From the NCBI GenBank assembly GCA_034005525.1, contig JAVEUP010000021.1:1557-65556 (forward strand): a DNA stretch of 64,000 nucleotides. Direction: 5' to 3'. Both the position numbers and the translations under genes were made by a program. Of the stretch, positions 1-64,000 are shown piece by piece. Positions within the stretch are counted from its first letter, which is position 1, and each line of letters starts with the position of its first letter. The stretch is from Thermoguttaceae bacterium. GTDB taxonomy: Bacteria; Planctomycetota; Planctomycetia; Pirellulales; Thermoguttaceae. The notes below the pieces were generated by a model, which was not told the origin of the DNA, did not search any database, and was given only the letters and a program-made list of their open reading frames with translations.

Positions 1-278
1 GGCAACTGCAAGAGGTCCAGGGAGACGAAGGTTGTCGTCACGTCGGCGGACCGGAGCGCGACCACATTGGCCGTCAGGGGCGTATCGGGCTTCGTGGAAA
101 GGCGCAGGCCGAATTGCCCCCACAAAGCAACCGCTTTGGGCGGCGTAATATCGACCGACGCGGCGCCAACTTGCAGCTCCGCGCCGTACAGAAGAGCGGG
201 CGTCAGAAGCAAGAGCAAGGGGCCCAGCAGTCGGGCGAAAGCGAACCGGAAAACAGTCGAAGAAGCAGTTGTTCTCAT
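1..278 (-). CDS. Secreted protein, N-terminal part only (gene runs off the window start); N-terminus resembles the ceramidase-like protein at 6602-8032
   Basis: My own minus-strand translation from the ATG at 278-276: MRTTASSTVFRFAFARLLGPLLLLLTPALLYGAELQVGAASVDITPPKAV... GGGAGA lies 5 nt upstream. The N-terminus looks like a signal peptide. It is absent from the ORF track because no stop codon lies in the window. Confidence 0.5.
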   Translation of the reverse strand, partial: MRTTASSTVFRFAFARLLGPLLLLLTPALLYGAELQVGAASVDITPPKAVALWGQFGLRLSTKPDTPLTANVVALRSADVTTTFVSLDLLQL

Positions 279-342
279 GAGAATCTCCCGTTGTAAGTGA
301 CGACCATGCTGATCGAACGTGGCGTATCCAAGGCGAGAAGGG

Positions 343-2502
343 CTACTCAAGCAGCCAACCCACGGCCTCGGCTTCCTTTTGCGAGGCGTCGCCCGTGAAG
401 AGGACGAGGGCCTCTGGCCGCGACGCAACCCCATACGCCTTGGCGGCGACTGCCGGCTTTTCCGACTCGCCGGCGAGCCAGACCGGACGTGGCGCATTCA
501 GCGCGATCAGGCCGGGCACATCGAGGTACTTCGCTCCGCCGGGCAGGAACATCGGGTGACGGTAATCCAACAAGTTGCCGAAACGAAAACCTTGCGTATC
601 GGCTACAACGCGGTCGATTGCTTCGCCGGCCAGCGCGCCGGCGGCGACAACAATCGGACCGACGCCGCCCCAGCCGGCGAATGCAACGCTCTTCGGGTTC
701 GGGCAGGGGCTAGCCCCCGGCTGTCGCAACGCCTGGACGATGGTCAGGACGTCGTGGGCTCGTTGTGCAAATAGCGCATGATTGTAGCCGAACGTGTACC
801 CAGCGAACTCTCGCGGGTTCTCGACCACGCGAGTTTGCGTCACCGGTTCGCCACCCTGGAAGAGCAGATCGGCGCCCAAGACTGCGGCACCCGCTTGAAG
901 CAGCGCGGCTACCCCCGGTTTGACGGCGCCGCCGGCATCTCGGAGCGATGCTTGGCCTTGATCATCGAGCCAAACAACCACCTTCCCGGTCCATTGCTTC
1001 GGGCAGAAGCACGCGACGTTCACCTCCTCGCCGTGCGTTGCGTTCAACAGCGTTCCGGTCTTCTCAACCCAGTCGCCACGATCGTGCTCGCTTGCAGGTT
1101 GCCACTGCACGTTGCCCGCATTGGCAAGGGTACGGCCGATGACTACCTCGACCGCCGGCCGGATGACGTTCTGAATGCCCTCGGGCGTTGCCGCCGCGTC
1201 GGCGATCTGCTGCTTGGCGTCCTGGGTGAACCAGGCCAATAGGCCGCGCTCGAAGTCGGGATCGGCTGCCTTGGGGGCAGGGTGCTGGGCGTCCCATACG
1301 CTCAACTGCTCGGGCGGCAGGGGTTCGAAGTCCGTCTCAATCACCGGCGAGGGGAAGCCGAGCTTGAAATGCTTGTTGAGGAAGGTGTAGAAAGCGGAGC
1401 GAGTCACGGCGTTGTAGTTGTGCGGGAAATGCTCGCCGCGTTTTAGGAAGATATTGTCCTTCTTGTCATACATCGCGTAGAGTTGTTGCAGCTCGGGAAA
1501 ACCCTTCGTGGCCATTTCCCTCGTCCAATCATCCGCCGAGTTCATGCCCTGCGGCTTCGGGGCGAACAGGGCGGCAAACTCGACGTTACCCGTATCCACT
1601 CGCAGCAGGCTGGCGTTCTCGCAGGTACAGCCGCCTTGCATGGCCGTACTGACCATGACAACGGGGAAGGAAAGCCGGATGCGGTCGTCAACGGCGGCCA
1701 GCAGCATCGTTTGCGTTCCGCCGCCGCTTGCTCCCGTAACGGCAAGCCGCTCCGGATCAATCTCGGGCAGGCTGAGCAGGAAGTCGAGGCCGCGGACGGA
1801 GTTCAGCGTTTGCAGCCCCATGATATTCTGGCAGTGGGCCTCCGCCTGCGGGCTGTAGAGGCCCCAGTTCTCCGTGGTGTTCATTTCGGGGCGTTGCTTG
1901 GCGAACCCATGGACCAACTCGCGCGACAATTGAACGGAATCCGAGTCGCTCAGCATGTCCCATTGCCAGACCACGCAGCCCATCAGAGCGAGCTGCCGGC
2001 ACTGCGCTTGGAAATTGCTGCGCCCGGCGCACAGGAAGCGTTCAGCGCCGTCGGCAATATCCTTGCGTACTCTTTCTTCCGGCTTCATCGACAGACGTGC
2101 GTCTTTCCAGTGCCCGTGCGCGAACATGACGCCGGGTGCCTTGGCCTGGATGCTCTTGGGACGGTATAGATTGCCGGTCACGAAGAGGCCGGGCGCGCTC
2201 TCGAAATAGACCTTTTCGACCGTGTATTCCCCGCAGTCAATCTTGCCGTGGATAACCGCATTGAGCGGCGTCTTCGTGGGCATGGGCCACAGGCCGGACG
2301 CAACCAGAATCCGCCGCCGCACGTACTCCTTCCGCTGATCCCACGCTTCGATGGATTCCGGCGGGCTGAAAGGGAAGTAGCCGTTGAGGTCCTTCGGCGG
2401 CTGAAGACGAACATCCTCGGCGGATGCCGTTAGCGAAACGCCCAACAGGACAACAAGAGCAATGATGACGTGTCTCATGGTTATGACCCTCACGTGGTTC
2501 AT
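343..2502 (-). CDS. Secreted alpha/beta hydrolase (acetyl-xylan-esterase-like family)
   Basis: 719-aa ORF with a signal peptide (MRHVIIALVVLLGVSLTASA) and a G-x-S-x-G nucleophile elbow (TGASGGGTQ). An alternative start at 2478 (M9) is equally plausible. Confidence 0.75.
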   Translation of the reverse strand: MNHVRVITMRHVIIALVVLLGVSLTASAEDVRLQPPKDLNGYFPFSPPESIEAWDQRKEYVRRRILVASGLWPMPTKTPLNAVIHGKIDCGEYTVEKVYFESAPGLFVTGNLYRPKSIQAKAPGVMFAHGHWKDARLSMKPEERVRKDIADGAERFLCAGRSNFQAQCRQLALMGCVVWQWDMLSDSDSVQLSRELVHGFAKQRPEMNTTENWGLYSPQAEAHCQNIMGLQTLNSVRGLDFLLSLPEIDPERLAVTGASGGGTQTMLLAAVDDRIRLSFPVVMVSTAMQGGCTCENASLLRVDTGNVEFAALFAPKPQGMNSADDWTREMATKGFPELQQLYAMYDKKDNIFLKRGEHFPHNYNAVTRSAFYTFLNKHFKLGFPSPVIETDFEPLPPEQLSVWDAQHPAPKAADPDFERGLLAWFTQDAKQQIADAAATPEGIQNVIRPAVEVVIGRTLANAGNVQWQPASEHDRGDWVEKTGTLLNATHGEEVNVACFCPKQWTGKVVVWLDDQGQASLRDAGGAVKPGVAALLQAGAAVLGADLLFQGGEPVTQTRVVENPREFAGYTFGYNHALFAQRAHDVLTIVQALRQPGASPCPNPKSVAFAGWGGVGPIVVAAGALAGEAIDRVVADTQGFRFGNLLDYRHPMFLPGGAKYLDVPGLIALNAPRPVWLAGESEKPAVAAKAYGVASRPEALVLFTGDASQKEAEAVGWLLE

Positions 2503-2526
2503 GGTTGTGGTTGGAAGTTCCCGCTT

Positions 2527-3846
2527 CTACAGTGTCCATCCCTTGCGGTATTCGCGGCGGATGAACGCGTCGGCTTCGGGACAGCCGACGGCCTTCAAGT
2601 TGGCGGCGTCCCAGGCAAGCTTCTTGCCGACGCGCAGGGCGACATTGCACAGCAGCGCGGCTTCGGTCAGGGCGCCCGAGTACTCGAAGTTGCAGGTCGT
2701 CGGCCCGCCGCTCTTGCAGGCTTCGGTCCACTCGCGATGGTGGCCGATGGAATCGGCAATAAACGGGTCGGGCCGCTTAAACTCCTTGAACCGGTCTTCG
2801 GGCAGCAGTTGGTGTCGGCCGTAGTCGGCAATCAGCATCCCTTCCGCCCCGAGGAACAGCACGGCACTGCCCCACTGCGGAACCTGCCGCTCCTTGACCA
2901 GCGCCGGGTACGCTCCGCCGTTGTACCAGGACAGTGCGACGGGCGGCTGCTCGCCGCGGGCCGGGTATTCTTGCCGAGCGATCGTCCAACGGGCAGCGCT
3001 TTCCGGATGAACCGGCCCTTCCGCTTCGACGGTGGTGGGATGGCGCAGGTCCAGCGCCCAGAACGCCAGGTCGCAGTAGTGGCAGAAGAAATCGCCGAGC
3101 GTTCCGTTCCCGAAGTTCCACCAGGAACGCCAGCGACCCGGCACGTAGGCCGTGTGATACGGCCGTTCGGCCGCCGGTCCCAGCCACAAGTCCCAATCGA
3201 GTGTGGGCGGTACCGGCGGCCGATCCGTCGGCGCGTCCGGCTGCTGCATGCCGGTGGGGGTGGGCGGCCCATTGAAGTTCGCGCCCAGCCAGACGTGCAC
3301 CTCCCGCACCGGCCCAATGGCGCCGGACTTGACCAGTTCGACCGCCCGCCGGTAATTGGCGCCTGCGTGAATCTGGGTGCCCATCTGGGTGACAAGCTTC
3401 TTCTCGCGTGCGGCTTGGGCCATCATCCGCGCCTCGTAGACGCTGTGCGTCAGCGGCTTCTCGCAGTAGCAGTGCTTGCCCAGCTTCATCGCCATTACGC
3501 CCGCGGCGGCGTGGGTGTGGTCCGGCGTACCGATCACGACCGCGTCAATCTGGCCGTGCATCTCATCGAGCATCTTCCGGAAGTCTTTGTATCGCTTCGC
3601 CTGCGGGTACTGCTCGAACGTCTTGCCGGCGCGCTCGTCGTCAACGTCGCACAGCGCTACGATGTTCTCGTGAGCGGCGCCGTTCACGTCGGCTGCGCCC
3701 CGGCCGCCGATCCCGATTCCGGCAATGTTCAGTTTTTCGTTCGGCGAGTTGCTCTGCGCCCGGGTTGAAGTACCGGAGGTGGTCCAAACGCCCGCGGCCA
3801 CGGCCGCGGTCCGGAGCATGTCACGGCGAGAAATTGGCATGGACAT
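2527..3846 (-). CDS. Gfo/Idh/MocA family oxidoreductase with a Tat signal
   Basis: Start moved to the internal ATG at 3846, which has AAGGAG 8 nt upstream. Twin-arginine leader MSMPISRRDMLRTAAVAAG and Rossmann motif NIAGIGIGGRGAADV. The upstream 136 codons of the track ORF look non-coding. Confidence 0.85.
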   Translation of the reverse strand: MSMPISRRDMLRTAAVAAGVWTTSGTSTRAQSNSPNEKLNIAGIGIGGRGAADVNGAAHENIVALCDVDDERAGKTFEQYPQAKRYKDFRKMLDEMHGQIDAVVIGTPDHTHAAAGVMAMKLGKHCYCEKPLTHSVYEARMMAQAAREKKLVTQMGTQIHAGANYRRAVELVKSGAIGPVREVHVWLGANFNGPPTPTGMQQPDAPTDRPPVPPTLDWDLWLGPAAERPYHTAYVPGRWRSWWNFGNGTLGDFFCHYCDLAFWALDLRHPTTVEAEGPVHPESAARWTIARQEYPARGEQPPVALSWYNGGAYPALVKERQVPQWGSAVLFLGAEGMLIADYGRHQLLPEDRFKEFKRPDPFIADSIGHHREWTEACKSGGPTTCNFEYSGALTEAALLCNVALRVGKKLAWDAANLKAVGCPEADAFIRREYRKGWTL

Positions 3847-4196
3847 TGGAGGGCTCCTTGCAGGTTGGGGAATGACGACTGTAACATCGCAACAGTCATG
3901 GATTCGCCGGCACTTGCGTAGGCCGGCTACTACGACAACTATAGCCGCACCGTGTCGGGCACGCAATGGCTCACGCACATGAAGCGGGCCATCGAGTGCC
4001 GTCGGCCGGAGCGGGGCAAGAACCATCCCATTGCCGCTTGACACCCCGGAGGGCGGTGAAGACAATGGGGGCTTTCCCCGCCTGGAGCCGTTCCAGAGGC
4101 AAGAACGGCTTTCATTCTCGCCAAAACCCAGACTGCCATCAAGCAAGAAGCCGGGGCGCCGTAAACTCGCGGTGACTTGCGAAGAAGGAGGCCGAC

Positions 4197-6551
4197 ATGA
4201 TTCGATCGCCGGCGGTTGCCTGCATATTCCTTTCGCTGCTTGTTCCCATGACATTCGGCGCCGATGAGCCTGAGATGTCGCTGCAAGCCGGCCACCTGCA
4301 AGCCAGGTTGTCGATGGCCGACGGCCGATTGTTGTCGCTTTCGGTCCGCGGGCATGAGCTTCTGGCCGCGCCCGGTCAACTCCTGCTGCAAGTCGACAAG
4401 CACGATCCGGTACCGTTGAACTCGAAGTGGACCGGGCTTTCGGTCAAACAAGAGGGAGCAGTCTTGATCGTCATGGGCCGCGAGCCGGTTTCGGGCGTTG
4501 AATTGCGGGCCGTGTGGAGTGCCGGCCGGAACTTGGAGTGCCGCACGACGCTGGTGCAATCCGGGCCCGAACGGCTTGAGGCGGCGGTCGAACTGTCGCT
4601 TCCCTGCACGGCCCGCCGGCTGGTGAGGGTGGCGCCTTCGGGCGGTGAGCCGGCAGCCGTCGATTTCACACAGCGCATGGGCGTCGGTTATCGAGGCGAC
4701 GTGGGCGGATTGGTCATGCCGGCAACGTTCCTCTATCAGCCCGAAGAGGATTGGGGCCTGACCGTGCTGGCCGACTTCGCACTGCCCACTCGCGGGTTCG
4801 AGTTCTGGATCGACGCGGCTCCGGCACGGATCGCGGCGCGGCGCGTGCATTTGCGGCTCGAGCCGGGGCGGCCGGTCGACGTATCGCTGATGCTGTTTGG
4901 CCACGTAGGCGACTGGCGGCCGGGTTTGGGGCACGTGGTGGAGTGCTATCCGGAGTTCTTCCGCGTGGCCGAACCGAGGATTTCCGAGTTGCATGGGCCG
5001 TTCGTTTGCAGCGGGGGAACCCCGACCGACGAGACCTTGAAACGGTGGCAATCGCAGCACGTGCAGACGGTCGAGGTCCACGGCACGCTGCCGTTCTACG
5101 GGCAGCATTTGCCCTTCGGCGATTCGTGGCCCGTCTTCGCCGACGACCAGTGGCATCGTCTGCGGGAACTGCCCGATCCGGACAAGCCGGCCGAGGATGC
5201 CTCCTGGAAGGTGATCCACGACTACGTGAGCCGTAAGTCGCCGGGGCGGATTTCGGTTGCGCAGATCAACGATTACATCCGCCGGCTGCATGCGCACGGC
5301 ATGTTCGCCCTGATGTACTTCAACCCGACAGAAGCGTGGAGACCGTGGATTAGCGAGAACTACGCCGAGGCGCTGGCCGAGAACGCCAATGGCGACTACT
5401 ACCGGGCCTGGTACGAAAGCTGGATGGTTTGCCCCGAGCCCGAGAGCCGCTGGGGGCGGCATCTCTTGGATGAGTTCCAGAAGATGATGGACTTGTATCC
5501 CGAGGCCGACGGCTTCTTCATGGACCAGTCGTGCTACGACCACCTCGACTACGCGCACGACGATGGATGGACGATCCAGAATGGGCGCACCGCGTATCGC
5601 ATGGGCTGGGCGATCGGGCGGCTGAACCAGCAGTGCCGCAAGCTGGCCAAGGCCCGCGGCAAGTTCATCTGGTGGAACGGCCCCTACTGTACCGACATCG
5701 CCTATTTCGCCGAAGGCATGATGGCCGAAGCCGGCAACGAGGCCCAGATTCGCGCGAACTACTGGCTCAGCTCGGGCGGCCGCGCCTGCTGTACCCTTTC
5801 GTCCAAGGGTGAAGAAGTCTTCCAAAATTGTGCGGCCTACGGGATTTACCCCACGGCGATGCCCGACGGCCCACTCAGCCGCCTGGCTGAACGATATTGG
5901 CCGCTCTTTGCGAAGTGGCGCGGCAAGCAGTGGATATTCCATCCCCGGGCGTTGGAACTGCCCGCGGGCACCAAGGGTAATATCTACCGCCTCCCTGACG
6001 GAAATGCTCTGGCCGTGATGGTGACCGGGGGACGCTCCATTGACGGACCGGAGGTCGATCTGGACGTGCCGCTGGTCGTCCGCCTGCCCGACGCAGCCGA
6101 GGTCCGCGCCGCCTACTTCCTCTCGCCCGATCTTGCCGGTCTCCGCCGGCTGGCATTTCAGCGCGACGGCGACCTTTTGCGGATCGTCGTGCCGCGCCAT
6201 CGCAGCACGACGGCCGTACTGCTGGCCACCGGCGGCGTGCACTACGCGATGGAGGGCCCTCCGGCAATTGCGGCCGGCCGCAGGACCGAGGCCCAGTTGG
6301 TTGTCGACAATTGGACGGACAAGCCCGTCGCGGGACAATGGAGTGCGGACGGCAAGCCGGGCGAAACATTCCGTGTGGAGCCCGGTCAATCGGTGCGCCG
6401 GCCGGTCGTCCTTATTGGCGGCGACGATAAGCAGGCACAGGCGCGCACCTGCCTCGACGTTCCGCTCGAAGTTGACGGCACTCGGCTGGAGGGGCGTTTC
6501 GAGTGCTACACAAGCATTCGGATTCTCAAGGAGCCTGATGCCGGCAACTAA
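4197..6551 (+). CDS. Hypothetical secreted protein (784 aa); no family recognised, possibly glycoside-hydrolase-like
   Basis: GAAGGAGG lies upstream of the ATG. Signal peptide MIRSPAVACIFLSLLVPMTFGADEP. Long uninterrupted ORF in a secreted-hydrolase neighbourhood. Confidence 0.7.
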   Translation: MIRSPAVACIFLSLLVPMTFGADEPEMSLQAGHLQARLSMADGRLLSLSVRGHELLAAPGQLLLQVDKHDPVPLNSKWTGLSVKQEGAVLIVMGREPVSGVELRAVWSAGRNLECRTTLVQSGPERLEAAVELSLPCTARRLVRVAPSGGEPAAVDFTQRMGVGYRGDVGGLVMPATFLYQPEEDWGLTVLADFALPTRGFEFWIDAAPARIAARRVHLRLEPGRPVDVSLMLFGHVGDWRPGLGHVVECYPEFFRVAEPRISELHGPFVCSGGTPTDETLKRWQSQHVQTVEVHGTLPFYGQHLPFGDSWPVFADDQWHRLRELPDPDKPAEDASWKVIHDYVSRKSPGRISVAQINDYIRRLHAHGMFALMYFNPTEAWRPWISENYAEALAENANGDYYRAWYESWMVCPEPESRWGRHLLDEFQKMMDLYPEADGFFMDQSCYDHLDYAHDDGWTIQNGRTAYRMGWAIGRLNQQCRKLAKARGKFIWWNGPYCTDIAYFAEGMMAEAGNEAQIRANYWLSSGGRACCTLSSKGEEVFQNCAAYGIYPTAMPDGPLSRLAERYWPLFAKWRGKQWIFHPRALELPAGTKGNIYRLPDGNALAVMVTGGRSIDGPEVDLDVPLVVRLPDAAEVRAAYFLSPDLAGLRRLAFQRDGDLLRIVVPRHRSTTAVLLATGGVHYAMEGPPAIAAGRRTEAQLVVDNWTDKPVAGQWSADGKPGETFRVEPGQSVRRPVVLIGGDDKQAQARTCLDVPLEVDGTRLEGRFECYTSIRILKEPDAGN

Positions 6552-6601
6552 CCTACCAACACAGTTTTCTGTCGAGTCCATCAACCCCAAAGGAGACAAT
6601 C

Positions 6602-8032
6602 ATGGTCCGATTCACATTCCTGATCCTTGCGGCGATCGTACTCACGGCAGCACCGGCCGACGCCCAATCGCCCGACAAGAAGGCGCTGCTGGCCGGAGCC
6701 GCGACAAGCAACATTACGCCGCGGCTGGGCGGTGGAATCGTGGGAAACTTCGGTACCCCACCCCCGGCCGAGTACATCCACGACGAGCTGCACGCGCGAT
6801 GCTTCGTGCTGGACGACGGCGATTGTCGCGTCGTCCTGGTCATCATTGATAATATCTATGTCAGCCGGGAGGTTCTCGATGAAGCCAAACGGCAGGTGAC
6901 CGAGGCGACCGGCATACCGGCCGATCGGATGCTCATGTCCGGCACGCATACGCATTCGTCGGTGAGCGCCCGCTGGAAGAATCCGCTTCAACCGGAGGAC
7001 GAGTTCACCGAGTACCAGCAGTTCCTGGCCCATCGCATTTCCGACGGAGTGCGCTGTGCAATCCATAACTTGCAGCCGGCGCGGATTGCCTGGGGTACGG
7101 CCAATCTGCCCGGGCAGGTGTTCTGCCGGCGGTGGCTGCTGCAGCCGGGCGCCGAGCTGTTCAACCCCTTTGGCGAGCCAGATCAGGCCAAGATGAACCC
7201 GGGCAACAGGCCCGATCTGCTGAAGCCGGCCAGCCCCGTCGATCCGCAGATCGCGTTCCTCGCAATCGAGACAGCCAAAGGCCGTCCGCTGGGTCTGCTG
7301 GCGAACTATTCGCTGCACTATGTAGGCGGGGTGCCTCGGCACCACATTTCGGCCGATTACTTCGGCGTGTTCGCCGACCGAATCCAGCAGTTGCTGGGCG
7401 CCGACCGGCTGGATCCTCCTTATGTGGGCGCGATGAGCAACGGCACCAGCGGCAACATCAACAACAACGACTACTCCACCCGCCGTGAGAGGCGCCAACC
7501 GTACGAACAAATCCGCCTGGTCGCCGGCGAGTGCGCCCAGGCCGTATATGAAGAGTACCAAAAGCTTACTTGGCACGACTGGGTACCGCTTGGCATGCGT
7601 CAGCGGGAACTGGAATTGGCGGTGCGCAAGCCCACGCCTGCCCAACTTGAACACGCTAGGAAGGTCCTGGCCGACCCCGAACGCCCCGACAAGTTCCCGC
7701 ATGAGCGGAACTACGCGGGAAGGGCCATCGAACTGCTCGAGTCGCCCGATACAGTCCGCGTGATTCTGCAGGCCGTGCGGATCGGCGACCTGGGCATTTC
7801 CGCCATCCCGTTTGAGGTGTTCTCCGATACGGGCCTGGAACTGAAGGCCCGCAATCCGTTTAAACCCAGTCTCACCATTGAACTGGCCAACGGCGGCTAC
7901 GGCTACCTGCCCACGCCGGAGCAGCACGAACTGGGCGGTTACGAAACCTGGTTGGGTACCAACAAGGTGGAAGGCCAAGCCTCGGTCAAGATCGTCGACG
8001 CGCTGCTGGAGATGTTTGCGGAATTGAAGTAA
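6602..8032 (+). CDS. Neutral/alkaline ceramidase-like hydrolase family protein, secreted
   Basis: AAGGAGA RBS and a signal peptide. The N-terminal block GAATSNITP...DELHARCFVLDDGD and the SGTHTHSS motif resemble the neutral ceramidase N-terminal domain (family recalled from memory). Confidence 0.65.
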   Translation: MVRFTFLILAAIVLTAAPADAQSPDKKALLAGAATSNITPRLGGGIVGNFGTPPPAEYIHDELHARCFVLDDGDCRVVLVIIDNIYVSREVLDEAKRQVTEATGIPADRMLMSGTHTHSSVSARWKNPLQPEDEFTEYQQFLAHRISDGVRCAIHNLQPARIAWGTANLPGQVFCRRWLLQPGAELFNPFGEPDQAKMNPGNRPDLLKPASPVDPQIAFLAIETAKGRPLGLLANYSLHYVGGVPRHHISADYFGVFADRIQQLLGADRLDPPYVGAMSNGTSGNINNNDYSTRRERRQPYEQIRLVAGECAQAVYEEYQKLTWHDWVPLGMRQRELELAVRKPTPAQLEHARKVLADPERPDKFPHERNYAGRAIELLESPDTVRVILQAVRIGDLGISAIPFEVFSDTGLELKARNPFKPSLTIELANGGYGYLPTPEQHELGGYETWLGTNKVEGQASVKIVDALLEMFAELK

Positions 8033-8193
8033 AGGGCTGGATCGGCCTTCGGCCCCAGCAATCGTCGCGGGCAGCCCCGAATGGCCCGGCCAAGGCAAGA
8101 TCGTTTTGCACAAGGGGTTTACGACAAGACCCAGGGGCGCAAATCGCACCCTGGGCCTTGGTTCGTGTAATTTCTCCTGCTCAGATTGCGTCG

Positions 8194-9360
8194 CTACGCT
8201 GGAATCTCGATCCATTTGCCCTCGCGGGCGCTTTGCAGTACGGCGTCGCATACGCGCTGGGTGCGCAGGCCGCTGCGCAGGTCGGGCTGGAACGCCGGGC
8301 CGCCTTCCAGGCCGGCGAGGAAGTCGGCCAGGCCGTTGATGAACGTGTGCTCGTAGCCGATCGTGCAGCCGGGAACCCACCAGTTGCCCATGTACGGATG
8401 CTCGAAGTTGGTCACGTGAATGCGCTGCCAGCCGGTAAGGTGGTCTTCGATCTTCTTGCCCGTCTCCGGATCGGCATAGCGGAAGAACTGCAGGATGTGC
8501 GGGTCTTCGAGGTCGAAGAACACCGCGCCCCGCTCGCCGTTCAGTTCGAATGTGTTGTAGTTCTTGCGCCCGCGGGCGTAGCGGGTGCTCTCGAACGTGC
8601 CCATCGAACCGTTGGCGAAGATGGCCAGGAACATGCAGGCATCGTCGATGTCGACCTTCTCTACCTTGCCCGTGTCGGCGTGCTTCCGCTCCTTGATGAA
8701 CGTTTCGGTGTGCGTCACGACGCGGGCGATGGGGCCATTGAGCCACTCGGCCGTGTCGATCGAGTGGGCCAGCAGGTCGCCGGTCACTCCGCTACCGGCC
8801 ACGCGGGAATCGAGCCGCCACAGGGACATGCCACCCTGGGGCACGTCGGCGCCGATGGTGTAATCCTGCAAATACGTTGCCCTATAGTGGAACGGCCGGC
8901 CGATGCGTCCCTCGTCGACCACCTGGCGGGCAAGCGAAATAGCCGGCACGCGGCGGTAGTTGAACGACACCATGTTCGCCACGCCCGCCTTCTCGACCGC
9001 GGCGACCATGGCCTCGGCCTCGGCAGTTGTCATGGCCAACGGCTTCTCGCAAACGATCATCTTGTGCGCCTCGGCGGCGGCGATCACGACGTCGTGGTGC
9101 ATGTGGTTCGGCACGCACACGTCGATCACGTCGATATCGTCGCGCTCGATCACCTTGCGCCAGTCGGTCTCGATCGACTCGTAGCCCCAGCGCTTCGCGA
9201 ACTTGTCGAGCTTCTCACGGTCCTCTTCGCGCCCGTAAACGCATTTGAGCACGGGCTTGTGTTCGCGATCGTAAAAGTGGTTCACTTGGCCGTAGGCATT
9301 CGAGTGCGCGCGGCCCATGAAGCCACAGCCGAGCATACCGACGTTTAGGGGTTTGGTCAT
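8194..9360 (-). CDS. Gfo/Idh/MocA family oxidoreductase
   Basis: N-terminal Rossmann motif [17 protein letters not shown]. 388 aa, a typical length for the family. Confidence 0.9.
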
Positions 9361-9427
9361 GTTGAATCTCCGTACGTTGGGGTTAATGGGTCAGTGTCAA
9401 GATTGCGAAATTTCGACATTCGACATT

Positions 9428-10486
9428 CTATTCGCTCCACCCGTGCGCGTCGCGCACGGCGATCATCGCACGCAGGATGTCGTTCCATGTTTCGGGCTGC
9501 ATCATCACGTCGTTGGGGAACATGCAGCCGTCCCAGCAGATGTGTTTGATCTTGCGGGTGGGCTGGCCGCCTTCGCGCAGCCAATAGCCGGCGTGGCGGA
9601 CGATGTCGAGCTTGCCGTTGGCGTCGGTGGCCTGGCAGTGCCGCCCGGTCTTGTCGTGCGAGCCGCTGCCGTGGACCGTACCGTCGTTCTGGGCCACGTG
9701 GAAGTCGATGGTCCAGGGCCGCAAGGCGTTGGTCAGCTCGAGATAGGCCGCCTCGAACCGGTCGGACTCGTTCCAGTCGAAATCCTGCGGCAGGATGGCG
9801 TCCTCCGGGGCGTTGTAGCCGAGGATGTAGAGCAGCGTGTGGGCCATGTCGGCCTGGAAGCCAAGCGTTTGCGGCCGGTCGACCATTTCGAGAATCTGGA
9901 TCATGCGTTTCCAGCTATGCATGCCGCCCCAGCAGATTTCGCCTTCCGCGGCAAGCTGCTCGCCGTGGTCTTCAGCAATGAAGCATGCTTCACGAAACGT
10001 CTCGGCAATCCGCTTCTGGTTCCCTTCGGGGTCCTCGTACCAGGGTTCCACGCCGGACGCCGAGTCGATCCGCACCGCGCCGTGCGGGCGGACGCCAAGC
10101 TGCCGTAGCTTCTCAGCCACGCGGCAGCCTTTCTTGACCTGGTCGAGGAACTGGCGCCGCTCTGCGGGCGAGCCCATGGCCGCGCCGCCTCCGGTCGGCG
10201 GCCAGATGGGCGCCACCACCGTGCCGATTTCGAGGTTCCGCGCCCGCGCCTTCCCGGCCAGCTCCTCGACGGCCGCATCGCTCTCGACCGTCGAGTCGAT
10301 ATCGATGTGCGGCAGGTACAGGAACAGGTCGAAGCCGTCGAACCGCACGCCGTCTACTTCCGCTGCCGCGGTCAGGTCCAACATTGTGTCGAGTCCGATC
10401 GGCGGGTCGCCGCCGTCGCCCTTGCCAACCACGCCGGGCCAGGCCGCGTTGTGAAGTTTGGGGTACGTGTTGGTGTGCGTAGTCAT
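9428..10486 (-). CDS. Sugar phosphate isomerase/epimerase (xylose-isomerase-like TIM barrel)
   Basis: 352-aa ORF with the composition and length typical of AP-endonuclease-2/xylose-isomerase-like TIM barrels. It is adjacent to Gfo/Idh/MocA genes, as is common for this family. Confidence 0.75.
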
Positions 10487-10613
10487 TGAAGTTCCTCGCT
10501 GAATGTGGGGGTCGTTTCGCCTCTCATGGCTTTAGTCCATTTGTCCCACAAGCTGTGGGAGAATCTAAGCATTCAATTCTCCAACGGGCTGTTGGAGTTC
10601 TCTTCGGCATTCG

Positions 10614-11363
10614 TCATTCCGCCGCCGCCTTTCCCTCCGCCCACTCGACGAACTCGCGCACCACCGCCGTCTCGCCAATTTCGACGCGCCGCTTGGCGAA
10701 CCGCATCAGGTCCGCGGGCTTCAGGAACGGAAAGGCGATGCTGCGCTCGATCGGCTCGTACTCTTTCTTCCTGGCTTTCAGGCGGTAGAAATGCACCCTG
10801 CCGCGCCGGTCGACTCGCCACACTTCCGGGATACCAATCGACGCAAACACGGGCAGTCGTGGCAAGCACGTGCGGGTTATGTCGACCTCAATGGCCAAGT
10901 CGGGTGGCGGGTCCTTTCCAGGCTCGTAGGTGTCCTTGCCTCGCACTCGCGGTTCGTTCGCCAGATAATATGTCTGGTCCGGCTGGATGCCTCGTTCGCC
11001 TTTCGCAGCCCGGAGCGTGGTGGAACCGATGCTCTGAATTGGAAGGTCCATGGCCAAGGTCAGCGCCTCGATCATCCGGGCGATCAGCTTCGACACCCAA
11101 TCGTGATCCTTGTGGGGACTTATCATTTCCAAGGTCCCTTCGTCATAAGTGTGGCGCAGGTTGAAGTCGGCGGTAGCGTCGAGGAACTGCAAGTAGCTTT
11201 CCCAGTCCAACCCATATACCACGCGGCGCATCTCAAGCGTGCCCTGGTCGTAGGTGTGCCGCAGGTGGCACTCGCCCAGGGCGTCGTCGATGCCCAAATA
11301 CACCTCCCACGGAACGCCGTACAGGACGATGTACTCGTCGGCCGGTGTCTTCGTGGCGGTCAT
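10614..11363 (-). CDS. Uma2 (DUF820) family putative restriction-endonuclease-like protein
   Basis: Core motifs ...ISPHKDHDW... and PPPDLAIEVDI...IPEVWRVD are typical of Uma2 proteins. The N-terminal segment is internally duplicated (see findings). Confidence 0.8.
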   Translation of the reverse strand: MTATKTPADEYIVLYGVPWEVYLGIDDALGECHLRHTYDQGTLEMRRVVYGLDWESYLQFLDATADFNLRHTYDEGTLEMISPHKDHDWVSKLIARMIEALTLAMDLPIQSIGSTTLRAAKGERGIQPDQTYYLANEPRVRGKDTYEPGKDPPPDLAIEVDITRTCLPRLPVFASIGIPEVWRVDRRGRVHFYRLKARKKEYEPIERSIAFPFLKPADLMRFAKRRVEIGETAVVREFVEWAEGKAAAE

Positions 11364-11488
11364 GGCATTCCTCGTCGCTGCAAAGGGGACAGTCCCATTT
11401 TCGCGGCCGTAACGATCGGTCGATTGGGCAAACTCACCTCTGTGCCGCGAAAATTGGGACAGTCCCCGGCGTTGGGTCAGCCGCTATC

Positions 11489-12736
11489 TCACTTCCGGTG
11501 GTCGCCGATGTTCGGCATGTTCTCATGCACGGCGGGGCCGAAGTAGCGCAGGCCGACCAGTGGCTCGCCACCGGTGTTTTCCACTTCGACGCCGCGGGTG
11601 GCCGCTTCGTGCGAGATGAACACCTCGTCCCACGGCTCCTCGCCAAACCGGATCATCACCGGCGTTTGTAGCTGCACCGGGCCGATCCGCCCGGCGCCCT
11701 GTACGGTAATCCAGCCGCTCGCGCCGGGGTCTTTCAGTACGCACTTCGCACCGGGCTCGAGGGTCAACTCCTTGGCCGAAACGAGTTGCTCGCCGTCGAA
11801 CCGGCCGTAGTCGATCCAGCGGTCGGTATAGCCGTCGCCGGAGCAGGCCGGGTCGACGATCGGCTCGACGTAGTTGTGTTCCTTGAAGCACGGATCGACG
11901 TTCTTCTCCCAGTCGAGTTGGCCCACGATGAAGTCGAGGTCCTGGTGCTTCTCCGGCGGCACGTCTTTGACCAGCAGATCCCAGGGCACTTCGCGCCCCT
12001 CGACCAGCGACTGGAACATGCCGAACACGTCGGAACCCCACTGCGGCTCGTAGGTGCACATCGAGCCGGGCGCGTGCAGCACGCCGGCAGGGATGAGCCA
12101 ACCGGTGCCGGGCTTCAGCCGGTACGCCCGCGAAAGGTCGAGGATGCCGTTATCGCCCTTGTTCCAGTCTTCGAGGCAGCGGATCACGTCGGCCTTGGTC
12201 GTGCCCGGCTCAAGTCCCATGAACGTGTAGTCGAAATGGTTCTCGGCGGCGTTCAGTTGCGGCGGAAAGTAGTAGCACTCGGGCTTGCCTTGCTGATTGG
12301 TCAGTTTGGCGTGCTCGGCATCCTGGTGCATGTGGTGCGGGATGGGCCCCATGTTATCGAAGAACTTCGAGTACACGGGCCAGCGTTGGTACCCGTCCCA
12401 CATCTTCTGACCGATGATTCGCGGGCCGGCCTCGGCCACGGCGTCGCGGAGGAGGAATCGCTGCCCCTCGAACAGGCAGTAGCTAAGCCCCTCGTCCCAG
12501 GCTCGGTTGTCGTTCATCGCCTCCGTCGTGCTGGCGAACCACCGCTCGTCGATTCCGCCTCGGTTCACTCCCAGGGCATACCAGTCGGTCGGCGCCAGCT
12601 TGATCCGCTTTCCCGGGTGAAGGAAGCTGCGGGGCACCCAGGTAGGGGTCAGCCGGAGGATACCCTGCCCGGCGTCCAGGGCCTGCTGAAGTATTTGGCC
12701 TACGTTGTCCTTTTGCACCACAGGAGAAGCGCACAT
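11489..12736 (-). CDS. Cupin, class I phosphomannose-isomerase-like protein
   Basis: Start placed at the internal ATG at 12736 (MCASPVVQKD...). The blocks SKFFDNMGPIPHHMHQ and VLHAPGSMCTYEPQWGSDV resemble PMI metal and active-site blocks. The family assignment is tentative. Confidence 0.55.
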   Translation of the reverse strand: MCASPVVQKDNVGQILQQALDAGQGILRLTPTWVPRSFLHPGKRIKLAPTDWYALGVNRGGIDERWFASTTEAMNDNRAWDEGLSYCLFEGQRFLLRDAVAEAGPRIIGQKMWDGYQRWPVYSKFFDNMGPIPHHMHQDAEHAKLTNQQGKPECYYFPPQLNAAENHFDYTFMGLEPGTTKADVIRCLEDWNKGDNGILDLSRAYRLKPGTGWLIPAGVLHAPGSMCTYEPQWGSDVFGMFQSLVEGREVPWDLLVKDVPPEKHQDLDFIVGQLDWEKNVDPCFKEHNYVEPIVDPACSGDGYTDRWIDYGRFDGEQLVSAKELTLEPGAKCVLKDPGASGWITVQGAGRIGPVQLQTPVMIRFGEEPWDEVFISHEAATRGVEVENTGGEPLVGLRYFGPAVHENMPNIGDHRK

Positions 12737-12995
12737 GGTTCTGTCTACCCTTCTGATCGAGGAATCTGTTTTGCCGGCGGCCTCGCAGACACTCGAGGCC
12801 GAATGCTCAAAGCATTGGTCCACGCGGAAAGCTCGTTTCTAGCGTTTTTCGCCCCGGTTGACAAGTAACCGCGGTGCGGTAACCCGGGTACAGCATCGGC
12901 CTTTCGCGGAGCCAGCCCGTTAATCTTGGTGCTCTGCCCCGCCCATCGGTCTCCGCGACAAGGCTTTGCCGTTCTTTTAAGGCAAGCCGCCTGGG

Positions 12996-13233
12996 CTGGA
13001 GTCCCGCCTTCAGGCGGTCTCTTTTCACCGGCTAACTCGTATTATCCACGATACGTAGGGTGGGTCAAACAAGCCGCTTCTGTGGTGGGTCAACGGTCGC
13101 TGCTTCCGGTGTGCTTCTAGGTCGCGGGCTGTGAATTACGTTGGCTGCGGCTTGTGCAGACCCACCAATGACCCACGCGACCTTGACCCACCCTACGTAT
13201 ATGAATAATCCAGGCTGAAGCCGGCACTCCAAC
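12996..13233. repeat. Composite palindromic (MITE-like) element: outer TGGAGT...CTTCAG arms and inner perfect 17-bp inverted repeat TACGTAGGGTGGGTCAA
   Basis: CTGGAGTCCCGCCTTCAGGCGG (12996-13017) faces GGCTGAAGCCGGCACTCCAAC (13213-13233). TACGTAGGGTGGGTCAA (13052-13068) faces TTGACCCACCCTACGTA (13183-13199). There are extra GGTGGGTCA / TGACCCAC copies inside. Confidence 0.75.
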
Positions 13234-13385
13234 GCGTTCAACCAGCAGAATGGCAAACTTGGATACTCCAGAGAGCTTGGGTGGCATGGATAAAGTCACC
13301 TACTTGCCCCCTGGCGATCCTCCCAGCACTTGCGTACACTTGGGGCAGGGAATTCAACTTGCCTCTGAGAACAAGGAGACGCCTA

Positions 13386-14552
13386 ATGCCCCGCAAAACG
13401 TGGACGCTCGCCGACCAGCAGCAAGATATCTACGTCGATCAGATCGCCATTGAGCCGGAGAACGTTGGCGGGCAGGCCAGCGGCTACTCGGTTACGAAAC
13501 GGGTACTCAGCGCGGGTGTGCGGCGCGGGGTCGAGGTGGTCGAGGTCAACAACGGCCGCCTCCGTTTCACCGTGGTACCCACCCGCGGTATGGGCATTTG
13601 GCGCGCGTCGCTCGGCCAACTGCAACTCGGGTGGAACTCGCCGGTCAAAGGCCCGGTACACCCGAGCATGGTCCGCCTGAACGACCCGAGCGGGATCGGG
13701 TGGTTGGACGGGTTCGACGAACTCTTGGTGCGTTGCGGCCTCGAGAGCAACGGTGCGCCGGAGTTCAACGACCAGGGGGCTCTCGTCTATGGGTTGCACG
13801 GCAAGATCGCCAACATTCCCGCCCATCAGCTGGAAGTGAGCATCGACGGCGACGAGGGCGAGATTTCCGTTCGCGGCGTGGTCGATGAGGCGCGATTGTT
13901 CGGCAACAACCTCCGGCTCGAGTCCACCATCACCACTCGCGTCGGCGAGGCAAGTTTCACCGTGACCGACGTGGTGAGCAACATCTCGGCGGAAGAGAAC
14001 GACCTGGAGCTGCTCTACCACGTAAACTTCGGGGTGCCGCTGCTGGAGCCGGGCGCGAAGGCCGTCGTGCCGGTGCGGAAACTCGCTCCGCGCGACGTGG
14101 TGGCCAAGGGAAATCTTCCGCAGTGGGACACGTACGGGCCTCCGACCCCGGGGCTGGCCGAGGCGTGCTTCTTCTTCGAGTTGTGCGCCGACGCCGATGG
14201 AAATACCGAGGCTGTGCTGCACAACGAGGCCGGCAGCCAAGGCGTGGCGATGCGGCACAATACGCAACAGTTGCCCTACTTCATCCTGTGGAAGAACATG
14301 CAGGCCCAACAGGACGGATACGTGACCGGGTTGGAGCCGGCAATCAATTTCCCGAACAGGAAATCGTTTGAGAAGCAGCACGGCCGGGTGGCGGAGTTGA
14401 AGCCGGGCGAACAGCGCACCTTCCAGTTGACTCTCGAAGCGCTGCCCGATGAAGCCGCCGTCGCCGCCGCCACCGCACGCGTGGCCCAGTTACAGAACGG
14501 CACAACGCCGCAGATACTCGACCGGCCCGATCCGCAGTGGAGTGCCGGGTAG
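13386..14552 (+). CDS. Aldose-1-epimerase-like (DUF4432 family) protein
   Basis: Start at ATG 13386 with AAGGAGA upstream. The pattern GMGIWRA...GWNSPVKGPVHP...GLHGKIANIPA is typical of DUF4432 / galactose-mutarotase-like proteins. Confidence 0.7.
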   Translation: MPRKTWTLADQQQDIYVDQIAIEPENVGGQASGYSVTKRVLSAGVRRGVEVVEVNNGRLRFTVVPTRGMGIWRASLGQLQLGWNSPVKGPVHPSMVRLNDPSGIGWLDGFDELLVRCGLESNGAPEFNDQGALVYGLHGKIANIPAHQLEVSIDGDEGEISVRGVVDEARLFGNNLRLESTITTRVGEASFTVTDVVSNISAEENDLELLYHVNFGVPLLEPGAKAVVPVRKLAPRDVVAKGNLPQWDTYGPPTPGLAEACFFFELCADADGNTEAVLHNEAGSQGVAMRHNTQQLPYFILWKNMQAQQDGYVTGLEPAINFPNRKSFEKQHGRVAELKPGEQRTFQLTLEALPDEAAVAAATARVAQLQNGTTPQILDRPDPQWSAG

Positions 14553-14556
14553 GCTA

Positions 14557-15312
14557 ATGGAAACTGACTGCCGCGACGACCAGCCCGCGCGGTATCTCGA
14601 CCGCGTCGATCCGCGGGCTCGGGTGTTGCTTGCGGTCTTTCTGGCGCTGATCCTGGCCGCGGCGGGTCGATTCAGCACGCTGGGCGTGGGCGTGGTCGCG
14701 GCGCTGCTGTGCGTGGTGCTGTCGGGAAATCCGTGGCCGGTCGTGCTGCGGCGCGTCGCCGTTTTGAACGCGGTTCTGCTGCTGGTTGCCGCGCTGCTGC
14801 CGCTGACGACGGAGGGAACGGCGGTGGTTCACCTGGGCTCCTGGCCGTACACGCGTGAAGGGCTGCTCACCGCCGTGGCCGTGATACTGAAGGGCAACGG
14901 CATTGTGCTGGCTTTCCTCGGGCTGGTGGGCACCCTGCCCACGGCGACGCTCGGGCACGTACTCAGCCACTTCCACGTTCCGGCCAAGCTGGTGCATCTG
15001 ACCGTCTTCACCGTGCGGTATCTCGACGTGTTCCATCGCGAGTACGCGCGGTTGCGGGCGGCCATGCGGGTGCGCGGGTTCCGGCCCGGCGTGAACCGGC
15101 ATACCTACCGGAGCTTCGGTTACCTGGCCGGCATGTTGCTGGTGCGGAGCCTAGATCGGTCGGAACGCATCGTGGCGGCCATGAAGTGTCGCGGGTTCCG
15201 CGGGCGTTTCTACCTGCTCGATCATTTCGCGTTCTCGCCGGCGCGCGACGTACCGTTTGGCATTGCCGCCACGCTGGCGGTCCTTGCACTCGTCTGGCTG
15301 GAGTGGGCATGA
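14557..15312 (+). CDS. Energy-coupling-factor transporter transmembrane (T) component, CbiQ/EcfT family
   Basis: Start at ATG 14557, 4 nt after the upstream stop codon. Polytopic hydrophobic protein with the conserved Arg-rich loop (ARLRAAMRVRGF). Its stop overlaps the start of the ATPase gene (ATGA). Confidence 0.8.
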   Translation: METDCRDDQPARYLDRVDPRARVLLAVFLALILAAAGRFSTLGVGVVAALLCVVLSGNPWPVVLRRVAVLNAVLLLVAALLPLTTEGTAVVHLGSWPYTREGLLTAVAVILKGNGIVLAFLGLVGTLPTATLGHVLSHFHVPAKLVHLTVFTVRYLDVFHREYARLRAAMRVRGFRPGVNRHTYRSFGYLAGMLLVRSLDRSERIVAAMKCRGFRGRFYLLDHFAFSPARDVPFGIAATLAVLALVWLEWA

Positions 15313-15965
15313 CCGAACCGCTTCTTGAGCTTCGCGACGTGAGTTTCTCCTACGGGCCGGATCGGCCGGTATTGCGCGAGTGCAGTTTGAAAATCTGTGA
15401 GAGCGAGCGCCTCGGCCTGGTCGGCGCCAACGGAAGCGGGAAGACCACGCTGCTGCACCTGGCCGTGGGGCTGCTGCGCCCAGCGTCGGGCGAGGTTGTC
15501 GCGTTCGGCAAGCCACGGTGCCGCGAGGCCGACTTCCACGAGGTCCGCCGCCGTGCCGGGCTGCTGTTCCAAGACACCGACGATCAGCTCTTCTGCCCCA
15601 CCGTGGCCGAGGACGTGGCCTTCGGACCGTTGAATCTCGGCCGGTCGCGCCATGAAGCGCGGCAGATCGTGGCTGAAACACTCGATCGTGTGGGTCTGCC
15701 CGGGTTCGAGCGGCGCATCACCTACCGCCTTTCCGGCGGCGAACGGCGGCTGGTGGCCCTGGCTTCCGTGCTGGCCATGCAACCTGACGTACTGCTGCTC
15801 GACGAACCCACCGCCGGGCTCGACGAAGCTGCGACCGTCCGGCTCATCGGCGTGTTAAGAAGCCTCAAACAAGCCATGCTCGTCGTGTCGCACGACCGCG
15901 CGTTTCGAGAACAGGTCACGGAACGGAGCCTGTTCTTGCGCGAGGGAGGCGTTGAGGGCGTCTAG
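15309..15965 (+). CDS. ABC/ECF transporter ATP-binding protein (CbiO/EcfA family)
   Basis: Walker A GANGSGKTT, signature LSGGERRLVAL, Walker B LLLDEPTAGLD. The start at 15309 is translationally coupled to the T component. Confidence 0.9.
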   Translation: MTEPLLELRDVSFSYGPDRPVLRECSLKICESERLGLVGANGSGKTTLLHLAVGLLRPASGEVVAFGKPRCREADFHEVRRRAGLLFQDTDDQLFCPTVAEDVAFGPLNLGRSRHEARQIVAETLDRVGLPGFERRITYRLSGGERRLVALASVLAMQPDVLLLDEPTAGLDEAATVRLIGVLRSLKQAMLVVSHDRAFREQVTERSLFLREGGVEGV

Positions 15966-16363
15966 CCCGGTACAAGCAGTCTACGAAACCCCTCCTGCTC
16001 GAAATGCTGATCCGTCGTCAGGGCGTCCGCGATTCCACTTCGGCGCATCAGAACGAAACTCACGGCATCGCAAAGTGAGTAAGCCTTGTCTCGTCGCCTA
16101 TGCAGCAATAGCATTGCCTCTCGATGCAGCGGTTCGCTCACCCAAAACACTTCAATATCGGGGCTGTCAAGCAGATCAGTCACGAATCCCAACGATGGTA
16201 TGCGCGGCAAGCGACGCGCGCTGGCCAACGCGACGAATTCCGCTAGGACATAATTGTGTATCACTCGCCGGTTTGCGGCAAGATAGGTAGAGCGAGCCAG
16301 TTCATGCATAGATTCCGACCTGTGGTGCAAGCACAACAACCCTGACGTGTCGATGAGCATCAT
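15962..16363 (-). CDS. vapC: Type II toxin VapC (PIN domain ribonuclease)
   Basis: 133 aa with the N-terminal MLIDTSGLL acidic PIN start. ATGA overlap with the upstream small antitoxin ORF. Confidence 0.85.
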   Translation of the reverse strand: MMLIDTSGLLCLHHRSESMHELARSTYLAANRRVIHNYVLAEFVALASARRLPRIPSLGFVTDLLDSPDIEVFWVSEPLHREAMLLLHRRRDKAYSLCDAVSFVLMRRSGIADALTTDQHFEQEGFRRLLVPG

Positions 16364-16644
16364 CTGGCCTCATGTCTATCGGCATACTCGCGGGCCAGAT
16401 CGGCATCGATACTTTCATTATCCACCCCGCATGGCTGTCCCAAGTCAATCTCTCCAAAACGTCGTTCAAAGCGCTTTCGTGCTTCGTGCACTTCTACTTG
16501 CGAACGTGTCGGCGCCGCGATGCCACATTGCTGCTCAAGCGATGCTGCGGCAAGCTCTTCCGGCGAGGTTCCCCTGGCCAGCGCTTGCTGCTGCAACCGG
16601 CAGAAGACCTCGTCATTCAATTGAATGGTCAATGAATGACTCAT
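16360..16644 (-). CDS. Antitoxin partner of VapC (family not recognised)
   Basis: 94 aa from the internal ATG at 16644 (MSHSLTIQLNDEVF...). 4-bp overlap with vapC, the classic antitoxin-first arrangement. Confidence 0.7.
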   Translation of the reverse strand: MSHSLTIQLNDEVFCRLQQQALARGTSPEELAAASLEQQCGIAAPTRSQVEVHEARKRFERRFGEIDLGQPCGVDNESIDADLAREYADRHEAR

Positions 16645-16963
16645 GCGTCTATTGCTCCTCTGTGTCGAGTCCTCCAGCCTAAAACCTCTCGTTCGCGGAG
16701 AAGTCGGCTGAATGTTCAAACCATCAGCCTCCGAGCCACCTCACGTACAAACATTAGTATAGGCGTGGGGCAGGCAAATACGCAAGTGGAGGCCAAAGGG
16801 AATGCAGATGAGCAACACGCTCGGAGAAACACACGGAGTGCTCAAAACCACTCCATTCGCAGTTCACCTTGCCTCCTCCCACGCAGACCGTGGCGCCCGC
16901 GTAAATTTGCGCAGGCCACATTCCCGTTGCATAAACAGTTCATGCTACCCAGTCGCCGTTTGC

Positions 16964-18172
16964 CTACCGCACCGTGATCGGCTGCACGTGGCTGGCCATG
17001 ATGTGGCGGGCGCGCTGCTCGGGAATGTAACCGGCGGTTCCGTTCACGCCCACGCGCTGGCCCACGTAGTAGCGCAGGTTCAGACCCGGAGTGGGCGTTA
17101 CGTAGACGCTCGGCTGCCCCTGCTCGTCCAACAGCACGAACTGCGGGGCGCCGGGCTTGGCAGAAGTGACACGGACAAGCTGGCCGGCGCCGTCGAATCG
17201 CGGATCGACCGCAGTACCGGCTGCCGCACCCTGCTGCATGGGGCTGAGTTGTGCCCAACGTTGGCTCGCCCGATCGGTTTGCTCGCGCAATGCCGCCACC
17301 TCCTGGTGGCGCTGCTTCAGATCGGCAAACTGTGAGATCTTGTCAACCAGCATGCGGGCACGCCCGCGCTCGACTGCGGTCTGCGCCTCGCGCAGGAGTT
17401 GCTCGGCGCGAAGCTGCAAACGATCGAAGTGCCAAACGGTGGGTTCCTCGGCGACCATCGCGCCGAGTTCGATATCGATCTGCTGAAGCTCATCGCGGAA
17501 TTCTTCCGGGCCAAGGGTCCGTGGTGAGTCAGGCGTGTACCGCGTCGCGACACGCGGAGGGGCGGCGGGGGCTTCTGGAGCAGCAGCGTCCTGCTCCGGG
17601 ACGGAATCGGCCGGTGCGTCGCTGTCCGGCGCGGCGGTCAGCGGGCTGGTGTCAGCTCCGCCGGCCTGACGCACGCCCACCGGCACCGGCTTCCGATCGA
17701 CATATCGGCCCGAGACCCAGCGGAACTCGCCCGACGGCGGTGCAATCTTGTACCATCGCCTCGCGCCCGACTCGTCCAGTTCCGCGCCGAGAACCTCGAC
17801 CACCTCGGCCTTGTGCAACCGTACCTGAATGATGTCCTTGATGTCGCTGAATCGGCTTCCCACCCGGGCTGCCACGTTCTCGCCGTTGACAACCGCCAGG
17901 TTGTCGTCACCCGCGCTCAGATAGCGAGTAGAAACCCAGGAGAAGCTTCCTTCCGGCGGTCGAATGGCGTACCAACCGCCGGGATCATGGCGGAAGACCT
18001 CGACCTCAGCGCCTGCGGACAGCTTCTCCGTCGGATAGTAATTCTGCCCCGGCCCACTCCGCACATACACGTCGTCGGCCGTAACATAGGCCACATACGG
18101 AAACTGCGGCTCTTCAGCAAACAAGAGAGTTGTATGAACCGAAGCAGCCAGCATGACGAGTAGGACCCGCAT
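16964..18172 (-). CDS. Secreted bacterial SH3-domain protein
   Basis: Start at the internal ATG at 18172 gives the signal peptide MRVLLVMLAASVHTTLLFA. Two SH3b-like repeats (DDVYVRSGPGQNYYPTEKLSAGAEVEV and a second copy), then an Ala/Pro-rich linker and a coiled-coil-like tail. Confidence 0.7.
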   Translation of the reverse strand: MRVLLVMLAASVHTTLLFAEEPQFPYVAYVTADDVYVRSGPGQNYYPTEKLSAGAEVEVFRHDPGGWYAIRPPEGSFSWVSTRYLSAGDDNLAVVNGENVAARVGSRFSDIKDIIQVRLHKAEVVEVLGAELDESGARRWYKIAPPSGEFRWVSGRYVDRKPVPVGVRQAGGADTSPLTAAPDSDAPADSVPEQDAAAPEAPAAPPRVATRYTPDSPRTLGPEEFRDELQQIDIELGAMVAEEPTVWHFDRLQLRAEQLLREAQTAVERGRARMLVDKISQFADLKQRHQEVAALREQTDRASQRWAQLSPMQQGAAAGTAVDPRFDGAGQLVRVTSAKPGAPQFVLLDEQGQPSVYVTPTPGLNLRYYVGQRVGVNGTAGYIPEQRARHIMASHVQPITVR

Positions 18173-18591
18173 GAGAACCTCCGAGGCAAGCGGCGCAAAA
18201 TGCGCTAATCGACGAGACGTAAGGAAAGACAAGCCCTCGCCTTGTAGTCAAACTCAGCCGGGCAATCAAGGGCAGTTTTCTTGCCAAAACATTTCTGAGG
18301 GGGGTAGGGTGGGTGGTTCCGACCATTCGGACGCCCGTTGTTCACCCACGCGGCGGGCCAACGCGCTTGCCAGCATTCCCATTGACGAGGATTCGGCCGG
18401 GGCGGCGCAGGAAGCATGAGCGCTCCTCCGCAACTCGGCAGTTGGTAGCTGGCCAGTCACGAATCCTCCGGGACGAGCCCGGAGGTGAGCAAGGCGTGTA
18501 AACCGCAACTTCCATGTGGTCGAGCGAAGGCATCTCTGCCGCGTAGACCGATTACAGGCAATATCCGGAGCCGCTCACTCCACGATCTTAC

Positions 18592-20268
<1,677 letters not shown>

Positions 20269-20951
20269 ATGGGTCCAATCCTTTCAGCGAGCCGGGAGGC
20301 GTAATGAAGCCGCCTTCGCCTCGCTCGTCCATCGACATCTCCTATTTGTCCGGAGCACCACAGGTGTCCGAGGATCAAGCTCACACCGGTGAGTATAATC
20401 GAACCGCCGATCTTTTGCAACAGCCAAACTTGTCAAAAATAACGCGAAGTCGTACTTCAGCGGCCATCAACGAAATCTACCCCTCCAATAGGTGCCAACT
20501 CCGGAACGTTCCTTGTGTCCAGAGGGTTGCCGCAAGGGGCAATCTCTTGTACGCATTCGCGTTGGTGATGGGTCTTATTGGAATTTCGCTAATCGATGCC
20601 AAACCTATTCCCTTCCCCTGGGGGAAATTGGACATTTTGTACATGAGAACGAGACCGTAACCCATTGGAGACAAACGACTTTCTTTTTTGATGCACAGCC
20701 CTGACAAAAGTTACAGCTAGCCAGTCGTCACTGCAAGGGGGGCGACACAGAATGGCAAAACCGAGCTGGCATTTTGGTGTTCAACCATGTGGCCACTGCG
20801 ATTCGGAAGGCCTCTTTGCACCGAAGAAGCAGGTGAGACACGCTCGTTGTCGAAAAAATCCCTACAATTGGCACAGTCCGGTCAATTCCTGCCCTCTGCG
20901 AATCCGATGTAACCGTTCACGGGGAATGATCCCGATGCTCCGAGGACGCTC

Positions 20952-22322
20952 ATGAAATTCGCACGATTTTTCCTTCTGGCGACCCTTTGCCTCCGTGTGT
21001 GCTTCGCCTGCGCGGAAGAAACCTATCGCTTCCCGAATGGACGCAGCACCGGTAATGTTGACTTCGTCACTGTTCAATTCAAAGTAGGTGGCGACATCGT
21101 TGAAATGCTCGAGGGCAAGGTGAATCGAGTTAAGATGGGTGCTATGGCAGATATGGAGTACATGGAGAAAACCCTAGAGGCGAGCGAAGGGGCGAATGCC
21201 CCCGCGCGCACGATTCGCGAGTATCGGCGGGCGGAGGCAACCATTCGCGTGGGAGAGGACGCACTCCGGCCAACGCTTCGGCCCGAGGTGTCGCTCGTCG
21301 TGGCAGCCATCGATGACCAGCGATCGCTCTTGTTTTCTCCCGAAACCGCACTGTCGCGCGATGAGCTGGAACTGATCGACATCCTTGGCAACAGCCTGCT
21401 GATCGATCGATTGCTACCCAGCAGTCCGCTGGCAGTCGGCCAAACCTGGAAGCCTTCTCGCACGCTGCTTGCCCAACTTCTCGGGCTCGACGCAGTCGGC
21501 CAGAGCGATGTCCAATGCGAGTTGATCGAGGTCACCGACTCGGTCGGCCGCTTTCAGATGACCGGCAGCCTTGCCGGGACGGTTCACGGAGTAGCTACCC
21601 AAATTCAACTGAAGAGCAAGTACCGGTACGATCGGCGGAGCCGGCGGATCGACTGGTTTGCCCTGTCGATGAAGGAGGTGCGGGCCGTTGCGCTCGTTGC
21701 ACAAGGTTTCGACGTGGTTGCCCAGGTCCAGGTCCGTATTGTCCCGAAGAGTTCGGTTCCTGACGCATTTGCCCCAGAGAGACTGGAGGGTCTGACACTG
21801 GAGCCGGGAAAGGCCGCGGAGGCGTTGATTTACGAGCCGCCGGGCTCGGATTGGCAGCTCGCGCACAATCGGCAATGGTTTGTCACCCGCGACGCTCCGG
21901 ACCTGGTTGAATTGCGTTTGGTGGGGCGAGGCGAGTTGGTCGCCCAGTGCAGCATATCACCGCTGCCCCGGGTCCCGGTGGAGAAGCTGCCCAGCCTTGA
22001 GCGTTTCCAAGAGGATGTGCGGCGAGCGCTTGGCGACCGGTTCGAGCGGTTCGTGTCGGCCGGTCAATGGGCCAACGATGCTGAGTGCCGGGTATACCGC
22101 GTGGTGGTGTCGGGAACGGCACAAGCCGAACTGAAGCAGACGGCGGCCAAGGTGCCCATCGAGTGGCGGTACTACCTGGTGGTCAACCAGGAAGGCCGGC
22201 GGATCGTATTGGCCGTGACTGCTGAGGCCGAGTTGGCCGAACGACTTGGCGACGCCGACCGTGAACTGGCCGACGCCATCCGATTCACGGCGTCCAGCTC
22301 TGCCGCAGAGAACGCCAAGTAG
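20952..22322 (+). CDS. Hypothetical secreted protein
   Basis: 456-aa ORF with the signal peptide MKFARFFLLATLCLRVCFACAEE. No family recognised. Confidence 0.65.
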   Translation: MKFARFFLLATLCLRVCFACAEETYRFPNGRSTGNVDFVTVQFKVGGDIVEMLEGKVNRVKMGAMADMEYMEKTLEASEGANAPARTIREYRRAEATIRVGEDALRPTLRPEVSLVVAAIDDQRSLLFSPETALSRDELELIDILGNSLLIDRLLPSSPLAVGQTWKPSRTLLAQLLGLDAVGQSDVQCELIEVTDSVGRFQMTGSLAGTVHGVATQIQLKSKYRYDRRSRRIDWFALSMKEVRAVALVAQGFDVVAQVQVRIVPKSSVPDAFAPERLEGLTLEPGKAAEALIYEPPGSDWQLAHNRQWFVTRDAPDLVELRLVGRGELVAQCSISPLPRVPVEKLPSLERFQEDVRRALGDRFERFVSAGQWANDAECRVYRVVVSGTAQAELKQTAAKVPIEWRYYLVVNQEGRRIVLAVTAEAELAERLGDADRELADAIRFTASSSAAENAK

Positions 22323-22387
22323 AGGCGGGGCAATCTCCGGGCTGGTGGCCATTACGGGGACGACCCGGTGCAGGAACGGCCCTGTAG

Positions 22388-22456
22388 TTGGAGTTGACGC
22401 TTCAGTGCACGAATTGGGCACGGGCCGAATTCTGCACGCTGAAGCGTGAACTCCAG
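22388..22456. repeat. Compact palindromic element of the TGGAGT...CTTCAG family
   Basis: TTGGAGTTGACGCTTCAGTGCACGAATT faces GAATTCTGCACGCTGAAGCGTGAACTCCAG. Confidence 0.7.
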
Positions 22457-23071
22457 CAACCCGACTACTGCCTTCGGGACGACCTCTTCGCATACGGCGG
22501 ACAAGACCTCTTACGCCCTACCCCCACAGCGGTTACGAAAAAGGCCGCCGATCTGCTCAGGGAGCGACCGGCGGCCCGGGAATCAAACCTCTCGCCGACT
22601 GCGACCGGATGCGTCGCTGCGAGAAGAGCGGGGATCCGGCGTGCGTCAAGCACAAGCCGCTTGTTGATCCCGGCTCACGCTAAAGGGTTGGCACCTCCGT
22701 CGGAATACTAGGCGAGAGGCCTGATTCGTGTGTCGTCTGCTGTTCCAACCACAACTATCGGCACAACCGCCTCTTGTGCCGTAATCGAATCTGATCAACT
22801 CAATTCTCTTGATCAAGTCAAACCTGCCAATGAAATTGTACCTTGCCGGACCAGACTTGCCCAGCCCGGCTCACGGTACCCGTGCAAGTCGCCCAATCCC
22901 CCTTTTGGGAGGAACTGGCAAATATTGCCCAAAGCTCCAGCACTTCGCATGCCGAGTCAATACATGGAGGCTCGTGCACAGCCGTTTCCGTGGCTGCCGC
23001 ACCTCCATCGGCGAGCTTGCCGGGGGGCAGACTGCCGTCGGTTCGCAGCGTCTTTTCAAGCAGGGGGGATC

Positions 23072-24208
23072 ATGTCGTCTTCAACGCCATTCGGATGCCG
23101 ATGCGCCCTGCTGGCCCTGGTTGGGCTGGTTCTCAGCGGAGTCACAGCGGCTCGCGGCGGCGACCGCCGGACTGGACTGCTCGTTCGGACAATCGACTTG
23201 CAGTATTTTACGACACCCTACGAGCGGGCGACGGTGCTGGGCGGGGCGTACATGGGCGACCTCGGATCGGCCGCCTCGACCATTCGCAACCCGGCTGCTT
23301 TGGCGAATCTCTGTGGGCCGGATGTATTGGGGTACTGGACAACCGATTCAACCGAGGGTGTCGCAAGTCTGACGCCGCCGCCCGTCGGCGCCAACCAGCA
23401 AACCACCGCCTTTCTTTCCGACGAAGGCATCTACGTCGCAGTGCCTTTGGACGATTTCCCGATCAGTGCCGGTTTTGGCGGCGATTACTTCGAAACGAAC
23501 TACTACGGCAATCCGACCGTCCGTCCGGCGCAGCATGGTTCGCGGCTCAGCGCTGCACTGGCTGCATCGGTCTTCGGCAATGTCAGCATCGGTTACGGAG
23601 CAACCTGGTTCAACGACCACTTCGCAACCGCGGCGTGGCTTGGCACGGCGGCGGAGCGAATGGCGAATGAGTCGCACAGTTGGCGACACCGCGTGGCAAT
23701 GTTCGCCCCGGCCGGGTACAACATGCGATGGGGCGTTCAGGGCGACTACGGGTATGGAGATGGCACGACTCGCCTCGATGGCGAGGCCATTGGCGGCAGG
23801 AACTGGTTCGAAACCTATGCCCTGCGCGGCGGATTTCAATGGGACCTTACAGAGCGGGTCACCGGGGCCTTCGACTTCGAATGGAGCTACCTCGAACTGA
23901 ACATGGGCCAAGTGGTGATTGGAAACGCCCCGCACCTGATGAGGTACGCGGCCGATATCTACCGGCCGATGGTCGGCATTCAACTGCGCGCAACGCAAAA
24001 CCTGACGATGCGGTGCGGATATCGCTACAGCTTCTACCGGCTGCGCACGTCACCCCTCCTGCCGGATGAGTGCGACTACAGTACCGTCAGCGGTGGGGCG
24101 CGATACGCCTTCTGGGGAGGGCGGGCCGCTATCGACTGGAATATGGAACATTCCTGGATTGCCGGCGGCAGCCTGATGAACATGCTGTCACTCAGTTGCA
24201 TGTTCTGA
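23072..24208 (+). CDS. Putative outer-membrane beta-barrel protein
   Basis: Start at the internal ATG at 23072 (AGGGGGG upstream) gives a signal peptide (ALLALVGLVLSGVTAARG). Alternating aromatic/Gly-rich strands and a C-terminal ...LSLSCMF ending in Phe, as in OMP sorting signals. Confidence 0.6.
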   Translation: MSSSTPFGCRCALLALVGLVLSGVTAARGGDRRTGLLVRTIDLQYFTTPYERATVLGGAYMGDLGSAASTIRNPAALANLCGPDVLGYWTTDSTEGVASLTPPPVGANQQTTAFLSDEGIYVAVPLDDFPISAGFGGDYFETNYYGNPTVRPAQHGSRLSAALAASVFGNVSIGYGATWFNDHFATAAWLGTAAERMANESHSWRHRVAMFAPAGYNMRWGVQGDYGYGDGTTRLDGEAIGGRNWFETYALRGGFQWDLTERVTGAFDFEWSYLELNMGQVVIGNAPHLMRYAADIYRPMVGIQLRATQNLTMRCGYRYSFYRLRTSPLLPDECDYSTVSGGARYAFWGGRAAIDWNMEHSWIAGGSLMNMLSLSCMF

Positions 24209-24335
24209 AACGGCTCTTCCGTTTCCAGTCGCAAGCTGTCGGGTTGGAGTCCCGCCTTTAGGTGGTTTCTTCGCGCCGGCTGAAGCCGGAACTCCAGCAG
24301 GACGCAGTCTACACCCAGAAACGAAAGAGCCGTCT
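24207..24335. repeat. Nested palindromic element just after the OMP gene stop
   Basis: Outer AACGGCTCTTCCGTTTC faces GAAACGAAAGAGCCGT. Inner TTGGAGTCCCGCCTTTAGGTGG faces CCGGCTGAAGCCGGAACTCCAG. A local 7-bp hairpin GAAACGG/CCGTTTC at 24207-24225 may act as a terminator. Confidence 0.65.
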
Positions 24336-24395
24336 GAACCGGATCAGCCACTCCACCCGAATGGAGGATCGTCCAGGCAGAACGTGCGGTTGCAC

Positions 24396-24423
24396 TTGAC
24401 CGGCCGCAGTATTTGGCTAAAAT
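24396..24423 (+). promoter_or_regulatory. Candidate sigma-70-type promoter upstream of arsR (TTGACC-N16-TAAAAT)
   Basis: -35 TTGACC at 24396-24401, a 16-nt spacer, and -10 TAAAAT at 24418-24423, about 118 nt upstream of the arsR ATG. Confidence 0.3.
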
Positions 24424-24540
24424 TGCAAATACACTGGTTTTGGCGTCCGGTAGGATGCCGATAATTAGGTTGCTGGACGGACAGCCTTTCGATGTCCTTG
24501 CCCGAAACCCAGGAATGCCAACCGCGAAACGGTCAAACCA

Positions 24541-24864
24541 ATGGACCAAGCCACACGCGCCCGGTACGAAGCCCGGGCCAGAATCATGAAGGCCATGGCG
24601 CATCCCGCGCGCCTGCTGATGGTGGATGAACTCGCCCGAAGCGGCGAGCGTTGCGTGTGTGAACTGACCGAGTTGGTCGGTTCCGACATGTCGACCGTGT
24701 CGAGGCATCTTTCCCTGTTGAAGAACGCCGGTCTGGTGGAGGACGAGAAGCGCGGGCAGATGGTCTTCTACCGGCTGCGTGTGCAGTGCATTATGAATTT
24801 CTTCGAGTGCATCGAGTCGGTCATTGCGTGCAACGCCCGCAGCCAGCAGGAACTGCTGACCTAG
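24541..24864 (+). CDS. arsR: ArsR/SmtB family metalloregulatory transcriptional repressor
   Basis: wHTH with the Cys pair motif ERCVCELTELVGSDMSTVSRHLSLLKNAGLV. Confidence 0.9.
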   Translation: MDQATRARYEARARIMKAMAHPARLLMVDELARSGERCVCELTELVGSDMSTVSRHLSLLKNAGLVEDEKRGQMVFYRLRVQCIMNFFECIESVIACNARSQQELLT

Positions 24865-24922
24865 GAGTTTTTTTACCTACATACTTGCCGATTACGCCAA
24901 ACAAACCACAAGGAGACTTGCC

Positions 24923-25156
24923 GTGAAACTCGTTCAGGTGCTCGGGACCGGTTGCCCGAAATGTGAGAAGCTCAAGCACAATGCCGAAGAAGCCGTCAGG
25001 CAAGCCGGCATCGAGGCCACCGTGGAGAAGGTAACCGACATCAACGTCATTACCGGCTTCGGCGTGATGATGACGCCCGCACTCGCTGTTGACGGCGAGG
25101 TGAAGCTGGTCGGTCGCGTTCCTTCGGCCGACGAAATCCAGACGCTCCTGCAATAG
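24923..25156 (+). CDS. Small thioredoxin-fold protein (glutaredoxin-like / redox-active disulfide protein 2 type)
   Basis: 77 aa with a GTG start. MKLVQVLGTGCPKCEKL CxxC motif near the N-terminus. Confidence 0.85.
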   Translation: MKLVQVLGTGCPKCEKLKHNAEEAVRQAGIEATVEKVTDINVITGFGVMMTPALAVDGEVKLVGRVPSADEIQTLLQ

Positions 25157-25186
25157 CTGCGTCGGCAAGACCGGAGGACTCGCCCC

Positions 25187-26038
25187 ATGAAGCCAGACAT
25201 CATGAATCGCAGAAAAGCGATTGCATCGCTCGGGCTGTTCGGCGGATCGGCATTACTCAGCGGCTGTGGCGGCCAGGCGTCGGGAGAACCGGGCCCCTCG
25301 GTCCCACTGCCGCAGTTTCCAGCCGCATCCCCCGTGGCGCGGCCTTCCGCCGCAACGGCCGTCGGCTTGCCGCCCGAGTGGAAGTATGTCCAACTCGATC
25401 CCTACGCTGTTGCCGAGGTGGCATATAAGATGTACGCCGACGGCGGGTGTATGTACGCCATTTTCGGCAGCATCATGCGGGTGTTGGCCGAGAAGGTAGG
25501 CGAGCCATTCAACTCGTTCCCCATCAACATGATGCGTTACGGCAACGGCGGCATGGGCGGCATGGGCTCAGTGTGCGGTGTCGTGAACGGCTGCGCGGCC
25601 CTGATCGGCCTGTTCGAGGACCAGAAGGAAAAGGATCGCCGCGAGGAACTGATCAGCGACATTTGCACCTGGTACGAACGCACACCGCTTCCGATATACG
25701 AACCTGCCGAGCCGGCCTGGGCCGATGACGTAACGCCCAGCGTATCGGACTCGATTCTGTGCCACGTGGCCGTCGCGAAGTGGTGTCAAGTGACCGGCTG
25801 CGACGTGAAATGTGCCGAGCGCCGCGAGCGCTGCCGCCGGGCTTCCGTCGATGGCGTGATTCGGGTAGTGGACCTCTTGAACCGGAATGCAGCAGACCCC
25901 GGCGTCGAGTGCCTGAGCCTCGCCTCCGAGACCACGAATTGCCTTCAGTGCCACGGCCCCCGAGAACTGAACAACGCCACCGGCCGAATGAACTGCGCCT
26001 CCTGCCACTCCTTCGAAGGACAGCACCCGGCCCCGTAG
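25187..26038 (+). CDS. C_GCAxxG_C_C family redox protein with a Tat/lipoprotein-like leader and two C-terminal CXXCH heme-binding motifs
   Basis: Leader NRRKAIASLGLFGGSALLSGCGG. Family blocks GGCMYAIFGS and GSVCGVVNGCAALIG. C-terminal CLQCH and CASCH. Confidence 0.75.
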   Translation: MKPDIMNRRKAIASLGLFGGSALLSGCGGQASGEPGPSVPLPQFPAASPVARPSAATAVGLPPEWKYVQLDPYAVAEVAYKMYADGGCMYAIFGSIMRVLAEKVGEPFNSFPINMMRYGNGGMGGMGSVCGVVNGCAALIGLFEDQKEKDRREELISDICTWYERTPLPIYEPAEPAWADDVTPSVSDSILCHVAVAKWCQVTGCDVKCAERRERCRRASVDGVIRVVDLLNRNAADPGVECLSLASETTNCLQCHGPRELNNATGRMNCASCHSFEGQHPAP

Positions 26039-26087
26039 CCTTGTGGAAGGCATGCCCGGTGCAGCCACATACCTGCCCAGCGTTCCG

Positions 26088-27017
26088 CTACTCTGCCGTC
26101 GCGGCGACGCGGAAGCCCAGGGTTAGGTTGCGGTTCTCGGGCTGGCTCGCGCTGCGGCTTGCGGCTCGGCACCCCCTGGTGCAGTTGAACCAGCCGCCGC
26201 CGCGGTAGACGCGCTCATCGCCGGTTGCCGGGCCTTCCGGATCGATCGAGGGCGACCATGTGTAATATTCCGGATCGTACCAGTCGGCGCACCACTCCCA
26301 GACGTTTCCGTGCATGTCGTACAAACCGAATGCGTTCGGCAGGAAGCTACCGGCAGGCGACGTGTAGGCATGGCCATCGCTGGCTTGGATGACGGCCTCC
26401 AGCTCGGGGAACTGCGTCTCGAACTCCGCATCCGCCACGTTCCCGATCTTCGCCACTCCTTCCGGGTCGTCGCCGTGAGAGTACTCTGTTGCCGTCCCTG
26501 CACGGCATGCATACTCCCACTCCGCCTCCGTCGGCAGGCGGTACGTCTTCCCCTTCTCGCGACTAAGCCATTTGCAGAACTCCAGCGCGTCGTTCCAGCT
26601 CACGTTCACGACCGGATCGGCATCAGACTGAGGAAAGCCCGCACTGCGCCATGAATACTCCTCGTTCATCGCGAACTCCATCGCCTCGCGGTTCCAGCCG
26701 AAGGCGCCCTGGAAGCCGGTCCCCTTTTCCGCGTCCGTCGCGTAACCCGTCGCCTCGACGAACCGGCGGAACTGCTTGACGGTGACCTCATGCTTTCCAA
26801 AGTAAAACGGTTTCGTAATCGTCACCTCGTGGGCGGGCCACTCGTCGTCGAGGCCGTTGTCATCCCCCATGGCGAATGATCCTGCGGGAATCAGCACCAT
26901 CTCCAGTTTCACACCGCCGCCTAAATCGACGGTCTTCTGCGAAGGCGCCTGGGTGTCACAACCTGCGGCTAACGCAAGCACGATTGCCGCAACATACCAT
27001 TTTATCTGGTTCTTCAT
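26088..27017 (-). CDS. Formylglycine-generating-enzyme (SUMF1) family lipoprotein
   Basis: Start at the internal ATG at 27017 gives the lipobox leader MKNQIKWYVAAIVLALAAGC. FGE-sulfatase blocks HGNVWEWCADWY and RGGGWFN. ATGA overlap with the stop of the upstream gene. Confidence 0.85.
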   Translation of the reverse strand: MKNQIKWYVAAIVLALAAGCDTQAPSQKTVDLGGGVKLEMVLIPAGSFAMGDDNGLDDEWPAHEVTITKPFYFGKHEVTVKQFRRFVEATGYATDAEKGTGFQGAFGWNREAMEFAMNEEYSWRSAGFPQSDADPVVNVSWNDALEFCKWLSREKGKTYRLPTEAEWEYACRAGTATEYSHGDDPEGVAKIGNVADAEFETQFPELEAVIQASDGHAYTSPAGSFLPNAFGLYDMHGNVWEWCADWYDPEYYTWSPSIDPEGPATGDERVYRGGGWFNCTRGCRAASRSASQPENRNLTLGFRVAATAE

Positions 27018-28885
27018 TCGATGACCTCTCCCCACCAGGGGTGTTCGAGTTCGATGTCGTCTGTTTCCGTGCGATTGATTCGTCCGTATCGGGCGAAGAA
27101 GTCGGGCCTCCACGGCTGAAGTCGCAGTTGCACCCGCTTGCCGACCGGCCAGGAAAAGGCCGGCGTATTCTGATGGTTTCTCATGCTGAAAAGATACACG
27201 GCGACCTTCTCTTCGGTGAGCGTCCCGCGGTGGACCTCCAGGTCGGTCAGGTCGAGCGTGAAGACGTGGTGAGCATAGGGGATTTGGCCTGCCCTCGGGG
27301 CCGCCGATTTCGCGGCGATCGTCCCGCTGACGACCAACTCGCTGCCGGCCGGTGCTGGGCCGTGGGCCGGCCGGCGGGCCCGCCTTCGCGGCATGTCGAG
27401 CAGTCTCCAATCGCCCACGGCCAGTTCGCGCGCGGCGAACTGCCAGACGACCACCTTCTTACCGGCCAGACGGTCTTCGCCTCGGGCCAACTCACGACTG
27501 AGCATCTCGCGCGTGGCGTAAGCCCCGTCGTCGTTCCGCAGGATGGTATCAACGGGGCGATTCAGCGCGAAGCTGAGCTGCTCGGCCAACCCCGCCCCGT
27601 AACCCCAGTTCATCATTTCCAGCGAGTAGATGTTGGCGAAACTGTCGCCGAGCAGCAGGACGTCGGCGTTCGGATCGGGCCGCCACGACTCGCCCCTTGC
27701 ATCGATTACCGGACGGATGGTGACGGCTTCCTCGCCGAAAACCTGCTGGTTCGCCCGCAGCTTCAGCATCATCGCAATGTCGCCGAGGTTCTGAACCTCC
27801 CGGGCCGTTCGGCGCCAATCGCCGCCTGCCGCAGCCGTGCTTAGGGCCCGCAAATGAACAACTGGCCGCTTTGGGCGGGCTGCGGCTACGGCTGCGGGCG
27901 TCAGGCTGCATCGACGTATAAGCAATATGTCTGCTTCGCCTTCCTTCGCAGCCTTGTCCTCGCCACGCCAAAATCGGCCATTTATTCCTTCGCGAGCCCT
28001 TAACGCAATGTTCTCTTCGAGAAACCGGGCCAGTTCCGTCGCGGCCAGCTCCATCGCCTCGGGCCGCCAATGCGTATCGGTGGCCAGGTAGACCGCACTG
28101 CCGGAACGATCGCGATACTTGGCCAGCACGTCGGTCACGTCGCACACCAGTACGCCTTCGGCCTCCATCTCGTCGAGGAACCGCCGATACGACGGATTGT
28201 GAATGCTCACCTGCCGGCCTTCATAACGCGAGGAGAACTTCTCGGGATGAATCGTGGCCTTGTCGGGCGTCGGCATGAGCACCAGGCGGATGCCCCGTCC
28301 GGCAAGCTGACGGTGGAACTGGCGGATCGCCGCCCGCGGATCAGGCTGCGGGGCGGGCTGCCACTGCGTGCCGCTGTCGGCCCGGCGGGCCATGTGCCGC
28401 GGGTCCAGGAACCCGGGGCCGGTGCAATAGTCGATTCCCCGCCGATAGAACAACCACCCCTGGCGACCGACGTAGGCCTTTTCGTTGCCGCAGCCGGCAT
28501 GGACCAAAAGCTCCTGAGCGGGCGGCAGGACGAGTTGCCTCAGGAACGACTCGTCCTTCAGCTCCGTCTCGTACTCGTCGATCGCCTGCAAGAGCACCGC
28601 GTTGGCCCGGAACACCTTCGATACCCGGCCGCCGTCACTCGCACGATAGGCCGCCGCCGCGCGAGGCACGGCGCCGAATATGTCGCAGCACTGCGGCCAC
28701 CGGCTCGCTCGCCGGCCCTCCGCGTGCTGCCGGATCTCGCGATACGTTTGCCCGACCGGAACGGCCAGCAGCGTGAACAGTCCCATGACGAACAGCGCCC
28801 ACATCACTCCGCGGCCCATTTCCGTGCGGCCGATCTCGCGCTTGGCTTGTTCTTCCCGGCTCTGGGGTTGAGGTTGTTCGGTCAT
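27014..28885 (-). CDS. AlgX/AlgJ-like (DHHW / SGNH-type) O-acetyltransferase partner protein, membrane anchored
   Basis: N-terminal TM helix. LATDTHWRPEAM (the D-x-H-W signature of AlgJ/AlgX-type proteins) and LLLGDSFANIYS (GDS block). It sits immediately downstream of an MBOAT gene. Confidence 0.7.
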   Translation of the reverse strand: MTEQPQPQSREEQAKREIGRTEMGRGVMWALFVMGLFTLLAVPVGQTYREIRQHAEGRRASRWPQCCDIFGAVPRAAAAYRASDGGRVSKVFRANAVLLQAIDEYETELKDESFLRQLVLPPAQELLVHAGCGNEKAYVGRQGWLFYRRGIDYCTGPGFLDPRHMARRADSGTQWQPAPQPDPRAAIRQFHRQLAGRGIRLVLMPTPDKATIHPEKFSSRYEGRQVSIHNPSYRRFLDEMEAEGVLVCDVTDVLAKYRDRSGSAVYLATDTHWRPEAMELAATELARFLEENIALRAREGINGRFWRGEDKAAKEGEADILLIRRCSLTPAAVAAARPKRPVVHLRALSTAAAGGDWRRTAREVQNLGDIAMMLKLRANQQVFGEEAVTIRPVIDARGESWRPDPNADVLLLGDSFANIYSLEMMNWGYGAGLAEQLSFALNRPVDTILRNDDGAYATREMLSRELARGEDRLAGKKVVVWQFAARELAVGDWRLLDMPRRRARRPAHGPAPAGSELVVSGTIAAKSAAPRAGQIPYAHHVFTLDLTDLEVHRGTLTEEKVAVYLFSMRNHQNTPAFSWPVGKRVQLRLQPWRPDFFARYGRINRTETDDIELEHPWWGEVIE

Positions 28886-28909
28886 CGGTCTACGGTGGCA
28901 GGGCCGCCT

Positions 28910-30370
28910 TCAGAATATGAAGTAAATGAACGGATTGAACTCTTGTACGGTCATGGCCGCGATCGCCAGCCAGAAAACGGCCGTGATCCACAGGGCTTTT
29001 GTCCAGGTGATCGTGCGGGTGAAGTCCCACGTTTGCGGGCAGGACCAGACGACCGCCGCCGCCAGCAGCATCGAAAGCACGTAGTACGGCTGATAGATCA
29101 ATCCGCCGATGAGCCCCGCGCCCGATTGCGGCGAGGTCAGGCCCAGCATGCTCTGGCAGTACTGCAAGGCCGCGGGCAGATCGGCCGCGCGGAAGAAGAC
29201 CCACGTGAAGCAGACGATCACGAACGTCATCGCCGTCTTCGCCAGCCGCGGGAGCCGCTGGTAGAGTGCATCCTTTCCGCCGCACCGCTCGATGATCAGC
29301 AGCAGGCCGTGGATTCCGCCCCAGATCACGAAGTTCCACGACGCCCCGTGCCATAGCCCGCCGAGGAGCATGACCAGCGCCAGGTTGATGTGGGTCCGCA
29401 CGGGGCCTTTGCGGTTGCCGCCGAGCGGGACGTAGAGGTTGTCGCGGAGCCAGGTTGAAAGGCTCAGGTGCCAGCGCCGCCAGAACTCGGTGATCGACTG
29501 GCTGAGGTAGGGCGAGTCGAAGTTCTTGGCGAACATGAAGCCCAGCATCAGCCCCAGGCCGATCGCCATGTCGCTGTACGCGCTGAAGTCGAAATAGATC
29601 TGAAAGGCGTATGCGACCGCGCCCACCCACGAGTCGAGCCAGCCAACCGAGCCTGCGTCGAACGCCATGTCGGCCACCTTGCCGCACGGATTGGCCAGCA
29701 GAATCTTCTTGCCGAGTCCCAGGCCGACGAACGCGATGCCGCGGGTGAACTTCTCGATCGTGTGCGTCCGGTTGCGGAGCTGATCGGCCACGTCCCGGAA
29801 ACGGACGATCGGCCCGGCCACGAGCTGCGGGAACATCGCCACGTAGCACCAGTAGTCGATCGGATTGCGGATCGCCCGCGCGTCGCCGCGGTAGACGTCG
29901 ATGGTATAGCTCATCGACTGGAACGTGTAGAAGCTGATGCCCAGCGGCAGCGTTACCTTCAGCACGTTTTCGAGCCCCATGCCGGTCAGGCCGAGCGACT
30001 CCACCAGGGCCGTGTAATTCATCAGGAAGAAGTTGCCGTACTTGAAGAACCCCAACAGCCCCAGGTTCGAGACCATCGAGATGGCAAGCACCCAGCGCTG
30101 GCCCCCGGTGCGGGATTGGCCCGGCGGCAGCAAGGGAACCGGGCCGCGCCACGCCGACGGCCGCAGCTTGCCGGCCAGCGCCAGCCCGCACAGGTAGTCG
30201 ACGAGTGTCGAGACGAACATCAGCACCGTGAACAGCGGATTCGCCCAGCCGTAGAAGACGTAGCTGACCGCCGCGAGCGTCACGTGCTTCAGCCACCGCG
30301 GGCTGAGATAATACAGCGCCAGCGCGGCGGTCAGAAAGTAGAACAGAAACACGTGAGAACTGAAAACCAT
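28910..30370 (-). CDS. MBOAT family O-acyltransferase (AlgI/DltB/PatA-like)
   Basis: Start at ATG 30370 (MVFSSHVFLFYFL...). Polytopic, with the conserved blocks FWRRWHLSLSTWLRDNLYVPLGGNR and LGGLWHGASWNF. Confidence 0.9.
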   Translation of the reverse strand: MVFSSHVFLFYFLTAALALYYLSPRWLKHVTLAAVSYVFYGWANPLFTVLMFVSTLVDYLCGLALAGKLRPSAWRGPVPLLPPGQSRTGGQRWVLAISMVSNLGLLGFFKYGNFFLMNYTALVESLGLTGMGLENVLKVTLPLGISFYTFQSMSYTIDVYRGDARAIRNPIDYWCYVAMFPQLVAGPIVRFRDVADQLRNRTHTIEKFTRGIAFVGLGLGKKILLANPCGKVADMAFDAGSVGWLDSWVGAVAYAFQIYFDFSAYSDMAIGLGLMLGFMFAKNFDSPYLSQSITEFWRRWHLSLSTWLRDNLYVPLGGNRKGPVRTHINLALVMLLGGLWHGASWNFVIWGGIHGLLLIIERCGGKDALYQRLPRLAKTAMTFVIVCFTWVFFRAADLPAALQYCQSMLGLTSPQSGAGLIGGLIYQPYYVLSMLLAAAVVWSCPQTWDFTRTITWTKALWITAVFWLAIAAMTVQEFNPFIYFIF

Positions 30371-30543
30371 GCCGTCTTCCGAGGGTTGCCGCAGCACGGA
30401 GCGCCGGGCAAGTCATTAGTCATTCATCTGCAAGAATGGGAAAATCGCATGAAGGTACGGGTTTTCCGACTCGCGCCGCGCGCCCTTCAAGGCCGCCCAA
30501 AACCGGCGGAGTGCGCAGCAGCGCACGCGGACCAATTAAAGAC

Positions 30544-30649
30544 GAGCGGCAAAAACAGAGTTTCCGTAGCGGCGTCTCTCCGAGACGCCGACATCCGAGT
30601 CTCGAAGAGACTCGGCTACAAGGTCGTCGGTAAGACTGTTTCTGCCGCT
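30544..30649. repeat. About 106-bp compound palindromic element: 15-bp terminal inverted repeats enclosing two tandem GTCTC/GAGAC hairpins
   Basis: GAGCGGCAAAAACAG (30544-30558) pairs with CTGTTTCTGCCGCTC (30635-30649), matching 14/15. Inner hairpins are GGCGTCTC-tcc-GAGACGCC (30571-30589) and CCGAGTCTC-gaa-GAGACTCGG (30595-30615). Confidence 0.7.
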
Positions 30650-30669
30650 CGCCTAATAAGAGCGCGCCG

Positions 30670-31059
30670 TCAAATCAGCAAGACTTGATTGGCAAGATGG
30701 AGACGAACCGGCAGCAGGAGACGGCCTGTGGCCAATGTTTGTTGTTGCAGCCCGGGTGCACACCTTGAAAAGCAACCATTGTGCACGACTGCGAAGGATG
30801 CCGGGAACTGCGGACCGGCTGAACCACCCGTCGGTCGGCGCCGTGAGGTTACCAGGCGCTTGGGATGCTGGCATTCTTTAGGCTCACGATGCGAAGGCTC
30901 GCACCGGCACTGCTGGCATAGCCGCTGAACGACGGTATCGCGAGAAACTCCCCAGGAAGCGAGCCTTGTCCGGCATCGATGCGCGAAGTTCGCGCAGCAG
31001 CCCACCATCAGGTGAACTGTCAGAATCGCGATGCACAGATTACGAGCTAGCCGGATCAT
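30670..31059 (-). CDS. Possible small membrane-anchored Cys/His-rich protein (low confidence)
   Basis: GAAGGGA lies about 8 nt upstream of the ATG at 31059. The N-terminal hydrophobic helix is followed by VGCCANFAHRC. The rest is Arg/Cys-rich with mediocre third-position GC. Confidence 0.25.
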   Translation of the reverse strand: MIRLARNLCIAILTVHLMVGCCANFAHRCRTRLASWGVSRDTVVQRLCQQCRCEPSHREPKECQHPKRLVTSRRRPTGGSAGPQFPASFAVVHNGCFSRCAPGLQQQTLATGRLLLPVRLHLANQVLLI

Positions 31060-31388
31060 ACAACGTCCCTTCTTGTCTGTTATCGGCGGTAAAGTTTCGC
31101 CATCTTCAGGCGAACTGCCCTGGCGTCCCCCTGTTGTTGTGCGTAGTCGGAGTCAAAGCTTGCTGGGAGTCACGCAAAGTGGGGTGGGGCGAATCTCGCC
31201 GATCGGCCGCGTTCTCTGCCCCCCGGTTGGAAGCCCGCCGCACCTCCCCTACAATGGCGGCCTGCAAGAAGGGGCCCTGTGCAGGAGCCTATCTCCCGCG
31301 CAGCATTGTAGTAGGCACACGCCGCTGTGCCGTCCCCGAAACGAGAGCAGTCGGTACCCGGAAACGGAAAAGCCAACAAGGTTCCTCC

Positions 31389-34300
31389 ATGCCGGTCGAA
31401 GCCAAACCCCTGTTCCGCCCCGACGTGCTCCGGGCCCGCCTGGCCGGGTTCGCGCTGCCTGCGCACGTCGACGCATTCCGCCCGAAACTGGCGCACTGGG
31501 CCGAACTGCTCGCCTCGGGCAAGGCGAACACGTTCACCGAACAGGAAATCCTGCCCGACTTTCTCAGCGACTACTTCTGCGAACTGCTCGGCTATACCCG
31601 CCCGGCCGACGGCGGCCCGCGCTACACCATCTCGCGCGAGAAGCATGTGCAAGTCGAAGGCGAGTTCGCCGACGCCGTGCTGGGCGACTTCGGCCGCGGG
31701 CCGGAACGGTTCATCGTGGCCCTGGAGGGCAAGGGGCCGCGCGACCCGCTCGACCGGCCCTTTGGCGGACGACGCATGTCGGCCGTCGACCAGGGTTACC
31801 GCTACGCCATCAACCTGCCGTGCGACTGGATTATTGTCACCTCCATCCGGCAAACGCGGCTTTATGGGAAGGGCACCGACCAGCAAACCTACGAGCGGTT
31901 CGACACCGAGGACCTGGCGGCCGACGACGACCTGCTCCGCCGCTTCGTCTTCCTGCTGGGCGCCGAGCGCGTTGTGCCCGAGACGGGCCGCTGCCACTTC
32001 GACGACCTGCGGGCCGAGTCGGAGCAGGTGGGCAAGGACCTTACGAAGGAGTTCTACCTCCGCTACGCCGAGATGCGGCAGGACGCCTTCGCCCGCCTCT
32101 GCCGCGACAATCCCGGCGTGCCCCGCCACGACGTGCTCACCTGCGCCCAGAAGCTGCTCGACCGCGTGCTGTTCTGCGCGTTCTGCGAGGACCGCGGCCT
32201 GCTGCCGGGCGAATCGCTCCGCCGGGCCTACGAGCACCGCGACCCCTACCACCCGCGGCCCATCTGGGACAATTTCCGCGGGCTGTTCGGCGCGGTCAAT
32301 CGGGGCAACGCGGGCTTAGGGATCCACGCCTACAACGGCGGGCTGTTCGCCGACGATCCGGTGCTCGACCAACTGGCGGTGGCCGACGAGGTGTGCGCGT
32401 ACTTCCGCGACCTGGGCGATTTCGACTACCGCCCCGCCCACCAGGCCGCCGCCTACGCCCCGGCCGCCGGCAACCGCAGCCTGATCGACGTCGACATCCT
32501 CGGCCATATTTTCGAGCAGTCGATCACCGACCTGGAGAACCTGCGCAACGAGCTGGACGCGCTGGCCGAGCCGGCCGTTGCCGAGAAACGCAAGACGCGG
32601 CGCAAGAAGGAGGGCGCGTTCTACACGCCTGCGTTCATTACCCGGTACATCATCGAGCAGGCACTCGGCGGCGTGCTGAGCGAACGCCTGGAGCGGCTTC
32701 GTCAGTCGCACGAGCAGGAAGCCCGCGGCTCGGCGCGCAAGGCGCTTGCCGATCCGCGGGTGTACACGCTGGACGCGCTGAAGAAACCGGAGCGTGCGGC
32801 CCTGGTGCGATTCTGGGAGGCGTGGCAGGACGAGTTGGCCTCGGTACGGCTGTTGGACCCGGCCTGCGGCAGCGGCGCGTTCCTCATCGAGGCGTTCGAC
32901 CAGTTGCACGCCGCCTACCAGGCGTCGAACGACCGGCTGGCCGAGTTGCGCGGGCATCGGACCCTGTTCGACCTGGACAAGCGGATCCTGGAGAACAACC
33001 TGTACGGCGTGGACCTCAACGAAGAGGCCATCGAAATCTGCCGCCTGAGCCTATGGATCAAGACGGCCCAGCGCGGCAAGGTGCTCACCAGCCTCGACCA
33101 CACCATCCGCGTCGGCAACAGCATCGTCGCCGACCCGGCGCATTGCGAGAAGGCGTTCGACTGGCAGGCCGAGTTCCCCGAGGTGTTCGCGCAGGGCGGG
33201 TTCGACGTCGTGGTGGCCAACCCGCCCTACGTGCGGCAGGAACTGCTCAGCCCGATCAAGCCGTACCTGGAAGGCGCCTACCGTGCGTACCACGGCATGG
33301 CCGACCTGTACGTCTACTTCTACGAGTTGGGCCTCAGGCTGCTGAAGCCGGGCGGGCTGCTCTCCTACGTCGTGACCAACAAGTGGATGAAGGCCGGCTA
33401 CGCCGAGCCGTTGCGCCGGTTCTTCCAGGACGCGGCGTGGATCGAGTCGGTCGTGGACTTCGGACACGCGAAGCAGATCTTCGAGCAGGCCGACGTCTTT
33501 CCCTCCATTCTCGTCGCCCGCCGCCCCACCACCGCCCCTAAGCCCGCCACCGCCCTGCTTTGCGCCATCCCCCGCGAGCAACTGCGCGTCGACGATTTGA
33601 GCCGGCAAGTGCAAGAGGAAAGCGCGGCGTTGCCTGTCTCGCAACTTGCGGTTGAAGGTTGGCAGCTTGAACCGGCCGGGGTTAGCAAACTGCTGGAGAA
33701 GATCAAGGCACAAGGGGTGCCGCTGGTGGAGTATGTGGGGGTGGCACCGCTGACAGGTATCAAGACTGCTTTCAATGATGCCTACCTGATCGACACCTCC
33801 ACTAAAGAGGCATTGGTGAAAGCCGACCCGAACTCTGTGCCGCTGATACGCCCGTATGTTCGCGGAGCCGATATTGGCCGATGGGCTCTGAACTGGGACC
33901 AACTCTGGATGATAACGATGAAATCAAGCGGCGATCATCCTTGGCCGTGGGCAGAGGCAGGTGAAAGCGCTGAAGCCGTTTTTCGGGACACATATCCCGC
34001 GCTGCACGCACATTTCGCCAAATACGAAGCACCATTGAAGAAGCGGCTGGATCAAGGCCGGTACTGGTGGGAGTTGCGTTCATGCGCCTACTGGGACAAG
34101 TTCTCGGCGCCAAAGCTGTACTACCAGCTTATCCAGTTCCATCCATGCTATGCGGTCGATAGGAATGGCACGTTTGGAAACAACAAGACGGCGTTTGTAC
34201 CGGCAAATGATCTCTATCTGTTGGGTGTTCTCAACTCGCCTCTGATGTGGTGGCACAATTGGCGCCATTTGCCGCACATGAAGGACGAAGCCCTTGCGCC

Positions 34301-34754
34301 AAACCCAACCGTTCTGAACTCCATTCCGATAGCCGAAGCGACTGACGGTACTCGCGCCGAAGTCGAGAAGGCGGTAAGCCGCCTGGTTGAGGTTGCTCAG
34401 CTTCACCAATCGACCCGCCGCCAGCTTCTCGACTGGCTCCGGGTGGAGCACGAGGTGGCCAAGCCGAGTTTGAAGCTCCGCTCGCTGTTGGACCTCGACA
34501 GCGACGCCTTCGTAGCGGAAGTCCGCAAAGTGCGCGGGCGGAAGCGGCCCCTCTCCTCCGCCGCGCTGGCCAACCTCCGCGACGAGCACACTCGCTCCAT
34601 CGCCCCCATGCACACCCTCGCCACCGAAGCCCTCCGCCTCGAACACCGCCTCAGCGACCTCGTCAACGCCGCCTACCACCTCACCACCGCCGAAACCGCG
34701 CTGCTCTGGCAAACGGCGCCGCCGAGAATGCCGATTGGCGGGCCGGGGGAATAA
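31389..34754 (+). CDS. Type IIG restriction enzyme / N6-adenine DNA methyltransferase (Eco57I-family methylase with a TaqI-like C-terminal specificity domain and an N-terminal PD-(D/E)xK-like module)
   Basis: Start at the internal ATG at 31389. Motif I LLDPACGSGAFLIEAF and motif IV VVANPPYVRQE. N-terminal FADAVLG...FIVALEGKG (D...E-x-K). TRD-like block VEYVGVAPLTGIKTAFNDAYLID. Confidence 0.85.
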   Translation: MPVEAKPLFRPDVLRARLAGFALPAHVDAFRPKLAHWAELLASGKANTFTEQEILPDFLSDYFCELLGYTRPADGGPRYTISREKHVQVEGEFADAVLGDFGRGPERFIVALEGKGPRDPLDRPFGGRRMSAVDQGYRYAINLPCDWIIVTSIRQTRLYGKGTDQQTYERFDTEDLAADDDLLRRFVFLLGAERVVPETGRCHFDDLRAESEQVGKDLTKEFYLRYAEMRQDAFARLCRDNPGVPRHDVLTCAQKLLDRVLFCAFCEDRGLLPGESLRRAYEHRDPYHPRPIWDNFRGLFGAVNRGNAGLGIHAYNGGLFADDPVLDQLAVADEVCAYFRDLGDFDYRPAHQAAAYAPAAGNRSLIDVDILGHIFEQSITDLENLRNELDALAEPAVAEKRKTRRKKEGAFYTPAFITRYIIEQALGGVLSERLERLRQSHEQEARGSARKALADPRVYTLDALKKPERAALVRFWEAWQDELASVRLLDPACGSGAFLIEAFDQLHAAYQASNDRLAELRGHRTLFDLDKRILENNLYGVDLNEEAIEICRLSLWIKTAQRGKVLTSLDHTIRVGNSIVADPAHCEKAFDWQAEFPEVFAQGGFDVVVANPPYVRQELLSPIKPYLEGAYRAYHGMADLYVYFYELGLRLLKPGGLLSYVVTNKWMKAGYAEPLRRFFQDAAWIESVVDFGHAKQIFEQADVFPSILVARRPTTAPKPATALLCAIPREQLRVDDLSRQVQEESAALPVSQLAVEGWQLEPAGVSKLLEKIKAQGVPLVEYVGVAPLTGIKTAFNDAYLIDTSTKEALVKADPNSVPLIRPYVRGADIGRWALNWDQLWMITMKSSGDHPWPWAEAGESAEAVFRDTYPALHAHFAKYEAPLKKRLDQGRYWWELRSCAYWDKFSAPKLYYQLIQFHPCYAVDRNGTFGNNKTAFVPANDLYLLGVLNSPLMWWHNWRHLPHMKDEALAPNPTVLNSIPIAEATDGTRAEVEKAVSRLVEVAQLHQSTRRQLLDWLRVEHEVAKPSLKLRSLLDLDSDAFVAEVRKVRGRKRPLSSAALANLRDEHTRSIAPMHTLATEALRLEHRLSDLVNAAYHLTTAETALLWQTAPPRMPIGGPGE

Positions 34755-34801
34755 CGCCCCACGCTTTGCCACCCGGCCGGCCTTGCGCGGCGTTATCTTT
34801 T
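34751..34801. terminator. Possible bidirectional terminator hairpin between the converging methyltransferase and higA genes
   Basis: ATAACGCC (34751-34758) pairs with GGCGTTAT (34789-34796) around an inner CCGGCCGG-containing loop. CTTTT follows on the plus strand. Confidence 0.35.
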
Positions 34802-34863
34802 CGTGCCGAAGGCAGAGCCCCAAATCAGCCCGCGGTGGACCGGGGTATAGCAGACACATCGTC

Positions 34864-35190
34864 TTACCGAAGTGTGCCAACCTCCGGATCTTTCGCCGTC
34901 AGCTCCACGGTGACTTTCTTCTGCAGGGCCTCTGCAATACGGCTGAGCATTGACAGAGAATGGCCGTCATAGTCGGAATCTTCAAGACGGCTGATGACCG
35001 ATTGTGTTGTGCCCACAAGCTCGGCTAGCTGCTTTTGGGTTAGCCCGGCGTCGGTCCTCGCAGAGTGAATTAGGCCGGCGATCTCAGCATTCACGCGCTC
35101 GGCTTCGACGGACGCCTTTCTCTCCGGATCGTTCTTTACGTATCTGTTGCGGAGGATTTCCGCTGCGTTGCAGGTTGTTCTCTTAGCCAT
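34864..35190 (-). CDS. higA: HigA-type antitoxin (XRE-family HTH)
   Basis: Start at the internal ATG at 35190. HTH GLTQKQLAELVGTTQSVISRLE. 8-bp overlap with the upstream toxin gene. Confidence 0.85.
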   Translation of the reverse strand: MAKRTTCNAAEILRNRYVKNDPERKASVEAERVNAEIAGLIHSARTDAGLTQKQLAELVGTTQSVISRLEDSDYDGHSLSMLSRIAEALQKKVTVELTAKDPEVGTLR

Positions 35191-35557
35191 CGGTTTGCTC
35201 CTTGTAGGTGTGCCGCTCAGGGTCGTGCTTGAACTGCATGCTGCGTGATAGGGCCAAGTCGATGTCCCGATCCGGCACAATGTTCTCCTTGGTCAGTCCA
35301 TGCGACACCACCGCCATCTGATTGTGAAAAAAGTAGAGCATTCGGTAGTTGACGCTTCGGTGCCGCACCCGTAGTTCATAGATGCCATCCCGCAGGTAGT
35401 CTGCCGCTGGCCGGCGAAGTTCGTGGCCATGCTCCTCCAGCCGTTCGATCCACACCAGGCACTTGTCTTGGACCTTGCGTTCCTGATTGTCCAGCCAATC
35501 CAGCAACGGGGCACTTCCATTGTCATCAGCGAAAAACACTACGTCTGTCTTGGGCAT
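35183..35557 (-). CDS. higB: HigB-type toxin (RelE/ParE superfamily, phage Gp49-like)
   Basis: 124 aa. The pattern FFADDNGSAPLLDWL...LRDGIYELRVRHRSVNYRMLYFFH is typical of Gp49/HigB-like toxins. Toxin-first order. Confidence 0.85.
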   Translation of the reverse strand: MPKTDVVFFADDNGSAPLLDWLDNQERKVQDKCLVWIERLEEHGHELRRPAADYLRDGIYELRVRHRSVNYRMLYFFHNQMAVVSHGLTKENIVPDRDIDLALSRSMQFKHDPERHTYKEQTDG

Positions 35558-35710
35558 CGTTGCCTCCCCAATTTCCGGGCGGCCTGTATGCAGGCGCTTG
35601 CCAAATGTCTCCGGCCGACTGGGCCGAATCGCAGAACTTGCCAGCCAAAACGGTCGGTTCCCAAAGCATCGCTACCTCCACTAGCTACGTGCGTTTTGAT
35701 CCCACCACAA

Positions 35711-35754
35711 GTATCGCATATTTGCGATACGAAGTCAACGCAATTTTGCGATAT
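35711..35754. promoter_or_regulatory. Candidate operator upstream of higBA: palindrome GTATCGCA-tatt-TGCGATAC plus a third TTGCGATA half-site
   Basis: The 8-bp arms are perfect at 35711-35730. TTGCGATA repeats at 35746-35753. The site is about 155-195 nt upstream of the higB ATG. Confidence 0.35.
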
Positions 35755-36056
35755 TCCAGGTCGGTGAGTAGCCGGACGCGGGAGCGTACCTAAATGACTG
35801 GTAGGAAAGGACTTATGGAGGAACGCACGCGGGTTAAGGGGCCTTCCCGTGCCAGAATGTGCTGGACTTCTTGGTCGCACTGCCCGATTAGGCACGGCGA
35901 GCCAGCAGCAAGTGCCCCCGTATGGGTGATTATGCTCTCCATCGCTGGCAGGAGTTCGCCGGTTGACCCTGTCCACACGCTCAGCCACGAAATGGCACGC
36001 CCGGCGCTGATCCAGTACGGTCAGTCGCTAGGATCAATCAAGGCCCTTTCCGAATG

Positions 36057-36240
36057 CCGCGACGAGCACATCCGCTCCATCGCCCCCATGCGTCCCCTAG
36101 CCGCCGAAGCCCTTCGCCTCGAACACCGCCTCAGCGACCTGGTCAACGCCGCCTACCACCTCACTCCCGACGAAATCGCGCTGCTCTGGCAAACCGCCCC
36201 GCCGAGGATGCCGATCGGCGGGCCAAGCGACGGTAAATAA
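36057..36240 (+). pseudogene. Detached second copy of the last ~60 codons of the type IIG methyltransferase gene
   Basis: 36057-36224 aligns colinearly with 34577-34744. I hand-counted about 17 mismatches in 168 nt. It encodes RDEHIRSIAPMRPLAAEALRLEHRLSDLVNAAYHLTPDEIALLWQTAPPRMPIGGP. No methyltransferase body lies upstream. Confidence 0.7.
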
Positions 36241-36430
36241 TTACGTGGGTCTTAGCTGGGCAACGGTCGTCCTTGCAATCCCGTCCTCGCAATCTCCAGC
36301 TTGTGCCAAGATGTGAGCCAGGGTACACTGGTAATGGTGGACATTTGCGAGCGGAACGTCGGCACATCCGTTGGCGGAGCCGGCATGTTGCTGCTCTCGC
36401 ACTTGCCAGTTGTACAAGAACGGGGCCTGT

Positions 36431-36667
36431 ATGAATCGCATCGTAGTCAAATCGAGGATCGGCAGCGACGGCATCCTGCAATTGGCGTTGCCCGTCGGAC
36501 CGGCCGATGCTGACCGAGAGGTTCAGGTTTCGGTCGAACCGGTCGCCCCGGCGGCCCTGTCGCCCGACGAGTGGCGCCGCCGCGTTTTCGAGACGGCTGG
36601 AAAGTGGGAGGGACCGCTGGAGCGGCCGGAGCAGGGGGAATACGAACAGCGGGAGCCGCTAGGGTGA
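36431..36667 (+). CDS. Small antitoxin-like protein (VapB position)
   Basis: 78 aa from ATG 36431 (MNRIVVKSRIGSDGILQLALP...). Its stop overlaps the GTG of a PIN-like reading frame (GTGA). Confidence 0.6.
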   Translation: MNRIVVKSRIGSDGILQLALPVGPADADREVQVSVEPVAPAALSPDEWRRRVFETAGKWEGPLERPEQGEYEQREPLG

Positions 36668-36762
36668 GCCACCTGCTGGACACCAACTCTTTCATCGACC
36701 ACCTTCACAACACGTCCGAGTTCAGCCGCATACCGGGCTTGCTCCTTGAGGACTGGCAGTAG
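36664..36762 (+). pseudogene. Truncated vapC (PIN) remnant, only about 32 codons
   Basis: VSHLLDTNSFIDHLHN... is a canonical PIN N-terminus but ends after 32 aa, 55 nt before the 3-prime end of mcrC. Confidence 0.5.
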
Positions 36763-36817
36763 ATTTGCCAGCCCGACTGGAGCAGCTTGCGTCACGCAAC
36801 CGTGGATGGCTCCCGCG

Positions 36818-38206
36818 TCATGCTCGCCGTTGAACTGTTGCAGCAATCCATTCGCGGAGGCGGTCGGCTGCTGCCCGCTTCACGTCTTTCAAAGATTGAC
36901 GCCGTTGGAGCAAGTTGATCGCAAGTACGGCCACACGGACGTGACCATCGCATGGCGGAACTGCAAAGTGGAAGTTGTCCAGCCATTCGAAAGGCTGTCC
37001 GTCCATGTTCCAGAAGGGAACCACGAAGAAGCCACACGAGGCGCCATAGAGTCGCATGTAAACATAAAGCTGATTCCAGTCAGCAGAACGAATGCAAACT
37101 CGCAGAACCTCTTCGCCACTGGCAAGTTGTGAGGTCATCGCCCTTTCCAAAACATCCTTATACTTCGCATCCCCTACAGCGTACGATTCCTGTGACTTCC
37201 ACAAGACAATGTCTGGCTCATGCACCTGGTGCTGTTGCCCGCTAAGGAACGGCCTGGAATTGCAAAATGCGGCTTGCCAGGTCGCATCGGGCAACGCGGC
37301 CTGCGCAATCACTTCGGCAAATCGTTCAAAGGCACGATTGGCATCGAGAGCCAGCGAAGGGGCTTGGCCGCCTGGGGACGGCAAATCGCTGCCTCGCAGC
37401 AGCAGGCGTGCCCAAGCCATGGCCCGCCGATAGACGCGCGACGTCCGTTCGAGTCGCGCCTTCCGAAGGTCTGCAGACGTAATGGACACTTCTTCGACAC
37501 CGCTGAACCACGGTAAGAGCTTTTGGAACGGTTCCCACACCGACGCACCCACTCCAGGGTCAAGGGCTGCGGCAACGCGCTGGAGTCGGCGGGCGGCAGC
37601 CCAAAGAATGCGATTATCCCAGTTGTCAACCGTGAACTCTTCCCAACGGCATGGAAGCACATGCGGCTTGCCGCGAAGCGCCCCCCGCACATAGCCTGCA
37701 AGGTGAAGCCGGCCCCGAATGTGGCTGCGCAGCTCCGCTTCCTCCTTGCGGTAGTACGCGCGAAAGTCCCGACGGCACAGTTCTTGAAGCAACTGCGCAT
37801 AGTGCCTGGCAAGAAACAGGAGGAACGGATGTGGGCCTAGTTGTCCTTCCCACCCTGGGACATCCTCCGGTGGCGTTTCGCCTTCACCCAGTGCAAGCAG
37901 TTCTAAAAAACGCAAGAGACCAAGGCGCGGCTCTTGTCGGCAGCCCTTTGGGGCGATCAGCAAGAGGTGCATTCCGTCCTCATCGCCGAATGGCAACAGC
38001 CCAACGTAATGAGATGCGCCAATATGCAGGCGGTCCTCATCGAAAGAGCGCACCAACCATTGGGCTGTCAAATACGGCTCGAGGTGTTCCTTGCGATGAA
38101 ATAGGAGGGCTGCCTCGTCCCGGTCGGCACAGGTGTCATACTCGAAAAGTGTCACCTCGCGAGGGAGGACAACAGCGGGCAAATTTGCGGTACCTTCAGC
38201 ACTCAT
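36818..38206 (-). CDS. mcrC: McrC (nuclease subunit of a McrBC type IV restriction system)
   Basis: Start at ATG 38206, overlapping the mcrB stop (ATGA). PD-(D/E)xK block HEPDIVLW...YAVGDAKYKD. Confidence 0.85.
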   Translation of the reverse strand: MSAEGTANLPAVVLPREVTLFEYDTCADRDEAALLFHRKEHLEPYLTAQWLVRSFDEDRLHIGASHYVGLLPFGDEDGMHLLLIAPKGCRQEPRLGLLRFLELLALGEGETPPEDVPGWEGQLGPHPFLLFLARHYAQLLQELCRRDFRAYYRKEEAELRSHIRGRLHLAGYVRGALRGKPHVLPCRWEEFTVDNWDNRILWAAARRLQRVAAALDPGVGASVWEPFQKLLPWFSGVEEVSITSADLRKARLERTSRVYRRAMAWARLLLRGSDLPSPGGQAPSLALDANRAFERFAEVIAQAALPDATWQAAFCNSRPFLSGQQHQVHEPDIVLWKSQESYAVGDAKYKDVLERAMTSQLASGEEVLRVCIRSADWNQLYVYMRLYGASCGFFVVPFWNMDGQPFEWLDNFHFAVPPCDGHVRVAVLAINLLQRRQSLKDVKRAAADRLREWIAATVQRRA

Positions 38207-39429
38207 GGCTGTGGCAGAACCTGATCCAACGGGTGTAACCATTTACCGAGGGTATCTGCTCCCAGATTCAAGAGCTGGGCATATTCGCGAAGCAGCGGCT
38301 GCACCTGATGTTCCCATTTCATCCGGACCTGTTGCTGGGCAACCTCGCCCGACGCATCCGCGTTCGGAAGAAAATAGGAGTGACCGATCCCCATTTCCGC
38401 CTCAGCATTGCGGTCGTTGCCCGTGTTGAGCATGGCATTGAGCTGCTCCATGAGTTTCACCAAACGCTCGCCGTAGCTTTCTTCTTGTGCGCCGTGCCAG
38501 ACCTTCCGAATGACCTCCGAATCCGGTCCAACGTGACAAAGGCCAAAACGTCGACGGATGGCGACATCGATATGACCAATGGAACGATCCGCAGAGTTCA
38601 TCGTTGCGATGATATACAGGTTGCCGGGTACGATCAAGTCCGCGCGTTCCTCGCACACGAACGGCAGCGTCACCGGTTGATTACGATACTCGAGCGCATA
38701 AACCAGTTCGCCAAGCAGTTTTGGCAGGTTGCCACGGTTGATCTCATCAATCACCAACACGACAGGCTGGGCGTGCGACCCCGTGGAGCGCTGTTCGGCC
38801 CGGCGGCAAAGCTGCAGGAAGATTCCCCCTTTCACCTGAAACGCGAGTGTGCCGTCCTTTACTATCGGTTCGATGCCGCCCACAAACTGTTCATACTCGT
38901 ACGCCGGATGGAAGACGACAAGCTCAAATCGCTTGTCCTCGCGGAAAGGTTGAAGTTGCTTGTCGATCTCTCCTGTTGGGGCCGACTCGGCAGGTTCCTT
39001 CCCGCTGAGGATGGCGAGTGCAGTTCGCTTAGCTTCGCGGGTCTTACCCGTGCCGGGCGGACCGTAGAGAATCACTTGGCGAAATTGGTGCAATAGGTCT
39101 TTCATGGTCGGCCACTTTGTCGGTTCTATTCCTGTAGGTGGTTCTGGTGGTCGTTCGGGATCAAGGTTTGCATCCTTGAGGCAAATTTGGCAGTAGGCAG
39201 TGGGTGTCCTCCCGTGTTCATGCAGCCCATTAAGCAACTCATCCAAGGTCGAACCCCAAATCCTCTTGCGTGGCTCACTGTCTGCGCCCTTTTTGTAGGG
39301 CTGTCCTCCGAACTTGCATGATGTGCGGTGTACCTTCCCGTGTCCATCGATCCAAACGAAGCCTGCTGGCTTCGCCCTAATCCACTCCAAGTATCGGCGT
39401 TCCTCCCCAATCTCGAACCTCTCAATCAT
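38203..39429 (-). CDS. mcrB: McrB-like AAA+ GTPase with a non-canonical ~125-aa N-terminal domain
   Basis: Walker A ILYGPPGTGKT, Walker B LVIDEINRGN, and IIATMNSADRS...AIRRRF. GGGAGAA RBS. Confidence 0.9.
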   Translation of the reverse strand: MIERFEIGEERRYLEWIRAKPAGFVWIDGHGKVHRTSCKFGGQPYKKGADSEPRKRIWGSTLDELLNGLHEHGRTPTAYCQICLKDANLDPERPPEPPTGIEPTKWPTMKDLLHQFRQVILYGPPGTGKTREAKRTALAILSGKEPAESAPTGEIDKQLQPFREDKRFELVVFHPAYEYEQFVGGIEPIVKDGTLAFQVKGGIFLQLCRRAEQRSTGSHAQPVVLVIDEINRGNLPKLLGELVYALEYRNQPVTLPFVCEERADLIVPGNLYIIATMNSADRSIGHIDVAIRRRFGLCHVGPDSEVIRKVWHGAQEESYGERLVKLMEQLNAMLNTGNDRNAEAEMGIGHSYFLPNADASGEVAQQQVRMKWEHQVQPLLREYAQLLNLGADTLGKWLHPLDQVLPQP

Positions 39430-39760
39430 CTACTGTTCTCCCGCCCGGAGGGTTTCCAGCGATAAGGAATCGCATAGCTAGAGGACCCAGGTGCAATCTG
39501 TGGAGTGGCTCCGTGCTCTGGATGGCCGATACTCGCCACCATCCCCATTGCGCGACGCATCTCTCTTGTATCGACGCTTTCCGTGTCTCATCGCCGAGGA
39601 CGCAGTCGCTCCTGTCGGCATCCGACCTCAAGTATGCCGCGGCCGGGGGAAATGGTCAACCCCTCCGTGCAAAGCGACGAATTCAAGAAAATTAGCGCTG
39701 GCGAGTCTCCCCCCCCACCCAAAAACCGTCAGAAGAGGGGGCTTTTCGACGAAAATCGGC

Positions 39761-39789
39761 TTGCTTTATACGCTATTTGCATATATATT
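39761..39789 (+). promoter_or_regulatory. Candidate promoter TTGCTT-N17-TATATT abutting the nucleotidyltransferase gene (possibly a leaderless mRNA)
   Basis: AT-rich patch. -35 at 39761-39766 and -10 at 39784-39789. The ATG at 39798 lies only 8 nt after the -10 element. Confidence 0.3.
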
Positions 39790-39797
39790 TACGTTAT

Positions 39798-40394
39798 ATG
39801 CGTACAAAACCCCTGATCGCCGCGCTGTTCCCGAAGACCCGGCGGTCGGTGCTGGCCGCAACGGTAATGCACCCGGACCGATGGTGGTTCCATGCCGATT
39901 TGGCGCGGCATCTCGGTGTTCCGCCGTCGAGCCTTCAGCGGGAATTGCAGTCGCTGGTCGAAGCGGGCATTCTGATTCGTCGCGAAGAGGGGAAGCACGT
40001 GTACTTCAAGCCCGATCCGAACTGCCCGGTCCTGCCCGAACTCCAGGGGATCATGACGAAGACGCTCGGCCTTGTCGATGTGTTGCGGGCGGCGATGGCG
40101 CCGTTTCAGGACGCGATCCGGGTGGCCTTCGTTTACGGCTCCATCGCACGGTCGGAGGAATTGTCGGAAAGCGACGTGGACCTGATGGTCATCGGCAGCG
40201 CCCAACTGGCCGCCCTGTCGCCCGAGTTTTCGAAGGCCGAGGCAACACTCGGCCGCGAGGTGAACCCGACGGTCTTCTCGCCGGAAGAGTTCTCCAGAAA
40301 GCTGCAAGAGGGGCATCACTTCGTGACATCGGTGGTGCGAGCCGAGAAGCTGTTCGTTACCGGAGGCCCGGATGACTTGGCACGACTTGCTTAG
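39798..40394 (+). CDS. Winged-HTH plus minimal nucleotidyltransferase (MNT) fusion protein
   Basis: wHTH LARHLGVPPSSLQRELQSLVEAGIL, followed by the NTase signature FVYGSIARSEELSESDVDLMVIG. Confidence 0.8.
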   Translation: MRTKPLIAALFPKTRRSVLAATVMHPDRWWFHADLARHLGVPPSSLQRELQSLVEAGILIRREEGKHVYFKPDPNCPVLPELQGIMTKTLGLVDVLRAAMAPFQDAIRVAFVYGSIARSEELSESDVDLMVIGSAQLAALSPEFSKAEATLGREVNPTVFSPEEFSRKLQEGHHFVTSVVRAEKLFVTGGPDDLARLA

Positions 40395-40815
40395 GACGCG
40401 GCGCATCCAGCGCCACAGCACGAGCAAACAGGAACTGGACGCCTTGCGTGCCGTGGTGGAACGCGACTTGAAGGACGCTTCTGTTCCGGAACTGTCGGAA
40501 GACCGGCGGTTTGCGATGGCGTACAACGGTGTGCTGCAACTGGCCACGATGGCGGTGGCCTGTGCCGGCTACCGGGTGACCGCCAAGCAGGGCCATCACG
40601 AGAATACTTTCGTCGCGCTGGAGTTGGCCGCAGGCCCGCAAGTGGCCCCCCTCGCAAAGTACTTCAACACTTGCCGGCGGAAGCGGAACATGGTCGACTA
40701 CAACGTAGCCAGCGTCGTTACGGAAACCGAACTGATGGAACTGTTGGAGAAGGCCGCCGAGTTCAAAACGTTCATCGAGGATTGGATCGCGACGAACCAC
40801 CTGCATCTCACGTAA
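40372..40815 (+). CDS. HEPN-like helical partner of the MNT protein (tentative)
   Basis: 147 aa, overlapping the MNT gene by 23 nt. All-helical composition, with CRRKRNMVDY where HEPN proteins carry R-x4-6-H. Confidence 0.5.
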   Translation: MTWHDLLRTRRIQRHSTSKQELDALRAVVERDLKDASVPELSEDRRFAMAYNGVLQLATMAVACAGYRVTAKQGHHENTFVALELAAGPQVAPLAKYFNTCRRKRNMVDYNVASVVTETELMELLEKAAEFKTFIEDWIATNHLHLT

Positions 40816-40828
40816 CGCTACGGCCACT

Positions 40829-41071
40829 TCATTCGCCGGCCGCCTCCGCGATGATTTCGTCGGCGTTATACTGAAATGGGGTGGTGCCGAGCCGGCTTGC
40901 GGCTTGTAGGAATTCGGCGCGCGAAAGGTCGGCGATCTCCGCCGCGCGGGCCTGCGAAACAAGCCGCAACTCGTACCATTTCACGGCGGCGGCAAGCCGC
41001 AGGTCGGCCGCGAAGCCGGATGGATCCTTTCGCATCGCCGCCAATGCACCCTCGGGCATTTCGATTGTCAT
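40829..41071 (-). CDS. UPF0175 family antitoxin-like protein, orphan
   Basis: MTIEMPEGALAAMRKDPSGFAADLRLAAAVKWYELRLVSQARAAEIADLSRAEFLQ... is typical of UPF0175. No DUF3368/PIN partner follows it. Confidence 0.65.
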   Translation of the reverse strand: MTIEMPEGALAAMRKDPSGFAADLRLAAAVKWYELRLVSQARAAEIADLSRAEFLQAASRLGTTPFQYNADEIIAEAAGE

Positions 41072-41203
41072 CCGCACCATGAGCGTGTCTCCCGCAGCAG
41101 CCGCGATCAATCCGGTTCTTGGCTTTCGCAGCCTTCCCTCCAATTATAGCAGATAGGACGGGCGGAGGTAAGGCGGCCGGCAGGCCACCCGGCGCTAGCC
41201 GAT

Positions 41204-41303
41204 CAGCTTCTCGACTGGCTCCGGGTGGAGCACGACGTAGCGAAGCCGACGCTGAAGCTCAAAACCCTCCTGAACCTCGACTGCGATGCCTTTGTGGCGG
41301 AAG
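41204..41303 (+). pseudogene. Third partial copy of the methyltransferase 3-prime region (segment upstream of the one copied at 36057)
   Basis: 41204-41235 is identical over 32 nt to 34422-34453. Looser similarity continues to 41303 / 34521 ([19 protein letters not shown]...DAFVAE). Confidence 0.6.
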
Positions 41304-41331
41304 AGCGGAAACAACCGATTGGCGTTTGCCC

Positions 41332-41478
41332 TTCGCCGGATTGCGGGGAATTGAACTCTTGCGGCTGCGAGTGAAGGACGTCGACTTCCAACGCCGGCAG
41401 TTGACGGTGCGGGACGCCAAAGGGCAGAAGGACCGGGCCACGATCCTGGGGGAGCCTTCGTCGCACGAAGCCCTTCTT
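41332..41478 (+). pseudogene. Internal fragment of a tyrosine recombinase (integron-integrase/XerD-like)
   Basis: [43 protein letters not shown] matches the conserved GLR..E.L.L...D.D.....I.V..GKG.KDR block. No N-terminal or catalytic C-terminal part is present. Confidence 0.55.
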
Positions 41479-41502
41479 GCACAGAACGTTCCGAGCCGCC
41501 AC

Positions 41503-44500
41503 TCATACCCCCACCAAAACCCCCAACGTCAAGAATGCCAGGCGGGCCGAGACCTTGCCAGGATCGAGCCGGAACTGGCGGGCGACGGCGCGGCGGTAGG
41601 CGTCGAGCTGGGGGCGATAGTGCTCCACGCGGGCGGCCAGGGCGGCGGCGTCGCCGGGGGGAAGCTGGTCGGTCTTGAAGTCGAGCACGTCGGCGCCGAC
41701 CACCTGCGGGCCGTCGTATAATACGGTCAGCCGGTCGATCGAACCGCTCAGGATCGCCCCGTCTTCGAGCAAGGCGAACGGGCGTTCTCGCCATACGCGC
41801 CAGTGCGGCGAGCCCAGCCCCGGGCCGGCGCAAGCGGCGCAGGTGCCGTCGCCAGGCTGCTTGTAGAACGCACGGCTCAGCGCGGCAGTGATTGTGGGCC
41901 GGTCCACCGCGGCGTGGAACTCGCGCTTCAACGCCGCGACGGCCGCGGCGTCGAGCGTCGAACGCTGAGCCAGTTGGTCGAGCCGGGCGTCGTCGGGCAG
42001 CCCGTCGTCGAGCCATTCGATCTGCTCGAACCAGGCGTGCATGAGGCTGCCGCGCTGGAGCGCCGGGCCGGCTTCCACGGTCAGGCTCGTAGAAAGCTTC
42101 ACCCGATGCCCTCCCTCCAAGCCCGAGGGACTGACCCGCTCCAGGCCGCGCCGCGGCTGCGAAGCCGGGGCGGCCAACTCGATGGCCAGCGGTTCGGCCG
42201 CCGCGGCTGTTGCTGCCGCCCGCCCGCGCACGATGCCCGCGGCCAGCGCCCGGGCGTACCAGTCGGCATCGCCGTGCTCGAAGGCGGCCGTTTCCGGCTC
42301 CACGCGGGCACCGTTGACCAGCGCGGCGCGGAGCACGCCCGTGGCGGTGCCGGGTAGCTTCTTCTCCTTCTCCGACGACGGCGCCACAACGCACCATAGC
42401 GAGTGGATCGGCCGCGTCAGCGCGACGTACAGAATGCAGAGCGACTCCTCGACTTTCACGCGGTCGTCGGCGTCGAACGCGTCGGCCAGCCGCTTCGGCA
42501 GCAGGCAGCGGAAGCCCTTCGGCACATAGCGGCACACCTGGTCGATCGGCTCGGCCGGCCCCGCGCGGCCGACGACCAGCGCGGACGTTTGCGGGCCGAG
42601 TTGGAAGTCGAGTTCCGGCAGTACAACGATGTCGAACTGGAGCCCCTTGACCTGGTGATAGTTCATCACGCGCACCGGCGCGGAAGTGGGCGACTCGACC
42701 CGCCGCTGCTCGACCATGACCACGAACTGGTCGGTGCGCGTGGTCGCGGCCGGCTCGTAGCCGTAGGCCAGTTCGACAAGCTGCATCAGCCGGCTGAGGT
42801 CGCGGGCATCACAATGCCCGGCAAGCTGCTCCGCCCAACCGTAAAGGGTCGGACCATAACCGGCGTCCATCAGCCGGTGCCGAATGTCGCCGGCCAGCCG
42901 CAAGGCTGCCGCGCCGTCGGCGTGATCGGTGAAGCCAATCGCCGCACCCAAGGGCGAACGGGCCACATGGAAGCGGGCGACCGTATCGCCCGGATGATCC
43001 ACCAGCCGCAGCAACGACAGCATGAGCTGCACGGCGGGCGAGTCGGTCAGCGGGTTGCCCCCCTCCTCGCTTGCGTCGACTTCCGCCTGGCGCAAGCGGT
43101 AGATCAGCCGGGCCACGGAGGCGTTCTTCCTCACCAACACGCCAATGGAGCATCCGGGCGATTCTTCGTGCAGTTGCTTCACCAGCCTTGCTGCGTAGTC
43201 GAGCGTCACGTCATTCTGCACCTGGCCCTCGGCCGCGCGCGGGGCTCCGGCCACGCGGCAGTAACCGGGCAGACCTTTGCGGGCGGTCGAGTGCTCCGTG
43301 AACCGGCCGCCCCAGGCGGCAGCCGCTTCCGGGTGGTTCTGCACGGCGACATTGCTTGCGATTCCCCGGAATACCCGGTTCACCACGTCGATCACCACGG
43401 GCGACGAGCGATAGCTGCAAGTCAGTTCGCCGGCGGTGAGTTCGGGCAGCTCGTTGTTAAGCGTATCGAAGATCTCGGCCACGCCGCCTCGCCAGCCGTA
43501 AATGGCCTGCTTCACGTCGCCCACGCAGAAGAACGACCGCCGCGGGCCGCCCCGCACGCTTTCTCGTGCGAACGGGCGCAGCACGCGCCATTGCTGCGGC
43601 GAGGTGTCCTGGAACTCGTCCAGCAGCAGGTGCGACACCGGCGCGTCGAGCCGGTACACCACCTCGTCGAGCCGCCCGGCCAGGTCGGACTGGGCCAGCA
43701 TGCGCGTGACGTCGTCGAACCGGACCGCCTGGCGGGCGAGCTTCAGCCGCCGATACGCATCGTCGAAATGCTTTAGCAGCCGGCGCGTGCCCTCCGTTTG
43801 GTTCGCAATCCGCCCGAGCACCTCGGCCTTCGCGTGGTCCATTAGCGGCCGGTACCGGGCAATGAGTTCGTCGGGGATCGGCTTGTTGTAGTAGGTCAGC
43901 GTGGAATCGAGGATTTTGGCGGCCAGGCCGCCCGCGAGGAAACCGTCCCAGTCTTCCGTGCCTGCGCGGTCGAGGTCCTTGTCGCGCGCGCCCGCCATCC
44001 GCTTGTTGCTGCTGAGGTCGAGGGCCGCGGCCGCGTCGATGGCCGCCTGGAGTTCGGCCGGCGGCAGCGGCTTGTAGCGGGGCAGGGCCTGCCATGCAGT
44101 GTCCGGCGCATCGACGTAGGCCCCGTACAGGCCGGAAACCAATCCGGCAATCTCCTCGGCCACCGACCGGGCCGCGGCGCCCTTGTGCAGCAGGTGCATC
44201 AGCTCCAGGGCGTCGGCGGTCGACTCCTGCGCGACGATCCGGCGGACCGCCTCGGCCTGCATGGCGGCGTCGTCCATCTCGTCGACGATTTGCCAGCCGG
44301 GCGGCAGCCCGAGTTCCAGCCCGAAGCTTTGGGCGATTTGCACGAAGAAGCTGTCGAGCGTACCCACGCGCAGCCGGTGGAGGCGGCGGACCATGGCGGC
44401 CACCAGCCGCAGGCAGTTCTCGCGGTTGAGCTTGCCGCCTTCGACGTGCTTGTTGAGTTCGGCTAGCTTCTTCGCGTCGAGTGCGGCGGTCGCCAGCCGG

Positions 44501-44673
44501 GTGAGCACTCGGTTGAGGATTTCGCCCGCCGCCTTGCGCGTGAACGTGCTGGCCAGAATGGCGTCGAGCGGCTCGCCAGCCGCCGCCAGCCCAATGAACC
44601 GGTTGCTAAGCTGGAACGTCTTGCCCGTACCGGCCGACGCGCGAATGACCAGGTTGGAGAAGCGATGGCTCAT
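41503..44673 (-). CDS. addA: AddA/RecB-type UvrD-family helicase with a C-terminal PD-(D/E)xK nuclease
   Basis: Walker [12 protein letters not shown], UvrD-like helicase blocks, and C-terminal GSIDRL...[10 protein letters not shown]...QLDAY. Confidence 0.85.
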
Positions 44674-44761
44674 GCTGCCCCTTCGCTATTTCAAGCTCTT
44701 GCCCGGAATCCCCGGCGCCCGTCCCCGCTGCTCAGGGCGCGATCAGAAACAACTTGAGCAA

Positions 44762-44802
44762 ATTGTATTAGGCACACGCCGTGTGCCTACTACACTGCAA
44801 TT
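44762..44802. repeat. Palindrome GTATTAGGCACACG/CGTGTGCCTACTAC in the addA leader; a half-copy lies at 31305-31331
   Basis: The 14-nt arms have one mismatch (44765-44793). The related ATTGTAGTAGGCACACGCCGCTGTGCC lies 58 nt upstream of the methyltransferase ATG. Confidence 0.6.
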
Positions 44803-44828
44803 GACCAACTCATTGGCGTCCCCGCCGC

Positions 44829-45860
44829 TCAGCCGCACCAGGGCCGCTCGCGGTTGCCGGCCTTTTCCAGGGCGTGGATGGCAGTGCGCACGTCGGCTTC
44901 GACCTGGAAGTCGAACATGCCTGCAAGAACGAAGTCGGCTCCGGCGCGGAACGCGTCGGTGAAGGCCCTTCGTGGCGCAATCGCCCCGGCTGCCATGACC
45001 TTAAAGGCGACCCAAGGCTTCTCGACCTTCGCCATGAACTCAGCCGTTTCCTGCGGGTTGTTGCACCACATGTTGTCGTGGTTGGTGTTGCGATCCAACG
45101 ACCAGCCGCCCATCCAGTCGTATTCGCGGCGGTGGTCCTCGGGTGTGGCCGACCAGTAGGCATCGCCGTGGTAGGTCTTCACGTAGAAGTCGGCGCCCAC
45201 CTTATCGCGCTCACAAGCTATTGGCATGTTCAGCGAATGGCCGCCCACGCCTGCCGGCAGTCCTTCGGCCTGGATCAACTCGACCATCTGGGCAATGATG
45301 TCGGTGCTGCCGCCTTTCATCATGTGGCTGTCGGTCACTCCGCCGTGGGAATAGATGAACGTCGCGCCCAGGTCGACCTGCCGCTTGATTTCCTCGGCCA
45401 TCTTGGCCTTGTCGGCCATCAACGTGACGCACGGCATCGTCTGGATCTTCTGGCTGCGGCTCTCGTTGTATTTCAAGACTGTCGGCCAGCACCGCGGGTC
45501 GAGTTGAATCGTGTTGATCCCGCAGGCCAGGCAAAGATCGAGCGTTTCGAACACCTTGTCTTCGGTGTTGTAGGCCATGAATAACTTCGAGGCATACATC
45601 AGATCGCGGCTATGAGCCCAGCCCCCGATCAGGTTCCCGCCGATCAATAGCCGGCTGAGCGAGACGTCGCCGATCTTTCCACACGGCAGGCTGCCGGGCG
45701 CAATGCTGGTCTGTGGGTTCCCTTGCTCGTCCTTGGCCGAATCATCGTTGATCGCAGCCCGGAGCGTGTTCTCCTCAATGCTTGTGTAAGCCGCGGCCAC
45801 ACCGGCGGCTCCCGCGATACCGCGGGCGAGAAAGCAACGGCGGTCGGTCTTTATTGTCAT
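44829..45860 (-). CDS. Hypothetical Tat-signal protein (family not recognised)
   Basis: Start at the internal ATG at 45860 gives MTIKTDRRCFLARGIAGAAGVAAA. 343-aa ORF between addB and addA on the same strand. Confidence 0.7.
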   Translation of the reverse strand: MTIKTDRRCFLARGIAGAAGVAAAYTSIEENTLRAAINDDSAKDEQGNPQTSIAPGSLPCGKIGDVSLSRLLIGGNLIGGWAHSRDLMYASKLFMAYNTEDKVFETLDLCLACGINTIQLDPRCWPTVLKYNESRSQKIQTMPCVTLMADKAKMAEEIKRQVDLGATFIYSHGGVTDSHMMKGGSTDIIAQMVELIQAEGLPAGVGGHSLNMPIACERDKVGADFYVKTYHGDAYWSATPEDHRREYDWMGGWSLDRNTNHDNMWCNNPQETAEFMAKVEKPWVAFKVMAAGAIAPRRAFTDAFRAGADFVLAGMFDFQVEADVRTAIHALEKAGNRERPWCG

Positions 45861-46076
45861 GACAGGTAACCTCGAAACGGGGGTGGGATTGCGGGACTTG
45901 CTTTGCCAAACCTGTATTATTGTCAAATCGTGGCGAGTTCCGCTACCCTTCGTTTGGACAGGGCCGCTTCGGGTCGCAGAAGTACTGCTAAGTATCTATC
46001 TGGACAAGAGTTAGGGGCAGATCCCGGATTCGCCATCGCTTGAGGAGCAGAGAATGATTATTCCTGCTTGCTTGGC

Positions 46077-46167
46077 CTGCTGACAAGCTGGAAGCTTATC
46101 CCACGGGCCAATGGTTGGTCGGCAAGGGCGTTTTCACTGCTGACAAGCTGGAAGCTTATCCCACGGG
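46077..46167. repeat. Two exact 31-bp direct repeats spaced 60 bp start to start, abutting the addB stop codon
   Basis: CTGCTGACAAGCTGGAAGCTTATCCCACGGG occurs at 46077-46107 and 46137-46167. The addB stop is at 46169-46171. Confidence 0.8.
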
Positions 46168-46168
46168 G

Positions 46169-49108
46169 TCATGCGGCGTCGCCTTCCGCCTCGGCCAGTT
46201 CGGCGCCGTACTGCCCGTCTTGGCAGATGGCGGCGAGGTCCTCGGAAAAGGCGGGCGGTGGCGAGGTGGGCGGCCAGAACACGCCGGCACGCACTCCGCG
46301 AATCACGTCGGCCGCGGCGGCATCGGCCTCCGCCAGGTCGGCGTCGGTCCATTCGGCCGGAAGGATGCCCACGGCGTTGGTGTCTTTCGGCAGGGCGATG
46401 TACGCCAGCCGGACCGAATCGCTGATGCCCAGCCCCTTGACCAAGTGCCGGTACAGGGGCAGTTGCAGGTCGATCCACTCGCCCTGCTTTCGATGCGTCT
46501 TCTCCGGGGCGCGGGCGCTCTCGGAAGTCTTGTAGTCGAAGACGATGTACTCTTTGGCGGCCGGGTTGAAGTCGATCCGGTCGATTCGGCCGCGAAGCTG
46601 CATGGGCGTCCCGTCTACGATGAGTACGGCCGTGCCCGGCTCGGGCGATGCTTCAGCATGCTGGATGCGCCAACCCTCCGCAGCCCACCCGGCCTGCCAG
46701 CGGGCGAATGCCCGGAGTCGCCACCGCAACTGCTCGATTTGCACGCGCACCGCAGGCAGCGCCGCCGGCCCGAACCGCGCGTCGGCCAGCCGGTCCAGCG
46801 CCGCGCCCAGGTGGGCCTCGATCTCCTCGGCATCGGTCGAATGGACCGCGGGCGAGCGGGCGAACTCGTGCAGCACGTCGTGCGCCAGCGAGCCGAACCC
46901 GCCGCCGTCCAACTCCTGCGCCGTGTCGGCCAGCGATTCGAGCTTCAGCCGGTGGCGAAGGTAATAGCGGTAGGGGCAGGCAAGATAGTCGCGGAACTCG
47001 GTGACGCGCATCGACGTGACCGGCTCGGGCAGCGGGTCGGGCTTCGGAACGGGCAATGCCGACGCCGCTTGTCCCGCCCGAAGCGCGCCGTGCGCGGCCG
47101 GACCGATTGTCGCTTCCGATTCGGCGAAGAACCGGCCCGCCCTGCGGGCAGCCGTCTCGTCGTCGCAGGCGAACAGCAGCCGGCTGGGCGCGAGCGGATC
47201 GCCCACAGCGCTGCGCCGGCCCGTCACCAGGGCAAGCCGCTCGCGCGAGGCGGCCAGCACGCTTAGAACATACGCATCGCGGGCGTAGCGGCGGTCGTTG
47301 TCCATGATGCCCAACGCACGCCGAAGCTGGTTCGGCAGGAACAGGTCGGCGTTGATCGCGTCGGGCACGGCCCCCTCGTTGAATCCGGTAACGATCAGGG
47401 CCGGCGCGTCGTCCAGCGGCAAATCGAGCCAGCCGAGCATTTCCACCGCCCCGCGTTCGGGCGCGGCGCTGATACGATCGGCCTCCAACTGGCCCAGGAG
47501 CATGTGCAGGGCCTCGGGCGCGGCAACCTGACCGGCCACCGCATCGGCCAGCCGGCTGGGGATGCCGGCATTCTCCCGGGCCGCGTCGCGAATCAGTTCA
47601 CATGCCCGCAGAATACTGCGGTCCGGTTCGCGGCGGCGGTCGAGCGGCCGGCAGCCGAACACGGCGGCCAGCAGTTCGAGCACCGGCTTTCCCCAGTCGG
47701 CGAGCGTGTGCTTATCAGCCAGCGGGCCCAGCAACCGCTCGACGGCAGCGTGCAGTTGGGCGACGACGTGCTCGTAGGGTGGGTCAAGGTCGCTTGAGTT
47801 CTTGGTGGGTCGCTGCAAACTGCTTCCGTCCCCATTCTCGCGTTGTGGGTCTGAACTGCGTTGGCCAAGCGACCGACGACCCACCGCGGATGCCGCTTGC
47901 CGGCCCCAGCCCACAGGCGATCCCGACTTGTCCAGCCGGGCCGGCAGACGTTCGCCCTGGTAGGCGTCCAGCCGGCTCAGCCAATCGCCCCGAATGCCCT
48001 GCTGTACGACCCAGTCGGCCAGGGCCGGGTGGCGGACCAGGGCAGCAAGAGCAGCGAACGAACGCGAAGTAAGATACTCGGCCACGGCCGTGAGCAGCCG
48101 GCAGGGCGACGACTGCGCGACCGGCCGGCCCACGCCGTACCGGGCGGGAACGCCGCATGCGGTGAGCAGTTGCTGAAGCTGCGGAACCAACTCGTCGGCC
48201 ACCCGGTCGGGCACGCCAATGGTGATTTGCTCGGCCGGGTACCGTGCGCCGAGTCCGGCAAGCCACCGGCCCACCGCGGCGGCCTGCCCGGCCGGATCGT
48301 CGGCCTGGACAATCTGCTCGTCGCTGAAGTCGATGGGCGCTTCGAGCCAGGCATCGGGCTTCAGGCACCCGTGCTCGTCAAAGCGGTCGGCGAGCGACTC
48401 CGGGGCGAACACCAAGGCAGTCACATGGTCTGCCACCTGATCGAGCATGAGCCGCTGCTGACGGTTCAAGTCGGCCGTACCTACCAGGAGGATCGGCCGG
48501 TCGGTCATACATTCGTTGTCGCGAATGGCCACTCGGCGGGCCGTCTGCTGGTCCCAGAGCCCGAGGGAATCGAGGATGCCCAGGTAGCGCTTCTGCACCT
48601 GCACCAGCGCCTGCCATCGGGGCGTTTCCCGAAAGCCGTCCACGGCCGCACCCGCTTCGACCACGTCACTGAAATTGACGTTCTCGCGGGCCAATTCGCG
48701 GTGCAGGCCGGCCAGCATCGCACCCAGGGCAAGCCATGCCGGGAAGTCGTCGTCGGCCGGCAGCGACGGAATCAGGCGCTCGACTACGGCCGGCTCGCTG
48801 CCGCGCAAGGCATCGATCCAGGCAAGCTGTTGCGTCAAATCGTCGGCAAAGGGACGCTTGGCCTGATACAGCTTTTCGGGCAGGTTGCCGACGGTGACAA
48901 TTTCCGGCGGGCAAAGCGGCACCCGGTCGGCTTCGGCCCGGGCTACCAGCAGTTCGAGTACACGGCGTCCCGCGCGACTGGTCGGAACGGCCAGCACGAT
49001 GCCCGCCAGGTCGAGCCCGTCGGGCGTGCCGAAATGCTCCACCAGATAATCCACGGCTACCTGAAGGCCCGGACGCTGGAAATCGCGGAATTGGCTGTGG
49101 ATGGGCAT
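46169..49108 (-). CDS. addB: AddB-like PD-(D/E)xK nuclease family protein
   Basis: Start at the internal ATG at 49108. Degenerate N-terminal helicase-like region. C-terminal YLACPYRYY and GRIDRIDF...EYIVFDYKTSE nuclease motifs. Only two Cys in the nuclease region (LACPYRYY and AAICQ), so no four-Cys Fe-S pattern. Confidence 0.7.
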   Translation of the reverse strand: MPIHSQFRDFQRPGLQVAVDYLVEHFGTPDGLDLAGIVLAVPTSRAGRRVLELLVARAEADRVPLCPPEIVTVGNLPEKLYQAKRPFADDLTQQLAWIDALRGSEPAVVERLIPSLPADDDFPAWLALGAMLAGLHRELARENVNFSDVVEAGAAVDGFRETPRWQALVQVQKRYLGILDSLGLWDQQTARRVAIRDNECMTDRPILLVGTADLNRQQRLMLDQVADHVTALVFAPESLADRFDEHGCLKPDAWLEAPIDFSDEQIVQADDPAGQAAAVGRWLAGLGARYPAEQITIGVPDRVADELVPQLQQLLTACGVPARYGVGRPVAQSSPCRLLTAVAEYLTSRSFAALAALVRHPALADWVVQQGIRGDWLSRLDAYQGERLPARLDKSGSPVGWGRQAASAVGRRSLGQRSSDPQRENGDGSSLQRPTKNSSDLDPPYEHVVAQLHAAVERLLGPLADKHTLADWGKPVLELLAAVFGCRPLDRRREPDRSILRACELIRDAARENAGIPSRLADAVAGQVAAPEALHMLLGQLEADRISAAPERGAVEMLGWLDLPLDDAPALIVTGFNEGAVPDAINADLFLPNQLRRALGIMDNDRRYARDAYVLSVLAASRERLALVTGRRSAVGDPLAPSRLLFACDDETAARRAGRFFAESEATIGPAAHGALRAGQAASALPVPKPDPLPEPVTSMRVTEFRDYLACPYRYYLRHRLKLESLADTAQELDGGGFGSLAHDVLHEFARSPAVHSTDAEEIEAHLGAALDRLADARFGPAALPAVRVQIEQLRWRLRAFARWQAGWAAEGWRIQHAEASPEPGTAVLIVDGTPMQLRGRIDRIDFNPAAKEYIVFDYKTSESARAPEKTHRKQGEWIDLQLPLYRHLVKGLGISDSVRLAYIALPKDTNAVGILPAEWTDADLAEADAAAADVIRGVRAGVFWPPTSPPPAFSEDLAAICQDGQYGAELAEAEGDAA

Positions 49109-49294
49109 GGACGCTTCGTGCGTGGAAGAACCCGACTGGGCTGAACCTACGCATTGTAGGGGATCGGAGAGGCTGCAACAAGCCAGCCGCTCTTGGCTCC
49201 ACGCTTTTGGGTCCCGACTCGACAAATGCGTTGCCGGTGATTAAATTAGAGGTTTCCGTAACTTGGGGGTCCAACGAGAAAGGGAGCAACTGCA

Positions 49295-50653
49295 ATGTGT
49301 GCGAAGCGGATTCTGCTGGCTGAGAACGATATGCCGAAGGCGTGGTACAATCTGGCGGCCGACCTGCCCAAGCCGGTCCCACCGCCACGGCATCCGCAAA
49401 CGCACGAGCCGGTCCCCCCCGAGGCGTTGGAGCCCATCTTTGCCAAGGCCCTGATCGAGCAGGAAGTGAGCCAGGAGCGGTGGATCGAGATTCCCGAGCC
49501 GGTCAGGCGAGTTCTGGCCATCTGGCGGCCCTCGCCGCTGGTGCGGGCCGAGAACCTGGAAAAGGCCCTGAAGACCCCTGCACGCATCTACTTCAAGGAC
49601 GAAAGCCACAGTCCGCCGGGCAGCCATAAGCCCAATACAGCCGTTGCCCAGGCCTATTACAACAAGATGGAAGGGATCAACCTGCTGACCACCGAGACCG
49701 GGGCCGGGCAGTGGGGCAGTGCGCTGGCCTTCTCGTGTGCCCAGTTCGACATGCACTGCAAGGTATTCATGGTCAAAATCAGCTACCAGCAGAAACCCTA
49801 CCGCCGGTCCATGATGCATGCCTGGGGTGCCGAAGTCGTGGCCAGTCCGTCGGAGGACACGCAGGCGGGCCGGCAGATCCTCGCCAAGGACCCCGACTGC
49901 CCCGGGGCTTTGGGCATTGCCATCAGCGAGGCCGTCGAGGCCGCGGTCATGCGCGACGACACGAAGTACACCCTCGGAAGCGTGCTCAACCACGTCATGC
50001 TGCACCAGTCGGTCATTGGACTCGAAGCGGAAAAGCAGTTCGAGTTGGCCGAGGATTATCCCGACGTCGTGATCGGCTGCGTGGGCGGCGGGAGCAACTT
50101 CGCCGGCCTGGCCTTCCCCTTCCTGCGGCATAAGATTGCCGGCCGGGACACGCGGTTCATCGCGTGCGAACCGCATAGCTGCCCGTCGATGAGCCGCGGG
50201 CAATATCGCTACGACTTTGGCGACACGACCATGCTCACGCCGCTGATGAAGATGTTCACGCTCGGCCACAGCTTCGTGCCGCCGGGAATCCATGCCGGCG
50301 GGCTGCGGTATCACGGCATGGCACCTATGGTGAGCCTCGGCGCCGAGCTGGGCCTGATCGAGCCGGCGGCCTTTCATCAGCTTGAGTGCTTCAAGGCCGC
50401 CATTCTGTTTGCCAAGACCGAGGGCATCATCGTGGCCCCGGAAACTTCGCACGCGGTTCGCTGTGCCGTGGTCGAAGCCGAGCGATGCCGGGAGACAGGC
50501 GAAGAGAAGTGCATCGTGTTCAATCTATCGGGACACGGCATTTGCGACCTCGGCTCCTACGACCGCTACTTCAGCGGCGAGCTGGAGGACTATGCCTATC
50601 CGCAAGAGAACATCGAAGCGGCCATTGCAGAATTGCCGGCGGTTGAGGGGTAG
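49295..50653 (+). CDS. TrpB-like pyridoxal-phosphate-dependent enzyme (TrpB2 clade)
   Basis: 452 aa. The N-terminal [18 protein letters not shown] extension is typical of TrpB2, followed by PLP-fold blocks. Confidence 0.85.
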
Positions 50654-51465
50654 GCTGTGCGGGGCACGCTTCGGATAACCAGCAGCGCCACGAGAGCGCC
50701 GGCGGGAACGTCGACGTAGTAGTGGCCGCCCACGGTGACGGTCGACGCGATCATCAGCACGTTCAGTCCGAACGCCCACCAGCGCAGTCTTGTCGGCCAT
50801 AGTGCGGCAGTCAGAAAGATCGCCCAAGCCGTATGGAAGCTTGGAAAGGTGATGATCCCTTGCGCGCCTTGCCATGTGATGACCGCCGCGCCCGACCGCA
50901 AGGCATGGAACCGTTCGGCAATGACGGGTGTGATGTTCCCCTGGACTCCCACGGCGGGGAAGAAATAGAAGAAGCATACGGTTACCAGGGCGCCCAGCAT
51001 GAATCGCTGCAGAAACGTCCAAAGACTGCTCTTCTCAGCCAGGATGAATAGCACCAAGATCGTCTGTGGAATGACTGAAGAATACGCTACCTTGAGCATA
51101 AAGGCTACGACCGGATATTGCGCGACGAAGGCAGCCGTTGCCGGGGCTGAAAGGCCCAAGGTGGAATCTGCGGCCAGCAACATGGCGTCGGCAAGTGGAT
51201 AGGACGTCGCCGCAATCGCTTCCATGAGCATTGTGAACGCGGCGGAGAAGGCGATCAGCGTGACAAGCCCCCGCAGGAGGTTGGGCTGCCACAGAAGACT
51301 CGCGCAGAAGACCAAGCCACTGAACACCATCGCCTGCCAATAGCCCGCTGCCTGGAGGTCCTGCACGAAGATCAGCAGGCCGGCGGCCAGCGCAGCCAGC
51401 ATGACGGGAATGTCATTGATAATCCAGCGACGCGAATACTCGGCGTTGGCTTGCACTGATAACAC
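50596..51465 (-). CDS. PAP2-superfamily membrane protein
   Basis: Polytopic. FPSFHTAWA and VGGHYYVDV phosphatase-motif remnants. Its 3-prime end overlaps the converging trpB2 by 58 bp. Confidence 0.7.
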
Positions 51466-51615
51466 CTGTCTCCGTTCCGGATATTCGAGGGCGACAACTC
51501 CACTTTCGCGGCCGAACGGTTGTCATTGGAGAACTCGCCCTCAGTACCGCGGGCACAACGGGCAATCTCCCGGGAATGCTCGCCTGCCCGCCTCCCAACA
51601 ACCATAGAATCCCAT

Positions 51616-51643
51616 TTGACATCGGTCGAATCTGAACTAGGTT
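51616..51643 (+). promoter_or_regulatory. Candidate promoter for the flp leader (TTGACA-N16-TAGGTT)
   Basis: Perfect -35 TTGACA at 51616-51621 and a weak -10 at 51638-51643. It would give a leader of about 440 nt containing the riboswitch-like element. Confidence 0.25.
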
Positions 51644-51800
51644 TCAATGTAGAGGCCAATGGCACGCGAGTGCCGGCTGGACATGGGACGGCCGAAAGGC
51701 TGTCTCGAGGAGGGGGGAGTTCTCCGCCGAAAAACACATTCGACACAGCTCCTTATGCTCGGCGGACCACCTGAATCACCCAGGCCTGCAAGCCTCAGAA

Positions 51801-51890
51801 CCCTCGAAAGGGCAAACCGGTTGAAAGGCCGGGGCGCAAAGCCAAGGGCCGGCGGCGCTAGCCGGCGGAAGCCTGGCTGCCGAAAGGGTG
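51801..51890 (+). promoter_or_regulatory. c-di-GMP-I (GEMM-I)-like riboswitch aptamer in the flp pilin leader
   Basis: Ordered blocks GGGCAAACC, a hairpin CCGGUU-GAAA-GGCCGG, GGCGCAAAGCC, a stem GCCAAGG...CCUGGC and UGCCGAAAG. These match the GEMM-I core as I recall it. Not verified with a covariance model. Confidence 0.6.
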
Positions 51891-52088
51891 AAACCAGTGA
51901 TTTCGGCCAGCGACGGGGAAGAGGCACGTTTTTCCAAAATAGGGTTCCGGAAGGTGGCCGCAGGCCCGCGGCGGGCAATCCGCCGCGACACTCGAAGGAG
52001 CCCAACCCTGTTTTCGGTTCCGGTTAGTCCTCGGCGCCCCGCGTTTACGCCCGGCGCTGAGGGATGAAGCTGGAATGGAGGAATACCC

Positions 52089-52295
52089 ATGAAGTCGCTT
52101 GCTATGAAGGTGCATCGTTTCCTCGTTTCAGAGGATGGGCCCACCGCAGTGGAGTACGCGGTCATGTTGGCGCTGATTGTGATCGTCTGCTTGACGGCCA
52201 TTACCGCCATCGGATCGCAGGCCAACGCGACGTTTGAGACCATTGGTACCGAACTCGAGAATGCCAACGGCCTAGCTGGTGGCGTAGGTGGTTAG
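52089..52295 (+). CDS. flp: Flp-family type IVb pilin
   Basis: 68 aa with a GGAGGA RBS. Flp motif DGPTAVEYAVMLALIVIV. Confidence 0.9.
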   Translation: MKSLAMKVHRFLVSEDGPTAVEYAVMLALIVIVCLTAITAIGSQANATFETIGTELENANGLAGGVGG

Positions 52296-52375
52296 TGCCG
52301 CTTGGTGGTGCTGACCGCCTGACCCACGGCCAGGTCCATTGTCGGCCAGGCCAATCGTCCGATTTTGACCGGAAA

Positions 52376-52415
52376 CCCCCTCGGCGCCGATTTGGCGCCG
52401 GGGGGGCGTTTTTTT
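52376..52415 (+). terminator. Rho-independent terminator downstream of flp
   Basis: 13-bp GC-rich stem (52376-52388 pairs with 52394-52406, one G-U pair), loop GATTT, then CG plus seven T (52409-52415). Confidence 0.85.
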
Positions 52416-52581
52416 GGCTCGCCGATTCCATGGGCCAAGCAGAATTCCATTGCGGCAAGCATGATCGGCACGTGCCGCCCGGCTCGCAGCCCATACGGTT
52501 TTCCGGCGGCATGGGAGCGTTTCTTAAGCTAGCATTGCATAGAGAATTCGGTTTCCCCCAGAACTTCCCGGAGTAATGCTC

Positions 52582-53148
52582 ATGTCGCTTACCGCCGCTG
52601 TCCCCACTGGTGTCATCGAAAACTGGCATATTTGGCTCGTCAGCGCCGTGCTTGTCGTGGCCGCCGTTATCGACGGTTGGAAGTTGAAGGTGCCCAATTG
52701 GCTCACCTTCCCGTTCGTCGTAGCCGGCTGGACCTACAGCGCGGTGTGGTTTGGATGGGCCGGGCTGGGCTGGAGCCTGATGGGAACCGGAGTTGGTTTG
52801 CTCCTGCTGTTGCCAGCCTACGCCATTGGCGGCATGGGGGCAGGCGACGTGAAACTGCTGGCTGGGGTGGGCGCCTGGGTTTGGGGCACGATCACGTTCT
52901 ACGCGTTTTGTGCCTCGGCTGTTGTCGGCGGTGTTCTGGCCGTGGGGATGGTACTGTACGCCCGCAAGCTTCGCCATCACAAGGCCCAATTCCTCGCAAT
53001 CCTCACGGAAATTCTGGTCCTCCGCAATCCGGAGGAGCTTTCCGAAATCGCCGCCCAACGCAAGAGCACGATGATGCTGTTGCCGTACGGTATACCGATC
53101 GCCATTGGCACAATCACGTACTTTGCATTGGCGGGAATGTTGGTCTGA
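52582..53148 (+). CDS. cpaA: Prepilin peptidase CpaA/TadV (A24 family)
   Basis: Polytopic. GMGAGDVKLLAGVGAW aspartyl-protease block. ATG 52582 is preferred (GGAG 8 nt upstream). ATG 52576 is an alternative. Confidence 0.85.
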   Translation: MSLTAAVPTGVIENWHIWLVSAVLVVAAVIDGWKLKVPNWLTFPFVVAGWTYSAVWFGWAGLGWSLMGTGVGLLLLLPAYAIGGMGAGDVKLLAGVGAWVWGTITFYAFCASAVVGGVLAVGMVLYARKLRHHKAQFLAILTEILVLRNPEELSEIAAQRKSTMMLLPYGIPIAIGTITYFALAGMLV

Positions 53149-53176
53149 GGGTCAACGGCAGTAAGGAGCCAACGTC

Positions 53177-53695
53177 ATGCACGCCCTAGTCTTCCGGAGA
53201 GACCGCTCACCGATTGGCCCCCTGGGCCGGCCCCCAGAGACAAGAATTGCTCCGCGTCGGCATTTCAAACTGGAGAAGGTGTGCCGATTTTGCCGAAAGA
53301 ATCGACGAGGCGCTGCTGCAGTCGAGTTTGCCATTGTCGCGCCGCTCTTCTTCCTCTTGATATTCGGGATCATCGAGTTTGGACGCATGATTATGGTCCA
53401 GCAGATTATCACGAATGCCTCACGAGAGGGGGCCAGGGTGGCTGTCCTCGATGGCGCGACGACTGGAGAGGTGGATTCCAAGGTTGCCAACTACCTGCAG
53501 GGAGCCAATATCCATCGAGGCGCAAGTATTACGGTCAGCCCTGACCCGCCCGATTCCGCGGGTTGGGGTGAGCCTGTAACCGTTACTGTCACTATACCTT
53601 TCAGTCAAGTTACTTGGCTTCCGACGCCAATGTTTGTAGGCGGAGACATGCAGCTCTCCTCCAGCACGACTATGCGCCGTGAGACTGTGCAATAA
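53177..53695 (+). CDS. tadE: TadE/TadG-family pseudopilin-like protein
   Basis: AAGGAG lies 8 nt upstream. RRGAAAVEFAIVAPLFFLLIFGIIEFGR TadE N-terminal motif. Confidence 0.8.
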   Translation: MHALVFRRDRSPIGPLGRPPETRIAPRRHFKLEKVCRFCRKNRRGAAAVEFAIVAPLFFLLIFGIIEFGRMIMVQQIITNASREGARVAVLDGATTGEVDSKVANYLQGANIHRGASITVSPDPPDSAGWGEPVTVTVTIPFSQVTWLPTPMFVGGDMQLSSSTTMRRETVQ

Positions 53696-53769
53696 CGATT
53701 GCACAAGATGCGGTAGCTGTGCCGGAGGGGTTCGGGTTCGCAGCGGGGGCCAAACGCGCAAGGGGGGAG

Positions 53770-54942
53770 ATGATGCGAGGCAAATCGCTTGCACTGCTAG
53801 TGCTTGCGCTCGGTTGCGGGCTGGTTGCGTCGATTGGCGTGACGCAGGTCATCGCCAAGCGCCACACCGAGACTCCCGCCCCATCAGTGGAGATGGAGAG
53901 TATCTTCGTTGCGATGGCCGACATTGCTTTGGGCGATCCGCTGACTGCTCAGGTTCTCAAGTTGGAACCGTGGCCGAAGAGCAAGATTCCCGAGGGGGCA
54001 TTCACTAAGGTCGAGGATATCGAGGGCCGCCGAGCGCGCGCCCGGCTTTTTGCAGGTGAGCCGATCATCGAACGCAAACTGCTCAAGCGGGGCGAATCCA
54101 GCGGCGGGATCAGCCCGCTGATTCCCAAAGGGATGCGAGTCGTCTCGGTCAAGGTCGACCAGGTTTCCGGCGGCGGCGGACTCATTCTGCCAGGCGACCG
54201 GGTCGACGTGGTTGTCTACCTGACCCAAGCCCTGACGCGGGGGATTCCTGAAACCTCCACCCGGACTGTCCTGCAAGACATCAAGGTATTCGCGGTCAAC
54301 GACCAGTTCAACCTTGACAGCGAAGGCAGCGACAAACGCTCGATTACCAATGCGCGCACCGTTTCGCTGCTGGTGACGCCGGCTCAGGCCCAAAAGGTCA
54401 TGCTGGCCGGCGAGATGGGCCAAATTCGGCTGGTGCTCCGCAGCCCGGAGGACGACGAACAGGCCAGCCTGGCAACCGCCACTGCGCAAGACATCCTGGG
54501 AGGTCCAGGTGCTGGGAACCGAGATATGGAGACCCTGGTGGAGTCTGAACTCCCGGCGGAAGACGACCAGATGCAGGGCTTCCTCGACTTCCTGAACGAG
54601 AACATGCACGCGAGGGCCGCGGCGCAGTCCTCTGCTCGAGGCCCGCAAGCCGTGCCTCCGGCACCCGAGAACACAACCTGGAACATGCGTATCGTACGTG
54701 CCGGCAAGATCGAGGACATCCAACTGTACGGCGACACGAAAGCGGGCGAGCACGGCCTCATTTGGCACCACGGCGCGCCGGCCCCGACTCCGCCCTCGGA
54801 CGGGCAATACCAGCCGTTTCCTGGCGCGCCGGCGTCAACGGTCCCGGCTCCGGCCGGTCCGACCATGACCTCGCCGCTTGAGGAACCGGAAGACGAGATG
54901 CCCCGGGAAGCGGAAGAAGACACACCCCCAACCCCGCAGTAG
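53770..54942 (+). CDS. cpaB: Flp pilus assembly protein CpaB, with a Pro-rich C-terminal tail
   Basis: Start at the internal ATG at 53770 (MMRGKSLALLVLALGCGLVASIG). SAF-like and RcpC-like regions follow. Confidence 0.8.
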   Translation: MMRGKSLALLVLALGCGLVASIGVTQVIAKRHTETPAPSVEMESIFVAMADIALGDPLTAQVLKLEPWPKSKIPEGAFTKVEDIEGRRARARLFAGEPIIERKLLKRGESSGGISPLIPKGMRVVSVKVDQVSGGGGLILPGDRVDVVVYLTQALTRGIPETSTRTVLQDIKVFAVNDQFNLDSEGSDKRSITNARTVSLLVTPAQAQKVMLAGEMGQIRLVLRSPEDDEQASLATATAQDILGGPGAGNRDMETLVESELPAEDDQMQGFLDFLNENMHARAAAQSSARGPQAVPPAPENTTWNMRIVRAGKIEDIQLYGDTKAGEHGLIWHHGAPAPTPPSDGQYQPFPGAPASTVPAPAGPTMTSPLEEPEDEMPREAEEDTPPTPQ

Positions 54943-54960
54943 CAAGGTGAGTGAGCCGGC

Positions 54961-56835
54961 ATGGATCGTCGGCCCCTGACGGAGGAACCCTTCCGGGGCC
55001 CGAACCCGGATAACGCTTCAAGGAAATCAAGGATGAGGAAGCCCAGTATTCTGCAATGGTGCCGCCGCGTCGCGCGGTCGCGATCCTCCGCCCCGGCAAC
55101 GAGCCCGATTCATGCGTTGCCCGCTCTCGCACTCCTGTTGAGCGTTCTGCTTGCGTCCGTGGTGTGTGGCCAGCACAGCCCGCCGCCGGAGGTGTTTGAC
55201 CCATCGCGGCCTCCCTCGCTGATCTACAAGGTCACAAGCGTTCAGCAGCGGCTGGAAATGACCGTCAACGCCAGCCGGCGTCTGGAAATGGACCAGAAGA
55301 TTCCGGAAGCCCAGGTCAACAACCCCGACATCGTGGACCTGACGCCCCTGGCACCCAACGTGGTCCAGATTTCAGCGAAGAATCCCGGGGTGACCCAGGT
55401 CAATTTGTGGGGTGAGGACAAGCAGATTTACACAATCGACGTCATCGTATACCGCGACGTCCGTGAGTTGGGACTCTTGCTCGAATCCCAGTTCCCCAAT
55501 GCGAAATTGAAAGTCGTCCCGGTCGGCAACGGCGTGATGATTTCCGGCTACGTTGACCAGCCGGAACAGGTCAGCCTCATCACGCGGATTGCCGAGGAAT
55601 ACTATCCAAAAGTCATACCCGCCATGACCGTAAGCGGCGTGCATCAGATTCTTCTGCACGTACGCGTCATGGAAGTGTCGCGAACGAAGCTCCGCTCGCT
55701 TGGGTTCGACTTCGCGCAGTTCAGCGGCGACAACTACGTGGTTTCAAGCGTCAGCGGGCTACTCAGCGCCTTTGGCGGGGGGGTCGCGACCAGTGGGCAG
55801 GAAACATTTTCGTTCGGAGTCGTAGACGGCTCCAGCGCGTTCTTCGGCGTCCTCGAAGCAATGCGTCAAGATCAGCTTATGAAGATTCTCGCGGAGCCGA
55901 CTTTGGTCACTGTCAGCGGCCGCCCCGCGTTCTTTCAAGTCGGCGGCGAGTTTCCCATTCTCGTGCCGCAAAGCCTGGGAACCGTTTCGATCGAGTACAA
56001 GAAATTCGGAACGCAGGTCGATTTTGTTCCCATCGTTCTGGGCAACGGCCGCATCCGGCTAGAGGTGCGACCCCGAGTGAGCGAGATCGACAACACCCGA
56101 AGCGTGACGCTCGACTCGACCACTGTTCCCGGCCTGCGTACCCGCGAGGTCGACACGGGAGTGGAAATGAACGCCGGGCAAACGCTTGCCATAGCCGGCT
56201 TGGTACAAACGCGGGTTGAGTCGGAGAACAAGGGTCTTCCGTGGGCCAGCGAGGTGCCTTATCTCGGCGCCCTGTTCCGCCGGGTGCAGCACCACAACAA
56301 CGAGATTGAACTGCTCATTCTGGTCACTCCCGAACTGGTCGAGGCCATGGACGCCCACGAAGTGCCGCTCTGCGGCCCGGGCTCCCGGACGACCGACCCG
56401 AATGATTGGGACCTGTTCATGCGAGGTCACCTGGAGGTACCTAACTGCTGTCCTCCCTGCGGTACAGACTGCGTCTCGTGTGCTTCCGGCGGCCAGCCGG
56501 GTCTGATCGGCGGTTGGGGTGACGGCGCGACACCCGAAGAAACGGTCTTTCCCGGCGAGGGCGAGATCGTTGCCCCCCCAAACGGCCAGCCACCGGCCGT
56601 GCCGCCGGCCTCCGATCCGACACTGGACGGTTCGACCAGCAGGGGCAACTCGCCCGCCGGGCAGCAGGGCCTGAGACGCCCGATGTTCCCAGCCCAGGTT
56701 AGCCACACCGCCACTCGCCCGCATAGTCCGTCCATGCGGCAGAATCCGCAGCCGACCCCGAACCCGGCGCAGGCCGAGGGCAGGTTGCCTGCGCCGGTTT
56801 TCATCGGCCCGGTCGGTTACGATGTTCTAAAGTAG
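54961..56835 (+). CDS. cpaC: Tad secretin CpaC/RcpA
   Basis: Pilus-formation N-domain (VVQISAKNPGVTQVNLWGEDKQIYTIDVIV) and secretin domain (LAEPTLVTVSGRPAFFQVGGEFP...). Alternative start at 55033. Confidence 0.9.
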   Translation: MDRRPLTEEPFRGPNPDNASRKSRMRKPSILQWCRRVARSRSSAPATSPIHALPALALLLSVLLASVVCGQHSPPPEVFDPSRPPSLIYKVTSVQQRLEMTVNASRRLEMDQKIPEAQVNNPDIVDLTPLAPNVVQISAKNPGVTQVNLWGEDKQIYTIDVIVYRDVRELGLLLESQFPNAKLKVVPVGNGVMISGYVDQPEQVSLITRIAEEYYPKVIPAMTVSGVHQILLHVRVMEVSRTKLRSLGFDFAQFSGDNYVVSSVSGLLSAFGGGVATSGQETFSFGVVDGSSAFFGVLEAMRQDQLMKILAEPTLVTVSGRPAFFQVGGEFPILVPQSLGTVSIEYKKFGTQVDFVPIVLGNGRIRLEVRPRVSEIDNTRSVTLDSTTVPGLRTREVDTGVEMNAGQTLAIAGLVQTRVESENKGLPWASEVPYLGALFRRVQHHNNEIELLILVTPELVEAMDAHEVPLCGPGSRTTDPNDWDLFMRGHLEVPNCCPPCGTDCVSCASGGQPGLIGGWGDGATPEETVFPGEGEIVAPPNGQPPAVPPASDPTLDGSTSRGNSPAGQQGLRRPMFPAQVSHTATRPHSPSMRQNPQPTPNPAQAEGRLPAPVFIGPVGYDVLK

Positions 56836-56838
56836 TAT

Positions 56839-58056
56839 ATGAGCAATGTCTTACGCTTGGCACTGGTCGATCCTGACGACTCCCAGCGCGAATCGATGAA
56901 GTCGATGCTGCTGGGCATGGACATGATCTGGCTGGAGGCCGAATGTTCCCGCTACGAGTTCTTTGCCGACGTGGTTGCGCAAACCAACCCCGACATCGGG
57001 TTGGTTTGCATCGACGACGACCCGGAGAAGGGACTCGACCTGGTCCGGCAACTCGGGGAGAGTTCGCCCAACTGTGCCGTGCTGGTGGTGAGTTCTTCAA
57101 GTGACGGGAATCTGATCCTCCAGGCGCTCCGGGCGGGGGCCAAGGAGTTCCTGACGCAACCGGTCCGCATTGAGGACCTGCTCGGCGCCTTGGGCCGAAT
57201 CGGCGAGCGCCGCACAGGCCCCGGCGAGAGCCGGCCTCGCGGCAGCCAGGTCATCGCCGTTGCCGGCGCCACCGGCGGCGTGGGCACCACGAGCGTGGCA
57301 GTCAACCTTGGCTGCGCGCTGGCCGCCGATCAGAAGAACTCCGTGGCACTGGTCGACCTGGACCTCTGCCTTGGCGACGCCGACGTGTTTCTCGACACCA
57401 TACCCGACTACACCTTGGTAGACGTCGCCCAGAACGTGACCCGGCTCGACTTCACGTTGCTCAAACGCTCGCTGACGAAGCATTCCACGGGACTCTACCT
57501 GTTGCCGCGGCCGGTGCAAATTGAGGACACGCGGCTGATCGGGGCCGAAGATCTTCAGCGGGTGATCGGGCTTCTGAAGGCCACGTTCACCCATCTTGTA
57601 CTCGACTTGTCGAAGAGCTTCAGCAACATCGACATGATGGCCCTGGAGATGGCCAACCACGTTCTGCTCGTCACGCAGTTGGACCTGCCGTGCCTCCGCA
57701 ACGTGGTGCGCCTGATGATGTCCTTCGGCGAGATGGACAACATGGCCAAGAAGGTCAAGATCGTGGTCAACCGCGCGGGATTGGAGCAGGGACAGATCAC
57801 TCTGAAGAAGGCCGAAGAGACCATTGGCAAGGAGATCTTCTGGCAGCTTCCCAACGATTACCGGACCATGGTCGAGGTGCGGAACAACGGCGTACCGCTC
57901 GTGGAACAGGCGCCCAAGGCCGCCATTACGCAGTCGATCGTTGCCCTGGCTGACGCCCTTTCCTCCGACGAAAGATCCCAACCGGCGAAAACGCCCGGTA
58001 AGAAGTCCGTGCTCGGACGCTTGTTCAATTTCGGCAGCGCCAAACCGGCGAAGTAG
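56839..58056 (+). CDS. cpaE: CpaE-like protein (receiver-like N-domain plus MinD/ParA-type ATPase)
   Basis: Deviant Walker A AVAGATGGVGTTSVAVNLG. N-terminal receiver-like fold. Confidence 0.85.
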   Translation: MSNVLRLALVDPDDSQRESMKSMLLGMDMIWLEAECSRYEFFADVVAQTNPDIGLVCIDDDPEKGLDLVRQLGESSPNCAVLVVSSSSDGNLILQALRAGAKEFLTQPVRIEDLLGALGRIGERRTGPGESRPRGSQVIAVAGATGGVGTTSVAVNLGCALAADQKNSVALVDLDLCLGDADVFLDTIPDYTLVDVAQNVTRLDFTLLKRSLTKHSTGLYLLPRPVQIEDTRLIGAEDLQRVIGLLKATFTHLVLDLSKSFSNIDMMALEMANHVLLVTQLDLPCLRNVVRLMMSFGEMDNMAKKVKIVVNRAGLEQGQITLKKAEETIGKEIFWQLPNDYRTMVEVRNNGVPLVEQAPKAAITQSIVALADALSSDERSQPAKTPGKKSVLGRLFNFGSAKPAK

Positions 58057-58059
58057 CGA

Positions 58060-58344
58060 TTACAGCTCGCTCATCAGCTTGTCGAAGGTATCGACCGGCA
58101 CCGCCGGCGCGGTCGAAAAACCGATGCCCGTCAACTTCGTCAGAGCGACCGATGCCTTTATGGCCTCTTCCAGGCCGGGCATCGAGACGGCGATCATCAA
58201 GTCCCACTCGCCCAGCATGGCGTAAATCGCCTCCACTTTTCCACCAAACTGCTTGATCAGGTCTTTGGCCTTCTGGGTGCGTTGCACGCTCATGCTCTGA
58301 AGTGACTGCGTGGAATACTTGCCCAACATGATGAACGTTTGCAT
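58060..58344 (-). CDS. GYD-domain protein
   Basis: 94 aa. The pattern MQTFIMLGKYS...GGKVEAIYAMLGEWDLMIAV is typical of the GYD family. Confidence 0.8.
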   Translation of the reverse strand: MQTFIMLGKYSTQSLQSMSVQRTQKAKDLIKQFGGKVEAIYAMLGEWDLMIAVSMPGLEEAIKASVALTKLTGIGFSTAPAVPVDTFDKLMSEL

Positions 58345-58682
58345 GACTGAACTCCCCTCTCTCTGGTGGCAGTCCCAGGCTCCAGCGACAGGATGGAACG
58401 CATGGGAAATGTTACGGGAATGATTCCATTACGCCGACCAACTCCGGACGATCACCGAAAGCAGCGTGAGACAACGCAAGCGAGGAACGCGTCCGCATGT
58501 TCAGAGGGCACACCAAACGTCCTATTATTTATAGCATTTGGCTCCAAGTCAAGTGGTTACATCAAGACTCCGTGGCGAGTCTTTCCGCCCCGATCTGGGC
58601 CAGTCTTGCCAGCACAGCAAGCAGACAAACCATTTCCCGCGTTGCCACGTAGGCATCCCAACGATACAATCCCGCACCGGAG

Positions 58683-59216
58683 ATGCTATCAGGTATGGAT
58701 ATCAACCAGCGTTGCCAGCGGATCGAACTGATCCTTTCCGACGTGGACGGCGTGCTGACCGACGGCCGCATTATCGTCGACAACGCCGGCGTGGAAACCA
58801 AGCGGTTTCACATCCGCGACGGCATGGGTATTCGGTTGTGGCAGAAGGCCGGCTATCGGTTTGGGCTGGTGACGGCCCGGAGTTCGCACATTGTCCATCT
58901 GAGAGCCTCCGAGTTGGGCGTGGAGATTGTCCGGCAGGGAGTCGAAGACAAACGGGAGGCCGTGCGCGAGATTGCCACGGCGCTGGGCCTCGCGCTGGAA
59001 CAGGTGAGTTACCTTGGCGACGACCTGCCCGATCTGCCTGCCGTTGCGGCGGTTGGCCTCGGGGTTGCCGTCGCCGACGCGTGCGAGGAGTTGCGGCGGG
59101 CAGCCTGTTACGTGACGCAGATGCCCGGCGGAGCCGGCGCCGTGCGCGAGACCATCGAGTTGATCCTCCGGGCCCAACACCGGTGGGACGACGTTGTTCA
59201 GAGCTACTTGGCCTGA
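58683..59216 (+). CDS. kdsC: KDO-8-phosphate phosphatase KdsC (HAD-IIIA)
   Basis: LILSDVDGVLTDGRI...FHIRDGMGIRLW...GLVTARSS. Confidence 0.85.
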   Translation: MLSGMDINQRCQRIELILSDVDGVLTDGRIIVDNAGVETKRFHIRDGMGIRLWQKAGYRFGLVTARSSHIVHLRASELGVEIVRQGVEDKREAVREIATALGLALEQVSYLGDDLPDLPAVAAVGLGVAVADACEELRRAACYVTQMPGGAGAVRETIELILRAQHRWDDVVQSYLA

Positions 59217-59222
59217 GACTCC

Positions 59223-62200
59223 ATGCCGCGCATCACCCGCATCGCTGTAAGCTTTTTTGCCGTGCTGGCGGCGTACTGGGCGTACGGGCTGGTGGTGGTT
59301 CCACTCGTCGAGCCGACGGCATCGCGCCGCGCCGAGGTGGAATCGCGGGCTGAGCAGCGCAGGATCGCGGGTACCATCGATCGACGGGTTGCCGCGCTGG
59401 CAGAACTTTTCCCGCCCAATTCCTGGGCATTGAAGAACCCCAAGATCCTTGAGAGCGATCAGTTCCAGCTTCTCATGCAGGACTATCGCAACCGGGGCGA
59501 CGGCCGGTTGGAGCTGCGCCCCTGCGCCATCATCCTGACTCCCGACGGGCCGGCCGAAGACGAAGAGCAGCGCCGGCGCCGGGCGATTGTACTTGAAGCC
59601 CCCGAGGGCGCGGTGCTGGAGTTTGACCGCCCGCTCGACCTGCGCCGCGCCGAAATGGGCCAGATTGTCGGCGGGCAGTTGCAGGGGCGAATCACGATCC
59701 GAAGCCAGGGTGAGTCGCCTGGCCCCGAGGACGACCTTCTCATCGTCACTCGCGACGTCGAAATGACACCCAACAACATCTTCACTCCGCACGCGGTTGA
59801 TTTCCGACTTGGCCCCCACCACGGCCGTGGGCGGGAACTGCGGATCAGACTGCTCGAGGGCAAGCCGGTCACGGGGCAACCCACGCCGAACGTAGCAGGC
59901 ATCGAACTGATCGAACTGCGCAAGGTGGAACGACTATACCTGCAGTTGGGCGAGGTGGCCGCGGACCAAGGCGGGGGTTCCACAAACGCGCCGCCAGGCG
60001 GTTTTCTCGCCGGCCAGGCGGACCTTCCGGTCGAGATTACCTGCGAGGGACCGTTCCGCTTCGACGTTCCGGGCAAGGTTGCTTCGTTCGAGGATCGGGT
60101 GCGCGTACTCCGGCTGAACCCGGAGAGCCGGGACGATCAGCTTGACTGCGACCGCTTGGCGGTCTACTTCATCGACCGCGATCCACCGAAAGAAACCGCC
60201 AGTCGCGATGGGACAACGCTCGTGCCGACCAGCCAACGCGCGAGCGATGCCTCGCTCGACCTGGTGCCTCAACGGATCGAGGCAACCGGAGACCCGGTCA
60301 CCGTCTCGGCTCCCGGCCGCGGCGTTGAAGCACGGGGCCAGTTGCTCCGATACAACCTGATCAACGGGCAGATCATGCTCGGCGACGACCGCGAGGCAAT
60401 GCTGCGCCAACATGAGAACGAAATCCGCGCGCGGCGGTTGGTGTACCAACCCGGCAAACCCGGACGTTCCGCCCGAATGTCGGCTACTGGCCCCGGCTGG
60501 CTGCGCGGCTATATGGCCGACCGCCCCGACGAACCGCTTGAAGTCTCCTGGAAGAAGGTGGTGCAAGTCGCGCCGAAGGACGGCCAACAGGTCATCCGGG
60601 TCGACGGAAATGCCTGGCTGCGCTTCCGCGGCGTTGGGCAGCTTGAAGCGGAAACGATCCATTTCCGTCTCGATGAATTACCGGCGGAGGAGGGACAGGA
60701 ACAACCGCGCTTGCAGCCGAACTCCTTGACGGCATCAAATGACGTGCGTATCCGATCCCTTCAACTCGATGCCTCTGTCGACAAGTTGACGGTCCTTTTC
60801 AGTGAGCTGCCGCCGAGCGCCGGCACGGACTGGCAGCCGGGCAGCGGGGCTTCGGGACCGCTTCGGCGCATTCGCAGCGATTGCGGCCGAGCGGTCGAAT
60901 TGGCGACGGTTGCACTCTGGGAGCCGGCGGTTCCAGGGCAAGCCATTCACGGGGGATCGTCCCGATTTGCGCCGCCCGGCCGGCAGATCGCCCAATCGCC
61001 CGGCGGCTCCCTCGGGAAAACGGGACTGTCCTCCTCGCCTGAAGTTCCAATGTATCATGGGGCCATCCGGAGCGGGGCGCCGCCCCATTCCGGCAACGGG
61101 ACTGTGGCGCATCAGCCACAGACTGCCAACGCCGCGGGAATCGGCACAGTCCCCCACGGAACCGGGCCGTCGCATGAACCTGCAACGGCGATGTCGGCGC
61201 AGCGCTTCGAGGTGACCGGCAAGACGCTTCATGCCCGAGTCCTGCTCGGCGGGCAGACGGCGCAGTTGGCCGAGGTGAGCGTCGAGGGCGATGCCCGGTT
61301 TGCCGAGACGCAAGCCACCCGCCCCGACGAGCGACCTGTACTGGTCCGGGGCGAACGTATCCACGTGATCGATGCGGAAACGCCGCGCGCTGCGGTGACC
61401 GTTACGGGAACCCCGGCCCAGTTCGAGGGCCGCGGGATGGCCATGGAGGGGCCTCAGATTCATCTGAACCGCGGTACAAATCGCCTGCTCGTTGACGGCG
61501 CCGGCACGATGACGCTTCCGCTGGACCGCGACCTCGACGGGCGACCCCTGGCCGTGGCAGCCCGCATGGCCGTCGACTGGCGACACCGCATGGATTTCGA
61601 CGGCAGGACGGCCCGTTTCGAGGATTCGGTCGTCGCGCGCACGCCGCAGCAGTCGCTGAAGACGGAATTGCTCGAAGTCCAGTTCCAGCAGGCAATCCGG
61701 TTTGCCGACGCCGACCTCGGCGCTCCACCGCAGGTGGAGCAGGTCCTTTGCCGAGGCCGAACGCTGCTGGAGAGCCATAGCGTCGACGAGGGGCTGCCCA
61801 CTGCGAGAGAACGCATGCTGGCGGCCGACCTTGCCGTGAACCTCCTCAGCGGCGACCTGACTGCGCGCGGCCCGGGGTGGCTGATGAGCGTTCGGCAGGC
61901 GCCCGACGGCGGATCGCTCGCCGGCTCGGGAGGCCCCTTCCCCGCCCCGCCCCTGGCGGCCGCCACCGAACCCGACCTGCCATTGCGGCAACTCTACGTC
62001 CGATTCCAGGGCGGAATGACAGGCAACGTTCATCGCCGCGAATTGAACTTCCACGACGAAGTCCGCACCATCTACACTCCGGTCGCCTCGTGGGAAGCTC
62101 CGGTGCCCAGCGACGATCCGCAATCGCTCGGCCCGCGCGGCATTGTGATGAACTGCAACCGGCTTTCGCTGCGCCAGACCCTCAGACCCGACGGCTCCCA

Positions 62201-62486
62201 GCATACAGCGGAGTTCGAGGCCGCGGGCAACACCGTCGTCGAATCGGCCGGCTACACGGCGCGGGCCATTCGCATGACCTACTCCGAGGCGAAAGACCTA
62301 CTGGTCCTGGAGGGCGACGGCCGAAGCGACGCACAACTGTTTCGGCAGCAGCAGATCGGCGGCCCCATGGCGAAGGCCGCGGCACAACGCATCCTGTTCT
62401 GGCCCGGCAGCAACCGCTTGAAGGTCGACGGCGCCCGCTCCTTGGAACTCAGCCAATTCCAGGCCGAACCGCCGGGCTCGCGCTAA
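59223..62486 (+). CDS. Large membrane-anchored protein with repeated OstA/LptA-like segments (possible LptC/LptA-type function)
   Basis: 1087 aa, starting 6 nt after kdsC. N-terminal TM helix. Recurrent A-x-G-N/D-V...Y...L-x-L-x-G segments (e.g. AAGNTVVESAGYTARAIRMTYSEAKDLLVLEGDG). Confidence 0.7.
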   Translation: MPRITRIAVSFFAVLAAYWAYGLVVVPLVEPTASRRAEVESRAEQRRIAGTIDRRVAALAELFPPNSWALKNPKILESDQFQLLMQDYRNRGDGRLELRPCAIILTPDGPAEDEEQRRRRAIVLEAPEGAVLEFDRPLDLRRAEMGQIVGGQLQGRITIRSQGESPGPEDDLLIVTRDVEMTPNNIFTPHAVDFRLGPHHGRGRELRIRLLEGKPVTGQPTPNVAGIELIELRKVERLYLQLGEVAADQGGGSTNAPPGGFLAGQADLPVEITCEGPFRFDVPGKVASFEDRVRVLRLNPESRDDQLDCDRLAVYFIDRDPPKETASRDGTTLVPTSQRASDASLDLVPQRIEATGDPVTVSAPGRGVEARGQLLRYNLINGQIMLGDDREAMLRQHENEIRARRLVYQPGKPGRSARMSATGPGWLRGYMADRPDEPLEVSWKKVVQVAPKDGQQVIRVDGNAWLRFRGVGQLEAETIHFRLDELPAEEGQEQPRLQPNSLTASNDVRIRSLQLDASVDKLTVLFSELPPSAGTDWQPGSGASGPLRRIRSDCGRAVELATVALWEPAVPGQAIHGGSSRFAPPGRQIAQSPGGSLGKTGLSSSPEVPMYHGAIRSGAPPHSGNGTVAHQPQTANAAGIGTVPHGTGPSHEPATAMSAQRFEVTGKTLHARVLLGGQTAQLAEVSVEGDARFAETQATRPDERPVLVRGERIHVIDAETPRAAVTVTGTPAQFEGRGMAMEGPQIHLNRGTNRLLVDGAGTMTLPLDRDLDGRPLAVAARMAVDWRHRMDFDGRTARFEDSVVARTPQQSLKTELLEVQFQQAIRFADADLGAPPQVEQVLCRGRTLLESHSVDEGLPTARERMLAADLAVNLLSGDLTARGPGWLMSVRQAPDGGSLAGSGGPFPAPPLAAATEPDLPLRQLYVRFQGGMTGNVHRRELNFHDEVRTIYTPVASWEAPVPSDDPQSLGPRGIVMNCNRLSLRQTLRPDGSQHTAEFEAAGNTVVESAGYTARAIRMTYSEAKDLLVLEGDGRSDAQLFRQQQIGGPMAKAAAQRILFWPGSNRLKVDGARSLELSQFQAEPPGSR

Positions 62487-62490
62487 CCCA

Positions 62491-62660
62491 GATTACTCAT
62501 GGCGATGTAGGGTGGTGACAAGCAAGCCAAGACCCTGGTGGGCCTTCGGTCGCTTGGCCGGGGCCCGCTTCCAGCGCACGACGTGCAAACCGCCCCGAGC
62601 GTGGCTTGCGCAGGCCCACCAAGAACTTGCGCGACCTTGTCCCACCCGACATGAATAATC
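62491..62660. repeat. MITE-like palindromic element of the GTAGGGTGG family
   Basis: Left arm GATTACTCATGGCGATGTAGGGTGGTGACAAG, right arm CTTGTCCCACCCGACATGAATAATC. Related copies lie at 13041-13233 and 63187-63262. Confidence 0.7.
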
Positions 62661-62673
62661 CCGGCTAACGCGG

Positions 62674-62964
62674 CTAGAACCCGATGCCGATGGAAATGCC
62701 CGAGCCCCGGTAGTAGAACCCGCTGCTGGGCCCGTAGTAGTACGGGTAGGGGTAGACCGGTGCGGGAACCACCACTGCTGGACCATAATACGGCCTTCGC
62801 GGCGGCGGATACACCACCCTGGGCCCGTAATGGCGCGGGGGCGCGTAGTAGTGGCTCCGGGGAGGTGGACCACCACGGTAGTGCCGCGGAGGATGGGCTT
62901 GCGCCCGAGCAGCCCCGACGGCGAGTACAGCAACGACTGCCAACGCGAGTGCGATACGTTTCAT
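62674..62964 (-). CDS. Small secreted Pro/Tyr/Gly-rich low-complexity protein
   Basis: AGGAGA RBS before the ATG at 62964. Signal peptide MKRIALALAVVAVLAVGAARA. The mature part has PPRHY/YYGP repeats and ends in ...GIGF. Confidence 0.6.
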   Translation of the reverse strand: MKRIALALAVVAVLAVGAARAQAHPPRHYRGGPPPRSHYYAPPRHYGPRVVYPPPRRPYYGPAVVVPAPVYPYPYYYGPSSGFYYRGSGISIGIGF

Positions 62965-63186
62965 GGCTTTTCTCCTGTTTCCTGAAAGGGGTATTGGGTC
63001 GTTTCGCGAACGACCTGAAGGGCATCCAGCGTGCCAATGCCGCCATCCCCACGCGAAAAGCATTATCCCAGAAAGACTTACGACGCAGCAAGCCCATTAT
63101 GGCCCACCCAGAAGCCCGTCAAGCGCCATCCAAACGACTACAGCCAAATGACTTCTCGCGACAGTACCCGTGCACGTCACCCAGAT

Positions 63187-63262
63187 GATTCATGACGATG
63201 TAGGGTGGTGACAAGCAAACCAAGGACTCACGCGATCTTGCCCTACCGCGCGCGAATAATGC
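63187..63262. repeat. Short copy of the GTAGGGTGG-family palindromic element
   Basis: 63190-63224 matches 62497-62531 at 33 of 35 positions (hand count). The right arm is CTTGCCCTACCGCGCGCGAATAATGC. Confidence 0.7.
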
Positions 63263-63285
63263 GGGCTATCTCCCAACTCGCGGTC

Positions 63286-63903
63286 CTACTTCCTTCCTTC
63301 CGGCAGCTCCCGGCGGCGAAGCTCGGCCCGAAGTTGCGGCGCGCTGGTGAACTGCACGGCGTCGAATCCGGCGGTCCGCGCGCCTTCAACGTGTTGCGGC
63401 ATGTCGTCGAAGTAGAGTATCTCGGCTGGACGGCAACCGGCCAACTCGGCGGCAGCTTGAAAGATAGCTGCATCCGGCTTCATTGTGCCGATCAGGTAGC
63501 TCAGCGCGAACGTGCCGAATAGCGACTGAAGGATCGAGAACCGCCGCCGGCAATGCTCCCAGTGCATCGCACATGTATTGGACAGAATGCCCATCGGCCC
63601 ACCCGCCTGCGACAGGCCGGTGAGTATGGGCAGAATGGATACGTTCAGATCGAAGATATCGCTCGCGGCCAGCTCCAAGGTCTCGTAGTCAGCGCGGGTG
63701 CCGGTTTCCAGACAGAAGCGGTCATAGAATTCCCGCGACGTAATGCGGCCGCATTCCAACTCGGTTTGCAGCCCGCCGCGGTATACGACCTCGCGGATGC
63801 ATTCCGCATCGACCCCGGCTGCCGCACCCACCTGCCGGAGCATACGCTCCACGGTGAAGTGCACCAGGACATTCCCGAGGTCGAAGTAGACGAACTTGAT
63901 CAC
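63286..63903 (-). CDS. HAD-superfamily hydrolase
   Basis: The GTG start at 63903 overlaps the stop of the upstream gene (GTGA). Motif I FVYFDLGNVLV. C-terminal FDDMPQHVEGAR. Confidence 0.8.
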   Translation of the reverse strand: MIKFVYFDLGNVLVHFTVERMLRQVGAAAGVDAECIREVVYRGGLQTELECGRITSREFYDRFCLETGTRADYETLELAASDIFDLNVSILPILTGLSQAGGPMGILSNTCAMHWEHCRRRFSILQSLFGTFALSYLIGTMKPDAAIFQAAAELAGCRPAEILYFDDMPQHVEGARTAGFDAVQFTSAPQLRAELRRRELPEGRK

Positions 63904-64000
63904 CGCGGCAGCTTCTTGATTCGCAGATTCCGGTACCAAGCCTCGCACGGCGGTCCGCTGTGGATCTGAAGGCCGATCAGGCCGGTGCGTGGGATGTTAT
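63900..64000 (-). CDS. C-terminal end of a DUF1080 (3-keto-disaccharide-hydrolase-like) domain protein; gene starts beyond the window
   Basis: My own translation gives ...NIPRTGLIGLQIHSGPPCEAWYRNLRIKKLPR*, resembling the typical G.I.LQ.H......FRNI.IK.L ending of the family. Confidence 0.45.
   Translation of the reverse strand, partial: NIPRTGLIGLQIHSGPPCEAWYRNLRIKKLPR

Follow-up and report, generated by a model that had tools for sequence, protein, structure and literature searches.

An intact restriction-methyltransferase gene in the 64 kb of DNA analysed here (the window) is followed by two partial copies of its own 3' end, with defence and toxin-antitoxin genes lying between the copies. 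How does the end of a gene come to be repeated in this way? The original prediction hypothesized that successive elements had integrated into the gene end, each time restoring it, and that the integrase had since decayed. A somewhat different model, to which we give slightly better than even chances, is that the copies are the displaced ends of earlier methyltransferase alleles, left behind by a homology-anchored displacement of the 3' end.

The gene end and its copies

The gene codes for a protein of 1111 aa in which Pfam finds Eco57I (2.4e-45), N6_Mtase, MmeI_Mtase and a weak TaqI_C domain, and PADLOC finds REase_MTase_IIG (6e-130). The family is frequent in Planctomycetota and Verrucomicrobiota; there are more than 6000 homologues, of which the best 120 are 63-80% identical and come mostly from Planctomycetota. 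The similarity to relatives begins sharply 35-45 nt ahead of the ATG, and the genomes differ in their flanks. The target-recognition (TRD) part, which is mosaic or unalignable among otherwise close relatives, has a G+C content of 0.56 compared to 0.69 in the terminal block and 0.68 elsewhere in the gene. This conserved block of ~113 aa (~340 nt) opens with the family-wide motif LLDWLRVEH, closes with TAPPRMP, and lies between the variable TRD and unrelated downstream DNA. The gene ends at 34754 as predicted, with TAA at 34752-34754, and is followed by a stretch (34755-34850) which matches 15367-15446 of the related locus L001, where it stands after a displaced stub (blastn 85% over 48 nt, E 3e-9; nhmmer E 2e-6).

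The features of the region are collected in Table 1. Both copies are direct repeats of the gene end, as blastn confirmed, and neither has a gene body in front. In copy 2 (B2), 36057-36224 aligns without gaps to 34577-34744 at 89.9% identity (blastn E 2e-61), close to the ~90% counted by hand, and has its own stop (TAA, 36238-36240). Its left edge is sharp with no homology beyond, and tblastn with 40 full-length family proteins found no other methyltransferase sequence ahead of it; the copy sits within a chimeric ORF of 148 aa (35794-36240) whose first ~80 residues are essentially without homologues. Copy 3 (A3) turned out to be longer than the predicted match to 34422-34521, since 41204-41311 matches 34422-34529 at 80.6% identity (E 2e-23) with the first 32 nt identical, and weak similarity may reach ~20-27 nt further left; to the L001 allele it is 89.8% identical. 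The 32-nt run lies in a segment which is near-invariant between alleles; of the 32 nt, L001 and the window have 29 in common. An inverted repeat with arms at 41185-41202 and 41211-41228 (83% complementary, 8 nt spacing), which folds as a hairpin, straddles the left edge of copy 3. BLASTN of the gene end against the window recovered these two copies and no further copy better than E 0.1.

Table 1. Features of the methyltransferase gene end and the region behind it (positions in the window)
Feature	Position	Strand	Basis
Type IIG (Eco57I/MmeI-like) restriction-methyltransferase gene, intact, 1111 aa	31419-34754	+	Pfam, PADLOC
Variable target-recognition (TRD) part, low G+C	33601-34400	+	G+C, mosaicism
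Conserved C-terminal block, copy 1, attached to gene (A1 = 34422-34529, B1 = 34577-34744)	34416-34754	+	Family-wide motifs
Native 3' flank of the methyltransferase unit	34755-34850	+	Homology to sequence after L001 stub
higA antitoxin (HTH), cargo 1	34864-35190	-	Pfam HTH_3/HTH_31
higB toxin (Gp49/DUF891 family), cargo 1	35183-35557	-	Pfam Gp49 7e-17
higBA promoter/operator region, palindromes (predicted)	35701-35764	-	Inverted repeat I1
Copy 2 (B2), displaced 3'-terminal stub of another allele, own tail and stop	36057-36240	+	blastn, dN/dS
Putative antitoxin ORF and internally deleted vapC (PIN) remnant	36431-36762	+	Weak VapC match
mcrC (36818-38242) and mcrB-like AAA_5 GTPase/ATPase gene (38203-39429)	36818-39429	-	Pfam McrBC 1e-29, AAA_5 3e-13
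HTH-nucleotidyltransferase (MNT-like) and HEPN pair	39777-40815	+	Pfam Polbeta/NTP_transf_2 with MarR-type HTH; HEPN_SAV_6107
UPF0175 antitoxin-like gene, no partner toxin	40829-41143	-	Pfam UPF0175 5.5e-18
18-nt inverted repeat straddling copy 3 left edge	41185-41228		Inverted-repeat search
Copy 3 (A3), 5' part of conserved block from more distant allele, 3' side truncated	41204-41311	+	blastn, dN/dS
Internal remnant of integron-type tyrosine recombinase gene, ~40-50 codons	41335-41484	+	NCBIfam TIGR02249
AddA/RecB-like helicase-nuclease gene, right border of variable region	41503-44673	-	NCBIfam RecB-like/AddA

The two copies represent non-overlapping parts of the block, a complementarity which comparison with the three-copy relative L056 shows to be coincidental. 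Compared with the resident end, dN/dS is 0.21 for copy 2 (dS 0.29) and 0.18 for copy 3 (dS 0.70), and the tails and flanks differ after each copy. The longest identical runs between the repeats are 26 and 32 nt; it is plausible, as originally suggested, that such direct repeats mediate deletion of the intervening DNA. The only other sample with the window sequence has it in an exactly identical arrangement with no deletion variant, and neither an excised circle, a deletion junction nor a pre-insertion allele was observed in this comparison.

Genes between the copies and the recombinase remnant

Pfam places higBA between copies 1 and 2, as predicted, and in another sample a contig of 100% identity has higA annotated with 108 aa. 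The putative promoter region upstream contains the perfect palindrome GTATCGCA-TAT-TTGCGATAC and a sigma-70-like site on the minus strand (35738-35710). Of the block predicted between copies 2 and 3, Pfam supports mcrBC, MNT-HEPN and UPF0175, but the "vapB" antitoxin ORF has no family match in the domain-model scan, and vapC is a remnant of 32 codons which keeps only the PIN N-terminal LLDTN and C-terminal IPGLLLEDW (E 0.034). The ORF list holds no toxin ORF beside the UPF0175 gene. The cargo looks foreign because its G+C content (0.575-0.59) is below that of the gene (0.68-0.69).

A recombinase piece of ~49 codons had been predicted after copy 3, and it was recovered as 40-50 codons (41335-41454, possibly to ~41484) matching positions 128-167 of 315 in the integron-integrase model TIGR02249 (E 2.7e-11). 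It is in a reading frame different from that of copy 3 and adjoins the stop codon of addA. The database relatives retrieved are all short intI fragments, and the other ~160 loci contain no intI-like sequence up to 10 kb from the gene. The closest relative for addA (L166, 93% identical) departs from the window 5 nt past the addA stop, and the remnant thus lies in a variable spot and not at a conserved integrase position. No scanned cargo protein from the window or its relatives matches the tyrosine or serine recombinase families, the sole transposase being IS200-like (in L149), and a crude scan of the window found no attC-like site. The remnant looks incidental.

Recurrence of displaced ends in related loci

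In about 120 related loci the gene end is complete and followed by 1 kb or more of sequence, and in ~13 of these (the window, L001, L020, L037, L056, L067, L078, L079, L102, L124, L134, L149 and L150) partial copies of the block lie downstream in direct orientation, 0.7-6.5 kb from the gene. The loci share one architecture: the intact gene, then cargo, then the partial copy. No block copy is found upstream of the gene in the 132 loci with at least 1 kb upstream, none is convincingly inverted among the loci searched, and only one locus (L108) has a fragment from outside the block of the ~1100-aa gene. That the pattern occurs in about one tenth of the relatives suggests that defence and toxin-antitoxin genes have repeatedly been slotted in at the conserved gene end, the old end being pushed downstream. 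The L001 stub is still attached to ~95 nt of the native flank which in the window directly trails the intact gene, and the intact gene of L001 passes straight into an AriA/GajA-like ATPase gene.

Seven comparisons of a stub with its resident end gave dN/dS values of 0.09-0.36. With ratios around 0.2 this shows that the stubs derive from distinct functional alleles and not from local duplication. The second possibility raised originally, remnants of allelic methyltransferase or TRD variants, therefore stands with respect to other functional alleles; TRD cassettes are ruled out because no stub in the loci searched is accompanied by TRD sequence, nor was methyltransferase-domain sequence found with any of them.

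The displaced pieces are just 50-250 nt long, and their left edges lie from ~57 to ~330 nt ahead of the stop, positions which are blurred by divergence. About 90 short database ORFs with an unrelated leader and a block fragment have edges spread continuously from profile position 30 to 97, with a mild excess near positions 68-77 which could be a hotspot or a query bias. One of them (L168) proved on inspection to be a true stub, while another short block-bearing ORF (L169) is a frameshifted intact gene, as are some others, and the database-wide frequency of stubs can thus not be read from such counts. At several stub edges the first nucleotides are all identical (32 nt in A3, 17 nt in L037 and 17 nt in L056), and three stubs retain the start of the block without its end (A3, L056 14957-15208 and L079 5690-5812).

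The cargo of the relatives consists mostly of defence and toxin-antitoxin genes (HigBA and ParE-type pairs, PDC-M24A/B, PDC-S60, AriA-like ATPase, PIN_8/DUF4268/AbiU2, DACNV). In L102 it is made up of ordinary neighbours, a cation-efflux gene, a DtxR-type repressor and an OprB porin, which fits capture of a donor's neighbourhood.

Models for the origin of the copies

The displacement model postulates that the ~340-nt block, conserved at the nucleotide level, acts as an anchor. DNA from another genome, carrying part of the block together with the downstream neighbours of the donor gene, would undergo ordinary homologous recombination with the block of the resident gene. Most likely this would be one crossover through a circular intermediate, the route suggested for rhs; a double crossover in which a stub already present serves as right-hand arm would have the same outcome. 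The gene would retain a complete, hybrid end with the donor's downstream genes directly behind it, and the resident end, from the left edge of the donor to the old stop, would be shoved downstream as a dead stub. In the window A3, being most distal, would be the oldest, and a later deletion would have truncated it and fused it to the integron-integrase relic near addA. The block ending in B2, with antitoxin/vapC', mcrBC, MNT-HEPN and UPF0175, would have come second, and the present end B1 with the native flank and higBA last.

It should be noted that the model gives only 3'-terminal stubs; the end-less stubs in A3, L056 and L079 each call for a further deletion. It does not account for A3 beginning at or near the block start, nor for the inverted repeat there, nor, as with rhs, for the origin of the first circle with block and cargo.

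A one-step allelic replacement by linear DNA (homology-facilitated illegitimate recombination) would need no circle: a new allele with its downstream genes is anchored in the gene and the far end is joined illegitimately in the resident block, so that the remainder of the old end stays behind. Whole alleles do move, as seen from the mosaic TRDs and the different genomic contexts of the gene; the functional-allele origin of the stubs and the sharp edge of B2 agree with this route, and the inverted repeat at A3 could be the scar of an illegitimate joint. However, such a joint has no cause to fall within 340 nt of the end of the resident gene, yet all stubs but one begin within the block, and none has any TRD or methyltransferase-domain sequence; we regard it as an unlikely route. 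Still less probable is site-specific integration, in which small islands with a replacement 3' end enter an att site in the gene end by means of a tyrosine recombinase, now decayed or acting in trans, as e14 and phage 21 do at icd or SCC at rlmH. In its favour, the cargo is flanked by direct repeats and the gene end is restored, a recombinase remnant does touch copy 3, and the identity runs at stub edges and the possible slight enrichment near positions 68-77 point the same way. The recurrent insertion with restored end that was predicted is indeed found (~13 of ~120 loci, and the native flank in L001), but not the integrase: the remnant is of integron type with nothing similar near the gene in other loci, the stub edges spread over more than 200 nt, the 32-nt run of A3 falls where alleles hardly differ anyway, and the cargo of L102 is ordinary chromosomal genes. 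We favour displacement over integrase-driven insertion because the scanned cargo is without a recombinase, the breakpoints vary and the crude scan found no attC-like site, although a recombinase encoded at another place in the genome could conceivably act in trans.

That the stubs are eroded tandem paralogues in a defence island, or local duplications of the gene end, is very improbable and largely refuted. Defence islands often hold several restriction-modification genes, and there is much other decay nearby (the deleted vapC, the orphan UPF0175, the intI relic). Yet in none of ~160 loci is there a second intact gene of the family within 10 kb, and random erosion should leave pieces of the remaining 90% of the gene, upstream as well as downstream and inverted as well as direct, which is not so; local duplication is contradicted by dN/dS and by the differing tails and flanks.

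Displacement can be compared with several known systems. Phase-variable hsdS and type IIG shufflons and diversity-generating retroelements share with the present case a partial specificity-gene end close downstream, in one case beside recombinase sequence, but here the copies are direct and not inverted and have no TRD, and, unlike in the retroelements, there is no reverse transcriptase and the copy-to-gene mismatches are not adenine-specific. In chromosomal integron arrays small modules rich in toxin-antitoxin genes likewise gather beside an anchor, and an intI-type remnant is present here; there is, however, no intact intI, the genes run in both orientations, and the repeat is a coding gene end and not an attC. 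In the minimal mobile elements of Neisseria and the core defence hotspots (cDHS) of P. aeruginosa, cassettes are swapped through homologous recombination in the conserved genes on both sides. These systems resemble our case in having variable defence cargo at a conserved anchor, probably exchanged without mobility genes of its own, but here both homology arms come from the same 340-nt gene end, which gives a target duplication, and the anchor gene is itself mobile.

The elements at icd, and the SCC elements in tandem at the rlmH/orfX 3' end, substitute a new 3' end for that of a protein gene; they bring along a recombinase gene and recombine at a fixed core site. As here, the incoming DNA restores the gene end, the old end becomes a direct repeat at the far side, and successive insertions give tandem arrays; what differs is the lack of a recombinase in the scanned cargo and the variable breakpoints. 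The displacement arrays of rhs, with which the orphan cdiA-CT/cdiI and mafB arrays belong, come closest to our locus. In rhs "C-terminal displacement" (Jackson et al., 2009; PMC2935791) conserved fragments of variable length form direct arrays downstream of the intact gene, with incoming DNA of low G+C; the fragments stem from other conserved alleles and not from rapid local divergence, and the proposed model is homologous recombination via the conserved region with a circular intermediate. The present locus has the same intact gene followed by dissociated 3' fragments, each opening with a variable conserved length, the same allelic origin and the same lower G+C of the incoming DNA. It differs in that the gene is a restriction-methyltransferase and not a polymorphic toxin, that the displaced pieces are so short, and that the anchor coincides with the final stretch of the reading frame, so that no alternative functional "tip" is exchanged; the gain is independent downstream toxin-antitoxin and defence genes instead of toxin tips with immunity genes. 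Displacement at this methyltransferase gene would be a variant of an already known process.

The methyltransferase gene and the copies of its end

The gene whose end is repeated codes for a type IIG restriction-methyltransferase. The product matches the Pfam families Eco57I (2e-45), N6_Mtase and MmeI_Mtase, more weakly MmeI_hel and TaqI_C, and the PADLOC model REase_MTase_IIG (6e-130); a single polypeptide carries an N-terminal nuclease region (its motif found by eye), a gamma-class N6-adenine methyltransferase domain and a C-terminal target-recognition part (TRD). The family is very large, with Planctomycetota and Verrucomicrobiota predominating, and identity to the protein across its full length is 63-80% for the 120 best database clusters. 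In the family proteins the N-terminal and methyltransferase part is strongly conserved; a mosaic TRD follows, and the C-terminal ~113 residues form a conserved block which begins with LLDWLRVEH and ends with TAPPRMP. The TRD is mosaic even among close relatives, and this mosaicism together with its low G+C content suggests that specificities may be swapped through recombination inside the family. Nucleotide homology to relatives starts abruptly 35-45 nt before the start codon (window 31375-31419; L001, L002, L017, L044 and L074), and the upstream flanks of family genes are unrelated even where the genes are 91-93% identical. The gene therefore occupies differing genomic contexts, and judged from these alignments the entire gene seems to move as one unit.

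The original prediction of three block copies in direct orientation was borne out by repeat finding and by blastn of the window (see the table); copy 2 is the last half of the block and copy 3 the first third. No further copy better than E 0.1 was found by blastn in the 64 kb, and tblastn with 40 full-length family proteins found no other pieces of the gene ahead of copy 2 or copy 3, in agreement with the claim that no gene body precedes copy 2. The left edge of copy 3 coincides with the first codons conserved in the block or lies ~20 nt further left, and an inverted repeat, the right arm of which is the conserved sequence coding for LDWLRV, lies exactly at this edge; it is possibly the scar of an illegitimate joint. 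The run of identity at the start of copy 3 was discarded as a crossover signature, since this segment is nearly invariant across alleles generally. Copies 2 and 3 are not the halves of one split copy: their equivalents in a related locus, L056, overlap (block nt 102-324 and 6-257), and the dS values to the resident gene (0.29 vs 0.70) contradict it too. The reading frames running through these two copies are chimeric pseudogene pieces and not genes.

The gene order predicted between the copies was also found. The postulated vapB holds in part: the 'vapB' antitoxin-like ORF is present and intact, but it has no family match, and the vapC downstream of it is a deleted remnant. That the UPF0175 antitoxin-family gene stands alone is a further sign of island erosion. 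The G+C content of the cargo, i.e., the DNA between gene and stub, is 0.575-0.59 vs 0.68-0.69 for the methyltransferase gene and addA, the gene at the right border. The riboswitch aptamer is the sole Rfam match of the window, and Rfam gave no match within the gene-end/cargo region.

Features of the window at the gene end, in the cargo and beyond
Feature	Position	Strand	Remarks
Type IIG restriction-methyltransferase gene	31419-34754	+	single chain, 1111 aa; TAA stop ending at 34754
TRD	33601-34400	+	G+C 0.56 vs 0.68 for the rest of the gene and 0.69 for the terminal block
Block, copy 1	34416-34754		contains A1 (34422-34529) and B1 (34577-34744)
higBA	between copies 1 and 2		Pfam-based; own promoter/operator palindromes at 35701-35764
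148-aa ORF	35794-36240		through copy 2
Block, copy 2 (B2)	36057-36224		matches B1, ungapped, 89.9% identity, E 2e-61 (blastn vs whole window); reading continues to its own TAA, 36238-36240
vapC (PIN) remnant	36664-36762	+	32 codons, internal deletion; only N-terminal LLDTN and C-terminal IPGLLLEDW kept
McrC, McrB-like AAA_5 protein, HTH-nucleotidyltransferase/HEPN pair, UPF0175 gene	between copies 2 and 3
UPF0175 antitoxin-family gene	40829-41143	-	solitary; no toxin ORF adjoining
18-nt inverted repeat	41185-41202 / 41211-41228		83% complementary, 8-nt spacer
Block, copy 3 (A3)	41204-41311		vs A1, 80.6% identity, E 2e-23; initial 32 nt identical
49-aa ORF	41225-41374		through copy 3
AddA/RecB-like helicase gene (addA)	41503-44673		convergent
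c-di-GMP-I-GGC riboswitch aptamer	51802-51885	+	61.7 bits, E 4e-12, above the Rfam gathering score

Partial copies of the gene end in related loci

The survey covered related loci with flanks of up to 10 kb, 80 of them taken from species-representative genomes and 80 from metagenomes; the queries were the block, the gene end of the respective locus and full-length proteins. A complete gene end followed by at least 1 kb was present in about 120 loci, and at least 1 kb of upstream sequence in 132. Stubs, i.e., dead partial copies of the block, are found 0.7-6.5 kb downstream of the gene in 13 of the approximately 120 loci, one to several in each (the window, L001, L020, L037, L056, L067, L078, L079, L102, L124, L134, L149 and L150), and in all 13 they have the orientation of the gene. 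Upstream copies were found in none of the 132 loci. Intact genes at each copy were not seen in relatives: in no fetched locus do two intact genes of the family lie within 10 kb of each other. A single stray fragment comes from a non-terminal part of the gene (L108 14528-14635, residues 563-598, 69% identity), and it lies 2.8 kb 3' of the gene. The gene end as a recurrent insertion site, restored at each insertion, is thus supported by the common architecture of the 13 loci and by the displaced end in L001.

The strongest single evidence for insertion with restoration is this locus, whose gene is over its full length the nearest to that of the window (~83% nucleotide identity). Directly behind the intact gene come the gene of an AriA/GajA-like ATPase and that of a 234-aa partner, and after these a decayed stub (the last ~90 nt of the block) and ~80 nt homologous to window 34755-34846, which in the window directly follows the intact gene. 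The native flank behind the stub means that the two-gene cargo came with a replacement gene end and that the former end, flank included, was moved 2.5 kb further downstream. This flank is common to the window and L001 only and was rejected as a family-wide conserved site. The arrangement of L056 closely parallels that of the window: behind the gene come an ORF6N gene, an internally damaged stub with block nt 102-324, a toxin-antitoxin (TA) pair of the ParE type and a second stub (nt 6-257). The centre of one L056 stub is substituted by a short tandem-like motif (14206-14249; GAATGCGGAGTGCTGAGTGCGGAATGCGGAGTG...). Several loci contain broken family genes (L150 10001-16700, L079, L078, L001 9275-12766 and L169); in L150 only residues 1-697 remain, with defence cargo (3.3 kb) and two copies of the block behind them, and the genes of L001 and L169 are split by frameshifts which may be assembly errors.

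Defence or TA genes predominate in the cargo of the relatives: ParE-type pairs (L056, L124), the candidate systems PDC-M24A/B (L037) and PDC-S60 (L020), the ATPase of L001, PIN_8, DUF4268 and an AbiU2-type HEPN protein (L150), and a DACNV-domain protein (L134). An IS200-like transposase is found in L149, and ordinary-looking neighbours in L102 (a cation-efflux protein, a DtxR-type repressor and an OprB porin). Loci have in common only fragments of the ParE-type TA region (L056/L124) and 83 nt (L124/L134), which is insufficient to show that cargo and stub travel together.

The stubs derive from other alleles. In seven comparisons of stub and resident gene end dN/dS was 0.09-0.36 (B1/B2: dN/dS 0.21, dS 0.29; A1/A3: dN/dS 0.18, dS 0.70). 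The differences are mostly synonymous and so arose while both sequences belonged to working genes. The C-terminal tail and the downstream flank differ from copy to copy, and copy 3 resembles the L001 allele (89.8%) more than it does the resident gene (80.6%); the dN/dS values and the separate tails and flanks exclude that the stubs were duplicated on the spot and then decayed. The alternative offered by the original prediction, remnants of allelic or TRD variants, is therefore right for alleles and wrong for TRDs, as no stub includes a TRD. Its two readings are compatible, the stubs being remnants of other alleles placed there by insertions at the gene end.

The left edges of the stubs lie from ~57 to ~330 nt ahead of the stop, a spread of more than 200 nt. 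When the chimeric ORF through copy 2 was searched against 1.8 billion representative proteins, 795 matches were obtained; the best 150 were inspected and are mostly short ORFs, of which ~90 fuse an unrelated leader to a block fragment, with edges distributed continuously from profile position 30 to 97. Two such short ORFs were checked: the one in L168 is a true stub adjoining a DUF433/DUF5615 pair, the one in L169 only a frameshifted intact gene. The set is therefore mixed, and a database-wide stub frequency drawn from short proteins is confounded by frameshifted genes and by clustering.

Among relatives of HigB, the methyltransferase and addA, no pre-insertion or deletion state, nor any differing arrangement, was found. 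Contigs with an identical HigB are all 100% identical to the window, and so, over 34708-36486, is the one other sample in which this higBA occurs. The contigs with near-identical methyltransferase genes, L044 and L074, stop in mid-gene, and addA relatives share with the window the gene only or the gene and one upstream gene, with no flanks beyond.

Explanations for the copies

The copies are best explained, we consider with moderate probability and from sequence comparison, by a homology-anchored displacement of 3' ends. A DNA circle bearing a piece of the conserved region plus whatever comes after it would recombine once with the resident conserved region by homologous recombination. The gene would retain a full, hybrid end, the cargo would be placed right behind it, and the resident end from the circle junction onward would become a silent stub. 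An existing stub and the gene end could later loop the cargo back out, or act as two homology arms for transfer of linear DNA. Between alleles that differ in TRD and neighbours, homology is confined to the block. In the window, copy 3 would be the oldest end, truncated by a later deletion which fused it to a relic of an integron integrase gene (intI); next would have come the block ending in copy 2, with the antitoxin/vapC remnant, mcrBC, MNT-HEPN and UPF0175 genes, and last the present end with its native flank and higBA. The model yields 3'-terminal stubs, so the stubs which keep the start of the block without its end (copy 3, L056 14957-15208 and L079 5690-5812) each need a later deletion.

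A variant in which linear DNA is joined in one step, one joint being illegitimate, we regard as rather unlikely. That the stubs are eroded tandem paralogues is very unlikely: these would leave any part of the gene, in any orientation and on either side, whereas the copies are never upstream and never in the other orientation, and the L108 fragment is alone in being non-terminal; the process is therefore tied to the 3' end of the gene. Site-specific integration at the gene end would account for direct repeats of the target end flanking the insert and for the restored gene. It is nevertheless quite unlikely, as the insert contains no recombinase gene (no tyrosine or serine recombinase family match among the cargo proteins scanned) and the only candidate is the intI relic beyond copy 3; moreover, a fixed crossover core shared by the insertions was not seen among the scattered edges, although old diverged events limit the resolution. 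No tRNA or tmRNA lies within the window as an insertion target.

The relic, 40-50 codons in another frame ~24 nt past copy 3, corresponds to positions 128-167 of the 315-position integron-integrase model TIGR02249 (E 2.7e-11) and ends within ~20 nt of the addA stop codon. The original prediction saw in it the decayed integrase that had made the insertions; its position, the lack of recombinase matches among the cargo proteins scanned and the scattered edges speak against this. In the addA relative that comes closest (93% nucleotide identity), similarity to the window breaks off 5 nt past the addA stop, and the contig ends 93 nt later; the divergence suggests that the relic lies in a variable spot and not in a conserved integrase position. 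All 14 database relatives of the piece are short fragments. With integron-integrase fragments tblastn found no intI-like sequence at other methyltransferase loci except a weak match at the edge of L041. The other strong match, L082, was fetched for its own intI fragment, and its called genes include no family methyltransferase. In this region of a planctomycete chromosome (5800-10600), small TA-like genes (DUF2442/DUF4160) stand on the opposite strand next to an intI fragment of 88 aa, and the region looks like a decayed integron. An integron cassette array was rejected for the window, which has no intact intI with attI, and in view of the other loci; a crude R''/R' and L''/L' scan of our own found no attC-like sites in the 64 kb vs 0.2 expected.

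Possible growth of defence islands, and known systems

The chief value of the finding lies in a route, free of recombinases, along which defence islands may build up beside a restriction gene. The mechanism, inferred as it is, suggests simple growth without a mobility gene: the gene end would serve as homology anchor, the neighbours of other genomes would be captured, and older cargo would be pushed outward. The direct repeats would make the cargo deletable, which may explain the enrichment of TA pairs in what remains. The finding also explains a class of spurious short ORFs: a number of public database entries for short 'hypothetical proteins' arose like the chimeric frames of the window, the L168 stub being one checked case. 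A bolder and doubtful proposal is that the block is a recombinase-free docking site, at which a shared pool of defence/TA cassettes, flanked by pieces of the block, would be taken out and put in across Planctomycetota and Verrucomicrobiota by homologous recombination alone. If so, these restriction genes would be nucleation points for defence islands, and it would be explained why addictive TA modules are the cargo retained most often between unstable direct repeats.

For rhs genes, Jackson et al. (PMC2935791) proposed a mechanism in which a circle carrying a piece of the conserved region is inserted by a single recombination. In architecture and in its likely mechanism, the displacement put forward here matches this rhs C-terminal displacement. 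In both cases an intact gene has dissociated 3' fragments in the same orientation behind it (here in the window and twelve other loci), the fragments begin with a variable length of the conserved region, and they come from other conserved alleles, as judged here by dN/dS and by differing tails and flanks. The gene class differs, and there is here no distinct variable C-terminal tip with an immunity gene: the fragments are block pieces plus a tail of few codons, never the TRD, the anchor lies at the very end of the frame so that no alternative protein tip is exchanged, and the cargo consists of independent defence or TA modules.

The elements e14 and phage 21 at icd and the SCC elements at rlmH restore the gene end and leave a direct repeat, but they are defined by a fixed core and by a recombinase of their own, and both features were looked for here and not found. 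Unlike an integron the window has no intact intI, and unlike a shufflon the copies are direct and without TRD. A diversity-generating retroelement was rejected, as the region has no reverse transcriptase domain and the mismatches are of all kinds, mostly synonymous and not adenine-specific. In full-text searches, within the literature covered, no description of the pattern at a restriction-modification gene was found. Orphan cdiA-CT and mafB arrays have the same architecture and a likely common mechanism. The process at the methyltransferase gene would be a variation on the one proposed for the rhs, cdi and maf toxin genes.

What the first reader, a model, noticed from the sequence alone, without database searches (positions are those of the whole stretch)
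51801..51890. GEMM-I (c-di-GMP-I)-like riboswitch in the flp pilin leader, with G at the position of the ligand-intercalating adenine
The plus strand reads GAAAGGGCAAACC GGUU GAAA GGCC GGGGCGCAAAGCC AAGG-[GCCGGC GGCGCUA GCCGGC GGAAG]-CCUGGCUGCCGAAAGG. The blocks GGCAAACC, a hairpin capped by a GAAA tetraloop, G-CGCAAAGCC, a second stem, and UGCCGA occur in the same order and spacing as in the c-di-GMP-I aptamer as I recall it. For comparison, V. cholerae Vc2 reads ..CAGGGCAAACC AUUC GAAA GAGU GGGACGCAAAGCC UCCGG...GGUUACCGA. The element lies about 200 nt upstream of the Flp pilin ATG on the same strand. That context is sensible, because c-di-GMP commonly controls pili. The motif reads GGGGCGC where Vc2 has GGGACGC. 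The adenine that stacks between the two guanines of the ligand (A47 in Vc2) is therefore a G here. This could mean altered affinity or specificity, or a decayed aptamer.
Basis: partly seen in the sequence, partly recalled or inferred. Interest (0 to 1): 0.72.

Follow-up and report, generated by a model that had tools for sequence, protein, structure and literature searches.

The report
Ordinary c-di-GMP riboswitch before flp
This is a real but ordinary c-di-GMP-sensing riboswitch in the leader of a Flp pilin gene; the "unusual G" is not at the ligand-stacking adenine (that adenine is intact) but four bases upstream, at a position where about one in five riboswitches of this class has G.

Summary
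Rfam scores it 61.7 bits (E 4e-12), all 28 consensus pairs are standard, and there is strong covariation across 122 relatives. It lies 199 nt upstream of a Flp pilin gene that heads a tad/cpa cluster. This arrangement is conserved in Pirellulales- and Gemmatales-like genomes.

The claim that made the finding interesting is wrong. The G in GGGGCGC (51834) corresponds to Vc2 position 43. The intercalating A47 is the first A of the J2/3 "AAA", and in the window that base is A (51838). G20 (51811) and C92 (51880) are also canonical.

G at position 43 is a common polymorphism. It occurs in 18-21% of an unselected metagenome sample and in at least 114 genomic aptamers across many phyla. No other column co-varies with it. 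Orthologous flp leaders carry either A or G there.

Rfam's best hit is the "GGC" variant model (RF03167), but the window lacks that family's defining G47. The label reflects a short P3, not the binding site.

The most likely function is c-di-GMP control of flp expression. The direction in this window is unresolved: compact orthologs place the ribosome-binding site in P1, which implies an OFF switch. Interest is low.

The parts
51616..51643 (+). Promoter-like element: TTGACA (51616-51621), 16-nt spacer, TAGGTT (51638-51643)
   Evidence: Conserved block upstream of the aptamer in window, L107, L084, L006 and L061. Not flagged by the strict consensus scan. Function as a promoter is inferred.
51800..51889 (+). 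c-di-GMP-I (GEMM-I) aptamer, from the P1 5' strand to the P1 3' strand
   Evidence: Rfam hit at 51802-51885, 61.7 bits. Own model R1, 85.6 bits. 28 of 28 consensus pairs are standard. Covariation across 122 relatives.
51800..51806 (+). P1 5' strand (ACCCUCG); pairs with 51881-51889
   Evidence: Compensatory differences among orthologs, for example ACCCU/AGGGU in the window versus AUCCU/AGGAU in L006.
51811..51811 (+). G20-equivalent (contacts one guanine of the ligand in Vc2)
   Evidence: G in 121/122 and 111/114 aligned aptamers. Role taken from PMC5888326.
51817..51832 (+). P2 hairpin (6 bp) capped by a GAAA tetraloop at 51823-51826
   Evidence: All six pairs show changes on both sides across relatives.
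51834..51834 (+).
   Evidence: G in 22/123 and 24/114 unselected aptamers.
51835..51835 (+). C44-equivalent (interhelical tertiary pair with the G83-equivalent at 51871)
   Evidence: Role taken from PMC11705072. C in 122/122.
51838..51838 (+). A47-equivalent, the true ligand-intercalating adenine; it is A here
   Evidence: A in 122/122 and 114/114 aligned aptamers.
51840..51878 (+). P3: lower helix 51840-51847 with 51872-51878; upper GCCGGC/GCCGGC stem with a 7-nt loop; 3' bulge containing the G83-equivalent at 51871
   Evidence: It lacks the CUAAG...UAUG tetraloop-receptor motif of the RF01051 consensus.
51880..51880 (+). C92-equivalent (Watson-Crick partner of the second ligand guanine in Vc2)
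   Evidence: C in 121/122. Role taken from PMC5888326.
51901..51917 (+). Segment complementary to the aptamer's 3' half (51872-51885); together they can form a predicted 14-bp anti-aptamer hairpin
   Evidence: Shorter equivalents occur in L107 and L084 only. Predicted, with no covariation support.
51929..51933 (+). T5 run 44 nt after the aptamer core; no canonical terminator stem abuts it
52077..52081 (+). flp Shine-Dalgarno sequence, GGAGG
   Evidence: GGAGGAA is conserved before the AUG in L107, L084, L006 and L061.
52089..52295 (+). Flp pilin gene (68 aa, ...EDGPTAVEYAVMLALIV...)
   Evidence: Pfam PF04964 Flp_Fap. Near-identical N-termini downstream of the aptamer in 10 other loci.
52376..52416 (+). 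Intrinsic-terminator-like hairpin plus T-run directly after flp
52576..58056 (+). Downstream tad/cpa genes: A24 prepilin peptidase, TadE-like, RcpC/CpaB, secretin CpaC, TadZ/CpaE-like
   Evidence: Pfam matches.

Best explanation
Window 51800-51889 is a canonical c-di-GMP-I (GEMM-I) riboswitch aptamer. It lies in the middle of a flp pilin 5' UTR of roughly 440 nt in a Pirellulales-like planctomycete.

It has the three-helix fold, the G20/A47/C92 ligand-contact triad and the C44/G83 tertiary pair. It most likely binds c-di-GMP, which would stabilise P1 (51800-51806 with 51881-51889).

Without ligand, the aptamer's 3' half (51872-51885) can instead pair with 51901-51917. This changes the fold of the downstream leader and so changes flp expression. 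Through read-through of the terminator after flp, the tad genes could also be affected.

Shown here: aptamer identity, the intact binding-site residues, and conservation of the aptamer-flp arrangement.

Inferred: that the ligand is c-di-GMP (about 0.85), and that the element regulates flp.

Unresolved: the direction of regulation. Two compact orthologs have the flp ribosome-binding site inside the P1 3' strand. That implies c-di-GMP turns translation OFF, and I favour OFF for this window only weakly (about 0.5, against 0.4 for ON).

The G at 51834 is a neutral-looking polymorphism at position 43. It is not a binding-site change.
For: Identity: Rfam hit at E 3.9e-12, full-length; own model 85.6 bits; 28/28 standard pairs.

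Covariation across 122 aptamers: 94.4% of cells paired versus 30-50% when partners are slid; 356 cells changed on both sides versus 91 in shuffles, 0/500 shuffles as high.

Binding site: G20, A47 and C92 equivalents are G, A and C in the window and in at least 121/122 relatives. Their roles come from PMC4744006, PMC5888326, PMC3764141 and PMC11705072.

Position 43: G in 22/123 pattern matches and 24/114 aligned aptamers from a metagenome sample not selected on that position. No column co-varies with it beyond the permutation null.

Context: Flp pilin and tad genes downstream. The same aptamer-flp arrangement is found in L107, L084, L006, L061, L033, L017, L072, L139, L160 and L213, with position 43 as G in eight and A in two.

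Mechanism: the anti-aptamer hairpin is predicted. In L160 and L213 the P1 3' strand (CGAAAGGAG / CGAAAGGAA) is the SD, 6-7 nt before the AUG.
Against: No binding or reporter data exist. The canonical 11-nt tetraloop receptor is absent from P3, so the tertiary docking differs from Vc2.

The window's expression platform is not defined. No canonical terminator follows the aptamer. The anti-aptamer hairpin is seen only in the three closest relatives and has no compensatory changes. The consensus fold of the 200-nt spacer is unconvincing.

Orthologs point in opposite directions. The compact forms imply OFF. In Gemmatales locus L072, the P1 3' strand forms the base of a predicted terminator stem followed by U6, which implies ON.
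Confidence: 0.85

Rival explanations
1. It is a true c-di-GMP-I-GGC variant riboswitch (Rfam RF03167). That would be a rare subclass with G in place of the intercalating A47 and possibly a different ligand.
For: RF03167 is the best-scoring Rfam family and the hit passes its gathering score, 61.7 versus 59.
Against: Within the conserved core, the RF03167 consensus differs from RF01051 by G at model position 37 (GACGC-G-AAgCc versus GACGC-A-AAgCc). The window has A there (51838). 15 of 20 riboswitch hits were assigned to RF03167, including a fully canonical GGGACGCAAAGCC at L019:4049-4154. All 122 aligned aptamers have A47. The label therefore follows the short, receptor-less P3 and not the binding site. 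No aptamer-like G47 sequence appeared among 123 unselected matches.
Confidence: 0.03
2. G at position 43 defines a functional subclass with altered affinity, kinetics or ligand specificity (for example 3'3'-cGAMP).
For: RF01051 and RF03167 both show an upper-case A at this position. It neighbours G42 and C44, which make tertiary contacts.
Against: G43 is present in about 20% of the class, across many phyla and all tetraloop types. G20 is retained, whereas the known c-AMP-GMP variants are described as rare specificity variants of this class (PMC7266159) and, from my own knowledge, carry A20. No other column co-varies with position 43. Orthologous flp leaders carry A43 (L139, L213) or G43. Position 43 is not among the published highly conserved nucleotides.
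Confidence: 0.07
3. It is a decayed, non-functional aptamer remnant.
For: The score is only just above the RF03167 gathering score. A long 199-nt spacer separates it from flp, and no clear expression platform was found.
Against: Every invariant core nucleotide and all 28 pairs are intact. The aptamer-flp arrangement is conserved across divergent Planctomycetota, with compensatory changes in the stems. My own model gives 85.6 bits.
Confidence: 0.05

Closest known systems
c-di-GMP-I riboswitch (GEMM-I; Rfam RF01051), prototype V. cholerae Vc2
   Same: Same P1/P1b-P2/P3 architecture and GNRA tetraloop on P2. Same conserved core GGCAAACC...GG-N-CGCAAAGCC...UGCCGA. Same G20/A47/C92 triad and C44/G83 tertiary pair. 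Lies in a 5' UTR on the same strand as a surface or motility gene.
   Different: G instead of A at position 43, a polymorphism found in about 20% of the class. Short P3 without the CUAAG...UAUG tetraloop receptor. About 200 nt separate the aptamer from the start codon, and the expression platform is undefined.
c-di-GMP-I-GGC variant (Rfam RF03167)
   Same: Best-scoring Rfam model. Shares the short P3 with an AG bulge and the explicit P1.
   Different: Lacks the family's defining G at the A47-equivalent; the window has A at 51838. It therefore has a canonical binding site.
c-AMP-GMP riboswitch (GEMM-Ib)
   Same: Same fold and clan.
   Different: From my own knowledge, those variants carry A at position 20. 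The window has G at 51811.
c-di-GMP-II riboswitch upstream of the C. difficile type IV pilin gene pilA1
   Same: A c-di-GMP-sensing leader RNA controlling a pilin gene (from my own knowledge; papers touching on this were listed but I did not read them).
   Different: A different aptamer class (GEMM-II), a different pilus type (T4aP rather than Flp/Tad), and a different phylum.

Membership tests
c-di-GMP-I / GEMM-I (RF01051, clan CL00126) | Covariance-model match at or above the curated threshold | tested here: met
   The clan hit is full-length, 61.7 bits, E 3.9e-12. One further clan family also passed its own gathering score but was hidden by the tool's clan competition. That family is presumably RF01051 (gathering score 35), but its score could not be displayed.
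c-di-GMP-I / GEMM-I (RF01051, clan CL00126) | P1, P1b/P2 and P3 helices supported by covariation | tested here: met
   28/28 standard pairs in the window. 15 of 21 model pairs show changes on both sides; 94.4% of cells paired versus 30-50% in slid controls.
c-di-GMP-I / GEMM-I (RF01051, clan CL00126) | Ligand-contact nucleotides G20, A47 and C92 | tested here: met
   G 51811, A 51838, C 51880. Numbering.
c-di-GMP-I / GEMM-I (RF01051, clan CL00126) | Interhelical C44-G83 tertiary pair | tested here: met
   C 51835 and bulged G 51871 are present. This is sequence-level evidence only.
c-di-GMP-I / GEMM-I (RF01051, clan CL00126) | GNRA tetraloop on P2 docking into a receptor in P3 | tested here: inconclusive
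   The GAAA tetraloop is present (51823-51826). The CUAAG...UAUG receptor of the RF01051 consensus is absent. Orthologs vary the tetraloop (GAAA, GCAA, GAGA, GUGA), which suggests a generic helix dock.
c-di-GMP-I / GEMM-I (RF01051, clan CL00126) | Selective binding of c-di-GMP | not testable with these tools
   Needs in-line probing, ITC or equilibrium dialysis.
c-di-GMP-I-GGC variant (RF03167) | Score at or above the Rfam gathering threshold | tested here: met
   61.7 versus 59 bits.
c-di-GMP-I-GGC variant (RF03167) | G at the A47-equivalent. The name is read as G20-G47-C92. I inferred this from the RF03167 versus RF01051 consensus; the primary paper was not readable here. | tested here: not met
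   The window has A at 51838. The model consensus has G at position 37.
c-AMP-GMP riboswitch (GEMM-Ib) | A in place of G20 (from my own knowledge) | tested here: not met
   G at 51811.

The most novel reading that the evidence does not exclude
The planctomycete flp riboswitch family may use a long-range expression platform not yet described. The roughly 200-nt structured spacer is present in the window, L107 and L084, whereas compact orthologs place the SD inside P1. Alternatively or additionally, G43 may tune c-di-GMP affinity or kinetics. Either way, Flp/Tad pilin synthesis would be set directly by c-di-GMP at the RNA level during the swimmer-to-sessile life cycle of Planctomycetota. I found no paper describing this.
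Probability: 0.12. Interest if true: 0.4.

Novelty: already known. Interest (0 to 1): 0.13.

Why it matters
It matters little beyond annotation. The element is a standard c-di-GMP-I riboswitch that any Rfam-based pipeline would flag.

Three points are modestly useful:
- The attention-grabbing "A47G" reading is a numbering error and should not be propagated.
- The Rfam label "c-di-GMP-I-GGC" is assigned here, and to many other sequences, even though they carry the canonical A47. That label should not be read as evidence of a variant binding site.
- Direct riboswitch control of Flp pilin genes appears conserved in Planctomycetota. It comes in both compact (SD-in-P1) and long-leader forms, which gives a simple entry point for studying c-di-GMP control of Tad pili in that phylum.

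Tried and rejected
- I tried three identifiers for Weinberg et al. 2017 PNAS, the paper that defined the GGC variant (DOI, PMC5358364, PMID). It is not held. The meaning of "GGC" therefore rests on the comparison of Rfam consensus sequences and on my own recollection.
- I could not display the RF01051 score for the window, because the tool keeps only the best clan member.
- I looked for a distinct G43 subclass using mutual information between position 43 and all other columns. Nothing exceeded the permutation null.
- I looked for an intrinsic terminator after the aptamer. The consensus scan finds none on the + strand in the leader. My U-run/hairpin search gives only a non-canonical structure in the window.
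- Free versus aptamer-constrained MFE folds of eight leaders gave no consistent switch.
- RNAalifold on the three closest leaders gave a covariation penalty and many broken pairs.
- I considered the 59-codon ORF that starts at GTG 51888, immediately after P1, as a regulatory leader peptide. I rejected it: on visual comparison the corresponding ORF in L084 shows no obvious similarity, L107 has only a 6-codon ORF there, and the SD-to-start spacing is about 1 nt.
- A scan at E <= 1 found no second Rfam motif in 51400-52450.
- The 9 "G47" matches in the genome scan and the 1 in the metagenome scan have irregular spacers and coding-like flanks. They are not aptamers.

Full report
**1. What is in the sequence**

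A gathering-threshold Rfam scan of the whole 64-kb window gives a single hit. It lies at 51802-51885 (+) and matches RF03167, "c-di-GMP-I-GGC riboswitch aptamer". The score is 61.7 bits against a gathering score of 59, with E 3.9e-12, and the model is matched end to end. One lower-scoring match from the same clan was suppressed. At E <= 1, nothing else in 51400-52450 matches any Rfam family.

I threaded the window onto the consensus architecture. P1 is 51800-51806 with 51881-51889. P1b is 51812-13 with 51836-37. P2 is 51817-22 with 51827-32, capped by GAAA. P3 is 51840-53 with 51861-78. All 28 pairs are standard base pairs. The element is real and far beyond chance.

**2. Context**

Downstream on the same strand lie:
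- a 68-aa Flp pilin (52089-52295, Pfam Flp_Fap);
- a terminator-like hairpin with a T-run (52376-52416);
- an A24 prepilin peptidase, a TadE-like protein, RcpC/CpaB, a secretin and a TadZ/CpaE-like protein.

A promoter-like block is conserved upstream of the aptamer in the five long-leader loci I compared. It consists of TTGACA (51616-21), a 16-nt spacer and TAGGTT (51638-43). This would place the aptamer in the middle of a 5' UTR of about 440 nt.

**3. The key claim is a numbering error**

Three papers show otherwise.
- PMC3764141 places A47, A48 and A49 in J2-3. It lists G42, C44 and G45 as conserved P2 nucleotides, but not position 43.
- PMC11705072 gives the G21-C46 pair, the A25-G42 contact and the C44-G83 tertiary pair.
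- PMC4744006 gives the ligand contacts as G20/A47/C92 in Vc2 and G12/A39/C104 in Vc1, with the interhelical C at Vc1 position 36. The intercalating A is therefore 27 nt 3' of the G20-type G and 3 nt 3' of the interhelical C.

In ...AGGGCAAACC...GGGACGCAAAGCC... only the first A of the AAA satisfies both offsets. The A in GGGACGC is position 43. The RF01051 consensus printed has the same spacing and supports the count independently.

The mapping onto the window is:

| Vc2 position | Window coordinate | Base |
|---|---|---|
| G20 | 51811 | G |
| C44 | 51835 | C |
| A47 | 51838 | A |
| G83 | 51871 | G |
| C92 | 51880 | C |

The binding-site triad is canonical.

**4. What the Rfam "GGC" label means here**

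The RF01051 consensus reads gggGACGCAAAgCc. The RF03167 consensus reads GGGACGCGAAgCc. Within the conserved core, the only difference is G at the A47-equivalent. This fits the name G20-G47-C92. The window has A at that position, so it lacks the defining feature of the family it is assigned to.

In a scan of 18 related loci, 15 of 20 riboswitch hits were assigned to RF03167. One of these is a fully canonical GGGACGCAAAGCC at L019:4049-4154. All 122 aptamers in my alignment have A at position 47. The sequences assigned to RF01051 carry the long P3 with the CUAAG...UAUG receptor. The RF03167 model has a short P3. The label therefore follows P3 architecture and not the binding site.

**5. How unusual is G at position 43?**

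It is not unusual.
It yielded 114 clean aptamers with G43 and A47. They come from Actinomycetota, Planctomycetota, Omnitrophota, Chloroflexota, Bacillota, Desulfobacterota and others.
It gave 101 A43/A47, 22 G43/A47, no A43/G47, and one G43/G47 match that is not aptamer-like.
- After alignment with a covariance model, 114 metagenome aptamers show position 43 as A in 90 and G in 24 (21%). A47 is A in 114/114. G20 is G in 111 and A in 3. C92 is C in 110.
- No alignment column shares mutual information with position 43 above a permutation null: maximum 0.119 against a 95th percentile of 0.117.
- Tetraloop types are mixed in both the A43 and G43 groups.

**6. Covariation**

On 122 aptamers aligned to my model R1, 94.4% of pair cells are standard pairs. 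When the 3' partners are slid by 1-3 columns, the figure falls to 30-50%. 356 cells carry a change on both sides, against 91 +/- 8 in shuffles, and 0 of 500 shuffles reach that value. 15 of 21 pairs show changes on both sides. The alignment was fitted to the model, so it leans towards the structure, but the margin is large.

**7. Orthologous flp leaders**

Seven genomic loci carry the same aptamer 240-310 nt upstream of near-identical Flp pilins (M-K...EDGPTAVEYAVMLALIV). They are L107 and L084 (Pirellulales), L006 (Bythopirellula), L033 (Pirellulaceae), L017 (Rhodopirellula), L072 (Gemmatales) and L061. Three metagenome loci do too: L139 and L213 with A43, and L160 with G43. Orthologs upstream of the same gene therefore carry either base at position 43. 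P1 shows compensatory differences, for example ACCCU/AGGGU in the window against AUCCU/AGGAU in L006.

**8. Mechanism**

The aptamer should bind c-di-GMP and stabilise P1. This is inferred from the intact triad and the fold. What happens downstream is less clear.
- In the compact orthologs L160 and L213, the P1 3' strand (CGAAAGGAG and CGAAAGGAA) is itself the Shine-Dalgarno sequence, 6-7 nt before the flp AUG. Ligand-stabilised P1 would occlude it, giving a translational OFF switch.
- In Gemmatales locus L072, the P1 3' strand is predicted to pair with UCCCCUCG immediately before a U6 run (dG -26.9). That is the logic of an ON switch.
- In the window, the aptamer's 3' half (51872-85) can form a 14-bp hairpin with 51901-17. 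A T5 run follows at 51929-33, but no stem abuts it. Shorter versions of this anti-aptamer hairpin exist only in L107 and L084.
- Free versus constrained folds and a three-sequence consensus fold of the spacer gave nothing consistent.

I therefore commit to c-di-GMP-dependent control of flp through competition between P1 and the anti-aptamer hairpin. I lean only weakly towards OFF. From my own knowledge, OFF would fit the Caulobacter-like picture of Tad pili as a low-c-di-GMP, swimmer-cell feature.

**9. Comparison with known systems, and novelty**

The element works like, and is a member of, the c-di-GMP-I class. It is not a GGC variant, because the defining G47 was tested and is not met. It is not a c-AMP-GMP variant either, because it has G20. 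Literature searches found no paper on c-di-GMP riboswitches before Flp pilin genes in Planctomycetota. That would be a new instance of a known kind of regulation, not a new kind.

**Verdict:** the finding is an ordinary, already-known type of element. Its interesting-looking feature is a mis-numbered, common polymorphism.

Noticed in passing
L019:4049-4154, plus 14 other hits; window 51802-51885: Rfam clan competition assigns short-P3 c-di-GMP-I aptamers to RF03167 ('GGC') although they carry the canonical A at the A47-equivalent. 15 of 20 riboswitch hits were labelled this way, and all 122 aligned aptamers have A47. The label is not a reliable indicator of a variant binding site.
   Followed up: yes
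window 51616-51648: A promoter-like block, TTGACA-16 nt-TAGGTTTCAA, is conserved upstream of the aptamer in the window, L107, L084, L006 and L061. It is followed by small hairpins such as GGCACGCGAGTGCC at about 51661-51674. This implies a structured flp 5' UTR of about 440 nt.
   Followed up: partly
L160:233-333 and L213:249-361: These are compact flp riboswitches in which the P1 3' strand is the Shine-Dalgarno sequence, 6-7 nt before the AUG. That gives clear translational OFF logic, in contrast with the 200-nt spacer in the window.
   Followed up: partly
L072:4690-4840: In a Gemmatales ortholog the P1 3' strand is predicted to form the base of a long stem ending directly before a U6 run. 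That is terminator (ON) logic, opposite to the compact forms. A second flp gene follows in tandem.
   Followed up: partly
window 52376-52416: A strong intrinsic-terminator-like hairpin (14 pairs, 12 of them G-C) with a T-run lies directly after flp and before the prepilin peptidase gene. From my own knowledge, such attenuation after a pilin gene is typical.
   Followed up: no
window 52576-58056: The tad cluster here contains a prepilin peptidase, a TadE-like protein, CpaB, a CpaC secretin and a TadZ/CpaE-like protein, and it ends at 58056. The next genes are a GYD-domain protein, a HAD hydrolase and an LptD_N-containing protein. No CpaF/TadA ATPase and no TadB/TadC were among the ORFs I checked with Pfam.
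   Followed up: partly
L061 and L043: L061 is labelled as a Granulosicoccus (Gammaproteobacteria) MAG, but its flp leader and Flp pilin are near-twins of Bythopirellula L006, so the contig is probably mis-binned. L043 is labelled as a Nitrososphaerota archaeon MAG but carries a c-di-GMP-I aptamer, so it is probably contamination.
   Followed up: no
L015, L036, L042, L081, L214: Tandem c-di-GMP-I aptamers occur here: two to four copies spaced about 100 nt apart. Tandem arrangements are a known phenomenon for this class.
   Followed up: no
alignment A3 (metagenome loci L121-L219): 3 of 114 aptamers have A at the G20-equivalent. From my own knowledge, that is the signature of c-AMP-GMP (GEMM-Ib) riboswitches.
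   Followed up: no
window 41503-49225 (- strand): Two adjacent large genes encode a UvrD-type helicase with a PD-(D/E)XK nuclease domain and a second PD-(D/E)XK nuclease protein. The pair looks like AddAB/AdnAB-type recombination enzymes and is unrelated to the finding.
   Followed up: no
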